Shown here: positions 1 through 64,000 of the stretch, piece after piece
How the letters are laid out: each line of letters starts with the position of its first letter
Position numbering within the stretch: position 1 is the stretch's first letter
NCBI RefSeq assembly: GCF_964204645.1
Contig: NC_134029.1
Location: 16,734,950 to 16,798,949, forward strand
DNA length: 64,000 nucleotides
Origin: Tubulanus polymorphus
Lineage: Eukaryota > Animalia > Nemertea
Direction: 5' to 3'
Notes under the pieces: generated by a model
Database searches by the model: none
Seen by the model: the letters and a program-made list of their open reading frames with translations, nothing else
Told to the model about the DNA's origin: nothing
Program-made: the position numbers and the translations under genes

Positions 1-150
1 ATATGAAAGTAATGATAAACAATAAGATCATTTTATTGGGTTAATGGTTAGGGTTCCAATACGTTTTGGGTCTAAAGGACCCAGAGGGTTAGGGTAAGGG
101 TCTGTTTTCCCCCAAGATATAGGGTAAGGGTAAGGTTTGGTGCTATAGGC
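1..150. repeat. Interspersed repeat with (GG)TTAGGG-like tracts; related copy on the opposite strand at ~30610-30780
   Basis: Colinear similarity with the reverse complement of 30610-30780 (…aacaataa.atcatt.ta.tggg.tta..ggttagggtt…). Confidence 0.55.
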
Positions 151-1013
151 TATCTTGTTAAAACAATCGGTAAGTCGCGCACTTGTGTGCGGTTACGCAA
201 CGTTAATCGGTCAATCAGCGACGATGTTCGGTAAAATAGCGGAAATAAACACTGCCGTGCGAGCAGTGACTAATCTGTTGAAGAGACTGACTTAAAATAA
301 TCGTTAAACGTGACCTGGCATAACCCTATTTTCACCCAGCCGAACCTGAACAAAAGCAGTTTTTAGGGAGCCTTGGTGGTCTAGCGGGAAGACAGCGCAC
401 TTGCAATATGCTGGCCCGAGTTTCGAGTACTGATTTACTGCTTTATATAGCCTTAAGCTAAGCTCAGGTCCACTTACAACCCGATCATCTCGTCGGAATG
501 GTCTGTGATCTTTATCAGGATCCTTTTCGACATGAGTTTGCTTTCGATGGATTGATCGTAGACCCTTCATAAGTTGAATCGCTATGATAGAACAAGTTCT
601 ATTTCTAGGACCTGATCAGACTGTCGTAGCCAATCAGCGATGAGTTATGCGTCACATGACCTTAAAGTCTGCGATGATCGTCGTAGTCGACCCGAGTGCT
701 CTTACGGCGTTGCGACAAACGAATCGACAATCAACGGTCATGTGTTTACTACCGATGTTCTTATGACGAGATGATCGGGTCATAACACGACCTGAGCTTA
801 GCTTTACTCTTCAAGTCTATCCATTTCCTAAGTAGGCATCCTCGTAGGAGGAACCCTAGGAACAGAAAAAAGATATTTTTGAATTTGTCTGGGAGAAGCC
901 AAGACAGGCTCTACTGCACTTGAGCTGCATTTGAACACTGTTCTGGGTTGCATATTAAAATGAGTTCCCAGACAAACAGTCCAATATAACGGTCCGTATT
1001 TTTTCTTTTTCAG

Positions 1014-1142
1014 AGTAAACCGTTGTTGAAGCTTCCAGCGTTATATCTAATAGATTCGATCATCAAGAATGTTCACAAGAGCTCCTACATTCAGATCTTC
1101 ACACAAAATATAGTCTTCACATTTTGCCATGTGTTTGAAAAG
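1014..1142 (+). CDS. PCF11: PCF11 exon (CTD-interacting domain); upstream exons lie outside the window
   Basis: AG/GT-bounded 129-nt exon translating SKPLLKLPALYLIDSIIKNVHKSSYIQIFTQNIVFTFCHVFEK, matching the Pcf11 CID pattern KLPxxYLxDSIxKN...VFEK. Confidence 0.9.
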
Positions 1143-3443
1143 GTTTGTTGATATAAAATATTTACCATTAGAAAAGATGTTTCCAATTCGCAATTGACTC
1201 CAATGTCAAATATTGTAGTGGATATCTTCTCTTGAAAATTGATTAAGATTAATTCTTGCACTGTTTCTGGATGCCTTTGTAACCTTTCGAAAACTGAAAT
1301 ATAAAATCTGTGGGTAGATTTTTGTTTGCGAAATTTCTAGGTTTAACAAGGTTGCATTTTTTTCGCATAAAAGTGCGATTCAATGTTTTTAAGAATGACT
1401 GATATGTGTGTATTTCTTCTTTTTTTTCTGTGATGAATTGAATAAAATATATACATCGAGTTCTGATAGTGTGGTGTTTCATAAGTTGCTGACTTCTCGA
1501 ATCTCTGTAGCTTGTATTTTGAGAACAGCAATCAACGCAACTACATCGATTATGACGATTTTTAAGGTGTTATTGCCACAGTTGTCACAGTTTTCAAAAG
1601 GAATTCATGGAGCGCCTCTATAGTTTGTGAAATGTAAAAGTTTGCAAAGGCTTGACAGATACGTTCTCATTTCGGCATTTGATATTTTGGAAATGATGAA
1701 ATCTTAAATTCGCTCAAATGGCTTAATTGCTTAAAAGGCCATGCTGATTACAATCGGCACAAGTTTGGAACTTTTACCTTTAGACAAATGAATTAGAACG
1801 ACCTTGTTTCTTGATGCTTCACCAATCGATGGATAAATAAATGAATGGCTAGATAAAGTGTGACAAAACTTGACTGAACTTAATGGAGCATGACTATGAG
1901 TGTGACTCGAGACTTGGAGTTTGGATCATTAAGAGGACTAGTGTGGTGTGTGTTGTGTGATATCATTTTTCAGCACGATACAAGAATAGACCAAGGATGT
2001 GTCAAAGGCTTGAAATCCTGTGCCGGGTCGATATCTGTATTTAGTTCTGTTAATTATGAAGGAAAATAAAGATACATTTTTATGGGTTTTAAGCTTTCAT
2101 ATTAATCTCTGTAGGTTTCAACTCCAGTGTTTATTGAGAATGAGATGTTTCTTCTGTAGGATCACGTTTCAACTCATTCCAAATTTCTAAGCGTGCGACG
2201 TCACATTAGACTCCGCTCAAGTAGGACCCGAAAGATTTGTTTGACTTGAGCAATATCCGAGTTAGATATTAGATATAGTGTTTAAAAGATATTTAAATAA
2301 AGGTGCCAGTTAAACATTTTTCTGAGATGATCAAACTTGAGCTAAGTCTAATAGAAGAGTACAATAAACCTTGCCTTAGTCAAAACGTGCCTTACTCTGA
2401 CAAAAACGAAATAATTTTTCTGACTTGTTAATATAACTTCATTTCCTTAACCCGGATTTTTGCTTACCAATTTTGTCAGGCCCGGTTTGTCCTGTTTTGT
2501 CGGCAAGGTTTATTGTATTGGTTGTGGGGAAATCCTGAACGTTGGAAACCAGGAACATATTTCTCTTGAGAATTGAGGTACTGTGGAATATAGCGGTCCA
2601 TTTGCTCAAGGTCTTTTGATGATGTGGCACATTTTTGCTGTCAGAATTAATCCCTGATTTCAAATTGATAATTTATGTCGAATCACGTCTTCCTTTGTAA
2701 ATGTGGATTTGCTGAAAAAAGTTGATGATTTCTTGTGGCAATTTTATGAACATTTATCCAGGCTTAGAGGAATTTTCTGGTGAAGATTCGGTAACCTGCA
2801 TTATGGAAGTCACATTTTGCTCAGGTAGGTGGAAGATGATTTACAATTTTGTGATTGGTAAGTTTACTGTGGTTTATCTAGGTAAGTGATGTAGAAAATG
2901 ATGATTTCCATAATTCTGGTTTAACTATCTGGCCAAATGCTCAAAATATTGGTTGACTAACCATGTCGGAGTTGATACAACTATACGCTCAATGATACAG
3001 TTAACAACGCTCAATCTTAGGAATTTGAGATCGGTGAATCTGGATTGATAAACAGTGAAATTTAGATTAGACCATATAAACTTACCACACTCCAGATTTA
3101 GCTCCAAACTATCAACAACTTGAAACCACAAAATATATCCTGCACCTTGCTCGGGTAAGTTTGTCTAGCATCTAAATAGAAAGAGAGGGTAGTAGAATAG
3201 CTGCACTGACATGGAGCACAGATAAGTGTACAACCCGCTTTATACAGAATTCAACAGATAAAAACCAAATTTTATTACCAACTCTTAACTAGCGATTATG
3301 GTGAGAGGTTTCTCTTGTTGCTTTAACCGAGGGTCATTCTGAAATGCATAACCTTGGTCTTACTAAATCCCAGTAACCCGTAAACGTTGTGTATTTTGTT
3401 TTCAATTCTTGGTGAACAAAATATGTTTTTGAATTCTGTATAT

Positions 3444-3606
3444 TAAGTGGAACCTCGTTACAGCAAATTTTACGGGCCCAGAAAATATGTTCATTATAAC
3501 CGATAGTTCGATATATCCAGTATGAAATTGAGTTAACAAAATTCTATATTTGTTATATCCGATAAATCATTGTATCCACGTTCGTTATAATGAGGTTCCA
3601 CTGTAG
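3444..3606. mobile_element. Tc1/mariner-type MITE
   Basis: Imperfect TIRs agtggaacctcgtta...taatgaggttccactgta, TA flanked; related copy at 18581-18729. Confidence 0.6.
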
Positions 3607-4501
3607 GTTTTAAACTTAGAAACTGAAAGAATTTAATTATTTGACGCCTAAGGAACAATTTTTTCAAGTTCGATGACCTGGGAGGGTGTATTTTGTACAT
3701 ATTTCAACACATGCCTTAGTTCATTAATAATTATATTGGCTCAGATCTGATATGAATAAGAAAATTTCTAGTTACTGAGGTGGGTGATTCACATGTCTCA
3801 AGTGTTCAATGATAGCAAGTCGGAAAGGAAAATATTACTCAGAGAAATCCCAGTGGTTGGACTTCAACATTCTGATTAAAGTTATATGAAACCAATGTAT
3901 TTCATGAAGTAAGATTTGATGAAATTTCAGTTGATTGAATTTATGTCTGATGATTAATTATGAACATTGGCAACCATGATATTAATCCTTGAAATTATTA
4001 ATGCATCTTGATGTATAAATGAGCTGTAATGTCCAGAGATTTTGACTACACGTGGAGGAGTTGGTAATACTGAATAGGGGCATGGACATATCAACCAGAT
4101 TGGAGCCAGTTTCACAGTTCTCTTAAACATGTACCTTTCAAAAGTGGACTAATTTAACTCAGTGTTACTCCAACTGACAACTTTAGAACTGGGTTCTAGT
4201 TTAGTATATATATTTAGTCCAGAATAGAAGAGAATTGATTTTATTGAGGTTTTCTCGAGTATTGGTTTGAACAACTGAAATAAGTCACAAGGGGGCGTTC
4301 CGTACATGACTATGCAAATATGATGCTAAATTTTTTGATAAGAGTCGAACCCACTTAAGTCGTCATATTTCATGACAATTTTTTATTCCGTTTTTGTATA
4401 TCCAATTCATATGCTGATATGTAGTCAATGTAATGATGGTCCTAGCTATGAAGACTGAAGGGAGTTAGACTGTAGATTTTACTTAGTGAATTTTTTAACA
4501 G

Positions 4502-4690
4502 GGAGATGAGAAAACTCGAGTGGCATTGTTCAAACTACGTCAAACATGGAGCGAAATTTTCCCTCAGAAGAAACTTTATGCTATAGATATCAGAGTGCGA
4601 GCTATCGATCCAGCATGGCCCGTTATGGCTAAACCCCCCGACCCGAGTGGAACTCCAAGTATTCATGTAAATCCTAAATTCATTAAAAAG
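4502..4690 (+). CDS. PCF11: PCF11 exon (end of CID)
   Basis: GDEKTRVALFKLRQTWSEIFPQKKLYAIDIRVRAIDPAWP...SIHVNPKFIKK, characteristic of metazoan Pcf11; canonical splice sites, phase 0. Confidence 0.93.
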
Positions 4691-4951
4691 GTAGGTAAAA
4701 AGCTGGGTTATATACAGTAGACTCCGCCCAAGTCAGATCCCATCAACTCGGAAAACTGTTTAACTTGGATGTTTTTTTTTTAATATTTTTTTGTCATGCT
4801 AAATGAAGTACATTACATTGCAACTTGCGCGAAGTCTACCATATACTAAACTCAAGAAAAAATAGAAATAATTTAGAATAGATGGCATGTTTGAAACAGA
4901 CTGCCGAATTGAATCTGCTTGCATTACTGGGATCATGGGTAAACATTTCAG

Positions 4952-5179
4952 ACTGACCCTCGTTTGAAGCAACAAGAGAAAACTGAGCCTAATGTAGGAA
5001 TATCACCTGAATTACACATACAAGAGAAGGGAGTAGATGAAGAGGCAGCGATGAGAAAACAGTTACTGGCTAAACAACAAGAACTGTTGAAATTGCAACA
5101 GCAACAATTAGAATTAGAACTTCAACAGACTAAAGCAAGAATTGAGCAACAGCAACAACAATTAAAACATAAAGAAAAG
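4952..5179 (+). CDS. PCF11: PCF11 exon (Gln/Leu-rich coiled coil)
   Basis: cag|ACT...AAG|gtaaat; MRKQLLAKQQELLKLQQQQLELELQQTKARIE helix; in phase with the flanking exons. Confidence 0.85.
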
Positions 5180-5237
5180 GTAAATAAGATTTATCTCAGG
5201 GGTCAACCATTTAGGGAGCATCTCAAAAGTTCCATAA

Positions 5238-5966
5238 GGCGCGTTCACATGACGAAATTTAGACCGGTCTAAATTTGGTCCGGTCCAATTTAGAACGGAC
5301 CAAGCGTTCACACGGGCAAAAATACCGTTCCAAATTAGACCGGTCTAATTTGGCACGGTCTAAAAGAGCAAACCAGGTCCGGACGAAATTTTGGACCGGT
5401 CTAAATATGCGTGTGTTGACAGAAACTGGTACCAGGTCCGGTCTTAATCGTAATTCTGAATCTCTGCGGTAGATGTGCAACCTCTGCGGTAGAGTGTGAG
5501 TCCAGTTTTATTAAGTTTTAAATGCTTTTATTACCGTTTATGTAATTATTTTGAAGTACTGTTTTCCTCCCTATTCAATGGAAATATTTGGAGCGTAATT
5601 CGTATTCGTATATCGCGTTCATCATCCGTTTTATTGCCGTGCTTTGAACCGTGTTTAAACGACACTTAGAGTTTCAGCATGATAGAATAAAATCAAATTC
5701 GCAAAAACATATAAACCTGACAGAGGACGAATTGGTCAAATGAAGAATGTCTTGCTCTACTTGGAATCTGGAAGTAAGACTTCATCCAGGCGCAATTAAT
5801 TATTTAGCAGATGGCGACATCTTGTGGGCCCGGTGACAAGCGATTTTATCACCGCGTGTCAAAACGCTGTGTAAACGCTCACCAAAATTTTGTCCGGTCT
5901 AAATTTGGACCGGACCAGGTATGGACCCATTTAGACCGGTCTAACTAGTTGTCGTGTGAACGCTGC
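5238..5966. mobile_element. MITE (PIF/Harbinger-like) with internal palindromic repeats
   Basis: TIRs gcgttcacatgacga / gtcgtgtgaacgc; multiple subterminal (t)tagaccggtctaa palindromes. Confidence 0.6.
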
Positions 5967-6824
5967 TATAGTTGTTTCCATGAGAATAACTCGCGGAAGT
6001 GGGTGGGGGTATGAAGGCCTCCCACGGATTGATCATCACTGCCGAACTATTGATCATTGCTATAGGATTCGAGCATTGATCAAAAAAGGATGTTCCTTAA
6101 GCGTGAACATGCACTCTTCATGAGAAATTTGTGGAGGCCTATTTGTTCATAGGCCTATAGTATAGTATAGTATAGTATCCTTTAATGAGGGTAGAGTTTA
6201 ATAGGTTTATGTTCACCAGCGGGGTTTGATCTAAGCACGTGTCCGATTGCCCAGGACAAGTATATTCTCATCAGGGCAAGTGGGTTATCATTATCACTTG
6301 TCCCCCGCACTAGTGCAATTTTATGTCAATAAGCTTTTTTCCCACTCGATGCAACAGATGATAGTGCCACCAGACTGCCTGTGTAGAGTAAGTAGCTTTT
6401 GGAGGGGGCAAGCAAAATTTCAGACATGCTTGCCCCCTGGGCGAGTGGCTTTCATTCCTTAGATCAGACCCTGAGGTCCAGGGGGACGTTGATAACAGTC
6501 GCTATTTTAGTTGAGGTCAGTGTATTATAATAGAAAAATAAACCTGAAATATTTCAGTCCTTATAGATAGTTTCTTATGTAGATGTTGAACACTTCGTAG
6601 ATGCTGATTTAGTTTTTCCATTTGGAAAAAGGCTGAAAATCCAATTTATTCAATTGGCCTTTTTCCAAATTGGAGGAATTTTCTTGGTCCCAAAAGATTC
6701 GACTTATGCATGCTTTACTGTATAACTTGCACCATTGATAAAACTAACTTAAGACAGTACATTTAAGTTCAGAATAGTCCAATTCACCATCCAATTGATT
6801 TTATCAAGAAATATGTCTTTTCGT

Positions 6825-7507
6825 GGGTTGTAGGTAAAATCCCCTAGGTATATATCCCCTAGGTAAATCCCCTGGGTAAAAATCCCCAAATATTTAAAGT
6901 AGGTAAAAATCCCCACTTGGTGATTTTCAAGAAAATTTCAAAGCAAAATGTTTCTCCAATTTTATTCATTTGCGATGAGACTGAAATATGTTTGAACTGC
7001 GCAATGAATTCTTTTGTTGGGATAAATTCTTAAGTAAACTCTTAGAATAAAATAGATTGTAATTTGTAATATCTTAAATTCGACCTGGAATATTTTTGAA
7101 CTGTGAACTCTAGTTAACTTGTGGTATATTTGAGCTGTGCGATGCCATGGATTATACGCAATAATGAATTTTTAATTTGAAATATTTTAGATCTACCTGG
7201 TAAGCTAGTGTAATATATTTGAAATGTGCAATCCCTTTCATTAAACTGTGCGATAACTTAATGCACTAATTTAGTATCAATAAACTGTTAATTTGTAGTA
7301 TGTTTTAATTCAAATAGTACATATATAGCCTACTATAGTTTGTATGCTCATGATACCCTTATAGTGTTCCACAGTATGAATAAATTGGATATATGTATCA
7401 ATATATAAGAATTAATTGACCTTTAAGATTGTATCTACTTACACCACATTTAGAAGGAGGGGAATTTTTACCTACTTTGAAGAATTGGGGATTTTTACCG
7501 CTAACCC
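6825..7507. mobile_element. Non-autonomous DNA transposon (MITE)
   Basis: TIRs gggttgtaggtaaaatcccc / ggggatttttaccgctaaccc; subterminal 'ggtaaaaatcccc' repeats; similar flanks (ttttcgt/ttttcat). Confidence 0.55.
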
Positions 7508-8565
7508 TTTTCATATGATGTTTGCCGCGTTTATATTCATAGCTTTGTACCTGCTGTGGAACTGTGCAAACAAAAAATAATCCATTTCATCTAATAAGCA
7601 TCTAATAATTCACACTAGGATTCCAGTACGGTACTAAGCGTTCACACTTGGAAATCATTCGAGGCCTATTCGCGGCTTATTCAGTTCCGTACTGAAATAC
7701 GTGGCTTATTAAGCGCGGAATGCAGAGTGCCGAAAACCCGATCTCAGTACGGAACTGAACTGGCTTCGTATTTTCTGATGTGTGAACGCAGATTCGGCTA
7801 GCCGCGTATTTACATCCGCTTAGTGCAATGCACTCAATGCCGAATTGCCGACTCTACATGTGAACTGGCTGTGTAAGCGCCATGTTTTTGTGAATTCAGC
7901 ACCAGCGACGTACGGTACTTCATAAGCGCCAAATCTAGTGTGAACACCGCTATATTGGAAATTGAAAAGCAATCCAGGTGCAAGCATGATTATGATATGG
8001 GGTGTTGTTAAATTTGTGACATTAAGGCGAGCAAGGTCTTGAGAATGCGTCCGGATTGTTGAAATTGATAGAATTAGATATTGAAGTGTCGGGATATCTA
8101 GGGACGAAACTGTATGTAGTATGATATTCAAAGAATTAATTTCGAAATGCAATCTTAACCTCCCGTTTCAGCGTGGCCGCTTGCCTGGAATTCAGAGAAA
8201 AGTCGAGGAATTTTCTTTTCTTAAAAAAGAAGTCAGGAAATTTGGTCAAAAAAAAGCTAAAAATTCGGGAAAATTTGTGGAGATTGCTAGATCGCACGTA
8301 AAAAATGAAACAGTTTCCATCTATGTCTTACGCATTTGACTGTGTTAATTGATTGGTTTTGTAGCCAATCAAGTCGGAAAACAATGTGCATGTCTGGGAA
8401 TAGTCGGGGAAAAGGCAATTCAAATAAAAAGTAGCAACCCTGCGTTTGTGCTGGAATATAGGAATTAGAAACAAGAACCCCTGTCAAATTCCTATATTTA
8501 CCACTCCAATATTTAAACCTTATTCTTGAATAATTACTGTTACTCCTGACCACTTTTCATTACAG

Positions 8566-11048
8566 TTAAAGGCAGCGTACAGTTCAGCTAATCTACCCCT
8601 ACCCTCAGTGGACCCACAGTTAGATATGATTCCACCTTCTCCAGAAGTTACCGAACCAATGGTTTCGGAACCAGTGGTAACGGAACCCGTTAAACCTACA
8701 GTTGTGCCACCACGTCGACGAGATCCACGTCTCGCTAATCGTGACCCCAGATTGGAGACGAAATCTACTGTTGCGCCAGCTGCTTCGGTTACGGGTACTA
8801 TACCAACAGCGTCTGCTGCTGCTCAGGGATTGTCTAATCTAGAAGCAGCTCAAATGTTAGCTCATCAGCTATCACAGATAGCTCATACATCAGGTGTTAA
8901 AAAGAATACACTGGATTTACTGGGTCAGTTACAGGCAGCTTTAACCACACCATCTTCTCAACAGTCCAATAACTCTACAATAGCAGTAAAAACAGAGTCG
9001 GAACCTGCGTCAACTCCTACTGCTGAAGTCGAGCCTAGGTTCTCACATTCAGAGCAATATCAAACAGACCCCTCACAATATCAGAATTCTGTAACAATGA
9101 TGCAAATGCCTATGATGTATCCAGGTCAGTTTCCGTCAATGCCATTTCAAGCTCCTGTAGCAATGACGATGCCTTATCACCAGCAGCAAATGACTGATGC
9201 AATCCCAGCTACCACTGTGCCACTTGACAGCATCCCGATTCCACCATCAAGTTCTGCAGATAACACTAAAACTACAGACGCCAACACTAAAACAAGTAGT
9301 ACAACAAACGTCTATATTAACAATAAGAAGGGTAAAAAGAAAGATGCACAAAAAACTGAAAAACAGAAAGAGATCGAAGCTTGGAAAGAGAAAAAACGTC
9401 TGGAAGAAAATGAAAGACTAAGAAAAGAACGAGAGAGGATAGAATTTAAAGAAAGGGAAAAAGAACGAGAGAGAATCCGTCGTCAAGCGGTTCGTGTATC
9501 ACGTCGATCACCTGAACGTCACAGTAGGCGTAGTGGCAATGGTGAAGAGATTGATGAGTTTGGTCGAATTAAGAAACCACGACCACGGTCGAGATCCCGT
9601 AGCCGTGATCGCGACTCTAGCAGTCGTCGTGGGAGTCCACGTGATTCTAAAGAGAAAGTTTCGTCATCGCGTCGCGAAAGTAAAGATTCACCAAAACGCG
9701 AAGACGACAAATCGAAGAAATTGATTTCGGAACCAGCAATCAAGAAATCAAAACCTTTTAAATCAGAGCAGACAGACTTCGATAAAACGTTGTCTTCGGA
9801 TTCCGATGTGGAGAAACTTAAAATTGATGTCAGTCCTAGTCCAGGGTTTATTCCTAGTCCTACTCCTGCGTTTAAAGATATCATCGGTAAAATTGTGAAA
9901 GATTCGGTTGAAAGAATGCAGGAACGTACAAATGATATAGATGAAGATTTGAGGAAAAATTCCAAACATACCGGAGACATCGATATGAGAGTCCCTGCTG
10001 TAAAAATGTCAGATCAAGAAGATCAACCCAAAGATCGATCTCAAGATATAGATTTGCGTAAAATATCAAGATTTGAAGAGAAACCAAATGATATAGAGAA
10101 TGTAGAACATGATACGCAGGTCTACATAGATTCACAGGATGTAGATATGAGAAAAGGAAGTTTACCTCAGATATTTACTGATAACAGATTTAAAGATAAG
10201 GATCTATGGGTAGAACCTGATAAAGATATGCGAAAGAAAACAATGGCTGACGAATCCGCAGCAAATAATGAAGAAAATGAATCCATCAAAACTGACTTCG
10301 CTGTTGTCCAGAACCCTGATGTAGGGGGTAGTGTCGAAGCAAGTAGTGTCGTTGATACAGCTAGTGCTGTTGAAATAGGAGGGGATGTCGATATGAGACT
10401 TGAATCAATCAAAAATAAATCAGAGGCTGAAAAACCTGTTGAATATCAGGAGCAGAGGGATGATGTAGAGCCAGTTTCCATAGAATCTGCGCATGATACA
10501 GATCTAAGAAAACGTCCGAGCAACAATCCTCAACCAATCAAAGCTCCTGATGTCCAACCAATTGAAAGTTCCAATATTCCACCAATCAAAGCCTCTGATA
10601 CAGATTTAAGAAGTCGGGCGCCAGTTTATAGCACAGATCTGGGAATGAGGATGTCATCAGACGATGATGCATGGCAACATAGACATGATTTCGATATGAG
10701 GCCAGCTCGAAGTGCTGGTAAGGATGTCGATATGAGACTTCCAGCTGAGGAATTCAGAGCAAAACGAGTAGACGCTTTACGCCTCGTGGGTAAGGATGAA
10801 GATATACGAGCCAGGCTGAGTCAATGGGCTCAGAGAGATGACGACAATCGACGAACTCGACCTGCGAGGAAAGATTCGGATACCGATCTGAGATGTGATC
10901 AAGATTTGAGGGTAAAACGAGATCGCGATATTGATATGAGATCTAAAACAGCAGATGTTACAAATGAGAATGTTCAGAGACTGGATGAGGAACCACCGGT
11001 TAAAAAACAACGAAGTGATACTGATGATAAAGAAAACATTTCTGATGA
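8566..11048 (+). CDS. PCF11: PCF11 large low-complexity exon (RDPRL motifs, RS/charged region, DxDMR repeats)
   Basis: Contains the 814-aa ORF; acceptor tacag before 8566, donor gtaagt at 11049; phase 2 matches the next exon. Confidence 0.85.
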
Positions 11049-11160
11049 GTAAGTTTTGGGTTTTCTGTGAAATGCTATCTCTGTTTTGTTTCTCAGAATA
11101 ATGCAATAGCATTTTATTTTTTCATATTTAAAAATGTAGATATTTTTTTCTTTCTTACAG

Positions 11161-12845
11161 CGACTCTTTCAAAGGTAAAGATCAGGACTATCGACAACCT
11201 GGCAAAATAACGAATGCAGGATGGGCAAAGTTTAAAGCGTCACATCCTGATGAGTTCCCCTTCCAGCAACCACAGGAAATGGAGCTGTTAAAATCACCTG
11301 CACCATCTGGGGATTTTGATATGAGAATGGCACCACCGTTGATGGCAAATAGTGAGACGTCGAATGAGGATGAAGAAATACCGCAGGGCGAATTTTCTCC
11401 CGATCCAGTAGAGGAGCGACGAGGCTATCACCATCGTAGAGAATTCTCACCAGATCGTAGACGCAGAGATTATAGAGGTCAAGGTGGTCGATACGGAGGT
11501 CGCAGAAATTCATCAGAAATCACTTCGAGCATTCCGCCTCCTATACCACCACCTGGTGCTCCGATAGAAGATTTAATCTCACATCAAACTGCTATGCTTA
11601 AACACCTCAATAATGAATTATACACGAAAAATTTACACCCGCACAAACGAGGGGAAATAAAAGTCCAGATGGAAAGGTTACGTCAAATGAGAGATATGCT
11701 CCGAAGACGTGCCGATTCTGATGATAAAGGGGGGAGTCTAATGCCGCCACCAGCTCCCCCTGCCGGTTTAATGGAACCCCTCAAAGATTCCCCTAAAGAT
11801 TTGCAGCCGAGACGAGCAGGTGAGCAGATAGAAGTGACAGCAGATGGAGTTGAATTAGTTGTTCCGGGGAAACCAATATTACATACATTCACTCACCTAC
11901 CCCCTCATATTGACCCTGCACAACTTCCATTCGGTGATGAGAACAATTTAGAAGATCGTGAAGAAGTCGTCATTGATCGTAGAACGTTTGAAATCCGTAT
12001 GGGACAGAAGTCACGACGTATTGAATTGGGAGATGAACCATATTGGTTCCGAGTTGATCCATCAAAACGACAAGTGTTTATGAATGATAGAGCTGTTTAT
12101 AAAATCGGAACCCCTATGAAAGAAGTAAAAGTTGGACTACGTAAATTTATGATTTGCTATCGTGGACCAGTGAAAAAGATTTGGATTGACGGAATGCAGT
12201 TTGATGTCAGGTTAAATGGTCCTCCTCAGAAAATCTTTATCGATAACACGCAACATGATATTCGCATAGATGGTTTCCAGAGGAATGAAGTTTACATCGA
12301 TGGAATTGGCCAGGGTCCATTCGGAGGGTCCCCTAGGATCATTATGATTGCATTTACTAAACATGAAATACGTTTCGACCAGCCTAGACGCGAAATTCTA
12401 ATCGATGGCAAAATTTGTCAGTTGCATTTAGATTACCCAGTTCCAGTTATATTCATGGGTGATAAGCCACATGGAATATGTTTTGATGGACCTCCACGTG
12501 ACCTTTATATTGACAGTAAAGCTTACCGGCTACCAATGGATAATACGGCAATAATCAGAATCGGGCCACGACCGCATCGTGTTGCGTTTCTTGGGCCGGG
12601 CCACGAGGTTATGATAGATGGACGAACCTATGAGGTATTTTTTGATGCGCCTCCACGAGAAATCAATATCAGTGGTCGTTTACATAATCTCTCTTTGAAA
12701 GGACCGCCGCCTGAAGTAAAAATACTCGATGAAATTCCTGTCGACCCTGCCACAGGCGAATTGTTGTTTGTCCCGAAGTCGTTCATGGAAGCCAATAAAA
12801 AAGATAAATATGGGCGATTAGAGAAACAGGCAAAATCGTACAGAG
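11161..12845 (+). CDS. PCF11: PCF11 exon with a GPP/IDG beta-rich repeat region
   Basis: Contains most of the 547-aa ORF; acceptor ttacag ends at 11160, donor at 12846; phases consistent. Confidence 0.82.
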
Positions 12846-12953
12846 GTTCGTTTGATTTGTTCTCTTTAAACATGCCGGTAATCAACTTCTCGTTTAGCGT
12901 ACTCATGTGTTTATTTGAGTAAGTAAAAAACTGACGTTGATTTATTTCTGCAG

Positions 12954-13145
12954 AGTATTTAAAGAAATCCGAATCATATGACTCAAATGGACAGATGTGT
13001 CCAACCGGTCCTGCTATGAATATGATGGGTATGCCTGGACTAATGAACCCTATGGGCTTAATGATGGGAACAATGCCTGGAATGATGAACCCCATGGGAA
13101 TGATGATGACTCCGGATATCAGAATGCAAATGATGCAAGGAATGG
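12954..13145 (+). CDS. PCF11: PCF11 exon (Met/Gly/Pro-rich)
   Basis: ctgcag|...G|gtaagt; phase 1 at both ends. Confidence 0.75.
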
Positions 13146-13858
13146 GTAAGTCTTTTAAATTCCAGGCTCCCTCAATTGTGAACATGACAACATGGCTATA
13201 TATAAGAGATATTTAATCCAAAAAAAATTGATGAATCAGTTAGGTTGAATTTTGCTAGAATTAGCCCAAGAAAGATAAGTACTCCTTTAGAAAGTCCAGA
13301 GTTAATTGGACTTTAACTGGAACAGACTTAACTAAAAGCACGGCAAGGAAAGTTACTTCTTCCTAATGAAAACGTTTTCGATGTGTTTTGCTGTTCGATG
13401 AAATCAAAACAAGAAACACCGAACAGAAAAATGTTTTAGCGAAACAAGCACTGCTCATTGATTTGATTATTAATTGTTTTTTGCGTCGTCGAAAGAATTT
13501 TTCATCTCATCCATTGCTGAATAATCATTCACCGAGAATAGCTGTTCCACATGACATGACAGAAAAATTTGACGATGTAAAAAGTTTTGCCATGGATTCC
13601 ATGCTTTAATAACTGTTCTCTAAACATTACTGTCATGCTCATTTGCGTTTTGTGAAAAATGTGTTTTCTGTTTTGATGAAACAAACATATGCGATGTGCT
13701 TTGGGTTTAAGCATGTATTGACTTTGTATATTTTATGATTCTGATTGATAAAACTTATTTATATTTGAATAAATTGTATGTAAAAATATGTACGAGGATT
13801 CTTTCTTTAATTAAAGGTTGAAAGCCTGCACTATTTTGAATCATGTTATTTCTTTTAG

Positions 13859-14181
13859 CTAACCCAATGATGGCGATGAATCCGATGATGGCTCAAATGC
13901 AGCAACAGATGATGATGCAGCAATCAATGCAAGCTGGACAGATGATGCCAAACATGATGAATCAGCCAGTTGTATCTCAGCAGAGTATTGTATCACCCCA
14001 ACAACCAGCTGCAGTAACATCCTCCGAACAGTCGGAACAGAAAACTGCTGAGTCATCCTCATCCTCCGTTAATGTGATGGATTTATTGAATAAATTGAAA
14101 ATGTTTGGAATGTTGAACGAACAGAAGAAAAAAGAGGAAGAAGAAAGAAATTCATCAAACAATTCATCTGAAATTAAAACG
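13859..14181 (+). CDS. PCF11: PCF11 exon
   Basis: ttttag|CT AAC...ACG|gtaaaa; VNVMDLLNKLKMFGML helix similar to the Pcf11 'DLxxKLxxxGxL' segment. Confidence 0.78.
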
Positions 14182-14644
14182 GTAAAAGAGCAATGAATTG
14201 GTTCATTTATTACAACTACATAAATATTTGAACATGTACGCCAAGAATCATTATTTGGGTCAATCCCTATATTAGGGTCATATACATATACAGGGTCAAT
14301 CAATATTTTGAGATAACAAAAGAATCATTATTTGGAAGGATTGAAACAGTATGTATCAAGATTTTAAGCCCACTAAGGTCACTTTGATTCAATTGTCTAT
14401 TCATCCAGAATCAATTCATCAGATTATTTGGCACTCAAGTCCAGTGGGCTATATAACTAACATGCACTTTTTTCTTCGATGCACTTTGACGTATGGTCTT
14501 GATATTTGGTTGTTGTATGTAGCCACCCTAACCATATATGCAGCCCATAGATTAGCCCGATTGAATCCACTGTTTGGTTACTTTGTTAAATGTAAATACA
14601 TGTAAATACGTTCTGTTCATCGTTATTTTCGTTTTGTATTTCAG

Positions 14645-14739
14645 TCAAGTTCAGAGAATGTAATAGCAGAATCAGAGTCCTTAGTTCGTGTCGCTCCAAT
14701 CCCAGATCTTACTTCGTTAGATATCAGCTTATTACGCAA
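14645..14739 (+). CDS. PCF11: PCF11 exon
   Basis: SSSENVIAESESLVRVAPIPDLTSLDISLLR; canonical splice sites, phase consistent. Confidence 0.75.
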
Positions 14740-14820
14740 GTATGTATCACTTATCCTACTCCAGTTTTTGCCAACACCCCCCTGTTTCAAAGGGTAATTT
14801 TTGTTTATGTGATGTTTCAG

Positions 14821-15004
14821 GCATCATGCAGGAGTTATTCAGCGTTTATATCTAGGAATTCAATGCTCATCGTGTGGTGTAAGATTCGTACATGAAGATT
14901 GTGAAAGGTACCGTCTGCATCTCGACTGGCATTTCCGTTTGAATAAACGTGGAAAAGATGACATGAAAATTGCGCATTTCAGAAAATGGTTCTTTGATGC
15001 AGCG
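14821..15004 (+). CDS. PCF11: PCF11 exon, first zinc finger (C2H2) and start of the Clp1-binding region
   Basis: VIQRLYLGIQCSSCGVRF...YRLHLDWHFRLNK...RKWFF, a diagnostic Pcf11 motif. Confidence 0.93.
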
Positions 15005-15308
15005 GTAAGTTTTATATACTGGGATCAAGTTCCATTTGGGGAGGTTAATTGACACTACAGTTAGAATTAGTTAATTTCCAATCATTTAGATTTAGTAAAT
15101 TTCCAATCAGATAGAATTAGTTCGGTGCCAATCAGTTAGAATTAGTTCATTACCAATTAGTTAGAATCAGTTACTTTCCGATGTTTTAAGCCTTGAGTCA
15201 AATCTACACTGAAAACGGTGGAACTGGGTCCAGTACCATGTTAAACGTATCAAATTTATCCACAGTTAACACTAAGATTCGATTTTAATTGTAAATTTTC
15301 TCTTTTAG

Positions 15309-15351
15309 GATTGGGTTGATTTTGTAGAAATTCAAGATGAAGAGGAGAAAG
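15309..15351 (+). CDS. PCF11: PCF11 micro-exon
   Basis: DWVDFVEIQDEEEK continues the Clp1-binding 'W...DW' motif; AG/GT bounded. Confidence 0.8.
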
Positions 15352-15909
15352 GTACACATAGTTTGATTGATTGCTGGCCAAATCCAAAATTCAAAAATAT
15401 GAAACCCTCTCCCACTCTCTCTCGATTCCATTGCTCATATACCAAATATTGATTCTGCAATGTATTCCTACGGAATATGAAATTATTTTAGTTCTTAATG
15501 CTCGGTTGCTACCATACTACATTTACATTGGAAAACTGTATGACTGGCATCTCAAAATTTTATGAACATATTGCACTAGTTTGTTGCCATAAAGTATAGG
15601 CTATGTATGAATTGCAGATCTGATGCTCAATTGCTCACACGTAGAAAAACAATTATGGCTATTAGAAGTCAAGATTTAGTGCTGCAGCATTTGTCACTGA
15701 TCCTAAACAACAGCACATGCGCTGTATGTCCGTGCTCTTGTGATTTCAGTTCATTAAAACATTCTTACAAATCGGCCTAGGCGGCATATATTTAACAAAT
15801 GCTCCCTGATCATAATTAATCCTTCACATTTTGAGACTGACCCTATTCTTGTACACATATTCAGAACCACGGGAAGAAAAAAGAATTTAAAGATTTTATA
15901 ATTTTTCAG

Positions 15910-16028
15910 CACGGAAAAATTTCTTTGCTCGTTCATTACAAGCTCAGCAAGAAATGGGCATCCATCCAGGTGGCGTTGAAGTTGAAGAGATTAGTTGTCC
16001 GGCGGCTACTGGAAGGGAAAATGATGAT
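15910..16028 (+). CDS. PCF11: PCF11 exon
   Basis: ARKNFFARS...ISCPAATGRENDD; bridges phase 1 to phase 0 correctly. Confidence 0.75.
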
Positions 16029-16934
16029 GTAAGCTTCAACTTGATATCAACTCTTAGATACTGGTAGAAACTTTCTAGGACTGTTCCATTGGGGGCCAAC
16101 CTCTAAACGAAAGATTTAAAAAAAATGTGAGGTGCTCAGAGTTGCCACTAATGTGAAGCTAAATATCCGGAAAATAAGTCGGGAGGTCTGGGGGCCCTCC
16201 CCCAGAAAAATTTTTGAAATTAGAACGCCAGGAGATGCGTTCTGGCGCAATACGCGTTATAGGCCTCACTTTCATTACCGGAAGTGTGTATCAATTTTCA
16301 CGTCTGTCAATTACAATCAAATCAAAATCTGTCGCTTCAAACTTTCAGTAAGCATTTTCTCAAAGGTTATACACTCACACACCTTTTCCAAGATATGTCG
16401 ATAACAACAATGTGTATAGATCATTTTTTCAAATAGCGATTGGTTCCGTCAAATGCACCTCATATATAAACCAGAGCCAAAAACAAACGAAGCGTTAGTC
16501 GATTTCGATCGTCGCGTCATCTTGGTTTAATCGTGTACTGCGGGGTTGTTGCCACTACGTGGCAGCACAATACGGCTTTTTCGAACCCTCTACGGAGCCG
16601 TTACGTTTTGATGTTTTGGGTCGAATCCCGAATTGATTTTATTTTTTTCGCAATGTTTTCTTTTGTGGTTATTTGACTTCTCCCGAAAATCCGGAAATGA
16701 AATTGGAATTCCGGAGAAGTGGCAACTCTGGATGCTGTAGCATCGATCCGGAAACTTGCTCATAGTTCATGCAAATTTCGATATATAGTGGTTTGAGCAA
16801 TGTTGGGCTTTATTTATCAAATCTTTTATGGAAAAACTTTCACAAGGTCATATTTCTCAACTTTTCGACAGGGGACCTGTGAGTAGAAAAGTATGTTAGT
16901 TGAAATCCTTATTCGAGTTCATTTTGACTTTCAG

Positions 16935-17063
16935 GTTTGCGAAATTTGCCGTGATCCATTCGAGCAGTTCTGGGATGAGGAAGCAGAGGAATGGCACCTG
17001 AAAGACGCGATTCGAGTGGATAATAAGACCTATCATCCTGTCTGTTATGAAGACGCTAATGTT
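16935..17063 (+). CDS. PCF11: PCF11 exon, second zinc finger (C2HC)
   Basis: VCEICRDPFEQFWDEEAEEWHLKDAIRVDNKTYHPVCYED, diagnostic for Pcf11. Confidence 0.95.
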
Positions 17064-17134
17064 GTAAGTATTCGAATGTCGATTCCCCATCAACCATTAC
17101 AGCAGAATAACTCAATCTGCTCTCTGTTTTCCAG

Positions 17135-17683
17135 ACTTTACTCCTAGAAACTCCTACACCAACTCCAGAAGTTAAATCTCAGCCATTCTTCCAGACTCCA
17201 ATGGTACCGACTCAACTTTTCCCTCCGGACATCAAATCAGAAAATGCTCAGGTTGAAACTAAACCAGAGGATCCAATTGTGGAAGTCCCACCAGCGAATG
17301 AACCTTCAACTGCAGATAATCCAGAGTTAGTCACTCCTAAAGTAGAACCAGTCGATGTGAAAACTGAAACTAGTCAGAAATTGGAGCAAACAATTCCACC
17401 AGAACTCTTGCCTCCAACTCCGATGAAAATAGAGCCTCCAGAAATAACGACAGCCACTACTGATAAAACGGATACACCGACACCGCCTGGTAGTCCTGTC
17501 GAGGAATCATCGGTATCGTTACCTGGTACACGGATACCATTCCCATTTCCGTCTCAGTCAACAATGCAATCCGCAGTTAATACAGCGGAAGAATCACCGG
17601 TCGTAGTAGTAATGAAACCTGAAGATTCTGCTAACCAAATTAATGTGATATCGTCACGGTTGCCTAAATTCTTTCCTAAATAA
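17135..17683 (+). CDS. PCF11: PCF11 last coding exon
   Basis: ccag acceptor; Pro/Glu/Thr-rich tail ending at TAA 17681-17683. Confidence 0.8.
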   Translation, partial: TLLLETPTPTPEVKSQPFFQTPMVPTQLFPPDIKSENAQVETKPEDPIVEVPPANEPSTADNPELVTPKVEPVDVKTETSQKLEQTIPPELLPPTPMKIEPPEITTATTDKTDTPTPPGSPVEESSVSLPGTRIPFPFPSQSTMQSAVNTAEESPVVVVMKPEDSANQINVISSRLPKFFPK

Positions 17684-18137
17684 TCGTCTAAGAATGGTCA
17701 GTTTTATGCAAGGATTTAATTTAATTGTTGAAATATCAGCAAAATTTTGTGTATGTAGTGTACGAATGGTATATATTCCGAGATCGACTGAGTTCGGGGC
17801 ACCGGTAAAATCTGGTAACCATCTCTAATACACACATTTTAGGTGTTGTTAAAACACTAGAAATTCTGATAATATGTTTTATACATGTTACGCATTTACC
17901 TCTCTAGCTGTTTTATAGTTTTAAACTGATAGAAGAAATGCTACAGTAGACTGGGCTTGCCACGGATAATTGTGTGCCTGGACAAATACAATTTCCAATT
18001 GATGTGATCATCTATAATCACTCAGACATCCCTTGAATTTGTTTGCAGAAAAAAATTTATCTAGAAAGATAGATTCTAGAGAAAATTTACTGGTGTTGCC
18101 AGATCCTTGTTAAGCGGAGTCTACTGAATGATAACTA

Positions 18138-18459
18138 CATCCTCCCCAAGCAGGGCTTTGAACCTGATGAGATTGTCACAGTACAAAACCCTGCCACACT
18201 AGACCGAGTACGCAGCTTAGATGATGTCAATTATTAGCCAATCCAATGTTCCGTTTTAATTCAGCCTGGGTTTTATCCATTTATAGTCCTTCAATGAAAT
18301 TTGCGTAAACGATTATACAACAAACAATCTGATTGGTGCTGCATGTTTCTGTGCGGTAAACCTGCTATGTACCTGCACACCTGGTCTAGTGTGACGGGGT
18401 TCGTGCCGTGGCTGAGTGTAGCGATTCCATCAGGTTCGAATCCCTGCAGAAGGGGGATG
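18138..18459. repeat. Pair of inverted, tRNA-derived (SINE-like) heads downstream of the PCF11 stop
   Basis: 18373-18459 has an A-box-like tggtctagtg and a B-box ggttcgaatcc; 18138-18215 is a diverged reverse-complement copy. Confidence 0.45.
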
Positions 18460-18580
18460 CGTAACTAGGGCATGTCCCTTATTTTGACTCCTTACTTACA
18501 TTTTTACTTCAAAAGTGAACTTTTCGTTTGTGAGAATATTTATATTTTGGTTTCAAGTAGAGGAGCCTGACTGAGATTAC

Positions 18581-18729
18581 TACAGTGGAACGTCGTTACC
18601 ACAAGCTTCAGTGGACGGGAAAATCTGTTCATTATAACCCATTTATTGAAATTGTCCCATTTTGAATGAATTCAGTTCACAAAAGCTGATGAGTCATATC
18701 GGAGGTTGTTAAAACGAGGTTCCACTGTG
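18581..18729. mobile_element. Tc1/mariner-type MITE
   Basis: tacagtggaacgtcgtta...aacgaggttccactgt TIRs; same family as 3444-3606. Confidence 0.55.
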
Positions 18730-21213
18730 ATACATTATTCTTTTGCATCCGTTTTGTAAGCATACTATGAAAAGAAACTGGGGACAAATTATTTCTCTAA
18801 AACCCTATATAAAATTATTTTATGGTTTATCATGAGGTGTTCGGTTTCAAACATATTATTTGACTGTGATTTTTATTATCAAAAGATAAAAAAAGAAGAT
18901 ATTTTTGTAAACATAATTACCGGTAATGAGAATATTTGAAACTAAAGGGGGGTTGTTTCTTTTGTACAAAGCAACTATGGTAATATGTATAAAAAACCGA
19001 TGTAAATAGACAAACTATTTATGTATATAAGTATATAATTTGAGAAATCTATCAATACAAGCAAAATGAGATGGATGTTATATTTGATTTTTTTTTCTTT
19101 TTTTGATTTATCGGATCTGGTTAATTCATAATGAGGAGGATGTAAAGTGCCTTAATCCTGAGATTACAATATTTCATCTAGATTTTTCCATATGTCTCTT
19201 CCCCTCCCCCAAAAAGCATAAGGGTCCATGGAAACCATACCCACTTAGTAGAATGCTCGACAATCAGAAAATTCCAATATTCAACAACCTTTGTGAACTA
19301 ATACAGTTATCAATGAGCTCACAATCATAAAACTTGACATGAACGTTCCAATTGATTGTGTTAATAAAAATGCATATGGTGGAAATACCATGTTAATCCG
19401 CCGTTCAACATCCCCTGGTGAACATGGCAGCTATGTATTACTTAGTACATGTATAGGGGCCATGCTTTAAGTACGTATGCTTGACTCCCGGATATTTTTA
19501 ACCTCCCCCCATGTACTTTTTTTCATAACCCCCTTGTGTAAATACTTATGATTAACCCCCCTCCCTGTAAAATGGAATTTTTCAGGAACCATGGTTTCAA
19601 AAAGGCAAAATTCACTAGCATCCATCAGAGCTCTGACGCTGATGTACATATTGACGAAGTCAATGACCAAGAGGGAGGAATTCCCAGGAAATCCCAACTA
19701 ATATTGGAGATATTTGTAAAAATCATTATGTGTTTGGTGCAAAAGTAACAATTAAAAACATAAACCCTCCCCATTAAACATTAACACAACATTATGTATC
19801 CCGCATTAACACCAACATTATGTACCCTTTTGAGCTCACCCCTGCCCCTGAATGCTTTTGTACAGACTAAACCCCCCTCCCCAACGTGCATACATATACT
19901 TTATGCACGACCCCATAGTTAAAAATCGTAGCTCAGAGAAACAGGGACTGGCAAAATTCGTCCTAAGTAAGCAAGGGTGGATCCAGGGGTACTAGTGAAA
20001 CTTGTACAAGTCTATAAAATTTTTTTGAGGTTCCGTTTTAGCTCTGCTGTGACCAAAGGCAGCTGATGGGTTGGGAATGAGCCATTCGTCCATCAACTTT
20101 TACTTTAAATCGCTATTAGTTGTTGAGTTCTTATTGGATCATCACCAAAATTGGTATGGATATCCTATAGGACAAGAACTTCAACAATATAGAGCAATTT
20201 TTTGGATTTGATTCCTACAAGTGGCTGAGGCCCATATTTCAATGAATCGCTACTAGTCCTAGTTTTTGTTGAATCAAGATAAAACTTGGACTTTCCACCT
20301 GTCCTCCATTTTATAGACACAAGAAACATGATGTATCTCTCATTATCTTCTCACTGAGAAGGAAAGAAATCTCGGCTCACGAGCTGTCAATGTTGTAAAC
20401 AACTTTCTTGCGATGGACGCAATACAATATTATTACTTTAAAGGCCAAACAATTTACGTTGTATTTATATTGGCCATATAATTGGCCTGATAATCTTCCC
20501 AGAACCGTGTTTTGGAGTAAGCTGTGCTGTGCCAGGTCCCTATTATCCTTTCTGCTAGTACCACAACAAAATGTATGTAAACTAATGTCCATTTCTTATT
20601 AACTTTCCAAAATAATTTTCCTGTATGTTCAAACCAAAATCATCCGAGGCTTGCGTTTCGAACTTTAATACTGTAGTCTGAACAGCGGCAATGTCTGTCC
20701 TCGATATCTTCTTGACGTTGGTGATAGGCTGTCTATGGTTTATGCCTGAAATCCTTGGCATATTGATATCCTTGTGAATCTTGCTGCTTTGTCTGAGGGG
20801 TGGATACAGACAGCAGATTGACAGCTGCATTAAGCTCAGCAGAAATGAGAAACAAGGTACAATTAATGAATCAATTTTTTGCCTTAAAAATTGGACCAAT
20901 CTTTATATATGGATTGTGCACTAACTGGGGATGGAAGTTAGATTGGCTGTAGGAACCAATAGTAACTAAATAAGAAACTGGACCCAGGAGAATCAAATTT
21001 TTTATCTTAGTTAACATGAGACACCAGTTAAGTGAATAATCAATCTATCATCTTTCTTCGTTTCTTGAAAATGAATTGATATGTCGTCGAGCAAGTGAGA
21101 CGGATATCAAAACACAATGATAAATACTTTAATACAATTAAAACTTTATTCACAATAATCTTCTCACTTCATATATTGCAAATCTTCACACAGTAAAACA
21201 ATTAATTTTATCG

Positions 21214-21342
21214 TCATCTGTGATGAATTTTGTCCTCCGCTGATCTGGGTCGATCGTTGGCTACTTCTTGTCTACGTTTAATTTCAACATTTTTTTGTTC
21301 GCGTCGTAGAAATCTCATTACTTCTGGGGACCTCATTAAACC
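21214..21342 (-). CDS. RFXAP: RFXAP last exon
   Basis: GLMRSPEVMRFLRREQ...*, matching the RFXAP C-terminal 'LLRSPEVVQFLQKQQ'; AATAAA at 21150-21145 downstream. Confidence 0.82.
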   Translation of the reverse strand, partial: GLMRSPEVMRFLRREQKNVEIKRRQEVANDRPRSAEDKIHHR

Positions 21343-22400
21343 CTACAAATATTCATCAATCTACATTTCATATTCATACATGAAAATAAAAATCAGGGTT
21401 CGTTATGGAACTGCTGATTCAAAATTCACTGCCACTTTTACCAAAATTAACTGCTAAACAAGTGCATATTTCCATGGCAGATCAGCGAATATTTAACATG
21501 TATCTGATAGCTTAGGTTGAGCAACAACCAGCAATATGTGCACCGGGCATACTCGCAATTTTTGGGGATCCTCCCAAAGATAATTTTTATAAAGAAACTA
21601 GATTCTTAAAATGGATTTGATTTCGGTCAGTGTCAACTTTTTAATGAAACTTGGTCCTTTATTAGAAAAAGAGTTCTTGAATGACATCTTGGAAAAATTG
21701 ATTATGAGAATTTGAAAGCGGCTTAGAATTCGTGACCCAGTATAATTCAGTACTTGTTCAAACTTTAGGACAGGACAAATTAAACAAAGTGGGTAACCAC
21801 TGACAAAAACACTTCAGTTATGCATGACTGACTGTAGGATATTTTTTTCTAAGTACAGAAGAGCCAACTTTTGGGATTACTATAATTTTGGTGTACGTCA
21901 CACAGTTTTCTCAGGCCCCTTCTTCCCTTTCTATAAATCAAATAACTAGGGAATGGTTTGAAATGCTCAACAATGAAAATTTGAATATTCAACACCTCCT
22001 GGTGAACATATACTGAACCAATGACCTGGAAACTCGCCACAATTATAGAACTTGTCATGAGCCACTATTTTGCAATTGGGAATGTTGTTAACAAAATATG
22101 CCTACGTACCAATGTAATAAGACAACAAGCCATAGGCAGTAACGGTTCTCGGGCTCAAATGCGAAATGTGTTGTCAGTTCCTATTGCATTTTGGATTTGC
22201 TGTACCTTGGGCCAATAGCTAAATTTTGTCAGGACAAAATTTGACAGAAAAAAGGCACACATTTCTAACCTATCCCTGAAGTTATTTGCAAGGTATTATA
22301 GCTGAAGAACAGAGTTTTTCACCAAAAAGCTCTAAACGGAAAAACCCGGACAAAAACAAATCAGGATTTCTGATTGGCTGATAATGAAATATGTAAGCTG

Positions 22401-25400
22401 CGATTACGATTACGATTACGATTACGATTTATTTACACTCCAACCATTTCCATGGTATATGGAGGAAAACTATTACACATGTATATACAAATATTTACAA
22501 AACAACACTAAAGTGATTAAAATTTAGAGAATGAAAACGTAACGAAATATATATATACATCAACTATTTACAATACTATATATACTATTATATACATCAA
22601 CTATTTACAATACTATATATACTATTGGAGGGATCTATATACATCTAAGCCGGTCTTAATGAATTTAGCTAAGTTGACCGTTGGGTTTTTCAGAATATCA
22701 AGGGTATTAAAGGTATTCAAATTCAAAAAGTTTTTGCGTTGTTCGTTAAGTAAGGTACAGTCAAACAGAAAATGGGATTCGTCACCTAAAGTATTACAAG
22801 TGGGGCATATTCTATCGGCTCTGTCTAAATGAAGGTTTGAAAATTTGTTCACAGGTAAAATATAGGACCCGACCCTAAATTCAAATGAACTAGTTCCTAA
22901 GTCATCACCAAGTTCTATTATATACTTCTCTAACCTAATATCATTTGTATATTGCCTAAAGTTAGTGTATATCGGATTAGTATTTATGGCAGATACAGTT
23001 TCTTGAAGGTGCTGGTCACGGAGTATCTGTTTTATTCGTTTTGAAAAAGATTTACTGTTAGTCATGAATTGCTGCGTCCAAATGCAGGACAAACCACAGT
23101 CATCAAACGTTTTCTTTATATATGATAACCAAGGGCTCTTAAATTTATCCCTTAAAAATAAATTGAAAGATATTTTATAGAGTATTGAATTAAGTTTGGT
23201 TTGCTTTCCAGATACTGTTTTCACCCAAAAGTTAATCATCCTGCGTCTAACATCTATATTCAAAGGGTAACGTCCTAGCTCTGATAAAACTTGTAAGTTG
23301 CGAGAATATTTCGTCACTTTCATTAAGATTTTACAGAAGAAGCGATGAATATTTTCTAATAAATCAAGATTTTCATATCCCCAGATCTCACACCCATACA
23401 TGGCTATTGGAGCAACACACGTATCAAATAATTTAAACATAACATCTATGGGCAATTTCAAACGTCTGCCTTTTTGAACGATCGAAAACATAGCTCTGAT
23501 AGCTTTATCGTAAAGATACTTTTTTGCCTTAGCAAAGTTACCATTCCAATTGAATTTTACTCCGAGATAAACATAATCTTCAACTACCTCTAACTCTTGA
23601 TCACCAAACATAAATTTCGAAATCGTTTTTATCCGGGATTTACTTCGCGCAAATACTAGTACTTTAGTTTTCTCTGGGTTAACAATGAGACCATTAGCCG
23701 CGCAATATTCAAATAAGGTATCTAAGTGTAGCTGAAGAGATTTCTCATCCTCAGCAAGAATAACTGTATCATCTGCGTATAGTATTATGAATAAATTCAG
23801 TAAAGTATCAATATCCTGATCACGATTCAAATTTAGTTTTTCTATAAATGACAAAGTTGGTTTTCCACGATCAATGAAAAATTCTTCAATGTCGTTTAAG
23901 AATAACGAAAAGAGGATAGGTGAGAGATTTTCGCCTTGTCTTAAGCCTCTATCAGCTGCAAAGTATTGTGACGTGCAACCATTTAATTCAACACATGATT
24001 TTATGGAGTTATACATATTTTTGACCACATTGAAAAAGTTTCCATTAACATTGTTAGCAATTAATTTTCGCCATAACTTTACCCTACAAATCGAGTCGAA
24101 AGCTTTCTTAAAATCAACAAAGGCGCAAAAAAGTCTTCTTCCCTGACAAAGATACAGCTCTACGATTGTTTTAAGCGTGTAAATATGATCAATGGTGGAA
24201 TATTTCGATCTAAAGCCAGCCTGGGCTTCACTTATAATGTGATTCGTATCTAGAAATGTTGACAATCTTTGATTTAGGATACTTGTAAATAATTTACCAA
24301 GACAGCTAACTAAGGTAATACCTCTATAATTATCAGGATTAGAGGGATCGCCATTCTTTTTGAAAATGGGTTTGATGACGCCTATAGACCACATCTCTGG
24401 AACATATCCTGTTTTAAGAACTAAATTGAATAATTTTTGTAATATATCAACTAAAAACGGATACTGACTAACTCCCAGCAGCTCATTCGTGATTCCATCA
24501 ATGCCTGGGGCCTTATTGTTTTTGAGTAAAGAGATAGCCTTAATTACCTCATCACTGGTTAAATCACTGTTCAAAATATAATTGTCATAGACAGGATGGT
24601 CACCCACGTCTGGGGGCTCATCACCGTCATCGGTTTCATTGTTAACATTATTCAAATCATTTAATCTCATAAAATGTTCAAGAAAAATATCAATATCTAT
24701 ATTAGCCTCATTATTTTTTGTTCCGCTCGCAGAGTTTAGCATCGACCAATACTTTTTTGGGTTATTAATTTCGCATTCTCTCAATTCCTTAATAAATTCA
24801 TCCTTTTGTTTCTTCTTATTTTCTCGGATGACCTTTTTATAGTTTTTAGACGAGTTCTTAAGGGATTCAAAATTGGAAAGGGTAGGGCAACCCCTATATC
24901 TTTTTTTTCATATAATTATATTTCTTCTGTGCATCTCTACAGTCCCTGCCAAACCATCTGTTGCGGACCGGTTTTTTGCAGTTATTACTTTTCCTACTTT
25001 TTCTATGGTACATCAAATTACACTCATCAGCACTTGATAATAAAGAAGATACAAATCTATCGGTAAGTCCATTAATGTCATCTGGTGATTGATTTCCTAG
25101 ATCTTGCAACCCGTCCAACAGTAACTTATCTAAATCATTATCTCGTAATCTTGATTCTACATTCAGGAAAAATTGATTTGATCTAGTACTGACCCACCTA
25201 ATTGAAGTTTTAAAGTTCGCGTGTTCATTACCCCTTTCATTATCGCTAGCAATGGTGTCCCTAGAATTCGTATACACGCACAGATTAATAGGATTATGTC
25301 CATCAGATAATAATGGGTCAAAAGGCATTATTTCAAAGTCCTCAACATAACCAAACAGTTCTAAATCACACACAAAATAATCGATGACACTAAACATATT
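22401..25400 (-). mobile_element. 5'-truncated non-LTR retrotransposon (LINE, RTE-X-like) in an RFXAP intron
   Basis: RT ORF plus an upstream fragment with the end of an APE domain (SVIDYF...SDGH); 3' end has AATAAA followed by a (TCGTAA)n tail at 22401-22435. Confidence 0.85.
22622..24784 (-). CDS. Non-LTR reverse transcriptase with C-terminal CCHC zinc knuckle
   Basis: KAPGIDG, NYRGITL, QAGFR, FVDFKKAFDS, GLRQGENLSP, LYADD, CPTC...DESHFLFDC. Confidence 0.9.
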   Translation of the reverse strand: MRECEINNPKKYWSMLNSASGTKNNEANIDIDIFLEHFMRLNDLNNVNNETDDGDEPPDVGDHPVYDNYILNSDLTSDEVIKAISLLKNNKAPGIDGITNELLGVSQYPFLVDILQKLFNLVLKTGYVPEMWSIGVIKPIFKKNGDPSNPDNYRGITLVSCLGKLFTSILNQRLSTFLDTNHIISEAQAGFRSKYSTIDHIYTLKTIVELYLCQGRRLFCAFVDFKKAFDSICRVKLWRKLIANNVNGNFFNVVKNMYNSIKSCVELNGCTSQYFAADRGLRQGENLSPILFSLFLNDIEEFFIDRGKPTLSFIEKLNLNRDQDIDTLLNLFIILYADDTVILAEDEKSLQLHLDTLFEYCAANGLIVNPEKTKVLVFARSKSRIKTISKFMFGDQELEVVEDYVYLGVKFNWNGNFAKAKKYLYDKAIRAMFSIVQKGRRLKLPIDVMFKLFDTCVAPIAMYGCEIWGYENLDLLENIHRFFCKILMKVTKYSRNLQVLSELGRYPLNIDVRRRMINFWVKTVSGKQTKLNSILYKISFNLFLRDKFKSPWLSYIKKTFDDCGLSCIWTQQFMTNSKSFSKRIKQILRDQHLQETVSAINTNPIYTNFRQYTNDIRLEKYIIELGDDLGTSSFEFRVGSYILPVNKFSNLHLDRADRICPTCNTLGDESHFLFDCTLLNEQRKNFLNLNTFNTLDILKNPTVNLAKFIKTGLDVYRSLQ

Positions 25401-26041
25401 TGTGTCACGCCACCTACCAGCAGTTAGAATAACTACCTCCCAATATTAACTCTGCCTGCCAGGCCTATTTTTCAGGAAATGCTGTGCTTTGCCAGGATTT
25501 CCGTGTTTTTCAGAGATTCATAAAACAAAAACTAAAAGAGATATCATCATCAAATTTGTTTTATTTTGTTTATCTGGTCTTGCTTTTTCATGCAAAATAA
25601 GCGACATTTCTTCTAAAAGTGATAAAATCTGCAGCAATCACTTGTGCAGAGGGGGTATTTTGCATAAAATATGCCCATTCATGCGTGTTCAGCCCCCATT
25701 TCAATAGATGACGTCACTAACACACTGCATTGAACGACTGATTATAGTTTCTTTTAGTAGTAAAGGCATTAAACTAACTGGTGTTGTGCGATGAATTGGC
25801 CATCTATCGTTAAACTTAAGAAACAAGTCAACCGTACCAGTACGGTTTGGCAGGCAAATAATGGGAGATATCGAACGTACCAGTACATTTTTGGCAGGCA
25901 ATGAGTTAAGCATTAATCCAAAACAATAACAGCTGTCCATTCATAATTGTGGTCACCAATTAACCTAATCAGTACTACCTGGGGACTATTAAAGACAGCT
26001 AGCCATTGAATGACCATGAGTTATGTACATATGGTATAGGC

Positions 26042-26720
26042 CTATGATGAACACCTAGATACTGGAAACAATGAGTCTACTAGCAAATTTTGACTGTCTA
26101 GACATTCTGGGATAGGACTGCTGTTCACTATAGAGAGGTAAAATGCACATTTGGTACCAGAAAAAGTGTTCACTATTCACTATAGAGAGGTGTTCACTAA
26201 ATGGAGGTTCTGTTTAATTGAAATTAGGGAAAATTTGGTTCCGGGGAAAACATGTTCATGAAGGGAGGTGTTCACTAGATAGAGGTGTTCACTAAGTGGG
26301 GTTTTACTGTATAATACTAACTAAACTCTGTATATGTGTATAAATGTGAACTGCAACTTTGTTTTCAGAATTTTCGTCCAGCTTCCGATGACTTCCTTAA
26401 CGGTTGCTCGTCTTGATGGCTGATCCGTAGTCGAGGTACATGTGTTGTTTATCAATGATTTCGATTCGCTATTTAATATGATGAACACCTAGATACTGAC
26501 TATCTAGACAGTCTGGGATGGGACCACTGTTCACTATAGAGAGTTAAAATGCTCATTTGGTACCAGAAAAAGTGTTCACTGTTCACTATAGAGGTGTTCA
26601 CTAAATGGAGGTTCTGTTTAATTGAAAATGAGTAGGGAAAATTTGGTTCCGGGCAAAAAGTGTTCACTAAGGGAGGTGTTCACTAAATAGAGGTGTTCAC
26701 TAAGGGAGGTTTTACTGTAC
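26042..26720. repeat. Two direct copies of a MITE-derived segment
   Basis: atgatgaacacctagatactg...(gtgttcacta)n...gttttactgta occurs at ~26042-26311 and ~26478-26720. Confidence 0.6.
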
Positions 26721-27237
26721 TGTCGAAACCATGATAGACTAGTAGCGATTTCGATTAGAATCTAATCATAAAAGCCTAATATAGATAATTAATGCAATAT
26801 CCAAAAATTCAGCTGTATTTCATGAATGCGATGAAGAATTCCTCAAACAGTCGTATCAGAACTAAAATAAGGATTGGTCAAAATCGAATTAAGAATTCCC
26901 AAATTGCATAACAGCTATAAACGCATGTTTAGCCCGTGCCAAATTAGGCCCACAACAACTCTTCGCACAGGTGCCAAATGGTTTAGGCCTGAGCCAAATT
27001 TTAGCACTGATCAAATTTTCGGAAGTGAAACACTTCGCTCTGTTAAAGCATTGTGTGATCGCCGCTCTCTAATTACACATGGCCAAATCGTCTCTGCGTC
27101 ATCGCAGCTTATAGGTGGGTCTACTAGTCATTTTCAACAACATGCAACATTCACTAGATAAGGTTACCTGCTACCCTGGCCAACTTAACAGGTACCCACA
27201 AATAAGTGAACAACAATTCTCGGTGCTTTAAACTTAC

Positions 27238-27402
27238 TAATTTTTTCTCATTGAGAACTTCCTCTAAGAGACTTGGTCGTAGACTGTTTAATAAAGCCCC
27301 AGCGTGTCCAGGTTCTGGTGCATTTCCTCCTGAACTGCATGGTAAAACTACTTTATCGGATACTGGAACAGAACCGACTGCAGCGGGAGTGGATTTCTGT
27401 AG
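27238..27402 (-). CDS. RFXAP: RFXAP middle exon
   Basis: 165-nt AG/GT exon ending LRPSLLEEVLNEKKL (RFXAP 'RPTLLEQVLNQKRL'). Confidence 0.82.
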
Positions 27403-29430
27403 CTACAAAGATATCAAAAACAAAATGAGGGCGAAACTCTAAAACAAGCATCACGAATAGATACCATCTGGTAAAAGCCACAGTACACACTATTCAGAAA
27501 GCACACAACAAGTAAAAACTACGCATGATTTCCTAATATGTTGCATTAAGTAGCATTTACCCTTCTATCAAATAACCATATCAGGTCAATTGGCCCGGCC
27601 CCCCATTTCAAAAGTAACATTAGGTAAAGCAGTTGGCGGGATAATAGTACAGATCAATTATTTACCCGCTTGGCCAAAGGCCAACTCTCTACCGGTAATC
27701 AATAATTATCCAGTATGGCTTTCAAATAAACGCATTTGTTTCGCGATATCATTTTTTTTAACTTCGCCAACATTGCTTTCATTCTCTTATAACTAGTTTA
27801 TGAGGTTTTGTTATTGTCCGTCAACCTACAGGTAAGAATATTGCACTGGTTTAGTGGATGAATGTTGAGAATTTTCTATCAATTTAGCCACTTGGCAGGA
27901 TGGCAGGAATCGAAAGCGCAGCATCTTGACTATGAACTTGGCCATTAATATTGTTCCTGAAAATGCCCAAGACTAATTGGCAGGGGCAAGCAAGACCCAT
28001 AGCCTTACAGCATGGGCAAAAGACCCATATATGATACAATACTAAATGGCACAAGCAAAAAGACCCTTAGCCAAATGGCATAGGGCAAGAAAGACCCACA
28101 AGGTAAGGAATTTAGTTTATACCTCCACCGAGAACCTAGTGCCAGTGGTTTTCCTATCGATATAGCGAGAATAAGGAATTTGGGATAAACAATCACTGAG
28201 AACCTATCAGTGGTCTACCTATCGCTATCGCAAGAGTATAGAATCTAGTATATACCCTCACTGAGAACCTAGACAGGTAGGTCAGGTCAGTCAAAGGTTA
28301 CAATGAGGGCTCAATGGCTGCTTTGCGAGAGGACATAGAGACCCCTTTAAAGCATGAGTGGATAAAACAAATATGTTCTTAATTAGCTAGAAATATTCAG
28401 CTGCTCATTGATTTCAAGATTTACATGGGGGCTCCAATTCCCAAGCATCAAAACCTGAGTGAATGCGCTTTATAAGTAGAAACTGAAGTGGATTTCTTAT
28501 AAGTCACGGATACTGCTGGCAATTGTGCCAAGCCAGATGAGAAAGGGAATGACGAATATTCAATAGTGGTTCTTAAATCTATTTAAACATCATCAATTGT
28601 GGGTTCACATATCTTAGAACAGTGCAGGGAATTACAGAGCTTTACTATTTAAATCACAGCAATTGCTGCGCTCCCAGGATAGCAGTTCCAGGTAATGACG
28701 CACTTGGTTACAGGGCAAACTTGCCGAACTGAGCGATTTTTCTCTCTCAATATTTTATTGCAATGAAAAATAGAAGATTTATAGCTCGCGTTGCCTTCAG
28801 GTAACATCGTTCTTTATCCTGTTCGCTAGGATTGACGGCTTAACATGCGTTATCATACCTTCTGAGTGAACAAAACAAAATTCCAAAATTTTATCAGTGT
28901 GCGATAAAATATCTTGAGTGAATGGAATAGATTCCTGCACATGCTGGTTATACCTAGCTCGCACTTTCTTCAATATTTTGCAGGGGGTAAAATAAGCAAT
29001 TGCCGTATGCTTCATCCTTAGTTAAAATTTGGAATTGGATTTGGTGTTTTTTTTTTGTAAAGAAAATAAAATAAAATCGAATTGGATTGGATTCAATGTT
29101 TTTTTCTGAATAAAATTGATTTAAATTGGATTTTATGTTTTTGCTGATTTTAATCTACTTGAATTTGCTATTAAATACTTGGCTTATCAGCAAATCATCA
29201 ACATTAAAAAATTCATTTTACCCAAGCCTTAGACAACTATCAAAGATTGTCTTCTTTGCAAAAAAACATGTTCAAAGAAAGAGTTTCTGAAAAAAGATAG
29301 AAACTCTAATAATAAATAACTCTAATAACAAAGAGTTTTCTGCCAAAGGAGCCGAATCCGTAAAAGCATGAACTTGATTTTGGAAAAAATCATAGGAAAA
29401 AATCATAGGCGAGAATGAGAGAAAACAAAC

Positions 29431-29763
29431 CTCAGTAATTGGAGTTCTACATCTTTCTTCTAAACGTTTTTTAAGCATTTCCTTCTGTAATTTACTCTGG
29501 TGTTGGCGACAAACCCATGAACGAGATGTACGGGTTTTATATGTTATCTCCTTGCATCCGTCAACTGAACATTTCTGCATGCGTAATTTACGGCCAGCAG
29601 GTGAAGATTTCTCCGTCGACGACGTCACCTCCTTGTCGCTGATCGGTCGAATGTAAGTCATCGAGTCCTTCATATCCTGACCCTCGTTCATGTGAATTTC
29701 TCTGAGTGCTCCCTGGTGGTGAAGGCTTTCGTCAAAAAAGTCTTGTATATTCACCATCTCCAT
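29431..29763 (-). CDS. RFXAP: RFXAP first coding segment
   Basis: ATG at 29763; CSVDGCKEITYKTRTSRSWVCRQHQSKLQK resembles RFXAP 'CTYEGCSETT...PWMCKKHRNKMYK'; donor GAG|gtttgt; the three exons join in frame to 208 aa. Confidence 0.78.
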
Positions 29764-29803
29764 AACAATGTTAAAACTTCGAATCTTCGGATAAAAATGT
29801 CTT

Positions 29804-29866
29804 CTACGCAAGTAGTAATTCTGGTTTTAAAGGTGAAACAATTTCTTCTTCTTCCTGGAAATCCTC
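29804..29866 (-). CDS. DPH3: DPH3 last coding exon
   Basis: atcaaag|GAG GAT...; EDFQEEEEIVSPLKPELLLA* in phase with exon 2. Confidence 0.75.
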   Translation of the reverse strand, partial: EDFQEEEEIVSPLKPELLLA

Positions 29867-30298
29867 CTTTGATAAAAAATCAAATAAAAAATCAACATCT
29901 GAAATGCAGTATTGACAAGGATTGTTGATCGAACTAGGGCTAGGGGGTACATGCCCATGTGGCGAAATGTTTGGCAATCTGATGATGATTTCTATATTCA
30001 ACACGCTCGGATGAATATATTTCGAAAAGAATGAATTTGAAACTCAAAATAATCTTAGGTCAAGGAAACATTTTGGGTATTTTTCATTCCTAGAGCGGGA
30101 TATTAATTATGTAAACTTTCAAACACTGCATGTTAACTTGAAACTCACCACAATCATGAAATGTCATTTGCAATTGATCGCAGTTACAACTATGCATAGG
30201 TACTTGATTGCATTAACTGACTGAGGTAAAGGGATAAAGAGAACGCAATAGCCCTCTGGCTTTGCCCTAAGTGGGCTGAAATATGTAGGAAAACTTAC

Positions 30299-30373
30299 TG
30301 TATCATAAATAACTTTAATAATCAGAGAGCAACTGGGGCATTGAGCAATGTCTTCACCGTTCTGTAAATCTTC
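30299..30373 (-). CDS. DPH3: DPH3 exon 2
   Basis: [25 protein letters not shown] (second half of the CSL zinc finger); canonical splice sites. Confidence 0.92.
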
Positions 30374-30609
30374 CTAAAAATAAATGTTTCAAACACATCA
30401 ATTAGTTGACAACGCTTATATCATAAATAAACAATACAGCCTCAACGTGAGATAAAGTTATATTCAGTATTTTGCATAATAGATTGATACAAAGATATGA
30501 AATTACAATATGATACGAAACAGTATGAAAATCTAATTATTAGATTAAATATTAAATAGGAATTAGACCACTGGGCTCACTCAAAACCACCCGTAAGTTT
30601 TCACTAGAT

Positions 30610-30780
30610 ATAGCCTTACCTTACCCTAACCCTATCCCTAGGGGTAAAAACGGACCCTAAACCTCCCCTAACCCTAACCCTCTAGACCCTCTAAACCCTA
30701 ACCCTATCGAAACCCTAACCCTCTAACCCCATTATAATGATTTTATTGTTATATTTTATTAGTATATCTTATCATATACG
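30610..30780. repeat. Interspersed repeat with CCCTAA-like tracts (same family as 1-150)
   Basis: Degenerate ccctaa units embedded in sequence colinear with 1-150. Confidence 0.55.
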
Positions 30781-31789
30781 TCATTGGCAAAATAGCGTTT
30801 ACTAAAATAATGCCACATTATTGGCAAAATATCCACTTCCTTTGTAATCCAGTAAATTGCGTCAATCACGAGAGGTGCGGATCTGCACTTTTACCCAGGC
30901 TTTTTGTCACCAGGCCCTCATGAACTTAAGAACTCAGGAAGTTATGAACTCAGAACTCATGATGAACTCAAGATGTTGTCTAAGGGCTTCCATAGTTTTG
31001 TCTTGTGTGTGGTGTCGTACGGTGTGTTAGTCTAGTACCTAGCTGTCGTTCAGGGAACCGATCACTGAGAACCTTAGTGTCAGTGGTATATCGCTATCGC
31101 GACCCCTGACACTAAGTCGCGGAAGTCTAATTATATCATCACTACTCAGCTCACATTCATTCAACCGATTTCAAAAAATAAACCATCATTACAAACCTCT
31201 CATCTTTCTTGTTCTTACTGTTGTGTTTATTTAGCCATTTCGTCATCGTATTTTGTGTATGAAACAATTTTTCATGACTTGTCAAATATCCACGGTGGCG
31301 CAGATCGGTATCTATTGTTGTGTTGCTAAGATATTGATTTTTTCATGAGGGCAAGTCTCGCAAGAAACCATTTTTTAGTAAAGCAAAAGCGGTACTGAAA
31401 TATTTCTAGAAGCAATTTTTAGCTACTTGAACTTCAAATATATTCTTGGGAGCGTAAATGATGAAAAGATAACGACATAAGGTCAGTGTAGGTAGTTTAT
31501 TTATTGAAATCGGATGAGTAGTTGCCGAGTACTGATCAGAGGTTCAAGTGCCGACTGAGCGCCAGTCGGCAATTCCAAAATAAAGGTCCAATGGCCCTGT
31601 GGCTCACCATTAAATCATTGAGTGCATATATTGTCAAAAATATTATACTAAATATAGCTGCAAAGCAGCGATAACGGGTTTTTTGCTGTCTTAGAATCCT
31701 GTTCATCGGTGGATTTCGACAAAGCATTTGATAAGGCACAACATCAGCCATTACTAACTAAACAGGCTATTAGGAAACAGTATCAATGC

Positions 31790-31945
31790 AAGGTCGCCCA
31801 AATGGCTCAGCAGTTATCTCTGAACGAAAACTTATAGCCAAAATCAACGGAACGCCTCATCTTGGAATAAGTCGGTCTAACTAGTGGAGTCACGCTAGGT
31901 AGTATCCTAAGTCGTCTACTGTTTAATGTCCTGACAAATGACATA
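31790..31945 (+). pseudogene. Degenerate CR1/L2-like RT fragment
   Basis: Frameshifted remnants WLSSYL...KING...SGV..GSILS.LLFNVLTNDI. Confidence 0.4.
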
Positions 31946-32289
31946 CACAGTAATCCAAAATATACCGCAAATCAATTTTGACAAAGTATTGATGCGAATG
32001 ACCTATTTAGTTCATCGACCATGTACCGAACACTATTATTGTGCCCCAGCATTTGGGGGTCATTCTACTTGAACCCCAACATTCAATATGTCCACCAGAT
32101 TCTGGTGATGATAAAGTCATTTTAATTTTTCTGCCAACTTCATTTCTTCTTTCATATTCATCTAACATTAAACATCATTAAGTATGCGTCCCCTTATTGA
32201 AATTAGGAAGACCATAACTAGACCATATTTAAAATGTCGTGATTTTTATGTAGACTTTTTGCGATATTGTCTCAATAAATTGCCATACG

Positions 32290-33118
32290 TATCACGACAT
32301 TTTAGCTAAAGGAGTGATAATTATGTCGACGGTACGCCGTTATGTTGAGATACAGACGTCGACATTGGTGAAAGGCGTGATCCGTATAACGATTTATCGT
32401 GATATTAACACGATATATCGACTTAATTATGTCGATAAATCGCGATATATCACGTTTGTTCGACATAATTTCGTCGTGATAAAAGGTTGCGACGGTTTTG
32501 TACGGGTCCCATATATACCGAAGTACGGAAGCGATAAAGGGCCTCGAGTTGTCGCGTTCCAACTCGACAAAGTCGCCATATTTATGTCGACATATCGCAA
32601 TATATTGCTTCAAGTCGACATGAATATGTCGACATATTGTGACGTTTTGACGACATATTTCGTTTTCTCAACCATTTTCCTCGCAACAATTCGACATATT
32701 CATGACGACTTGAAACTCAGTTGCCATATAACTGGCGTCCTCATCTTACATTGCGACGTGTCTTCAAATGACGGCTTGTCCCTTGGAAAATGGGCGAAAA
32801 AGTACGGAAGCGATAAAGGGCCTCGAGATGTCGCGACGACATATTTCGTTTTCTCGACCATTTTCCTCGCGACAAGTCGACATATTCATGATGACTTGAA
32901 ACTCAGTCGTCATATTACTGGCGTCCTCATCTTACATTTAGACATGTCTTCAAACGGCTTGTCCCGTGGAAAATGAGCAAAAAAGCGAAATTTGTCGTGA
33001 AAATGTCACGATATGTTGACATATTCATGTCGACTTGACGCGATATATCGACATAAATATTGCGACTTGTCGAGTTTGAACGCGACAACTCGAGGCCCTT
33101 TATCGCTTCCGTACTATA
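32290..33118. mobile_element. Palindromic MITE with internal duplication
   Basis: Long TIR agtacggaagcgataaagggcctcgagttgtcgcgttc (from 32522), inverted at ~33078-33115; partial third copy at ~32801; many gtcgac repeats. Confidence 0.6.
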
Positions 33119-33204
33119 TCAGATTAATCGACTTCAAAATGGGCGAAAGCATAAGTCTTTATTACGTTATTAATTGGCCTAATTATTCAAAAGCTGATAA
33201 AGTG

Positions 33205-33428
33205 GGCGACAAAACCAAAAAAATTAATTGTCGCGGGCGATAAAACCAAAATAATTAATTTTCGCGGGCGATAAAACCAAAATAATCAATTGTCGCTGGC
33301 GATAAAACCAAAATATTGAATTGTCGCTGGCCATAAAACCAAAATATTGAATTGTCGCGGGCGACAAAACCAAACTAATGAATTGTCGCGGGCGATAAAA
33401 CCAAAATAATGAATTGTCGCGGGCGACA
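33205..33428. repeat. Tandem minisatellite, ~31-33 bp x ~7
   Basis: Repeated aaaaccaaaata(t)t(g)aattgtcgcgggcgat. Confidence 0.8.
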
Positions 33429-36400
33429 TTACTTAGTGCTAAAAAGCAGGGTTTTTGCGTGTTTTTCAAGAATAAGTCCCCTAAAACTAATTCGATCACT
33501 ATGAAATTTTTGTGGGCTCGAGAACTCATTGAGCCAAACCATGACACCAAAAATCAACACTATTGGTTCAACAGCCAATGTTTGTGCCTTGTTGACACAC
33601 CGGTACTCTATTCATTTTCAATGAAAACTGCTCCATCAGACCGTTTGCATAGGCAAACCTACGGTTCGCCAATAATGACTAGGGGTCATTCATTTATTAC
33701 GTACGCATTAGGGGAGGGGGTCAGTGCAATTGCGTACTGTAATGCTTAATGTATATGATAAAATGGCCGATTTTGCGTACAAAGGGGGGTTGAAAAATTC
33801 AAATTTTATGCGTAAGTAATAAATGAATGATCCCCTACGTGACTGGGTGGGTGGTTCACGCGAGCTCTTTAGTACACGCAGTATACGGAGTTCCATGAAC
33901 CAGCCATTCTCAGGACTGGATGAAGAAACCGGTGGTAAACAACAACTGGTATTCAGACTAACGGCGTGCTAGTCTAGTACCTAGCCGTTGTTCCCCAAAC
34001 AACGTCTAGGGCGAAAGTGCTCATATAAAGTTAATTTTCGAGGCTTTGAGGGTCTATTTCACCCCTTAAAACACCATCAACTTACCTCAAACTGACTGTT
34101 CTGTAATCAGATGGAAGTTAACTATTGTTTGTGCATAAATTTGTAATCCTAAGTAGCTTTTGACGATCGTAGTAACTCAAAACTTTTGCCTAGTCGCCTC
34201 AAATAAATTGCCCTTGGGCAAAGTGTGGTTTACCTTGAAAGCTAGAGGTTGTTTGGAGCAAGGGCATTGCTTGAAAATCTTTTTAATTCATCACTTCAAA
34301 GTTCTAGAAGTTTATACTGTATTTTATCTTTCTTAAAGAATTATTTTGTAGTCAAAAAGACCAAAGATAAACATTTGTTTATGGTCCAAAAATTTGTAGG
34401 GTAGGCGCGGCAGGGAAACTATTTTATAATTTCAAAAAAATATTTTTCACAATATGAAACAAGAAAATTAACTTTAATAAATTATTTGACGCCTGCCAAA
34501 AAATGTAGAATTTCTGGGATAAGCTAATGAGGAATTGCAAATTTGAAAATCGAAGTTTTAAGAAATTTGGGGAATTATGAGATTTGGCGATTGGGTAGAT
34601 GATACAGTCTTCGACTGGTCTAATTTAAAAAAAAATTGTCAACTTGTGACCGATTTCGATTCACTTTTGCCTCTAAGCTGGTCTGCAACTTCATTGCCTC
34701 CATGGTTGAAGAAAGAGCTCTTCTGATGTCTGCTGCTTCATCATGACTTCGAGCATATCGTGTAGCTAGCTGGCCCGGTCGACCGGGATCCCGGGGCCCG
34801 GTTTGGCTGTCACTCGATAGATATCCTAGACTTGAGTCTGGGTTGAAGTAGACATTGTCATTTAAATAACTTATTCATGTTATTCTGTATGAATTACCCG
34901 TGTGTCTTGTATTTTGTATTTTCTTAGTTTAAAATTTGTAACTTTATTGAATTTGGGAATTTTATCCCGGAATTTCAATGTAATAAGGATCAATAAAGTA
35001 TTGAATTGAATTGTCACCTTATACACATGCCATCAGTGGATGCGGAGCCGTATATGACAGTTATGCTATTATAAATTGCTAATCTCATGAAACCTGCATA
35101 CCCCTAATATCGAACATATTTTCTAAAACATTTGAATATTGAAATTATATGTTTACACGTTTTTATATAGACCGCTTGTAGCCGCCGATGAAATTCACGC
35201 CGGCCCTACTCAGATCGTAGATAGCTTCGTCATTCCACTAGCATCCCCATGTCAGGGTCTGACTTTTATATCAGACTTCCAAATCGTGTATACATCCGCC
35301 ATTTAACCGAATAATCCGATTTACTTATCATTTCTATTTATGCCTGCCGCTCCTGATATAATCATACATCTTTTACTATTATAATACGTCTTCTCATGAT
35401 ATTCAATGCAATGTAACATTTCGACGTTCAAATATAGGTCATTATATAATCACAGGGAGCCATTCTACATCTTTATCAATAATATTTTGCCAAATAGCTT
35501 GTATGTGTACACATAAACCTGTGACGTTTTGCACATCGATTTACGGTTGTCGTTTGTAAAATGACGCTGAATGGTTAGCATTATTTAGGTTTCATAATGG
35601 TAACGTTTTAAAAGGCGTCAAAAAATATTCAAATAAAATTCATATGATGCCACATGTCAGAGGTGGCTGAATATTGATCTTCTGCTACCACAATCATTCA
35701 GCCTAATATCATACCAAACGTGCACGCGCCAAGCAGCGTTACAGCATCTCCATATAGTAGCTAATGTTTAGCACTCCCGTCGTGCGCAAGTGGAGGCCTT
35801 GTGTAGTGAACGTTCGCTTCACTTCAATCTCAATCAACGGGTATTAAAATGAAACAATACCTATGGCGATATGTGAAATAATTATATTCTCGCCAGCAAT
35901 GAGCATTTAAAATTCGCACCTAGTCCAATGAAACGTCCGCCATAAATAGCTTCCCCATAATTATCCCAAAAACAGCCAATCAGATTCGCTCGTAGAGATG
36001 ACGCCCCCCAATCGAGGTCATTGCAATTTTACATGCAAGAGCTAAGAATTTTCGCCAAAAACAGTTTTTCGTCGAATTTAAACACAGTTGACCATTTCAT
36101 CGACGGAAGTTCGTCATGTCTTCAATCGCATCGATTATACATCGTTTAACCAGAGAACCAATGAAAAAATGCTCACATAAAAAGACGTACTGTGATTTTA
36201 CATGAATTGGCTCAATGCCAACCTCATACTGCTGACAAAGGTAAACCAAAAATAGTTGAAGTGAAGCAACATAACAAATATGGCGGCTTTTCGTGTTGCA
36301 TGATGGGAGTGTAAATTACGGATTCGGACTTGAACTTGGACTGACGACATTGATGCCAATGCAGATATTATTCTTGTTTCAAATTCTTAAGGAAGAACAG

Positions 36401-36794
36401 ACCAAAATTTGCGTTTTATCACCAAAAAATTACATTTCGAGTAATTTTAGAGAGGCATATTGAATTTACATATTTTATTAATTTAGTCCGTATTGGAAAT
36501 CCCGATTGTGGTAATCAATTCAATTCAAATCAAATCAATAAATTCTCCGTTTCGCGATTTAAATCATCAAAAATATTATCATAAAACACGTTTTCAAAGT
36601 CAACAAGGTAACTTGAGTACAAGGGTTTGATTTGACACTAAAATCAGTTGTTGCATTGCAATTAACAGGAGTTAACCTCTATTATATGATACTTTAGCGT
36701 CAGACGACAACAGGTCACAGGTATTAATTAGGAACCCGTGTCGTGTGGGTGTCGTGCCAGTGTCAGTGAGAATCCACTTCCCAGCCCGTTTTAC

Positions 36795-36902
36795 CTTAGT
36801 TATTTCAAATCTGTCTCCACAGGGACACGGGTAATAATAGGTGTCAGTGTCCTCATCAAATTCCATGTCCTCTATTTCAATCTCATCGTGATATATTGAC
36901 AT
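36795..36902 (-). CDS. DPH3: DPH3 (diphthamide biosynthesis protein 3/KTI11) exon 1
   Basis: [36 protein letters not shown]|gtaaaa. Confidence 0.95.
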
Positions 36903-39900
36903 AATCCGACGTCCCCGACTTAAATTCAGAATTAGCGTTATTCTCTAGTGTTAGATCCTGGGTACGATTTCCCGATGACGTCATGGATCAATTTCAATTC
37001 AATTCATACTTTATTGATCCTTGTCGAAACATTACAACATCAGATATACAACAATAAAGTGAACACATTACAATTACAGTTACAAACAAGAGAGACAAGT
37101 TAAAAAGGAGAAGAAAGAGAGAGAAAAAAAAAACATATGTAACAAAAATACGATTTACAAGTAATGACAAAAAAAGGAACATTTACACGTTCATGATTCG
37201 AGCGATCAATCAATTCTATGAGTTTATTGCTTCGGGACGGGAAAGAATATAAAAACGCCACGAAAAACTTATGTAGAAAGTGTATAATATTTAATCATTT
37301 GACACGAGCACATTGCCGATGCACACTCGGCCAGTCCTCAGTCCATTCCCTCGGCACTTTTTGGTGTTCCTCCGATATAGCCATATATTTTCCATATCTG
37401 AGTCGATTCTGTGTAAATTACATCTTGCGATTGAATCTTTTTTGTCTTTGTCGATTTCTATGTTATGTTTAGTGTTGACTCTATGGATTTAATAATGGGC
37501 CAGCGTGTTGAAACGGCAGAACCATTCAATTCAGGAACTCGACATGGCACCGCTTGTTTTGCGGAAATGCGGTGTTTTCATGTCTCCACCATATTTCTAG
37601 TTCTAGAATAGAAAATAAAGGAAAAAAGGACCCCAGAATTTGTCGAATATGATTATTATCTTTTAATTACTTTCGATCATCATTAAATTCATTGACAGAT
37701 TCATTCAGTAATTTTTTCAAGTATCTCGTACTCAATCTCTGTTTTGAAAAGCGCAAAAAATATTTCTTTGTTGAAAAAAGTTATCGTTTTTGAAATGTGC
37801 AAATAAGAATTAGTTGCACTGATAGGCTTGTAATGATTTATCGATATATGTTCCAGTTACAGAAAAATTTGTCTTGTTCTACCTGTCTCTGATAGAATGA
37901 TCAGTACCATATAAACGCACCCCCAGTACAATCTGTCTTGCAGCCATGTATGCTAGAAAAAGCTATGTCACATGATAAGTTAACACAGCTTTGACAGCCC
38001 ACCATTTCTAATGTCTGTAATAAATATTTTGGATGTATGTTTTCATTATTTTATCGCTTTTTGACATTGGAATATTCATATTCAAAATCAGTACCCTAAC
38101 GCCTACCACACAATCGTACTTAATTTAAATATTTCAATAAAATATTTTTTCAAAAATATTTCAAATAATGTACATATAAATACTGTTTAACAGTTGACTA
38201 TGGTACGTAGAACAGTGTTCATAACAACCGTAGCACATTAAAAGAAAATTGATAGATACCATATTTCTATGTCAGTCCCATAACGGGAAAATATGTAACG
38301 GGACGCGTATTTTTCAAATACAAGATGCTCATTACTATCTTTTTGTCTCTAGAAAGGTATATATTGTGTTATTTAAATCCCCATTAACTTTTGATAGCGT
38401 TTACGACGAATGAACTCAATTTCATGAAATATCGTAGAATCCGATGTCAGTCCCATAACGCCAATCCCATAACGTCGACATGTGTTATGGTACTGACATT
38501 TTAAGATCTTTAAGATATTTAAGAATATTCAATAAGGGTATTGGTGGCTTTTTCAAGTTTCCTGATCCGGATTAACTTAGTATTTTATCATTCGCCTAGG
38601 CAAGTGAAAAAACTAGCAGGGCCAGATATTCAGTAAAGTTCATTCTAAAATTCGTTACGGTACTGACATAAAATTCTAATTCCCACATCTGAGGTTGATT
38701 TTTTGTATATACGTAGGATGTAAATGCGCGCTGGCGTAAATTTCTACTACCTCAAGGCTACTTCTGTCATAGGTGAAAAACCTAGGTTGATCCCGGCCTT
38801 GAGTTTTATTTTACCACTTTCACCCAGGCCGAAAACACCACAGTATCGCAAAACAAGGTGTGACTATTTTTAGTATATAGTTCCCTGCTAGGATTTGTTC
38901 TGGGCATTCGCCCCATGGATTTCATACAATAGCAGTCTACAAAGTTTTACGTTATACGTGTTACGCCCTGTTAACAGTTGGTAGCTACGTCGAATAAACA
39001 GTTAGTTCTACGGACTCCTAATCCTTCATGGTTGATTTCTGTCGCCTCTGTCATGCAACATGGTAAAACTGTGTCAAATTAACTTATGTCAGATAAAGAA
39101 GCCAATGGACCCTGCTATCGTGGAGAGCCTAATCTGCACCCGGAATCTGCATTATTAGCTGGATGGACGTGTATCGGCCCCACTCCGCGCAGGTGCGCCA
39201 CCGTGCGGGATTTACGCGAAGCAGCAAACACAAACATGGCCACTCTCTCAATTTTCAATGATAGAAATCGTGTGTGCATTTCAATTATTTCGGCTGTTAG
39301 GGTTTTAAGGCACAATATAAGTTGATGATGTGATATGGCGATGTTAATTGATGATAATTCCGCAGTGAAGCTAGTCACGAACGGTGCCGATTGAGTGTAC
39401 AGCTGCCAAAAACACTGAAATGTGCGTAGTTGCGTAACTATTTTCAGTGAATTGCAGACGAAACATGAAGCCTTAACGGCCGTTTAGAAAAAAATTATAC
39501 CAATCGCAATTGTAAAATAAAAATGAGATAGAACCTAAGTTAAAATTCTGGCCATTTCTAAAATGTTATTACTAATTTTTAGTCAGTGCCGAACGTTTAG
39601 TTTTCCAACAATAATGAGGGGTGGTAGGTAGTCATGCAATTCAAGTCATCATTTATTACACGTTACTTCCGTGTTGTTGAAAATCTCGCGAGTCCTGGAC
39701 CAAACCCCAATGAACATTGTGATCTGTGTGCTGGCCACAAATGCACACAGATCACAATACACTACCCATTACACACTCCAGTACCCACAGCTTTTATATA
39801 TCCATCCAAATATTTAGAGTGTCTTTCTTCCTGGGTGACTCATTCCGTGTCAAAGTTGAGTTCGCGTCCACTCCAAAATTGTCGGCTCGCCTCTGAAAAG

Positions 39901-40641
39901 GACGAGTCCTGCACCAGCTGCTTACAGTGTGCGGGCAACACTACAAGCCGCCCCGTCGTGAGGTTTGAATAATCGAATAGGGTTAGTCTTGGTAAGAATA
40001 AAATAGGGCTGTGATGCAAATAAAACAAAGTCAATTTTAAATGAAAAAAAGGTGAGTAAAGTGTGAGTGAAATGATTAATATTTAAAACATTTGAATATT
40101 TATATTTGTTTAAGTTAGACTTAGTTTAGTAAAAGTATTGTTATAAAAAAGAAGATACTAATAACTTATTTTCATTATTTAACATTAAAATTTACATCTC
40201 GGCAACAAATTTTGTGTATGGAAGACAATATAAAATTGATAATATTACTAGAGTTAATCAAATATTATCAAATGAAACATATTTAATTACTGAACTAATA
40301 GATACTTTAGATAATGGTGCCAAAAATCCTAAAATATTTCATACAGTTTTAAATTATAAAGGTAGTTTAGATGAAAAAATAATAAATATTCTTGAAACTC
40401 CTTTCAATGAAAGAAATGATGATTTGATACTTTCTAAAATCAGAAATTTAATCCTAATGAAAAAATATATTGTTATTGCGGAGGTAAATATTTAAGATCA
40501 CATAAATCAAAGCAAACAATTAAACATATCAATGATGGAAAGAATAATAATTCTATATTGAAATAGGATTAAGCTGTATGTTATAATTATATAATAGTTT
40601 AACATTTTGAAATAAGTTTATGAATAACAATTAAATTGTTA

Positions 40642-40730
40642 AAATGTTAAATTGTTAGACTGTTGAAATGTTAAATTGTTAGACTGTTGAAATGTTAAAT
40701 TGTTAGACTGTTGAAATGATAAATTGTTAT
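40642..40730. repeat. 24-bp tandem repeat x ~3.5
   Basis: (aaatgttaaattgttagactgttg)n. Confidence 0.8.
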
Positions 40731-41084
40731 TTGATTTAATCTTTTAAAAGTTTGATATTTTAAAAATGATTATAAAATATTAAATTAAAAACTAGCAAAT
40801 ATTTATCAATTTTTCAATTTTTTATCTTAAATAAAGGATGGTTTCATTCCAACCGGAAGTAGTGACTTGAAACATTATTTAGTTGCTGGAGGATTAATTT
40901 TAGCTGCGCTATACTTTTATTATGAGAATATTAGTTAAGATCTGATTAATGAAAATATGAAATTAAGTAAGAAGTTAAAGAAGCTGAATGGAAATGGGCA
41001 TACAAATAATAATAATAAAAAAGTTATTGAAATAGATAAACTAATGAATTAATTAAATAATTTTTTCTTTTTTTCTACATGAGT

Positions 41085-42327
41085 TGTCAGCCATCGAGCT
41101 ACGTTCCCCTTGCAATGGAAATCCGAGTTACTACAACATTTACGTCGTATATGTATCAATTTCTTCCAGGTTGTTTGGTCTGATAATCAGTAGGTTATCA
41201 TCCTCAGCACCCAGAGAAGTATGTTTATATACATAAGTTGTCGTGACGAGCATTTACCTATGAACCATGAAGTACTGAACTGACGTCTCTCGACCTATCC
41301 GAGTCATGCATTTTTCCACCGGGTTTTCGTGTAATCTTGAACTAAATAAAATGTTAGACCGTACTAAACCTTGTAACAGTAAGCACTGCCTTGTTGTCCC
41401 TGGTCGTCGTTCGTTACACTTATTCGTTGGATTCGGAGTTCGTCGTTATGTCTCGTCGCCGTTCGTCCTTGTAGTTAACAGTCGCTACAATTTGGTCCCT
41501 CGAGCCGGATCCATTTGAAGAAAATTTGAAGAAAGAAGTAACCAGAAGTTCACGACATGACAGATTTTGAAAGCTTGAAGGAGCTACGGAGGGAGCAACG
41601 AGGACAATTCACGAAATGGAAAAAGAAATGTGACGACCATCTGAAAGAGAAACACGCGGCTCAAGGTATGTCTACCGTTTGCACTCTAAAGCCGGGCGTA
41701 GGTCGACCTTGCGACGCGACGCGATCGTCGCGTTGCGTCACAAGTCGGGGCGTAAGTCGGTTGCGACGCGATTGTCAGCGACTGTGTGCGACTAGTTGCT
41801 CCCAGTCGCAAGAGCGCGTAGTTCGGTTGCGACGGTCGCGTCGCGTCGCAGAAAGTAGAACATGTGCGACTCATTGCGACTGGCGTCGCTGGCAGTCGCA
41901 ACCCGTCGCTGGCAGTCGCAAGGTAGCGTAGGTCGGCGAGTCGTTGCGACGCGATCGTCGCTGGCGGTCGCAGTGAGTCGCAAGCCGTCGCAAGGCCGAC
42001 CTACGCCCGGCTTAAGACATACATTTTCGAAATAGGAAGAGATAGAAAAAGACTTGATAAGTACTTGCGAATTAAGAGGGAGAGATCGTCACAGGAGATG
42101 AATATCTGTGTGAGCGACTTACTGAAATTAACATTCTTGAGATAGCATTTAATCAGTTGTGTGCCAATGTTGCAGACAAAAATTCCAGTTCACTTACGAA
42201 CAGTAAGCGCATATCCTTGCCGAAATTGCAGTTACCAAAATTTGCTGGTGATTTGTTGGAGTGGTGTTCCTTTTGGGATTTTTTTAAGACTACGGTTGAC
42301 GAACAAAGTAATTTGAGTTCAGTGAAT
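41085..42327 (+). mobile_element. Truncated BEL/Pao LTR retrotransposon: 5' LTR (41085-41489), PBS (41493-41510), gag fragment
   Basis: TGT...ACA LTR followed by tggtccctcgagccggat (complementary to a tRNA-Tyr 3' end); disrupted gag from 41557 with LPKLQLPKFAGDLLEWCSFWDFF (DUF1759-type). Confidence 0.8.
41690..42012. mobile_element. PIF/Harbinger-like MITE inserted in the gag
   Basis: TIRs agccgggcgtaggtcg.ccttgcgac, flanked by a TAA duplication (41687-89, 42013-15); rich in gtcgc/gcgac. Confidence 0.8.
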
Positions 42328-42362
42328 TAAATCAATTGGTCGCTCCGCGACCAATTGATTTA
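42328..42362. other. Perfect hairpin, 16-bp stem / 3-nt loop (copy at 44717-44751)
   Basis: taaatcaattggtcgc-tcc-gcgaccaattgattta. Confidence 0.85.
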
Positions 42363-42808
42363 TTTACAATACACAAATTCATATAATCAAATATATTCAA
42401 ATAATAATAATTATTCTATTATTTAACTAAAATACACACGGCTATGAAAATATATTATAGTTTTAAATTACTTTTAATATTTGTTTTTAATGAACTCGAC
42501 CATTCAACCTTTAACCTAGAACAACTAAACCCCTATTACTCTTAAAATATTTATATACATGAATAAAATATATATGAATAACATATAAATTGATAGATTA
42601 TTCAATATAAAAGTGTAAGTAAAGTGTTAATAAAGTGTGAGCTCTTATAGAATAGATATATAGATATATTTTAAACATATTTCAATATTTATATTTGTAT
42701 GAGTTAGATTTTTAAACATTAAAAGTGTTAGTAAAGTGTGATTGAAATAATTCATATTTAAATCATTGAACTTCTAAAATCAATTTTAATAAAAAATTTA
42801 GTATTAAA

Positions 42809-44197
42809 ATGGAAGCAAATAAGTACTACTGTTCAACATGTAAAATCAATATAGATAAATCCCAAAAAGCAAGACACAATAAAACTAAAACACATTTAGA
42901 GAATAAATTGAAATTAGAATATAAAGATGATATATTAGAAACTAAATTAGATGAATTAAAGAATGAAAAAGAAACATATAAATGTGATACATGTAATCAA
43001 TCATTCAGTGATAAAAGATATTATAAAGAACATTTAAAATCTAAAAGTCATATTGGAAATATTGGAAATATGAATAATGATATTTTAGGTGAGGATTATT
43101 TTGATAATGACAATGATCAGAAACATAAGACAATTAAAAGAATAAGAAATAAATTAAACAATAAAAGACCATACATGGAAGATGTAAGAAATTATATTAA
43201 TTCATTAGATAATAAAAAAAATATAGAGATAACCGAAGCATTTAAAAGTGATATTGGTCCAGCTGCTAGTGAGTTTAAATTTCATAAAGGAAAAACATTA
43301 GAAGAAAATAAATAACATTTAGAAAATATGAAAAATATCATAAAAATAATTACTGATGTTGAATACCCTAAAATAAGTATATCTTCTAAAGTAAAGTTTA
43401 GGCAAAAAAAAATTGATACCTTGTTTCTCCGCTCTGCTGAGCTTAAATGTTGACCCGGCCGGCCGCCTATCTACCCTATACATTACTTTTTTTTAAATCG
43501 TGATCAATTTCACCATAACAGACCCGGCCGCTATGGAAATGAACTGTTTATGAATTTTATCATATTTCACAAAAATGACCCGGCCGCTGCGGAGAAACAA
43601 GATATCATTTTTGTTTAGCCTTATAAAATCTGAAGATAAACCAATATATAATATAAATTCTCATTCACAACATATTATATCTAAACAACATATAGATGAA
43701 AAATTAGATAAATGTTATAATGAAGTAAAAACTAAAATAGAAGAGAAATATTTTGAAGGATCTGGTTTAATATTTGATGAAATAATATTTATGACTTTAC
43801 ATGTTTATAACACAAAATATAATAAGTTAACTAAATCGAAACCAATAGATGAAAATAATGAAACCAGATATTGAAGCATCGAGTTATATCAAACTACCAT
43901 TTAAAACTAATGCTGTAATAAATGTACAAAATTTTGAAGATAAATGTTTTCTATGGACAATTATAAGTTGTTTACACGCAGTTGAAGATTATAAACAACA
44001 TAGTTTTAGATTAACACATTATAAACCATTTGAAAATAATTATAAGATAGATAAGTATCCTATTAGAATTAAAAATATCCCAAAAATAGAAAGAGATAAT
44101 AATTTAAGAATAAATGTATTTGATTTAATCAAATCATCAAAAACAAAAGGTAACAATATAAAACATTATACATTAGAACCTTTATATTTAACAAAAG
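42809..44197 (+). pseudogene. Duplicated 5' part of polymerase 1 (zinc-finger N-terminal region)
   Basis: Nearly identical to 45198-46586; carries a stop, a MITE and a frameshift. Confidence 0.85.
43401..43620. mobile_element. PIF/Harbinger-like MITE in the polymerase 5' region
   Basis: TIRs ggc.aaa.aaa..tgata.cttgtttctccgc, TTA duplication; removal restores KVKFIKSEDKP (compare GKVSFIKSEEK in polymerase 2). Confidence 0.8.
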
Positions 44198-45197
44198 TTC
44201 GGTTGCGTAGTTCGGTTGCGACGGTCGCGTCGCGTCGCAGAAAGTAGAACATGTGCGACTCATTGCGACTGGCGTCGCTGGCAGTCGCAACCCGTCGCTG
44301 GCAGTCGCAAGGTAGCGTAGGTCGGCGAGTCGTTGCGACGCGATCTTCGCTGGCGGTCGCAGTGAGTCGCAAGCCGTCGCAAGGCCGACCTACGCCCGGC
44401 TTAAGACATACATTTTCGAAATAGGAAGAGATAGAAAAAGACTTGATAAGTACTTGCGAATTAAGAGGGAGAGATCGTCACAGGAGATGAATATCTGTGT
44501 GAGCGACTTACTGAAATTAACATTCTTGAGATAGCATTTAATCAATTGTGTGCCAATGTTGCAGACAAAAATTCCAGTTCACTTACGAACAGTAAGCGCA
44601 TATCCTTGCCGAAATTGCAGTTACCAAAATTTGCTGGTGATTTGTTGGAGTGGTGTTCCTTTTGGGATTTTTTTAAGTCTACGGTTGACGAACAAAGTAA
44701 TTTGAGTTCAGTGAATTAAATCAATTGGTCGCTCCGCGACCAATTGATTTATTTACAATACACAAATTCATATAATCAAATATATTCAAATGATAATAAT
44801 TATTCTATTATTTAACTAAAATACACACGGCTATGAAAATATATTATAGTTTTAAATTACTTTTAATATTTGTTTTTAATGAACTCGACCATTCAACCTT
44901 TAACCTAGAACAACTAAACCCCTATTACTCTTAAAATATTTATATACATGAATAAAATATATATGAATAACATATAAATTGATAGATTATTCAATATAAA
45001 AGTGTTAGTAAAGTGTTAATAAAGTGTGAGCTCTTATAGAATAGATATATAGATATATTTTAAACATATTTCAATATTTATATTTGTATGAGTTAGATTT
45101 TTAAACATTAAAAGTGTTAGTAAAGTGTGATTGAAATAATTCATATTTAAATCATTGAACTTCTAAAATCAATTTTAATAAAAAATTTAGTATTAAA

Positions 45198-48100
45198 ATG
45201 GAAGCAAATAAGTACTACTGTTCAACATGTAAAATCAATATAGATAAATCCCAAAAAGCAAGACACAATGAAACTAAAACACATTGAGAGAATAAATTGA
45301 AATTAGAATATAAAGATGATATATTAGAAACTAAATTAGATGAATTAAAGAATGAAAAAGAAACATATAAATGTGATACATGTAATCAATCATTCAGTGA
45401 TAAAAGATATTATAAAGAACATTTAAAATCTAAAAGTCATATTGGAAATATTGGAAATATGAATAATGATATTTTAGGTGAGGATTATTTTGATAATGAC
45501 AATGATCAGAAACATAAGACAATTAAAAGAATAAGAAATAAATTAAACAATAAAAGACCATACATGGAAGATGTAAGAAATTATATTAATTCATTAGATA
45601 ATAAAAAAAATATAGAGATAACCGAAGCATTTAAAAGTGATATTGGTCCAGCTGCTAGTGAGTTTAAATTTCATAAAGGAAAAACATTAGAAGAAAATAA
45701 ATAACATTTAGAAAATATGAAAAATATCATAAAAATAATTACTGATGTTGAATACCCTAAAATAAGTATATCTTCTAAAGTAAAGTTTAGGCAAAAAAAA
45801 AATTGATACCTTGTTTCTCCGCTCTGCTGAGCTTAAATGTTGACCCGGCCGGCCGCCTATCTACCCTATACATTACTTTTTTTTAAATCGTGATCAATTT
45901 CACCATAACAGACCCGGCCGCTATGGAAATGAACTGTTTATGAATTTTATCATATTTCACAAAAATGACCCGGCCGCTGCGGAGAAACAAGATATCATTT
46001 TTGTTAGCCTTATAAAATCTGAAGATAAACCAATATATAATATAAATTCTCATTCACAACATATTATATCTAAACAACATATAGATGAAAAATTAGATAA
46101 ATGTTATAATGAAGTAAAAACTAAAATAGAAGAGAAATATTTTGAAGGATCTGGTTTAATATTTGATGAAATAATATTTATGACTTTACATGTTTATAAC
46201 ACAAAATATAATAAGTTAACTAAATCGAAACCAATAGATGAAAATAATGAAACCAGATATTGAAGCATCGAGTTATATCAAACTACCATTTAAAACTAAT
46301 GCTGTAATAAATGTACAAAATTTTGAAGATAAATGTTTTCTATGGACAATTATAAGTTGTTTACACGCAGTTGAAGATTATAAACAACATAGTTTTAGAT
46401 TAACACATTATAAACCATTTGAAAATAATTATAAGATAGATAAGTATCCTATTAGAATTAAAAATATCCCAAAAATAGAAAGAGATAATAATTTAAGAAT
46501 AAATGTATTTGATTTAATCAAATCATCAAAAACAAAAGGTAACAATATAAAACATTATACATTAGAACCTTTATATTTAACAAAAGATTATGATTCAAAC
46601 GATGTTATAGATATATTATATTATGAGAATCATTACATGTGGATTAAAAGAATTGATTTATTTTTTAAATCAGAAAGTATTTTTGATAATAAAATATATC
46701 TATGTAGAAAATGTTTACATAAATTCAGAACTGAAAGTGCATTATTAAATCATACACAATTATGTGAAAATCATGATTATTGTAAATTAGTTTTACCAAT
46801 TGAAAAAGATAAAATATTAGAATTCAAAAAATATGATTACAAAAATAAAGTTCCATTTGTAATATATGGAGATTTTGAATCATTAAATAAAGAATTAATT
46901 GATCGAGATAGAAAAGAAATATATTATAAAAGAAAGAAATTAAATTCTAATGAAAATGATTTTTCAGATGAACCACCAAAAACAATTACTATTAAAAAGA
47001 TTCATCAATCAGCTGCTGCTTTCGGGTTATATATTAAATCTGATTATCCAGAACTAATTAAAAGTGAATATTATCATTATAGAAATGAAAATGTTATCAA
47101 TATTTTTGTGACTTATTAATTGAATATGAAATAAGATTTAGTAAATTATTGAATTCAAATATAGAAATTATAATGACAGAAGACGATAAAGAAGCATTTG
47201 AGTTTACAGATAAATGTTATTATTGTGAAAAGATATTTAATTATAAAGATAAAAAAGTAAGAGACCATGATCATTTGAATGGAACGTTTAGAGGCGCTGC
47301 GCATGAGAATTGTAATTTGCAAGCAAAGAAAATCAATTTTGTTCCAGTTATATTTCATAATCTATCAGGATATGATGCACATTTATTCATCAAACAGTTA
47401 TGCCATAAAATAGAAGAAATTAATAATGAAATAGAAAGATTAAATTCAAATAGATCAAAAGATAAAATACCAACTTATAAATTTAAAATGTTAGCTAGAA
47501 CATCTGAGAATTATATATCATTCCAATTTGGGTGTCTAAGATTTATAGATTCATATAGATTTTTAAATAGTTCATTAGATAACTTATCAAAATCATTAGT
47601 TGATGATGAATTAAAAATATTAAAGCAACACTATCCAAATAATGATGATTTTCAATTAATGAGATATAAAGGCGCAATTCCATATTCATTTTATAAATCA
47701 CATAATGATTTTAATATAACTGAATTATTGAAAGAACAATTCTATGATGAATTAAGAAATGAATATGTTAAAGATGAAGTCTATAATAGAACATTGAATA
47801 TTTGGAATCATTTTGGAATGAAAAATCATGGACAATTAGTAGATTTATATTTAAAATCAGATGTATTATTATTATCGGATATATTTGAAAGGTTTAGAGA
47901 TGTAAACCTAAAATATTTCAATATTGATCCTTGTCATTGTTATTCTAGTCCAGATTTAACATGGGATTGTGGTTTAAAATGTACAAATATGAAAATGGAT
48001 TTGTTAACAAATATAGATCAATTATTATTATTTGAAAAATCTATGAGAGGAGGAGTTTCAGGTGTATTAGGTGATAGATATTTCAATGTAAATGATAACA

Positions 48101-49105
48101 CTGGATATAAGTTATTATATATAGATGCAAATAATTTGTATGGTTGGGCAATGATGGAACCACAACCTTATGGAGTATTTGAAATAAGTGAAGTTTTTGA
48201 AAATAATGATAAATTTGATTGGAAGAAAAGAATTCTAGATATTGCAGATGATTCAGATACTGGTTACTTCTTTGTTGTAGACTTGGAATATCCTGATCAT
48301 ATTAAATTTAAATCTAGAAATCTAGTATGCTGTCCCGAACATAAAACTGTAACTCATGAAGAATTATCAAATTATCAAAAAAGAATTAAACCCGAAAATC
48401 ATATTCATACAGAAAAGTTAATGGTAACTCAAGAAGATAAATATAATTATGTAGTACATCATAGAATGTTAAAGTTTTATTTGAATCAAGGAATGGTTCT
48501 AAAAAAAGTACATAGATATATTTCATTTAGTCAATCTAAGTGGTTAGAAAAATATATAGATTTTAACACCAAACAGAGAACTGAAGCTAAAACTGATTTC
48601 GAGAAAGATTTCTTCAAGTTAATGAATAATGCATTCTATGGTAAGACTTGTGAAAATATTAGAAATAGAAATGATATTGAGTTAGTTAGTAATGGCAAAA
48701 GGATAAGGCATTTACAAACATATCCTAAATTTATAGGTAACAGAATATTTGATGAAAATTTAGCTGCAGTTAAAATGAGAAGAACATCTATGAAATTTAA
48801 TAAACCAATTTATGTTGGAGCATCAGTTTTAGAATTATCAAAGTTATTAATGTATGAATTCTATTATAATGTATTACAACCTCATTTTGGAGAAAAACAT
48901 ATAGAAATCTTATATTTTGATACTGACAGTTACATATTAAAGATAAAAACTAATAACATAACTGATGATTTAAAAACATTAAAACATCATTTTGATTTTA
49001 GTAATTATCCTAAAAATCATGAATTGTTTAGCAATGATAATAAAAAGCGACCGGGAAAATTCAAAGATGAATTAATGTGGTGAAGAAATGATTGAATTCA
49101 TTGGT
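45198..49105 (+). pseudogene. Protein-primed family B DNA polymerase 1 (intein-free); N-terminal zinc fingers and an EndoVII/HNH-like insert; 3' end displaced by an inversion
   Basis: IYGDFES (ExoI), RDHDHLNGTFRGAAHENCNL, FHNLSGYD (ExoII), YLKSDV (ExoIII), MRGG, YIDANNLYGWAM (A), KLMNNAFYGK (B), YFDTDS (C); several stops/frameshifts and a MITE. Confidence 0.92.
45790..46009. mobile_element. Second copy of the same MITE (via the tandem duplication)
   Basis: Same TIRs and TTA duplication. Confidence 0.8.
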
Positions 49106-49340
49106 TTTAAAATTAGATGAAACCATTTATTTACATTTCTAATATGAATTAAAAAAGTATTATGTTCAATAGTTTTATTCGATATATTGTAAAATGAGTT
49201 ACATAAACTTATATTAACTAATTTTAAATCAACACAATTCTTAAATTCTCTATCTAATTGTACTTGTAAATTATGAGATTTATAATTTGTAAGTTTTCTA
49301 GAATCAACAAATATTCTATATTCTTTTAATTCTACGATCT
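49102..49340 (-). pseudogene. 5' part of penton-like gene 1 (inverted)
   Basis: Reverse complement reads VELKEYRIFVDSRKLTNYKSHNLQVQLDREFKNCVDLKLVNISLCNSF, nearly the same as the start at 63070. Confidence 0.8.
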
Positions 49341-49355
49341 ATTTTACATATTTTC

Positions 49356-49709
49356 TTATTCGAAATCTATTTCATGGTGCCCCTTTTCATCCTTACCTTT
49401 GTATACGAAATAGAAATCTCCAGAACATAATTCTTCTAAATCTTCACTTGATAATCTATGAAATCTATCCGGTAAATATGTTCTGAATTTATATGTATTT
49501 CCTTTTAATCCTTCATATTCTAAGTGTATAACTAATTTATCTCCATATTTGTTAGTAATTGTATCAATATTTGTAATTAGATATTTCTTATGGATTATTA
49601 ATTGTTTTAACTTCTTAAATTTATAATCTACTGATTTGACATTTGAAGTATCTTTTATTCTATCTAGAAATAATTTGTTGTTCTCACTGTTTGCTTGTTT
49701 ACTCTCCAT
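49356..49709 (-). CDS. Hypothetical viral protein, 117 aa (inside the inversion)
   Basis: Intact ORF with TAAATG start; motif TNKYGDKLVIHL...TYLPDRF. Confidence 0.6.
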   Translation of the reverse strand: MESKQANSENNKLFLDRIKDTSNVKSVDYKFKKLKQLIIHKKYLITNIDTITNKYGDKLVIHLEYEGLKGNTYKFRTYLPDRFHRLSSEDLEELCSGDFYFVYKGKDEKGHHEIDFE

Positions 49710-49738
49710 TTATAATACATATTTTTATTAAAATTTGA

Positions 49739-50090
49739 TTAACACGTTAGAATTCTTTTCATTATCTCGTTCTCTTTTGTTTCTTCTCTTTTAAATTTTA
49801 AGTATTCATCTAAATTGCAACCATAAGCAACTGTGTGAATTCCGTCATCTAAAATATATCTTTTATCATCAAATGGGTTTAGACTTATCTTCTCTATCTC
49901 TTCAATAAACATTTCATGATCTTCAGATCTTAAACATTTCATCTTATGTTTTCTAACTTCTTCTTTGAATATACAATTGATGTAATCTTTGAAATGAATA
50001 TTCCGTTAAACAACGCTTTTGGTAATTCCTTTCAATTTCTTTGATTCATGAGTTTTGGTTTTATATGAATACATTTTGGATCTAATACCA
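49739..50090 (-). pseudogene. C-terminal part of polymerase 1 (inverted)
   Basis: GIRSKMYSYK...KKLKGITK...CLRSEDHEMFIEEIEKISLNPFDDKRYILDDG, colinear with the C-terminus of polymerase 2. Confidence 0.88.
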
Positions 50091-50612
50091 GGATTATATA
50101 ATTTAGAAACATTATCTCAAGAAATTAATCGAAGAGCACGGTCGAAAATTAGAAAAGATGATAAATTTTTAATTAGATTTATAAAAAGTGATAGCACAAA
50201 TAAAATTAAATTAAAGGTATTTGATGAAAGTCAACATGCATTTATAGTAAAAAAACCATTAGCTAAATTGCTAGGAATTGCACCAGATGTTGTTACAGGA
50301 AACGTAGAAGGCATTTCAAATATAATACCTTTTACGCACTTTTATATTTATTGCAATTTAATTGATCCTACAAAAACATTTGAAGCAACTAAAGATACAA
50401 TTTGTAATTCTAGTATATTAAATATTTTACCATTAAAAAATGTTAAACAATTTGGAACGCAAATAAATTATAATTTAGCTGAATGTGATTTTAAACCTTG
50501 TATTCCTCAATTTAACAATTTTAAGTTAGAAGTAAGAAATCACAATGGATACTAAATTGATTTGAATAACTTTCCTGTAATTTATGAATTAGTTATAAGA
50601 TGTAAAGAGTAA
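50087..50612 (+). pseudogene. 3' part of minor capsid (penton-like) gene 1
   Basis: PGLYN...LAKLLGI...FYIYCNLID...ILNILPL...FNNFKLEVRNHNG..IDLNNFPVIYELVIR follows the Polinton penton pattern; one in-frame stop. Confidence 0.65.
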
Positions 50613-50628
50613 TTTTTTCACTATATAA

Positions 50629-50988
50629 ATGAATATAACTGTTGGACCGAGTATATGTTTTGGGTTTGATTTTAAACGTGAGAAAGAAATGAAATTTAAC
50701 ATTAATGATGTAATTACACATATCAAAAATATTGCATTTTCTAATGAAACAACATTTGAGTATGAAAAAACAATAGATAAAGAAACTTTAAATGTAGGAA
50801 AGATTACTAATTTCATTAGAGAATCTTTAAGATTTTATGAAATAGATGAAGATTTTATCATCGATGATATTAAAAAAATAATATTTGAAATATATACAAA
50901 TGAAACTAGTAATGAAATAAATGTTGAATTAATCATAAATAAGTTAACTAAATATTTTGAAGATAGTAATTTTTTGATAAATAAATAA
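50629..50988 (+). CDS. Hypothetical viral protein
   Basis: TAAATG start; homolog at 63845. Confidence 0.6.
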   Translation: MNITVGPSICFGFDFKREKEMKFNINDVITHIKNIAFSNETTFEYEKTIDKETLNVGKITNFIRESLRFYEIDEDFIIDDIKKIIFEIYTNETSNEINVELIINKLTKYFEDSNFLINK

Positions 50989-51206
50989 GTGATAATAAGT
51001 GGATAATAACTGGATTATATAATGGAGCATTATTATCAGTTGGAACTGTTGGTTATTCAATGGTATTAAAAAAAGTATTTAAAATGGGAAGTGTTAATGT
51101 TGATAGATTTGATATAAATGATATTTTAAAATTAACATTAGCAGTCACTTTATCTAATTTAACTATTGATTATTTAGAAAAACAAAAATACATTCCTCCC
51201 ATATAA
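50985..51206 (+). pseudogene. Small hydrophobic viral protein (~73 aa), start codon apparently mutated to ATA
   Basis: Open frame ...GYSMVLKKVFKMG...DILKLTLAVTLSNLTIDYLEKQKYIPPI*, preceded by the shared T-tract/TAAAT motif. Confidence 0.5.
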
Positions 51207-51230
51207 ATGCGTAATTATTTTACTAAATAA

Positions 51231-51653
51231 ATGGCTTCTGCAATTATAACTATTATAGGATCGGCAATTGTTAACGCTTTAGCATTTACTGGTGGTGGAT
51301 ATTTATTTAAACATATTGATAAAAATGGTTCATTATCAGAACAAAAAAGACATAACTTAGCATTAGAAAAATATAATAAAGCAGCGGAAGAATATAGAGA
51401 AAAGAGACAAAACTATATGGATTATATTAACAAGGAATTATATGATCAGAAGATTTCTCACAGAGATTTTCAATCAGTTGATGATGCAATGAGTTTATAT
51501 AACGCAGTAACCAATAAAGAAAAATTACATCTACATAAACCTACAATATCAGATTATTATACCCCAAGTAATGAACAGAAGAAATATGAAATAATTTGGA
51601 TTTTAGGGGGAACAGTTATTGTTATATTTGTTGCGTATAGATTTACTAATTAG
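51231..51653 (+). CDS. Hypothetical Polinton-type protein with N- and C-terminal hydrophobic segments
   Basis: MASAIITIIGSAIVNALAFTGGGYLF...EQKRHNLALEK; intact ORF, TAAATG start. Confidence 0.65.
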   Translation: MASAIITIIGSAIVNALAFTGGGYLFKHIDKNGSLSEQKRHNLALEKYNKAAEEYREKRQNYMDYINKELYDQKISHRDFQSVDDAMSLYNAVTNKEKLHLHKPTISDYYTPSNEQKKYEIIWILGGTVIVIFVAYRFTN

Positions 51654-51673
51654 TAATTTTTTTTGCTAAATAA

Positions 51674-52108
51674 ATGGATGATAAAGTTGATAATATTGAT
51701 ATTATTCCTCATGATATAAATAAAACTAAATTGAAAATATATTTGGAAAAACAAATATTAGAATTTGAAAGTGACTTAAGATTAAAAAAGAAAAAATATT
51801 TAAAAAGTAAAATTATATATTATTTTATTATCAGTGGTTCGGTTACAATTAGTTCTGTAATAACATTTCTAGCAATATTCAGTCCATTAACACCTTTAGC
51901 TATATCAATTGGTGTATTAGGATTATCATCAAGTGTTTTAACCGGTATAAGTTCAAAATTAAATATAAAAAGTAATAAAGAAAAAATTAAAACTAATATA
52001 AAAGAAATTAATAAATTAAAGAATACACTAGATTATATAATAAGTTTAAATGGTCATATAACAGTTGAAGAACAAGATAAATTATTAAAAGAATTAGTTA
52101 ATTATTAA
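51674..52108 (+). CDS. Hypothetical membrane protein (two central hydrophobic helices)
   Basis: Intact 144-aa ORF, TAAATG start. Confidence 0.6.
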   Translation: MDDKVDNIDIIPHDINKTKLKIYLEKQILEFESDLRLKKKKYLKSKIIYYFIISGSVTISSVITFLAIFSPLTPLAISIGVLGLSSSVLTGISSKLNIKSNKEKIKTNIKEINKLKNTLDYIISLNGHITVEEQDKLLKELVNY

Positions 52109-52124
52109 TTTTTTAATTATATAA

Positions 52125-53404
52125 ATGGGGTTTCCAAAAGCTTTCCAATATAATAAATCAATTAAATATAATATTCCTGCAATAGATTTTAACAAAAATA
52201 TTACATATAAAAATGTAGTTTTAAATTCATTAACTAATTTAGAAATTTATGTTACTGAATTTTATTTCTAAAATGGAAAATATATTTAATACATATGAAG
52301 TTACTTTTACTCGAGATGAATATCATATATATGAAGTAAAATCTAATATGAAATATTGGCAAAATCAATTAAATTTTGCTGTTTATTGTGCAACAACTGG
52401 TTGTGGTATAAGCTGGAATGATCATTTAAATAACTTAGATAAAAATTTGAATTATTCTGATTTAAAATTAATTCACACAATATTTAGATTTCACACATAT
52501 TTTCAAATCAGAATAATATTAAATGAATTAGAATTTACCCGGATCTAAATATTTTAAAGAATTGGATAATAATATTAATCTATCTAAGTTTTATAAAATA
52601 TGTAATGAATTTAATGTAAATATTAATTCCGATTTTAGAGCGCATGGTAAATTGCAAGGTATTGGTGAAGAGTATGAAATAAAAAGAATTGATTATATGC
52701 ATAGAATTTCAGCTTATCATAATTATAAAATTGATAATAATAATGGTTGGATTAATTTCATTTTAGAAAATAGTGAAGGTTTTACAAAATCAGGTATACA
52801 AAGAATAAATCAATCTATTAGAACTTATTTGATATGTATTTTAGGCGCGCAAGTTGAAACAAGATCACCAATAGTTGGAAATGATAACACTTCATTTGAT
52901 GCGCAGAAACAATTTAAAGTTTTATTTGAAGATTCCATTCATAATGATAAAAATAGATCGATTCCAGAAAACATTGTAAGATATCAAAATTATTTAGATA
53001 AATCACATATTAGATTAAATTATTGTATAGGCCCTAATCTATTCATTATTTCTAATGATTTAGTATTAAAGATGGGAAATATAATTGGTTATAATAATTT
53101 AATTAAAACTGCAACAATAAATAATTCATTTGGATTAAATGATATAAATAAAAAGATTATCACTGCTCCAAAATTAATGGAAGGTGAAAAAAATAAAAAA
53201 CATATTCAATCAACAGAAACTAAAACTAAGAATATTAAATTAAATAATGATTCTAAAATAAAAGATTACAATACTACAGAAATTATTAAAACTGATAATA
53301 TTCAACATGAAATAATTAAACTAAATGATGATAATAAATCCCATGAAAATGCTAAATTAGCTATAACTTTTATAGGAATTGTAATCGGCGGAATTATATT
53401 TTAA
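52125..53404 (+). pseudogene. Hypothetical viral protein with C-terminal TM segment, frameshifted
   Basis: TAAATG at 52125, joining ORFs 52249-52548 (WQNQLNFAVYCATTGCGIS) and 52562-53404. Confidence 0.6.
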
Positions 53405-53427
53405 ATTTTAATTTTTTTATTATGTAA

Positions 53428-55020
53428 ATGGCAGAAGGTGGAGAAGATTATGAAATGGGAGGAATGGGAAATAATAATGACGGGTATATTGATGATTATA
53501 ATGATGCTGAAAATAATATTGATAATAATGATGAAACAGCATATAATTCTAATTTAGCAGATAGTGGTTCTAAAGCCCCATCAACAGATGAATTTGATAG
53601 AAGAACTAGATCGAGAATAAATCCTGAAAATGAAAATCAAGGTTTAGCAAGACAAGATTTAGAATATAATGAAAATATTTATAAATTCAAACCTGTATTT
53701 GAAAGATCTGGGTATAATATAAATGATAGAGATGCCGAACGTTTAGTAGGAGATTTAAAACTTTTAGAAGGTAAATATTATTATCATTTGGATGGTGATT
53801 ATTATATTGATATCACTAATCAAAGGACAAGACTAAACAAAATATTAGCAAAATCAACTTTGGAAAAATTAGAACCAGATAGAATTAAAATAATAAGTAT
53901 TAATAATGAAATAACTGATGTTACACAAGAAGAAAGAAATGATAATATAAAAGAATTTAGTCAAAGAATTGATGACTTATTAAAAATAATCAATAAAAAT
54001 TCAGAAACAGAAATGGAAGAGTATGGAGATCGATTAGATAGATTAAGATCTTCAACACCCGAAACATCGAGAAGAGATATTCAACAAATTGATAATGATT
54101 CAAGTCAATTACAATTAGGAAAACATTTAGATAACTTACTGGATACAATGAATTCATTTGAAGAAGATATGATTAGTGTTTTAGATACACCCGGTGCTGA
54201 AACTGGAATAAATCGAATACAATCTTTACTAGAAAAAGGATTACTTGATTTAACTGATGATGAATTAGAAGCATTTCCTGAACAAACACGTAGAGAAATT
54301 AAAGGTATGCAATTTCACCAGCTGATTCTTGCTAATATTAAGATGAGATTTTCTAAAATAACCATGTTAGAAAAAGAATTAACTATTGCAAATGAAGAAT
54401 TAAAACATTTAGAATTAAATAGAGATCTTCAAGTAATAGAGGAAGCTGATTATGAAAGCAGAAAGTTAGCTTTAGAAAAAGAAATAGATGATTTGAAATA
54501 TAACAAAGAATTACAGGAAAAAGAAATTAAAATCATATGATCTTAATCATATCAAAAAATTAAAAGTTATTTTTAAAGATTTAATAATTAAACCAGATTC
54601 TAAAATATCATCGAAAGATAGAATAAAATTATTATTTAAGTTAGAAGGAATAACAATTCTTTCAATTCTAACATCTGTAACTATGGTATTTACAACAATT
54701 GGTTTAGCTATATCAAATTCACTGAAATCTACTCCTACTCCCAATAAACCGGATAAACCCCCAGATAGTAATTCGATACAAGATAAGTTAAAGATGGTTT
54801 AAAAAAATTAGCAAAATATTTATGGGAACTATCTAAAAAATCTGCTGCAGCTTTACCAGGAGTTATTGCATCAATTGTTGGTTTTATATTGAAATCTGCA
54901 GGAAACATTCTTAACTTTGCTGCTAAACATATTATTTTATTTTTAATTACAGTTGTAAGTGCTATTATTTTTGGATTCGTGAATATGATATCAAAAAATA
55001 TCAAGAAAAAATACACATAA
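53428..55020 (+). pseudogene. Large coiled-coil protein with C-terminal amphipathic/TM helices, disrupted after 54540
   Basis: 370-aa ORF, then downstream fragments ...KKSAAALPGVIASIVGFILKSAGNILNFAAKHIILFLITVVSAIIFG... Confidence 0.55.
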
Positions 55021-55054
55021 TAAAAAATAAATAATTAATTTTTTTGTTAAATAA

Positions 55055-56267
55055 ATGAGCGGGAGTTATATCAATCCTTCTAAGAATCATAGAATATCTA
55101 ATGCTATTTAAGATCACATCATATAATTACTCATAACCCTTCTAATATTAATCCCGATGAAACTTTATATGTTAGAATCCCTCCATTAACACAAAATACT
55201 TTTTATGTTCCAAATAGTATTTATTTATCAGCCGATATAAAAGTAACTGGTAATAATAATAATTACGTTGTTGATAATGTTGGAAGATATTTGATTAAAA
55301 AATTAACTATAAAGATTGGTCCAGAAACAGTTTTCTCATTAGATGATGATAATTTATTTATGCATTATAAAGATTTATGGTTAACTACAGAAAATAGAAA
55401 TAATATGATATTTCAAGGAATCCAATCAGAAAACCAAAATAAATTAAGACCAGAAGCACATAATGCAATATTAACTAATGCTATAGATAAATTGATAAAA
55501 AGTATATATGGAAGCAGATATAATAATTAAGATTTTGAATTGATAAATAATAATGCACCTTTATATAAATACGCAATTCAAGAAGATGTTATATTCGAAA
55601 TAACATTTGCTCCTGTTAATGAAATCGTAATATCTAGCGTTAATAAAGATATGGGTTATAAATTATCGAATATATGTTTAGAATATGATACAGTAACTGA
55701 TGAAAATATTTCAAGTATAATTCAAACTCAATACAATCAAGGATTTTCATTATTATATGATTATATTGATAAATTTTAAACTGTAACTATTAATGCAAAT
55801 GATGAAATTATTAATGAGAATATTAACTTCCCAAGAAGATCTATTTAAGGTATATTAATATTTTTTACCATTGCCACATATTCAAATGGTGAAATAAATG
55901 TTGATAATTATTATAATCCTGAAATAACAAAAGTAGAAATAACTATCGAAGGAATAGCAAATAAAATATTTTGTCAATGAATGAGAATGAACATTTTATG
56001 AATGAAAAAGTAAAATCATCTGAAAATTGTAATATTAATCAAATTGATTACTATATCGGTAATAAATACGCATTATGGTTAGATTTTAGAACAACAGAGG
56101 ATAATTCATTACATGGTTCTGGGAAAAAACTACAAAATACAAAAGATGGAATACAATTATTCATGACAAAGAATAAAGGAATCAAAAATTTCAAAATGCA
56201 TATTTATATTATATCTGACGCGCAATTAAATATCGTAAATTCTCAATTAAATAGTGTTATGTATTAG
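55055..56267 (+). pseudogene. Major capsid protein (double jelly-roll, Polinton/adintovirus type), fragmented
   Basis: IITHNPSNINPDETLYVRIP...VDNVGRYLIKKLTIK...NICLEYD...KYALWLDFRT...LHGSG...IYIISDAQLNI; beta-strand-rich, ~400 codons, several stops/frameshifts. Confidence 0.7.
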
Positions 56268-56299
56268 AATTTTAACTTTAATAAAAATTTATATAATAA

Positions 56300-56620
56300 A
56301 TGGAAGGAGGTAAAGTATATAAACATATTCCATATATCGATACCCATGAAAATAATGATGGCTTATATTATGTAATACCTTGTAATATAGCTTTGATATT
56401 TGATCCTATTTTTAAAATTTATAAAACTAAACTAATAGAAATCGATAATAATAAAAGTGGTGTTGTTGATAATTTAAGTAATGTAATTGATGATAATGTT
56501 ATACCTTCTACATCTAATAATGTAATACCTTCTACATCAGTAATTGTAAAAGTAGGGTTTCATACCAGAGGGCGAGAGGGCGAGACACCACTCATCACCA
56601 CAAGTAATTTTTTTTCCTAA
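56300..56620 (+). CDS. Hypothetical protein, 106 aa
   Basis: TAAATG start; short internal repeat (NVIPSTS x2). Confidence 0.45.
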   Translation: MEGGKVYKHIPYIDTHENNDGLYYVIPCNIALIFDPIFKIYKTKLIEIDNNKSGVVDNLSNVIDDNVIPSTSNNVIPSTSVIVKVGFHTRGREGETPLITTSNFFS

Positions 56621-56623
56621 TAA

Positions 56624-59600
56624 ATGGGGGAGAATGAACACCAACCAGAAAACAATAATGTTAATAAAAATCAATATTATTGCCAATATTGTAAAAAATA
56701 CATCGATACATCTCATAAAACACGACATGAAAAAACTGCAAATCATATAAAAAATGTAATAGATTTTGAAACTCCAGAAAATTCCAATGAAAGAAAAGAA
56801 AGATTAGAAAATATGAATGTGGATGAAATAAAATGTGAAGTTTGTAATGAATTTATAGTAAAAAGGAATTATAATAGACATCTCGAATCACAAAAACACC
56901 ATCAAAATTTGAGTAATAATGTTTTAGGAAAAGATTATTTCGATGATAAACCTCAAAAAGTAAAAAAACCAACTTCAAAAACTAAATCCATTTCAAATAA
57001 ACCTTACATGGAAAATGTTAGAAATTATATTGATTCACTAGAAATAAAAGATACAATTGAAATTTTAGAAACATTACATAGTAAAATTGGTCCAGCAGCT
57101 ATTATATTTAGATTTTTTAAAGGTACAACAATAGAAGATTATAGTAAATTTAATGAAATAAAAGAAAAAATACTAGATTTGATAACAGATGTTGAATATC
57201 CAAAAATTAGTATCTCTGGGAAAGTAAGTTTTATAAAGTCAGAAGAAAAAATGGATTATAATATTCAAACACTCTCTGAAGAAATAATTTCAAAAACGCA
57301 AATAAAAGGGAAGTTAGAAAAAATATTTAATGAATTTAAACGTCATATTGAAGAAAGATATTTTGAGGGTTCTGGCTTAACATTGAATGAAATTGTATAT
57401 TTAGATTTAAATGTTTACAATACAAAAAGGAATAAAACATCAAAAAGTAATAAAATGTTTAAAAATGATTCAAACTTTACAACAGAAAAGGATATTAAAG
57501 CATCATCTTATATTAAATTACCATTTACAACAAAAGCAGTAATAAATGTTCAAAATGAAGATAATAAATGTTTTCTATGGTCAATTATTAGTTGTTAACA
57601 CCCAACAGAAGATATGACGCATAGTTTTAGAATAACAAATTACCGGAAATATGAAACATTATATAAAATTGATCAATATCCAGTAACTATAAAAATGATT
57701 CCTAAAATAGAAAAAGTTAATAATTCAAAAATTAACGTATTCGAATTAATGCAATTACCAAAGACAAAAGGTGAAAATATTAAAGATTATACATTGGAAG
57801 CTTTATATTTAACAGAATATTATGATGATGAAAATGCTATAGATTTGTTATATTACAAAAAAGATGAAAATGAACATTATATGTGGTTAAAACAAATTGA
57901 TTTATTCTTTAGAACAGAAAGTGATCACCATAATAAAATTTATCTATGTAGAAAACGTTTATCTAAATTTATGACTGAGAATACATTATTAAAACATAAA
58001 GAATTATGTGATAATAAAGATTTTTGTAAATTAATAATGCCAACAGAAAAAGATTATAAATTGAAATTTACTAATCATAAATTTAAGAATATTGTTCCAT
58101 TTGTAATTTATGGGGATTTCAAATCGTTGAATAAAGAATTAACTGATCAAGATAGAAAAGAAATATATAACAAAAAGCAATTATTAAAATCAATGGATAA
58201 AGGAAATGAATTAAATGAAGACACAACACAAGACCCACCAATTATAAATACAATTAAAAAAGTTCATCAAAGAGCTGCTGCTTATGGAATTTATATAAAA
58301 TCAAATTATCCCGAATTATATGAAAGTCAATATATTTCTTTTAGAAGTGAAAATGTAGTTAATGATTTTTGTAACAAAATGATTGAATTAGAAAGTGATT
58401 TTGCAAAATTATTAAACAAAAATAAAAGAATAGTTATGACAAAAGAAGATGAAATTGATTTTAATTATGCAACTCATTGTTGTTATTGTGAAAAACGTTT
58501 TTATTCATTTGATAAAAAAGTTAGAGATCATGATCATTTAAATTCAAAATATCGTGGAGCTGCTCATGAAGATTGTAATTTACAAGCTAAGAAAGTTAAT
58601 TTCGTACCAATATTATTTCATAATTTATCAGGCTATGATACCCATCTATTTATAAAACAATTATCAAGGAAATTGGGCACAATTAATCAAGAAATAGAAG
58701 AATATAATGCTATGAATGGTGTAAATGTAAGAAATATGATTTTAAACTATTAGCTAAAACATCTGAAAATTATATTTCATTTCAATTTGGTTGCATTAGA
58801 TTTTTAGATTCTTATAGATTTCTAGCAAGTTCATTAGATAATTTATCAAAAAGTTTAGTTGATAATGATTTTGTTATAACTCGATATTATTATCCAAATG
58901 AACAAGATTTTAAATTATTGAGATATAAAGGTGCAATTCCTTATTCATTTTACAAAACACATGATGATTTTAATGTAACAGAATTATTAAAAGATCAATT
59001 TTATGATCAATTAAAAGAGGAGTATGTGAAAGATGAAGTGTTTAATAGAACATTAAATATTTGGAACCATTTTAAGATGAAAAATCATGGTGAATTAGTT
59101 GATTTATATTTAAAATCAGATGTTATGATATTGGCTGACATATTTGAAAAATTTAGAGAAGTTAATTTGAATCATTTTAATGTTGATCCTTGTTATTGCT
59201 ACTCTAGTCCTGGTTTAACCTGGCAATGTGGTTTAAAATATACAAATGTAGAATTAGATTTATTAAAAGAACCAGATATGGTTTTATTATTTGAAAAATC
59301 AATTAGAGGTGGAATTAGTGGTGTTATGGGAGATAGATATTTTAAAGCAAATGATGAATATAAATTATTATATATTGACGCCAATAATTTATATGGTTGG
59401 GCAATGATGCAACCTCAACCATATAAAAATTTTATATTAACAGAAGTTGAAAATGATGATAAAACTAATTGGGAAAGCGCAATTATGAGTTTAGAAGATG
59501 AAGCACCAATTGGTTATTTCTTTGTAGTTGATTTAGAATATCCTGAAAATATAAAGTGTAAAACAAGAAACTTACCTTATTGCCCAGAACATTTAACTGT

Positions 59601-61692
59601 AGATGATAGTTATTTAAGTGAATACCAGAAGAAAATAAAACCGAAAGATCATGTTTTTACAGAAAAATTAATACTTACTCAAAATAATAAATACAATTAT
59701 ATTGTTCATTATAGAATGTTAAAATTCTATCTAAAACAAGGAATGAAATTAAAGAAAGTACATAGATATATTGAATTTAATCAATCGAAGTGGTTAGAAA
59801 AATATATAGATTTCAATACTCATCTGAGAACAATATCAAAAACAGATTTTGAAAAAGATTTCTTCAAATTATTGAATAATAGTTTTTATGGTAAAACATG
59901 TGAAAATATTAGAAATAGAAATGACATTGAATTAGTGAATAATTCTGAAAGATTAAGACATTTACAATCAAGTCTTAGACATTTAGGAAATAAAAGATTT
60001 GAAGATTATTTAACAGCAGTTAAATTAAAAAGAACGTCAATGAAATTTAATAAACCTATATTCATTGGTTCAACTGTTTTAGAAGTATCAAAATTATTAA
60101 TGTATGATTTTTATTATAATGTTTTACAACCACTTTTTGGGGAAAAGCATATTGAAATATTATATTTTGATTCTGTAACAGCTGACACCCCAATATTATT
60201 AAAATGTAATGATAAAATATTGATAAGAAGAATTTCAGAAATAATTCCAAAACAAAATGAATGTTATATTTCATATGGTGAAAAAGAATTAATACAAATA
60301 AATGGTTTAATGGATGTTTGGACAAGAAATGGATGGAAAAAATTAAAGAATATTATTAGGCATAAAACAAATAAGAAAATCTATAGAGTTAGAACTAAAT
60401 TAGGGTTTGTAGATGTTACAGAAGATCATAGTTTAATTAAACGAAATGGCGATGAAATAAAACCAACTGGTATAAAAATTGGAGATGAATTATTACATAA
60501 AAGATTTTTCCAAAGAATGAATCATATGTCATTTGATGAAATAATTGATAATATTTATAACATAGAACCCGAAACATTAGAAGAAAAAGAATATTTCATC
60601 AAAGGATTTTTCATGGGAGATGGTTCAGCAGGTGTGTATAATTATGTTTGGGGTAATAAATATTGTTGGTATTTATGCAATCAAGACTTAAAATTATTAG
60701 AAAGAATTAAGAAATTCTGTGAAGAAGTTTATCCAAATAAAACATTTAGAATCATGAATGTTATGAAATCATCAGCAGTTTATAGAATACTTGTAAATAA
60801 TCCTAAAGATTTTGCTATAAAATATAATGATGAATTCTATATTCATGCAATAGTGAAAAGTTATACTTCAACAAAAGAAAAGATAGTTCCAGATTATGTA
60901 TTAAATGCAAAAAATAATTCAAGAAAATGGTTCTTCATTGGATTCTATGCGGCAGATGGTGCTAAAAAATTTACAAAGGATAAAAAGATAACCTTTGCAC
61001 AGAAAGGAAAAGTTGCTATATCAGGGTTAAATATATTATGTAATTCATTAGGCTTCAATATGAATATTGGATTGATTAAATCTAAACCAAATTGCTTTAA
61101 TCTAAGCCACACAGAAAAAGATTTAACTGAAGAAGTTAAAGATTTATTTGAAATATATAACCCATCAGATTATGTTTATGATTTATCAACTGAAGATGGT
61201 ACATTTAACTGTGGATTTCCATTAATTTGCTTCAATACTGACAGTTACATACTAAAAATCAAGACAAATGATATAACAAAAGACTTAAAAACATTAAAAC
61301 ATCATTTTGATTTTAGCAATTATCCCAAAGGTCATGAACTATTTAGCAATGATAATAAAAAGATTCCTGGTAAGTTTAAAGATGAATTAGGGGGTGATGA
61401 AATGATTGAATTTGTTGGGATAAGAGGTAAAATGTATAGTTATAGAACAAAAGATCATGAAGCTAAAAAGTTAAAAGTAATAACAAAACATGTGGTTGAT
61501 AAACATATAGAATTTCAAGATTATATAAAGTGTTTATATAACTCAATTGTAATGAAACACAAAATGAATTGTTTAAGATCAGAAGATCACGAGATGTACA
61601 TTAATGAAGTTGAAAAAACTAGTTTAAATCCATTTGATGATAAAAGGCATATTTTAGATGATGGTATAAAGACATTACCTTATGGCCATTAA
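56624..61692 (+). pseudogene. Protein-primed family B DNA polymerase 2 containing an intein; one in-frame stop (57596) and one frameshift (~58730)
   Basis: ORFs 56624-57598, 57614-58753 and 58918-61692 are colinear with polymerase 1; all PolB motifs present, motif C split by an insertion. Confidence 0.92.
60172..61236 (+). mobile_element. Intein (355 aa) with LAGLIDADG homing endonuclease in PolB motif C
   Basis: In-frame insertion ILYFD|SVTADTPILL...VDVTEDHSL...FIKGFFMGDG...FFIGFYAADG...YVYDLSTEDGTF...ICFN|TDSYIL; absent from polymerase 1. Confidence 0.93.
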
Positions 61693-62005
61693 AACATAAA
61701 ATCAATATCATCATACTCGAAATACTATTGGCTTCTTCATTTTCATTTAATTGTTTAGGTTCTTCTTCCATTTCATTTTTCTCATTTAAATATAGTTCTA
61801 TCTTGTTCCACATTTCATCTCGCTCTCTTTGTTTCTTTTTGTTTGTTAATTCATCAAATGGAATTATAATATCTATGTTTAAATAATTTTCAATCTTATT
61901 TAAAAAGAATTCTTAATTTATTGAATCTGTTATTCTATTTTCCAAATGATACATTGATATTTGTTTGAATATTTTTTTTATGTTTTTCATATCTTCTTCT
62001 GTTAA

Positions 62006-63001
62006 TTAAGGTTTTTCATAATAATCGTTAAATAATAAATATAAATACATTTTCTTTTGTTTTGTGTTAAATGTTGACGGAATAATTGTTTTAAGAATAT
62101 CTTTTTTAGTTATTTCACCATTTTTATTTTCTATTATTTTCATTTTTTCAAGCCATTGCATATATTCTGGTGTATGATCTTCTATAGAAAATATTTTAAA
62201 AATTTCATCTAGATAATTTAATTTTGGATCTATGAGAAAATTTCTAGTTTTTTCTTCACTCCATAAATTCTTTTGCCATACACATTCATTACAAAATAAC
62301 ACAGTACCTTCTTGTCTTAAGGTCGCATAACATTGTGGACATTTTCGTTTATAATTTATTGGTAATAGATCTTCATTAAGCTCTTGGTATTTTCTTACGT
62401 TTTCTTTATGTTTTATTGTTCTATTATGTAGATTTGAATTACTTGTTGTAATAATCAATTTACAATATTTACAATAATATGTTTTTCTTGTTAATTCATT
62501 ATATTGTTTTTCTAACTTTTCAACTGTTTCTTTATTATCTAGTAACGTTTTCTCATATTTTATTTTTTCTAATAAACTATTTTTTCTTTCATTGAATTCT
62601 GTTTCAAATTTATTAGAAATTTTATCTCTATGTGCTTGACGAAATTGATGATTCTCCCAATCTTCTATATTTTCAGGTCTATATTTTACTTGACAAGGCT
62701 CACAGAAATGATCTTTTATATTATCCTTGTCATAGAATAAGAAAGGTCTTTTCCAAATAATTTCAGGTTCAACTTCAGCAGAATTACTATTACTTTCATT
62801 ACTATCAACATTAGCCGTTGCGCCATTAATTTTACACTTCTCTGAATGTTTTTTGACATAATTTCTTGAGAATAATTTATTACATTTTGGACAGTTTAGT
62901 TTAGGGGGTTTATAATTTTCATCATGTTTTTTCATATGTCGAGCCATATTACTTTTTCTAAGAAGTTCACCACAAATTTCGCATGGTATCTTCTCATCCA
63001 T
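62006..63001 (-). CDS. Multi-zinc-finger viral protein, 331 aa
   Basis: CEIC...HMKKH, CPKC...HSEKC, CEPC...H...H, CKYC...H...H, CPQC...CNEC; TAAATG start. Confidence 0.7.
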   Translation of the reverse strand: MDEKIPCEICGELLRKSNMARHMKKHDENYKPPKLNCPKCNKLFSRNYVKKHSEKCKINGATANVDSNESNSNSAEVEPEIIWKRPFLFYDKDNIKDHFCEPCQVKYRPENIEDWENHQFRQAHRDKISNKFETEFNERKNSLLEKIKYEKTLLDNKETVEKLEKQYNELTRKTYYCKYCKLIITTSNSNLHNRTIKHKENVRKYQELNEDLLPINYKRKCPQCYATLRQEGTVLFCNECVWQKNLWSEEKTRNFLIDPKLNYLDEIFKIFSIEDHTPEYMQWLEKMKIIENKNGEITKKDILKTIIPSTFNTKQKKMYLYLLFNDYYEKP

Positions 63002-63069
63002 TTATTTAGGAAAAATTTTATTAAAATTAATTTTTAGTGATGAGCGGTAATTTTTTTATGTTATAAATA

Positions 63070-63828
63070 ATGGTAGAATTAAAAGAATACAGAATATTTG
63101 TTGATTCTAGAAAACTTACAAGTTATAAATCACATAATTTACTAGTTCAATTAGATAGAGAATTTAAGAATTGTGTAGATTTAAAATTAGTTAATATAAG
63201 TTTATGTAATTCTTTTAATAATATAACGGATAAACGTCTAGAACATTTAATTTTTTTCAATCTTTTACAAAAAAAGGAATAAATGGTTTTTTTTATATTT
63301 AAAACCAGGATTATATAATTTAGATACATTAGCACAAGAAATTAATAGAAAAGCTCGAGCTAAATTAGGAAGTGATTCCGGATTTAGTATTAGAATTTTA
63401 AAAAGTGATAGTTCTAATAAAATAAAGATTAGGTTAGCTAATGACGAACAATTTAAATTTACAGTAAGAAAACCTTTAGGTAAACTGTTGGGAATTAACC
63501 CAGATATTGTTACAGCATACGCAGAAGGTAGATCAAACTTAATACCTTTTACACATTTTTATATTTATTGCAATTTGATTGACCCAACAAAAACATTTGA
63601 AGCAACTAAAGATACAATTTGTAATTCTGGTTTATTAAATATTTTACCATTAAAAAATGTCAAACAATTTGGAACTCAAATAAATTATAATTTAACTGAA
63701 TGTGATTTCAAACCTTGTATTCCACATTTCAATAATTTTAAATTAGAAATAAGAAATCATAATGATATTTAATTGATTTGAATAACTTTCCTGTGATATA
63801 TGAATTAGTTATAAGATGTAGAGAGTAG
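63070..63828 (+). pseudogene. Minor capsid (penton-like) gene 2, frameshifted
   Basis: ORFs 63070-63282 and 63488-63772 are colinear with the reassembled penton-like gene 1. Confidence 0.65.
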
Positions 63829-63844
63829 TTTTTTCATTATATAA

Positions 63845-64000
63845 ATGAATATAACTGTTGGACCGAGTATATGTTTTGGATTTGATTTTAAACGTGAGAA
63901 AGAAATGAAATTTAACATTAATGATGTAATTACACATATCAAAAATATTGCATTTTCAAATGAAACAACATTTGAGTATGAAAAAACAATAGATAAAGAA
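63845..64000 (+). CDS. Homolog of the 50629 ORF, truncated by the window end
   Basis: MNITVGPSICFGFDFKREKEMKF...; two synonymous differences from 50629-50784. Confidence 0.7.
   Translation, partial: MNITVGPSICFGFDFKREKEMKFNINDVITHIKNIAFSNETTFEYEKTIDKE

Follow-up and report, generated by a model that had tools for sequence, protein, structure and literature searches.

We analysed a 64,000-nucleotide stretch of a Tubulanus polymorphus chromosome, referred to here as the window. A Pcf11-like host gene has its exons on the forward strand at 8530-17683. An open reading frame (ORF) within it, 11279-12919, matches a T. polymorphus Pcf11-like protein with 100% identity over 95% of its length; the next-best matches, from Lineus and molluscs, are 41-48% identical. 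Because this gene is present, the left 40 kb of the window can be taken as animal nuclear DNA. A LINE reverse transcriptase lies at 22.6-24.8 kb, and a host exon on the reverse strand (29272-29826) gave a weak match to the RFXAP C-terminal domain (E = 7e-05, below the cut-off).

Beyond about 40 kb, GC content falls to ~23%, and this AT-rich region (40035-64000) is proviral. It consists of two polinton-like elements, arranged head-to-tail with equal gene order and 70-87% identity; element 2 extends past the end of the window and its right end lies outside. The polymerases of both elements match PF03175 above the cut-off, which makes both of them protein-primed family B polymerases (pPolBs), and both contain an Endonuclease_7-like insert. 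A broken ORF on the forward strand (55055-56267) is weakly predicted to be a jelly-roll capsid gene. Its Atlas feature matches (0.96-0.98) were to three clusters in which DJR-like, Capsid_N and Sputnik MCP families are found on 10-20% of members, and its recognition value of 2047 is under the tool's mark of 2300; it had no match in Pfam, NCBIfam, PDB sequences or viral contigs. Further ORFs of the region lie at 52532-53401 and 53428-54537.

A Pfam scan of 31 ORFs returned no rve integrase, packaging ATPase or Ulp1 protease; the copies are decayed, and element 2 is incomplete in the window. Likewise, none of the 25 longest inverted pairs at 38-64 kb, a span that stops short of the right end, was a terminal inverted repeat. 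Because none of these was found, we call the elements polinton-like and do not file them as polintons or adintoviruses. The head-to-tail join, from the capsid-like gene of one element to the polymerase of the next, falls at 56267-56624, and we saw no terminal repeat between the two. The polymerase is all that three related viral contigs (L100-L102) have in common with the window.

Both polymerase genes are broken. Polymerase 1 (45198-49101, forward strand) encodes a zinc-finger N-terminus, the Endonuclease_7-like insert and a DNA_pol_B_2 domain, and its lesions are a stop near 45286, a short inverted-repeat element at ~45795-46005, two frameshifts (near 47100 and near 49075) and an inversion. 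The inverted segment (49102-50090, reverse strand) removes the 3' end of the gene. Within it lie an ORF (49356-49709), the sequence for the C-terminal tail of polymerase 1 (49739-50005, extending to 50090) and, from an ORF that element 2 carries at 63070-63772, the 5' half; 49821-50090 corresponds to 61685-61416, and 49102-49344 to 63307-63065. Polymerase 2 (56624-61692, forward strand) is 73% identical to polymerase 1 at the protein level. Its two lesions, a stop (57596-57598) and a frameshift (near 58708-58753), lie upstream of an intein whose own frame is open.

The insertion in polymerase 2 is predicted to be a full-length intein

Polymerase 2 is interrupted in motif C, at LYFD/TDS (the slash marks the junction), by an in-frame insertion of 1065 nt or 355 codons (60172-61236, forward strand) that runs from Ser1 to Asn355 and is followed by a +1 Thr. 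We take this position to be the one known as site III (Ogata's site III) or Pol-c. The insertion carries Ser1, T83-E-D-H86, two LAGLIDADG motifs with D150 and D262, K237 (the KxIP lysine), a VYDL block and Phe354-Asn355 ahead of the +1 Thr. D150 and D262 are invariant in nine of nine aligned inteins, and the endonuclease motifs are retained in all six of the pPolB inteins aligned. A penultimate His is usual in inteins but not obligatory; here the residue is Phe354, and relatives carry His, Lys or Ser.

The insertion scored 30.9 bits against TIGR01445 (cut-off 24.5) and 29.4 bits against Pfam Intein_splicing, below the cut-off of 35.8 for that family. We modelled it with AlphaFold (pLDDT 83.8, pTM 0.86), and the best solved-structure matches of the model were all intein homing endonucleases, namely TliVMA (E = 4.7e-17), PI-PkoII, PI-PfuI and PI-SceI. 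The alignment to PI-PkoII (E = 3e-07) covers the Hint blocks and the second LAGLIDADG motif. The archaeal proteins PI-PkoII, PI-PfuI and TliVMA and the yeast PI-SceI share the two-domain fold predicted for the worm intein, although it is only 11-18% identical to them. Judged by sequence and model, the insertion appears to be a full-length class 1 intein in which a Hint fold encloses a two-motif LAGLIDADG domain, and both self-splicing and homing endonuclease cleavage are predicted.

Relatives and possible origin of the intein

Inteins of this type were found mostly in another polymerase class. Among 99 intein-bearing loci on viral and metagenome contigs, 91 were of the RNA-primed PolB type, one was a pPolB and seven were unassigned; pattern scans of such contigs gave one pPolB locus (L074) among 62. 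The protein search yielded closer relatives, with 12 pPolB inteins (41-63% identity) among the best 120 of 270 matches and three more surfacing among the extein matches. The best giant-virus relatives are 41-43% identical to the worm intein. In an intein tree of 50 hand-picked rows, which took only complete pPolB inteins, a branch with 100/100 support separates 11 pPolB inteins from 39 RNA-primed PolB inteins. The link of the pPolB clade to any particular giant-virus group is weak (84/78), and the outgroup does not fall on one side of a branch.

These data fit a single transfer between RNA-primed PolB and pPolB at the same motif. Because diversity is much greater on the giant-virus side, we infer that the transfer ran from giant virus to pPolB, with the root of the tree unsure. 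One pPolB-clade intein, P0005, comes from a single record on a 5.3-kb contig. It is 47% identical to the polymerase 2 intein, and BLAST finds no similarity between its extein and polymerase 2 (best E = 0.31); by its motif we take the P0005 polymerase to be of the VSR type. A grouping of the ten other pPolB inteins together, without P0005, was not rejected by the AU test (p-AU = 0.119).

Prokaryote genomes yielded distant inteins only. The best two (35% identity) are L103 and L104 from bacterial bins, which carry RNA-primed PolB-type ORFs of 1.6 kaa with an intein of this family and are probably misbinned giant-virus contigs. Some of the other pPolB records lie on contigs as long as 1 Mb, and one pPolB relative is labelled as a bacterial bin from a clam, which we regard as host DNA. 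Related inteins also occur in type II topoisomerase-like proteins and in the DNA polymerase delta of Chloropicon primus (P0079, P0082, P0092-P0096, P0085).

Polymerase 1 has an empty copy of the intein site

The corresponding site in polymerase 1 (48910-48936, forward strand, LYFD/TDSYI) is uninterrupted. An earlier note on this DNA had read the junction 48921/48922 as the empty allele of the intein site in a paralogous polymerase and had reported identical flanks at the two loci. Our results support both statements. The junction is indeed a LAGLIDADG intein site of motif C in its empty state, and the junction in the intein-bearing homologue lies 11,250 bp downstream. The flanks are exact at both loci and each was found twice in the window, with the 12 nt upstream (TTATATTTTGAT) at 48910-48921 and 60160-60171 and the 15 nt downstream (ACTGACAGTTACATA) at 48922-48936 and 61237-61251. 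The nearest mismatches between the two genes (-13, -19, +16 and +21) are silent and leave an exact core from -12 to +15. The empty site is also, as had been suggested, a sensible natural candidate substrate for the LAGLIDADG enzyme.

The two genes share further exact runs of 32, 26, 26 and 23 nt. In 20,000 codon shuffles, a run of at least 27 nt arose at this fixed junction in 2.3% and anywhere within 453 nt in 28%. The 27-nt run is real but mildly unusual, and as evidence it is modest (2-5% by chance). Leu at -4 is common to polymerases 1 and 2, whereas their four closest relatives have Met. Together, the run and the shared Leu hint faintly that the subfamilies have exchanged sequence locally.

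The worm carries an essentially empty and a mostly occupied polymerase subfamily

We used raw reads from another individual (run X6), which bears the same species label and comes from a different sample and study, taking about 12% of the run at 92% likeness. Runs X1-X4, which may come from the source of the window itself, were not counted as independent, and X5 amounts to a small share. Polymerase-1-type sequence was covered at a depth of 336-550 without a break at the empty site, where the two flanking bins had depths of 352 and 382 and no indel at 5% or above was listed. Over polymerase-2-type sequence, depth was 204-295 upstream of the intein (204-218 just before it) and 225 at the 5' junction, and the first half of the intein had 175-235; 2 reads skip the intein. 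These data indicate that the worm has two abundant subfamilies, with the polymerase-1 type essentially empty and the polymerase-2 type mostly occupied. By depth at the site, occupied copies make up about one third of the aligned copies. Given the sampling (12% of the run, 92% likeness) and a further 177 and 332 loose ends beyond those considered, rare occupied polymerase-1-type copies may exist.

Toward the 3' end of the intein, depth was 63-89 over 60922-61224. In many copies this 3' third has thus diverged or been damaged, reflecting either a second intein variant or decay in part of the family. At 60967, just past the second LAGLIDADG motif, 23 reads leave the sequence.

The breaks in the two chromosomal copies look private or minor. 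Across nine listed joints between opposite strands, 64 reads show the uninverted order in other copies, and the polymerase 2 frameshift is missing from 210 of 238 reads. We describe the subfamilies as multicopy from depths of 200-550 in 1,934 Mb of reads. If the genome is 0.3-1 Gb, as we assume, such depths would correspond to tens to a few hundred copies, to which episomal viral DNA could add.

Phylogeny separates the two polymerases as well. The sister of polymerase 2 is the empty protein P0166 (84% identity, support 100/99), and polymerase 1 groups with the empty proteins P0167-P0169 (81-86%, support 99/99). Because the closest relatives of each are other, empty proteins, polymerases 1 and 2 are sister lineages and not alleles.

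The earlier note had gone further and proposed that the two polymerases are donor and homing target in cis. Under this proposal, the enzyme cuts the polymerase 1 site and the intein spreads, or could spread, from polymerase-2 to polymerase-1 copies. The 27 nt of identity across the junction, with only silent changes within 20 nt, would suit such a pair, as would the conserved catalytic residues of the endonuclease and the high depth of both subfamilies in one animal. Some reads also depart from polymerase-2 sequence in mid-gene, as mosaics would. However, exact runs of equal length occur elsewhere in the two genes, both of which are broken, a point absent from the note, and belong to different sub-lineages, and the polymerase-1 type is empty at a depth of 350-380, continuous and unscarred, despite plentiful occupied copies in the genome. 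Germ-line expression of an enzyme able to cut polymerase-1 sites ought to leave conversion or scars; that neither is seen would agree with silencing as well as with resistance. The pair is thus probably not donor and target, and we consider spread from polymerase-2 to polymerase-1 copies on the worm's chromosomes very unlikely. Of the intein+/intein- polymorphism that the note described, the coexistence of both alleles in this virus group, in this host and in others, is borne out, but the difference seen here looks like a stable one between subfamilies.

Occupancy changes repeatedly among pPolB families

Of the best 120 of 3129 N-extein matches, 108 were empty, six occupied and three empty with a changed motif, while three ended short of the site. 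The empty state is the default at this position, and the empty allele of polymerase 1 is in itself ordinary. An N-extein tree of 50 hand-picked rows (15 occupied, 35 empty) requires 11 changes of occupancy, nine of them forced by well-supported branches, and occupancy on this tree was no more clustered than shuffled labels (55/500).

Whether occupied and empty alleles occur within one lineage depends on the family. In the worm reads, the polymerase-1 type is continuous and two reads of the polymerase-2 type skip the intein, but two database clusters, P0002 and P0006, are mixed. Of the 15 members listed from the 136 of cluster P0002, seven are occupied, six are empty and two do not cover the site. 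The occupied P0002 sequence is the same as its empty sisters over about 100 residues upstream of the site, but differs from them at 4-5 of the last 15 residues before it and 5-6 of the next 15. These differences fall within the last seven and next nine residues and match another, partly intein-bearing subfamily; over the last eight residues, P0002 is identical to P0263, a member of a distant intein-bearing subfamily. At the protein level, this resembles a co-conversion tract, although the same pattern could arise if the empty sisters had acquired escape changes, and under either reading the pattern suggests a working endonuclease in the P0002 family. A tract of the kind that the note proposed to look for thus has a protein-level counterpart in an unrelated family; in polymerases 1 and 2, the shared run has a 2-5% chance and equally long runs lie elsewhere. 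In cluster P0006, the empty copy P0141 is identical to occupied copies at 142 of 142 and 166 of 168 residues.

Intein and extein trees agree at the level of three main groups, P0005 aside. This agreement also fits one old gain followed by many losses: a single ancient entry at the base of the pPolB group, vertical descent and repeated precise loss through recombination with empty copies, with the endonuclease idle and the flank differences coming from empty donors. The AU result is compatible with such a history, and the distance between P0002 and P0004, as read from the trees, is similar for intein and extein. However, this history calls for many losses next to occupied copies that are nearly identical (P0141 versus P0138), the occupied P0002 flank matches a distant subfamily that is itself intein-bearing, all six aligned pPolB inteins keep their endonuclease motifs, and P0005 requires a jump between polymerase classes anyway. 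We regard an ancient gain of this kind as distinctly improbable.

Motif C varies among the empty alleles of a large ENA family (P0184-P0282), in which residues +1 to +3 read CDS in 39, TDS in 32, TDA in 8, TDG in 8 and other in 4 (n = 91). Thus 59 of the 91 depart from TDS, compared to 1 of 17 near relatives of the worm locus, and TDS is kept in all ten occupied alleles that were checked; these counts are not independent, and many of the records may be decayed copies. Such variability is possibly an escape from the endonuclease. It bears on a further explanation for the worm locus, in which polymerase-1 copies are a resistant class where silent changes at -13, +16 and farther out prevent recognition, and the intein acts as a weapon between co-resident viruses. 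A weapon model of this kind was proposed for Bodo saltans virus (PMC5871332). The stable coexistence of empty and occupied subfamilies and the contrast between variable empty and constant occupied motifs speak for resistance. Against it, polymerase 1 keeps TDS and the 27-nt exact core, the motif counts carry the limits just given, and the explanation overlaps with the one we prefer. Resistance therefore seems to us a genuine but doubtful possibility.

The explanation we prefer, and consider fairly probable, combines predicted splicing and cleavage with a giant-virus origin in a shared cell and homing among co-replicating viral genomes, not between the two copies in the window. The intein would have passed once from the RNA-primed PolB of a giant virus to a pPolB at the same motif-C position. 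Repeated gains and losses among polinton-like viruses would have followed, probably through homing while two viral genomes replicated in one cell. In the worm, the intein sits on most copies of one multicopy subfamily and is essentially absent from the other, and the empty site of polymerase 1 would be the ordinary uninvaded state of a sister virus subfamily. The adjacency of empty and occupied copies is likely to reflect tandem integration of two elements and not homing between them; with both chromosomal copies dead, the locus would record a subfamily split and not an active cut-and-copy pair. A bolder version places a live homing cycle among the integrated copies themselves, as a germ-line gene drive of a giant-virus intein in animal polinton-like pPolBs, which would bring about co-conversion and escape alleles where it meets the polymerase active site and would have the worm pair as its resistant-versus-occupied end state. 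We think this version unlikely.

Comparison with known inteins and polinton-like viruses

An intein of this type at this site is already known from Mimivirus PolB (Ogata 2005, PMC549080) and from related nucleocytovirus DNA polymerases (Green 2018, PMC5784728). The Mimivirus intein shares with the worm intein the motif-C position xxD/TDS, a similar length (351 versus 355 aa), Ser as first and Asn as last residue, the +1 Thr, the Thr/His block and the LAGLIDADG domain. The two differ in their host proteins, since the worm intein lies in a pPolB (PF03175) whereas those of Mimivirus and other nucleocytoviruses lie in RNA-primed PolB (PF00136). Unlike that of Mimivirus, the worm intein is part of a small polinton-like virus integrated in an animal chromosome and belongs to a pPolB intein clade of its own.

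Polintons and adintoviruses with an Alpha PolB (Starrett 2021, PMC8502044; Jeong 2023, PMC10748475) resemble the worm elements in several respects. These include PF03175 with an Endonuclease_7 (HNH-like) insert, AT-richness, multiple copies in an animal genome and, if the weak prediction holds, a jelly-roll capsid gene. A difference is that our scans of the window turned up neither an integrase nor a packaging ATPase, a protease or terminal inverted repeats. The word 'intein' has no occurrence in the main text and one supplementary file of each of these two papers. Krupovic 2024 (PMC11071308) does no more than suggest that inserts of the HNH and VSR kinds 'result from intein invasions', and such inserts are not inteins with a Hint domain.

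Inteins in endogenous viral polymerases of algae and protists are also already known. The relevant parts of Gallot-Lavallee 2023 (PMC10710043) describe them in Klebsormidium, Tetrabaena and Hondaea and report interparalog intein homing in Anaeramoeba. As in the worm, the intein entered a nuclear genome inside a viral polymerase, and occupied and empty paralogs share one genome. Those hosts are algae or protists, and in these parts the viral-like DNA polymerases are not named as protein-primed; the worm case is an animal, a pPolB and a high-copy occupied subfamily. Green 2018 (PMC5784728) states that inteins are absent from metazoan genomes, and the viral polymerase inteins that it lists belong to large DNA virus families or unclassified viruses. 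In the literature we searched, which did not extend to subscription journals, Repbase or InBase, no Hint-domain intein was described from the pPolB of a polinton or adintovirus. The finding here is a full-length intein in the pPolB of an animal provirus family, at high read depth.

An intein in pPolB points to gene flow from giant viruses to small polinton-like viruses. Since such flow would require the two to share a cell, it is relevant to the question of a dependence of animal polintons on giant viruses. In addition, a predicted LAGLIDADG enzyme together with natural empty sites from several families makes homing and escape testable in a eukaryotic virus population.

Other features of the proviral region

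A recent tandem duplication of 2.38 kb (41816-46586, forward strand; 41816-44197 versus 44205-46586, 99.6% identity) takes in the 5' part of polymerase 1 together with a fragment that resembles a retrotransposon. Host mobile DNA is nested in the provirus at 41070-42330, 41685-42017, 43404-43616 and 45795-46005; it comprises a gag fragment, which we take from its motif to be BEL/Pao-like, and two kinds of short inverted-repeat elements, and it was copied within the duplication. A 41-nt near-perfect palindrome lies at 42325-42365 and again at 44714-44754, on the border between this retrotransposon-like fragment and viral DNA, and could be an end or origin structure. Close to the left edge of the AT-rich region there is an array of an 8-nt unit (40623-40750).

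Nine of 15 candidate viral gene starts read TAAATG, compared to 7% of all ATGs in the region (40838-63070), a comparison chosen after the fact. These starts are often preceded by an AT-rich TAATAAAAA stretch. The context is presumably that of a poxvirus-like late promoter, and it hints at, or at least would fit, dependence on a large-virus transcription system.

Follow-up and report, generated by a model that had tools for sequence, protein, structure and literature searches.

Are inteins found in animal genomes? In the available text of PMC5784728 (whose supplementary table gives Metazoa = 0) and PMC8529194, inteins are reported to be absent from metazoan genomes, and this absence is the stated rationale for using intein inhibitors as antimicrobials. 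The nearest precedent for an intein on eukaryotic chromosomes comes from the available text of PMC10710043, which describes viral-like DNA polymerases that contain inteins and lie on nuclear scaffolds of Klebsormidium nitens, Tetrabaena socialis, and Hondaea fermentalgiana.

A second line of precedent concerns the polymerase. The protein-primed DNA polymerases (pPolBs) of Polinton/Maverick elements (adintoviruses) have been found with HNH, VSR, or GIY-YIG nuclease domains (bioRxiv 2023.08.22.554363; PMC11071308, as far as their accessible text goes), and one sentence of PMC11071308 suggests that the nuclease domains in polinton pPolBs are an outcome of intein invasions. The words 'intein' and 'LAGLIDADG' are absent from the available text of bioRxiv 2023.08.22.554363, which deals with nematodes, and 'intein' is absent from that of PMC8502044. 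In the open literature searched, there is no report of an intein with a Hint domain in either a pPolB or an animal genome. The available text of PMC12220804, PMC3671162, PMC4104785, and PMC11131425 contains no description of one, and the searched intein supplementary tables, including that of PMC5784728, have no Polinton entry in their accessible parts.

The intein described here lies near the end of the window, that is, the whole stretch of 64,000 nucleotides that was analysed (Table 1). It represents the known pol-c allele in a host protein of a new class, very probably within an animal genome, and belongs to a lineage rather than being a single accident.

Table 1. Features of the window and the evidence for them; residue numbers are those of the 355-aa intein.
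Feature	Coordinates	Strand	Evidence or remark
PCF11, multi-exon, intron-rich	990..17683	+	
PCF11 domain: CID	990-1148		above Pfam cut-off
PCF11 domain: Pcf11_helical	4943-5269		above Pfam cut-off
PCF11 domain: Pcf11_C zinc finger	16887-17144		above Pfam cut-off
LINE, 761-aa reverse transcriptase frame	22622-25445	-	RVT_1 E 2e-36
Exon, weak RFXAP C-terminal domain match	29272-29826	-	E 8e-5, below cut-off
AT-rich viral region (22-25% GC), two related tandem units, continuing past window end	40000..64000		
LTR retrotransposon remnant with nested MITE, left part of viral region	41079..42330	+	
Intein-free paralogous pPolB gene, second family, YFDTDS intact	45160..49104	+	74% identical
Inverted 3' piece of intein-free pPolB	49742-50090	-	
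Major capsid gene, broken in window copy	55056..56267	+	database homologues
5' part of intein-bearing pPolB gene: zinc finger, endonuclease-VII-like stretch	56624..58753	+	
N-extein of pPolB: exonuclease and polymerase part, YFD at end	58708..60171	+	
Intein, 355 aa	60172..61236	+	insertion alignment, Pfam, AlphaFold2, Foldseek
Intein part: Hint N-part	residues ~1-110		
Intein part: two-motif LAGLIDADG endonuclease	residues ~135-313		
Intein part: Hint C-part	residues ~320-355		
C-extein of pPolB, TDS at start	61237..61692	+	
Zinc-finger ORF of element	62006..63001	-	zf-U1 E 7e-7
Conserved viral ORF	63251..63772	+	duplicate at 50052-50555, 87% at DNA level

Boundaries, motifs, and fold of the intein

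The insertion spans 1065 nt, or 355 codons, which are free of stops and in frame with the ORF at 58708-61692; its translation begins with SVTADTP and ends with ICFN. Both ends are fixed because an empty paralogue about 11 kb away aligns with one clean gap: the intein-free gene (47089-49083, 74% identical) differs by a single gap of 355 columns placed exactly at YFD/TDS. An in-frame insertion of this length splitting this motif had been claimed in the initial annotation, and the alignment bears it out. The claim that this is the pol-c site also holds, the site of the Mimivirus intein being YGD/TDS (available text of PMC549080).

Does the insert have the residues needed for splicing and cutting? 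Ser1 (in SVTADTP), block B (TEDH), block F (YVYDLS, with D337), the terminal Asn355, and the +1 Thr are all present, and the two LAGLIDADG helices (GFFMGDG and GFYAADG) retain the catalytic acids D150 and D262; the block D lysine, K237, is conserved as well. Every motif named at the outset was thereby recovered. S1, H86, D337, and N355 are invariant in all 33 aligned intein rows, and the splicing residues and both LAGLIDADG aspartates are retained in 12 of 12 aligned pPolB inteins.

One position departs from the usual pattern. The penultimate residue, usually but not obligatorily His in class 1 inteins, is Phe in the window intein, while in the 11 other pPolB inteins it is His (seven), Lys (three), or Ser (one). 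A literature search on penultimate Phe in inteins returned nothing relevant. Inteins without a penultimate His can splice, and the unique Phe may impair splicing in the window copy.

The profile check for Hint and LAGLIDADG domains gave Pfam matches to Intein_splicing (E 8e-7, below the curated cut-off) and to LAGLIDADG_3 (E 1.8e-5, above it), and the Hint fold was recovered by modelling. An AlphaFold2 model built from the 33-row alignment reached a pLDDT of 91.4 and a pTM of 0.91. When the PDB was searched with this model using Foldseek, full-length endonuclease inteins came out on top, namely TliVMA (7qsu, E 2e-18), PI-PkoII, PI-PfuI, and PI-SceI; I-DmoI (rmsd ~3 A over ~190 columns) and the mini-inteins 5o9j and 5o9i (E 4-6e-7) followed at lower ranks. 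Alignment and model thus confirm a real, complete, and intact-looking class 1 intein of Hint and LAGLIDADG parts, for which splicing and cutting are predicted.

Three other identities can be set aside. A chance ORF or an assembly artefact is ruled out by the exact junctions, the fold, and independent reads; the two exteins and the endonuclease exclude a Hint domain of hedgehog or bacterial-intein-like type; and a group I intron ORF is ruled out by the reading frame and the splice residues.

The polymerase gene and its virus-like element

What kind of gene does the intein interrupt? The ORF at 58708-61692 matches DNA_pol_B_2 (PF03175, E 9e-17), the Pfam family of organellar and viral family B polymerases, in agreement with the initial claim that the host is a protein-primed DNA polymerase. 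Upstream of the intein, the gene is broken by a stop at 57596-57598 and by a frame change at about 58710-58750, and the window copy is therefore a decaying fossil. The polymerase is 24% alike to another intein-bearing pPolB, P0006, whose PF03175 score is far higher. The available text of PMC8502044 describes a beta adintovirus class of PolB, with an OTU-like N-terminal domain and a PolB less than 30% alike to the pfam03175 type.

The capsid gene of the element matches 18 homologues in the database, each 395-420 aa long. The homologue P0410 is 74% and 66% identical to the window gene over two stretches, and its model (pLDDT 61) matches iridovirus and PBCV-1 capsids in Foldseek (E 1e-12); compared with the PBCV-1 capsid by VIA, it gives a Z of 22.2 and an rmsd of 4.8 with 344 aligned. 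By proxy of this homologue, the window gene is predicted to encode a double jelly-roll capsid protein, and such a homologue indicates that the element is virus-like. The evidence supports assigning the interrupted protein-primed PolB to a Polinton-like element that encodes a capsid.

Is the element a Polinton in the strict sense? No Pfam match to a retroviral-like integrase, a packaging ATPase, or an adenain protease was found in 75 frames of at least 45 aa and in the longer ORFs between 39.9 and 64 kb, where the element is decayed and runs off the window. Terminal inverted repeats were absent from the 25 longest of 1172 inverted pairs, the right end of the element lying outside the window. 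Since no integrase, ATPase, protease, or terminal repeat was found in the window, the term 'Polinton-like' is used.

The GC content drops from 35-42% to 22-25% at about 40 kb and stays low through to the window end. Two viral units, at 46000-56300 and 56600-64000, are arranged head to tail with 74-87% DNA identity, and in each of them the polymerase is followed by small ORFs. The conserved viral ORF downstream of the intein-bearing gene has no Pfam match; going by its motif pattern, it may have a minor-capsid role. A further small ORF at 51674-52108 has two membrane helices and a weak SLATT match (E 0.003), and SLATT genes have been reported in such viruses (bioRxiv 10.64898/2026.10.13.758929, available text).

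In the left unit, the intein-free polymerase is broken by a MITE, by frame changes, and by an inversion of its 3' end; the inversion, of about 1 kb (49102-50090), turns round this end together with the start of the next gene. A 2.4-kb tandem duplication at 41816-46586, with 99.6% identity and a MITE at the joint, is either recent or an assembly artefact. The LTR remnant has a TG..CA LTR, a primer-binding site, and a weak DUF1759 gag piece (E 0.005, below the cut-off). MITEs, LTR remnant, inversion, and duplication all lie in this left unit. The host MITE and LTR insertions to which the initial annotation had appealed are thus present, although their place is the adjacent intein-free unit (41-46 kb) rather than the intein-bearing one.

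Relatives of the intein and of the polymerase

Where else does this intein occur? The best 120 of 325 matches to it include 10 pPolBs, which occupy nine of the top 10 ranks; the remainder of these 120 consists of RNA-primed PolBs, with some type II topoisomerases as well. Beyond the matches listed, P0175, P0269, and the fragment P0277 (with a 72% identical intein) are further pPolB carriers; in all, at least 13 protein clusters other than that of the window have the intein at this pPolB site. Every polymerase intein with parsed ends sits at xxD/S...N/TD. The other pPolB inteins are 44-63% identical to that of the window, compared with 41-46% for five RNA-primed PolB inteins.

In most carriers the intein and the polymerase diverge in parallel. 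Identities of intein and N-extein to the window are 63 and 60% for P0002, 52 and 49% for P0003, and 44 and 48% for P0010. The parallel is broken by P0006, with an intein 48% identical and an N-extein only 24% identical, from which we infer an apparent jump of the intein across pPolB classes.

Both the intein trees and the N-extein tree were built without a root. Ranking the intein rows by similarity to the query makes a clade around it more likely to appear. In these trees the pPolB inteins form one clade, with 99 SH-aLRT in a mixture-model quick tree of 99 rows and with 100/100 for its 12 full-length members (that of the window plus 11) in a careful LG tree of 98 rows, from which the long-branched P0072 was removed. 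Omitted from the intein trees were 22 of the 120 matches with unparsed ends, two nested or multiple inserts, and seven near-identical family members. The clade is placed among giant-virus pol-c inteins, and the careful 98-row tree gives it no supported sister group among the RNA-primed PolB inteins. The initial annotation had expected separate trees to put the intein next to giant-virus pol-c inteins; giant-virus PolB inteins are indeed the nearest outside relatives, but the pPolB inteins form a clade of their own and are closer than these.

The N-extein tree comprises 49 hand-chosen rows with 12 carriers, P0006 being excluded because its site is unparsed. The carriers are scattered among empty polymerases, so that 10 changes are needed, nine of them forced by starred branches, and a single carrier clade is rejected (p-AU 0.001). 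Apart from P0002, the 15 nearest polymerase relatives are all intein-free. Among 117 further relatives, 79 have an empty motif, two have an intein start, and 36 are unscored; DCD is the commonest motif of these empty wider relatives (27/79).

Neither the 107 IMG/VR loci nor the 80 JGI loci with this intein include a pPolB-borne carrier, and free carrier viruses were unseen there; the best of these loci are giant-virus contigs, at 40-42% (GVMAG 40-41% by tblastn). Two capsid fragments found no relative in IMG/VR, and the extein-related loci L108-L110 have no other gene in common with the window.

Some relatives lie outside viral polymerases. Related inteins are found in type II topoisomerases (P0008, P0092, P0098, P0114, P0115, P0117, and P0119) at a D-x-D/TDG motif. 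This site mimics the polymerase motif, and the topoisomerase inteins group as a single clade within those of PolBs, which likely reflects a non-allelic jump. A pol-c intein is also present in P0104, a cellular DNA polymerase delta labelled as coming from Chloropicon primus. The carrier pPolB P0009 is on a 2.5-kb contig in a bacterial symbiont bin for which a clam host is cited; the contig is probably host DNA in the bin, and would then be a second animal carrier.

The explanation that we consider probable is an old, single capture of a complete pol-c intein followed by homing among Polinton-like viruses, with the window family now multicopy and likely integrated in an animal genome. The divergence of the intein tracks that of the polymerase, which points to an old capture and later spread among Polinton-like viruses. 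By standard intein chemistry, the polymerase would be translated as a precursor, Ser1 would attack the D/S bond, the +1 Thr would take over, and the terminal Asn would cyclise, leaving YFD-TDS rejoined. Since the polymerase would work only after splicing, the intein could be lost only through exact deletion. The freed endonuclease would cut the motif-C DNA of empty polymerase genes, and repair from a carrier would copy the intein in. A giant-virus-type pol-c intein would have entered a pPolB once, long ago; this direction is suggested because the pol-c allele is spread more widely in giant viruses and archaea. Cycles of gain and loss would have followed among Polinton-like viruses, also across pPolB classes, and animal chromosomes would have been reached each time a carrier integrated.

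What are the signs of homing? The P0003 family has 136 members on contigs up to 1 Mb. It includes P0003, P0128-P0135, P0174, P0176, and P0440-P0445, and 18 of 20 proteins were scored, giving seven carriers and 11 empties. Away from the site, the differences from P0003 amount to 0-14 of ~1,026 residues (42-43 in three; ~1-4%). At the site, empties and carriers differ at 8-10 of 24 residues, while the carriers are identical to each other; there are at least four distinct empty alleles, some with Cys replacing the +1 Thr. Judged from sequence, this pattern fits a co-converted short flank together with empties that persist through a differing target. In the P0007 family, the carrier P0139 and the empty P0142 are almost identical. 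In the window, the empty paralogue has 27 consecutive bases (within 48900-48950) identical to the intein flanks; this near-perfect target is still empty, so that homing from one integrated copy to another is inefficient here.

Could the intein instead be ancestral to the polymerase class, having only been inherited and lost and no longer homing? Parallel divergence of intein and extein in most carriers would agree with this, as would the empty paralogue with its almost perfect target. However, exact loss would be required many times (10 changes), both endonuclease motifs are retained across 45-60% divergence, the P0006 intein resides in a polymerase only 24% alike, and the carriers and empties of one family differ just around the site. 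Inheritance and loss alone are thus quite unlikely. An extension of the preferred reading, old capture followed by homing, is possible and is put forward tentatively: a homing intein lineage specific to Polinton-like pPolBs, widespread among invertebrate genomes and still cycling among the many copies in animal cells, in which empties evolve resistance to cutting.

Probable chromosomal residence and comparison with known systems

The multi-exon PCF11 gene shows that the surroundings are a eukaryote chromosome, as had been claimed initially. The host is likely to be an animal, as indicated by the weak RFXAP and DUF1759 matches and by gene structure; to our knowledge, RFXAP and DUF1759 are restricted to animals. 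PDB sequence searches with host exons did not distinguish an animal from another eukaryote. The intein sits in a viral gene within the chromosome and not in a host gene.

Is the region present in independent reads? It turns up in runs from two studies under one organism label, the first with four Logan runs and the second with the raw WGS run X6 (2026). In X6 (1,934 million letters), the 5' half of the intein is covered at a depth of 233-238, the flanks at 237-302 and 266, and the 3' half with its junction at 122-162; the lower depth in the 3' half may reflect decayed copies. Contigs span both splice junctions. The 25,391 placed reads comprise 1,203 that are at least 99% alike, 11,851 at 95-99%, and 12,337 at 90-95%, and with about half of them in the last class, many diverged copies are favoured. 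A single-copy locus at this depth would imply a genome of about 8 Mb, so the family is either multicopy or partly free DNA.

Most sequenced copies of the window family appear to carry the intein. The exact empty-site joint (60171->61237) was absent among the joints listed for X6 (15 of 84), and empty copies may exist among the reads. The two breaks of the window polymerase are missing from most X6 reads; clusters of loose read ends lie at 56558-56628 and 63069. In X6, the capsid gene is covered 2-3 times more deeply than the intein-bearing polymerase, which suggests that the capsid module may be common to several polymerase families. In run X5 (a marine metagenome; 6% of words), matches were low and short only.

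Might the viral region be free viral or symbiont DNA mis-joined to host sequence, or the host not be an animal? The very high X6 depth could include free viral DNA, and the RFXAP-like (E 8e-5) and DUF1759 (E 0.005) matches are both below Pfam cut-offs. By contrast, stops, frame changes, the inversion, MITEs, and the LTR remnant are marks of chromosomal residence, runs from two studies contain the region with reads spread over 90-99% identity, and contigs bearing relatives reach 1 Mb, which makes such readings very unlikely.

The initial proposal was that a co-infecting giant virus had passed the intein recently and directly to this single element, which then entered the germline. This is highly improbable and largely refuted. 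In its favour, giant-virus PolB inteins with the same insertion site (40-41%) come closest outside the pPolBs, and the best BFVD fold matches belong to PolBs of a phycodnavirus, Pandoravirus, Marseillevirus, and Megavirus. Against it, inteins of other pPolBs show higher identity (up to 63%, and 72% in the fragment P0277) and share one clade with that of the window, and the GC content of the intein (25.6%) matches that of the exteins (23.7-26.3%).

The locus provides a concrete, multicopy counter-example to the absence of inteins from metazoans, arrived at by way of an endogenous virus, the animal host being likely. Homing normally requires close sequence likeness. This intein would have crossed from RNA-primed to protein-primed polymerases and then between pPolB classes that are 24% alike, with little in common but the catalytic motif. 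Its distribution is molecular evidence of cells shared by Polinton-like viruses and giant viruses. Where a family combines carriers with several empty alleles, homing, co-conversion, and resistance become testable within one eukaryote genome. If the lineage is indeed widespread in invertebrate genomes and active, protein splicing would be natural in animal nuclei and the textbook view of 'no animal inteins' would be wrong.

How does the locus compare with described systems? The pol-c inteins of giant-virus and archaeal RNA-primed PolBs share with it the YxD/TDS site, Ser1, the Asn-Thr junction, and LAGLIDADG (Mimivirus; available text of PMC549080), and those of RNA-primed PolBs are 30-46% identical to the window intein. 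The host proteins differ: that of the window is a protein-primed polymerase of the PF03175 type, and outside the motif its likeness to the RNA-primed hosts is ~22-24%, a background level. In contrast to the giant-virus cases, the host element is a small Polinton-like virus, and the pPolB inteins form their own clade. The inteins of invertebrate iridoviruses (available text of PMC5784728) are, like that of the window, found in viruses of animals, but these are free large DNA viruses, and their inteins are neither endogenous nor in a pPolB.

The nuclease-bearing pPolBs of Polinton/Maverick elements belong to the same polymerase family as that of the window, with inserted nucleases in both. According to their accessible descriptions, they have fused nucleases with no Hint reported, whereas the window polymerase has a full splicing domain in its active site. 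In the nuclear-scaffold cases of PMC10710043, as far as its available text goes, the intein was brought into a eukaryote nucleus by the polymerase gene of an endogenous virus, as in the window. Those cases concern two algae and a protist and are tied to giant-virus insertions; by contrast, the window intein resides in a pPolB, is multicopy, and has a likely animal host.
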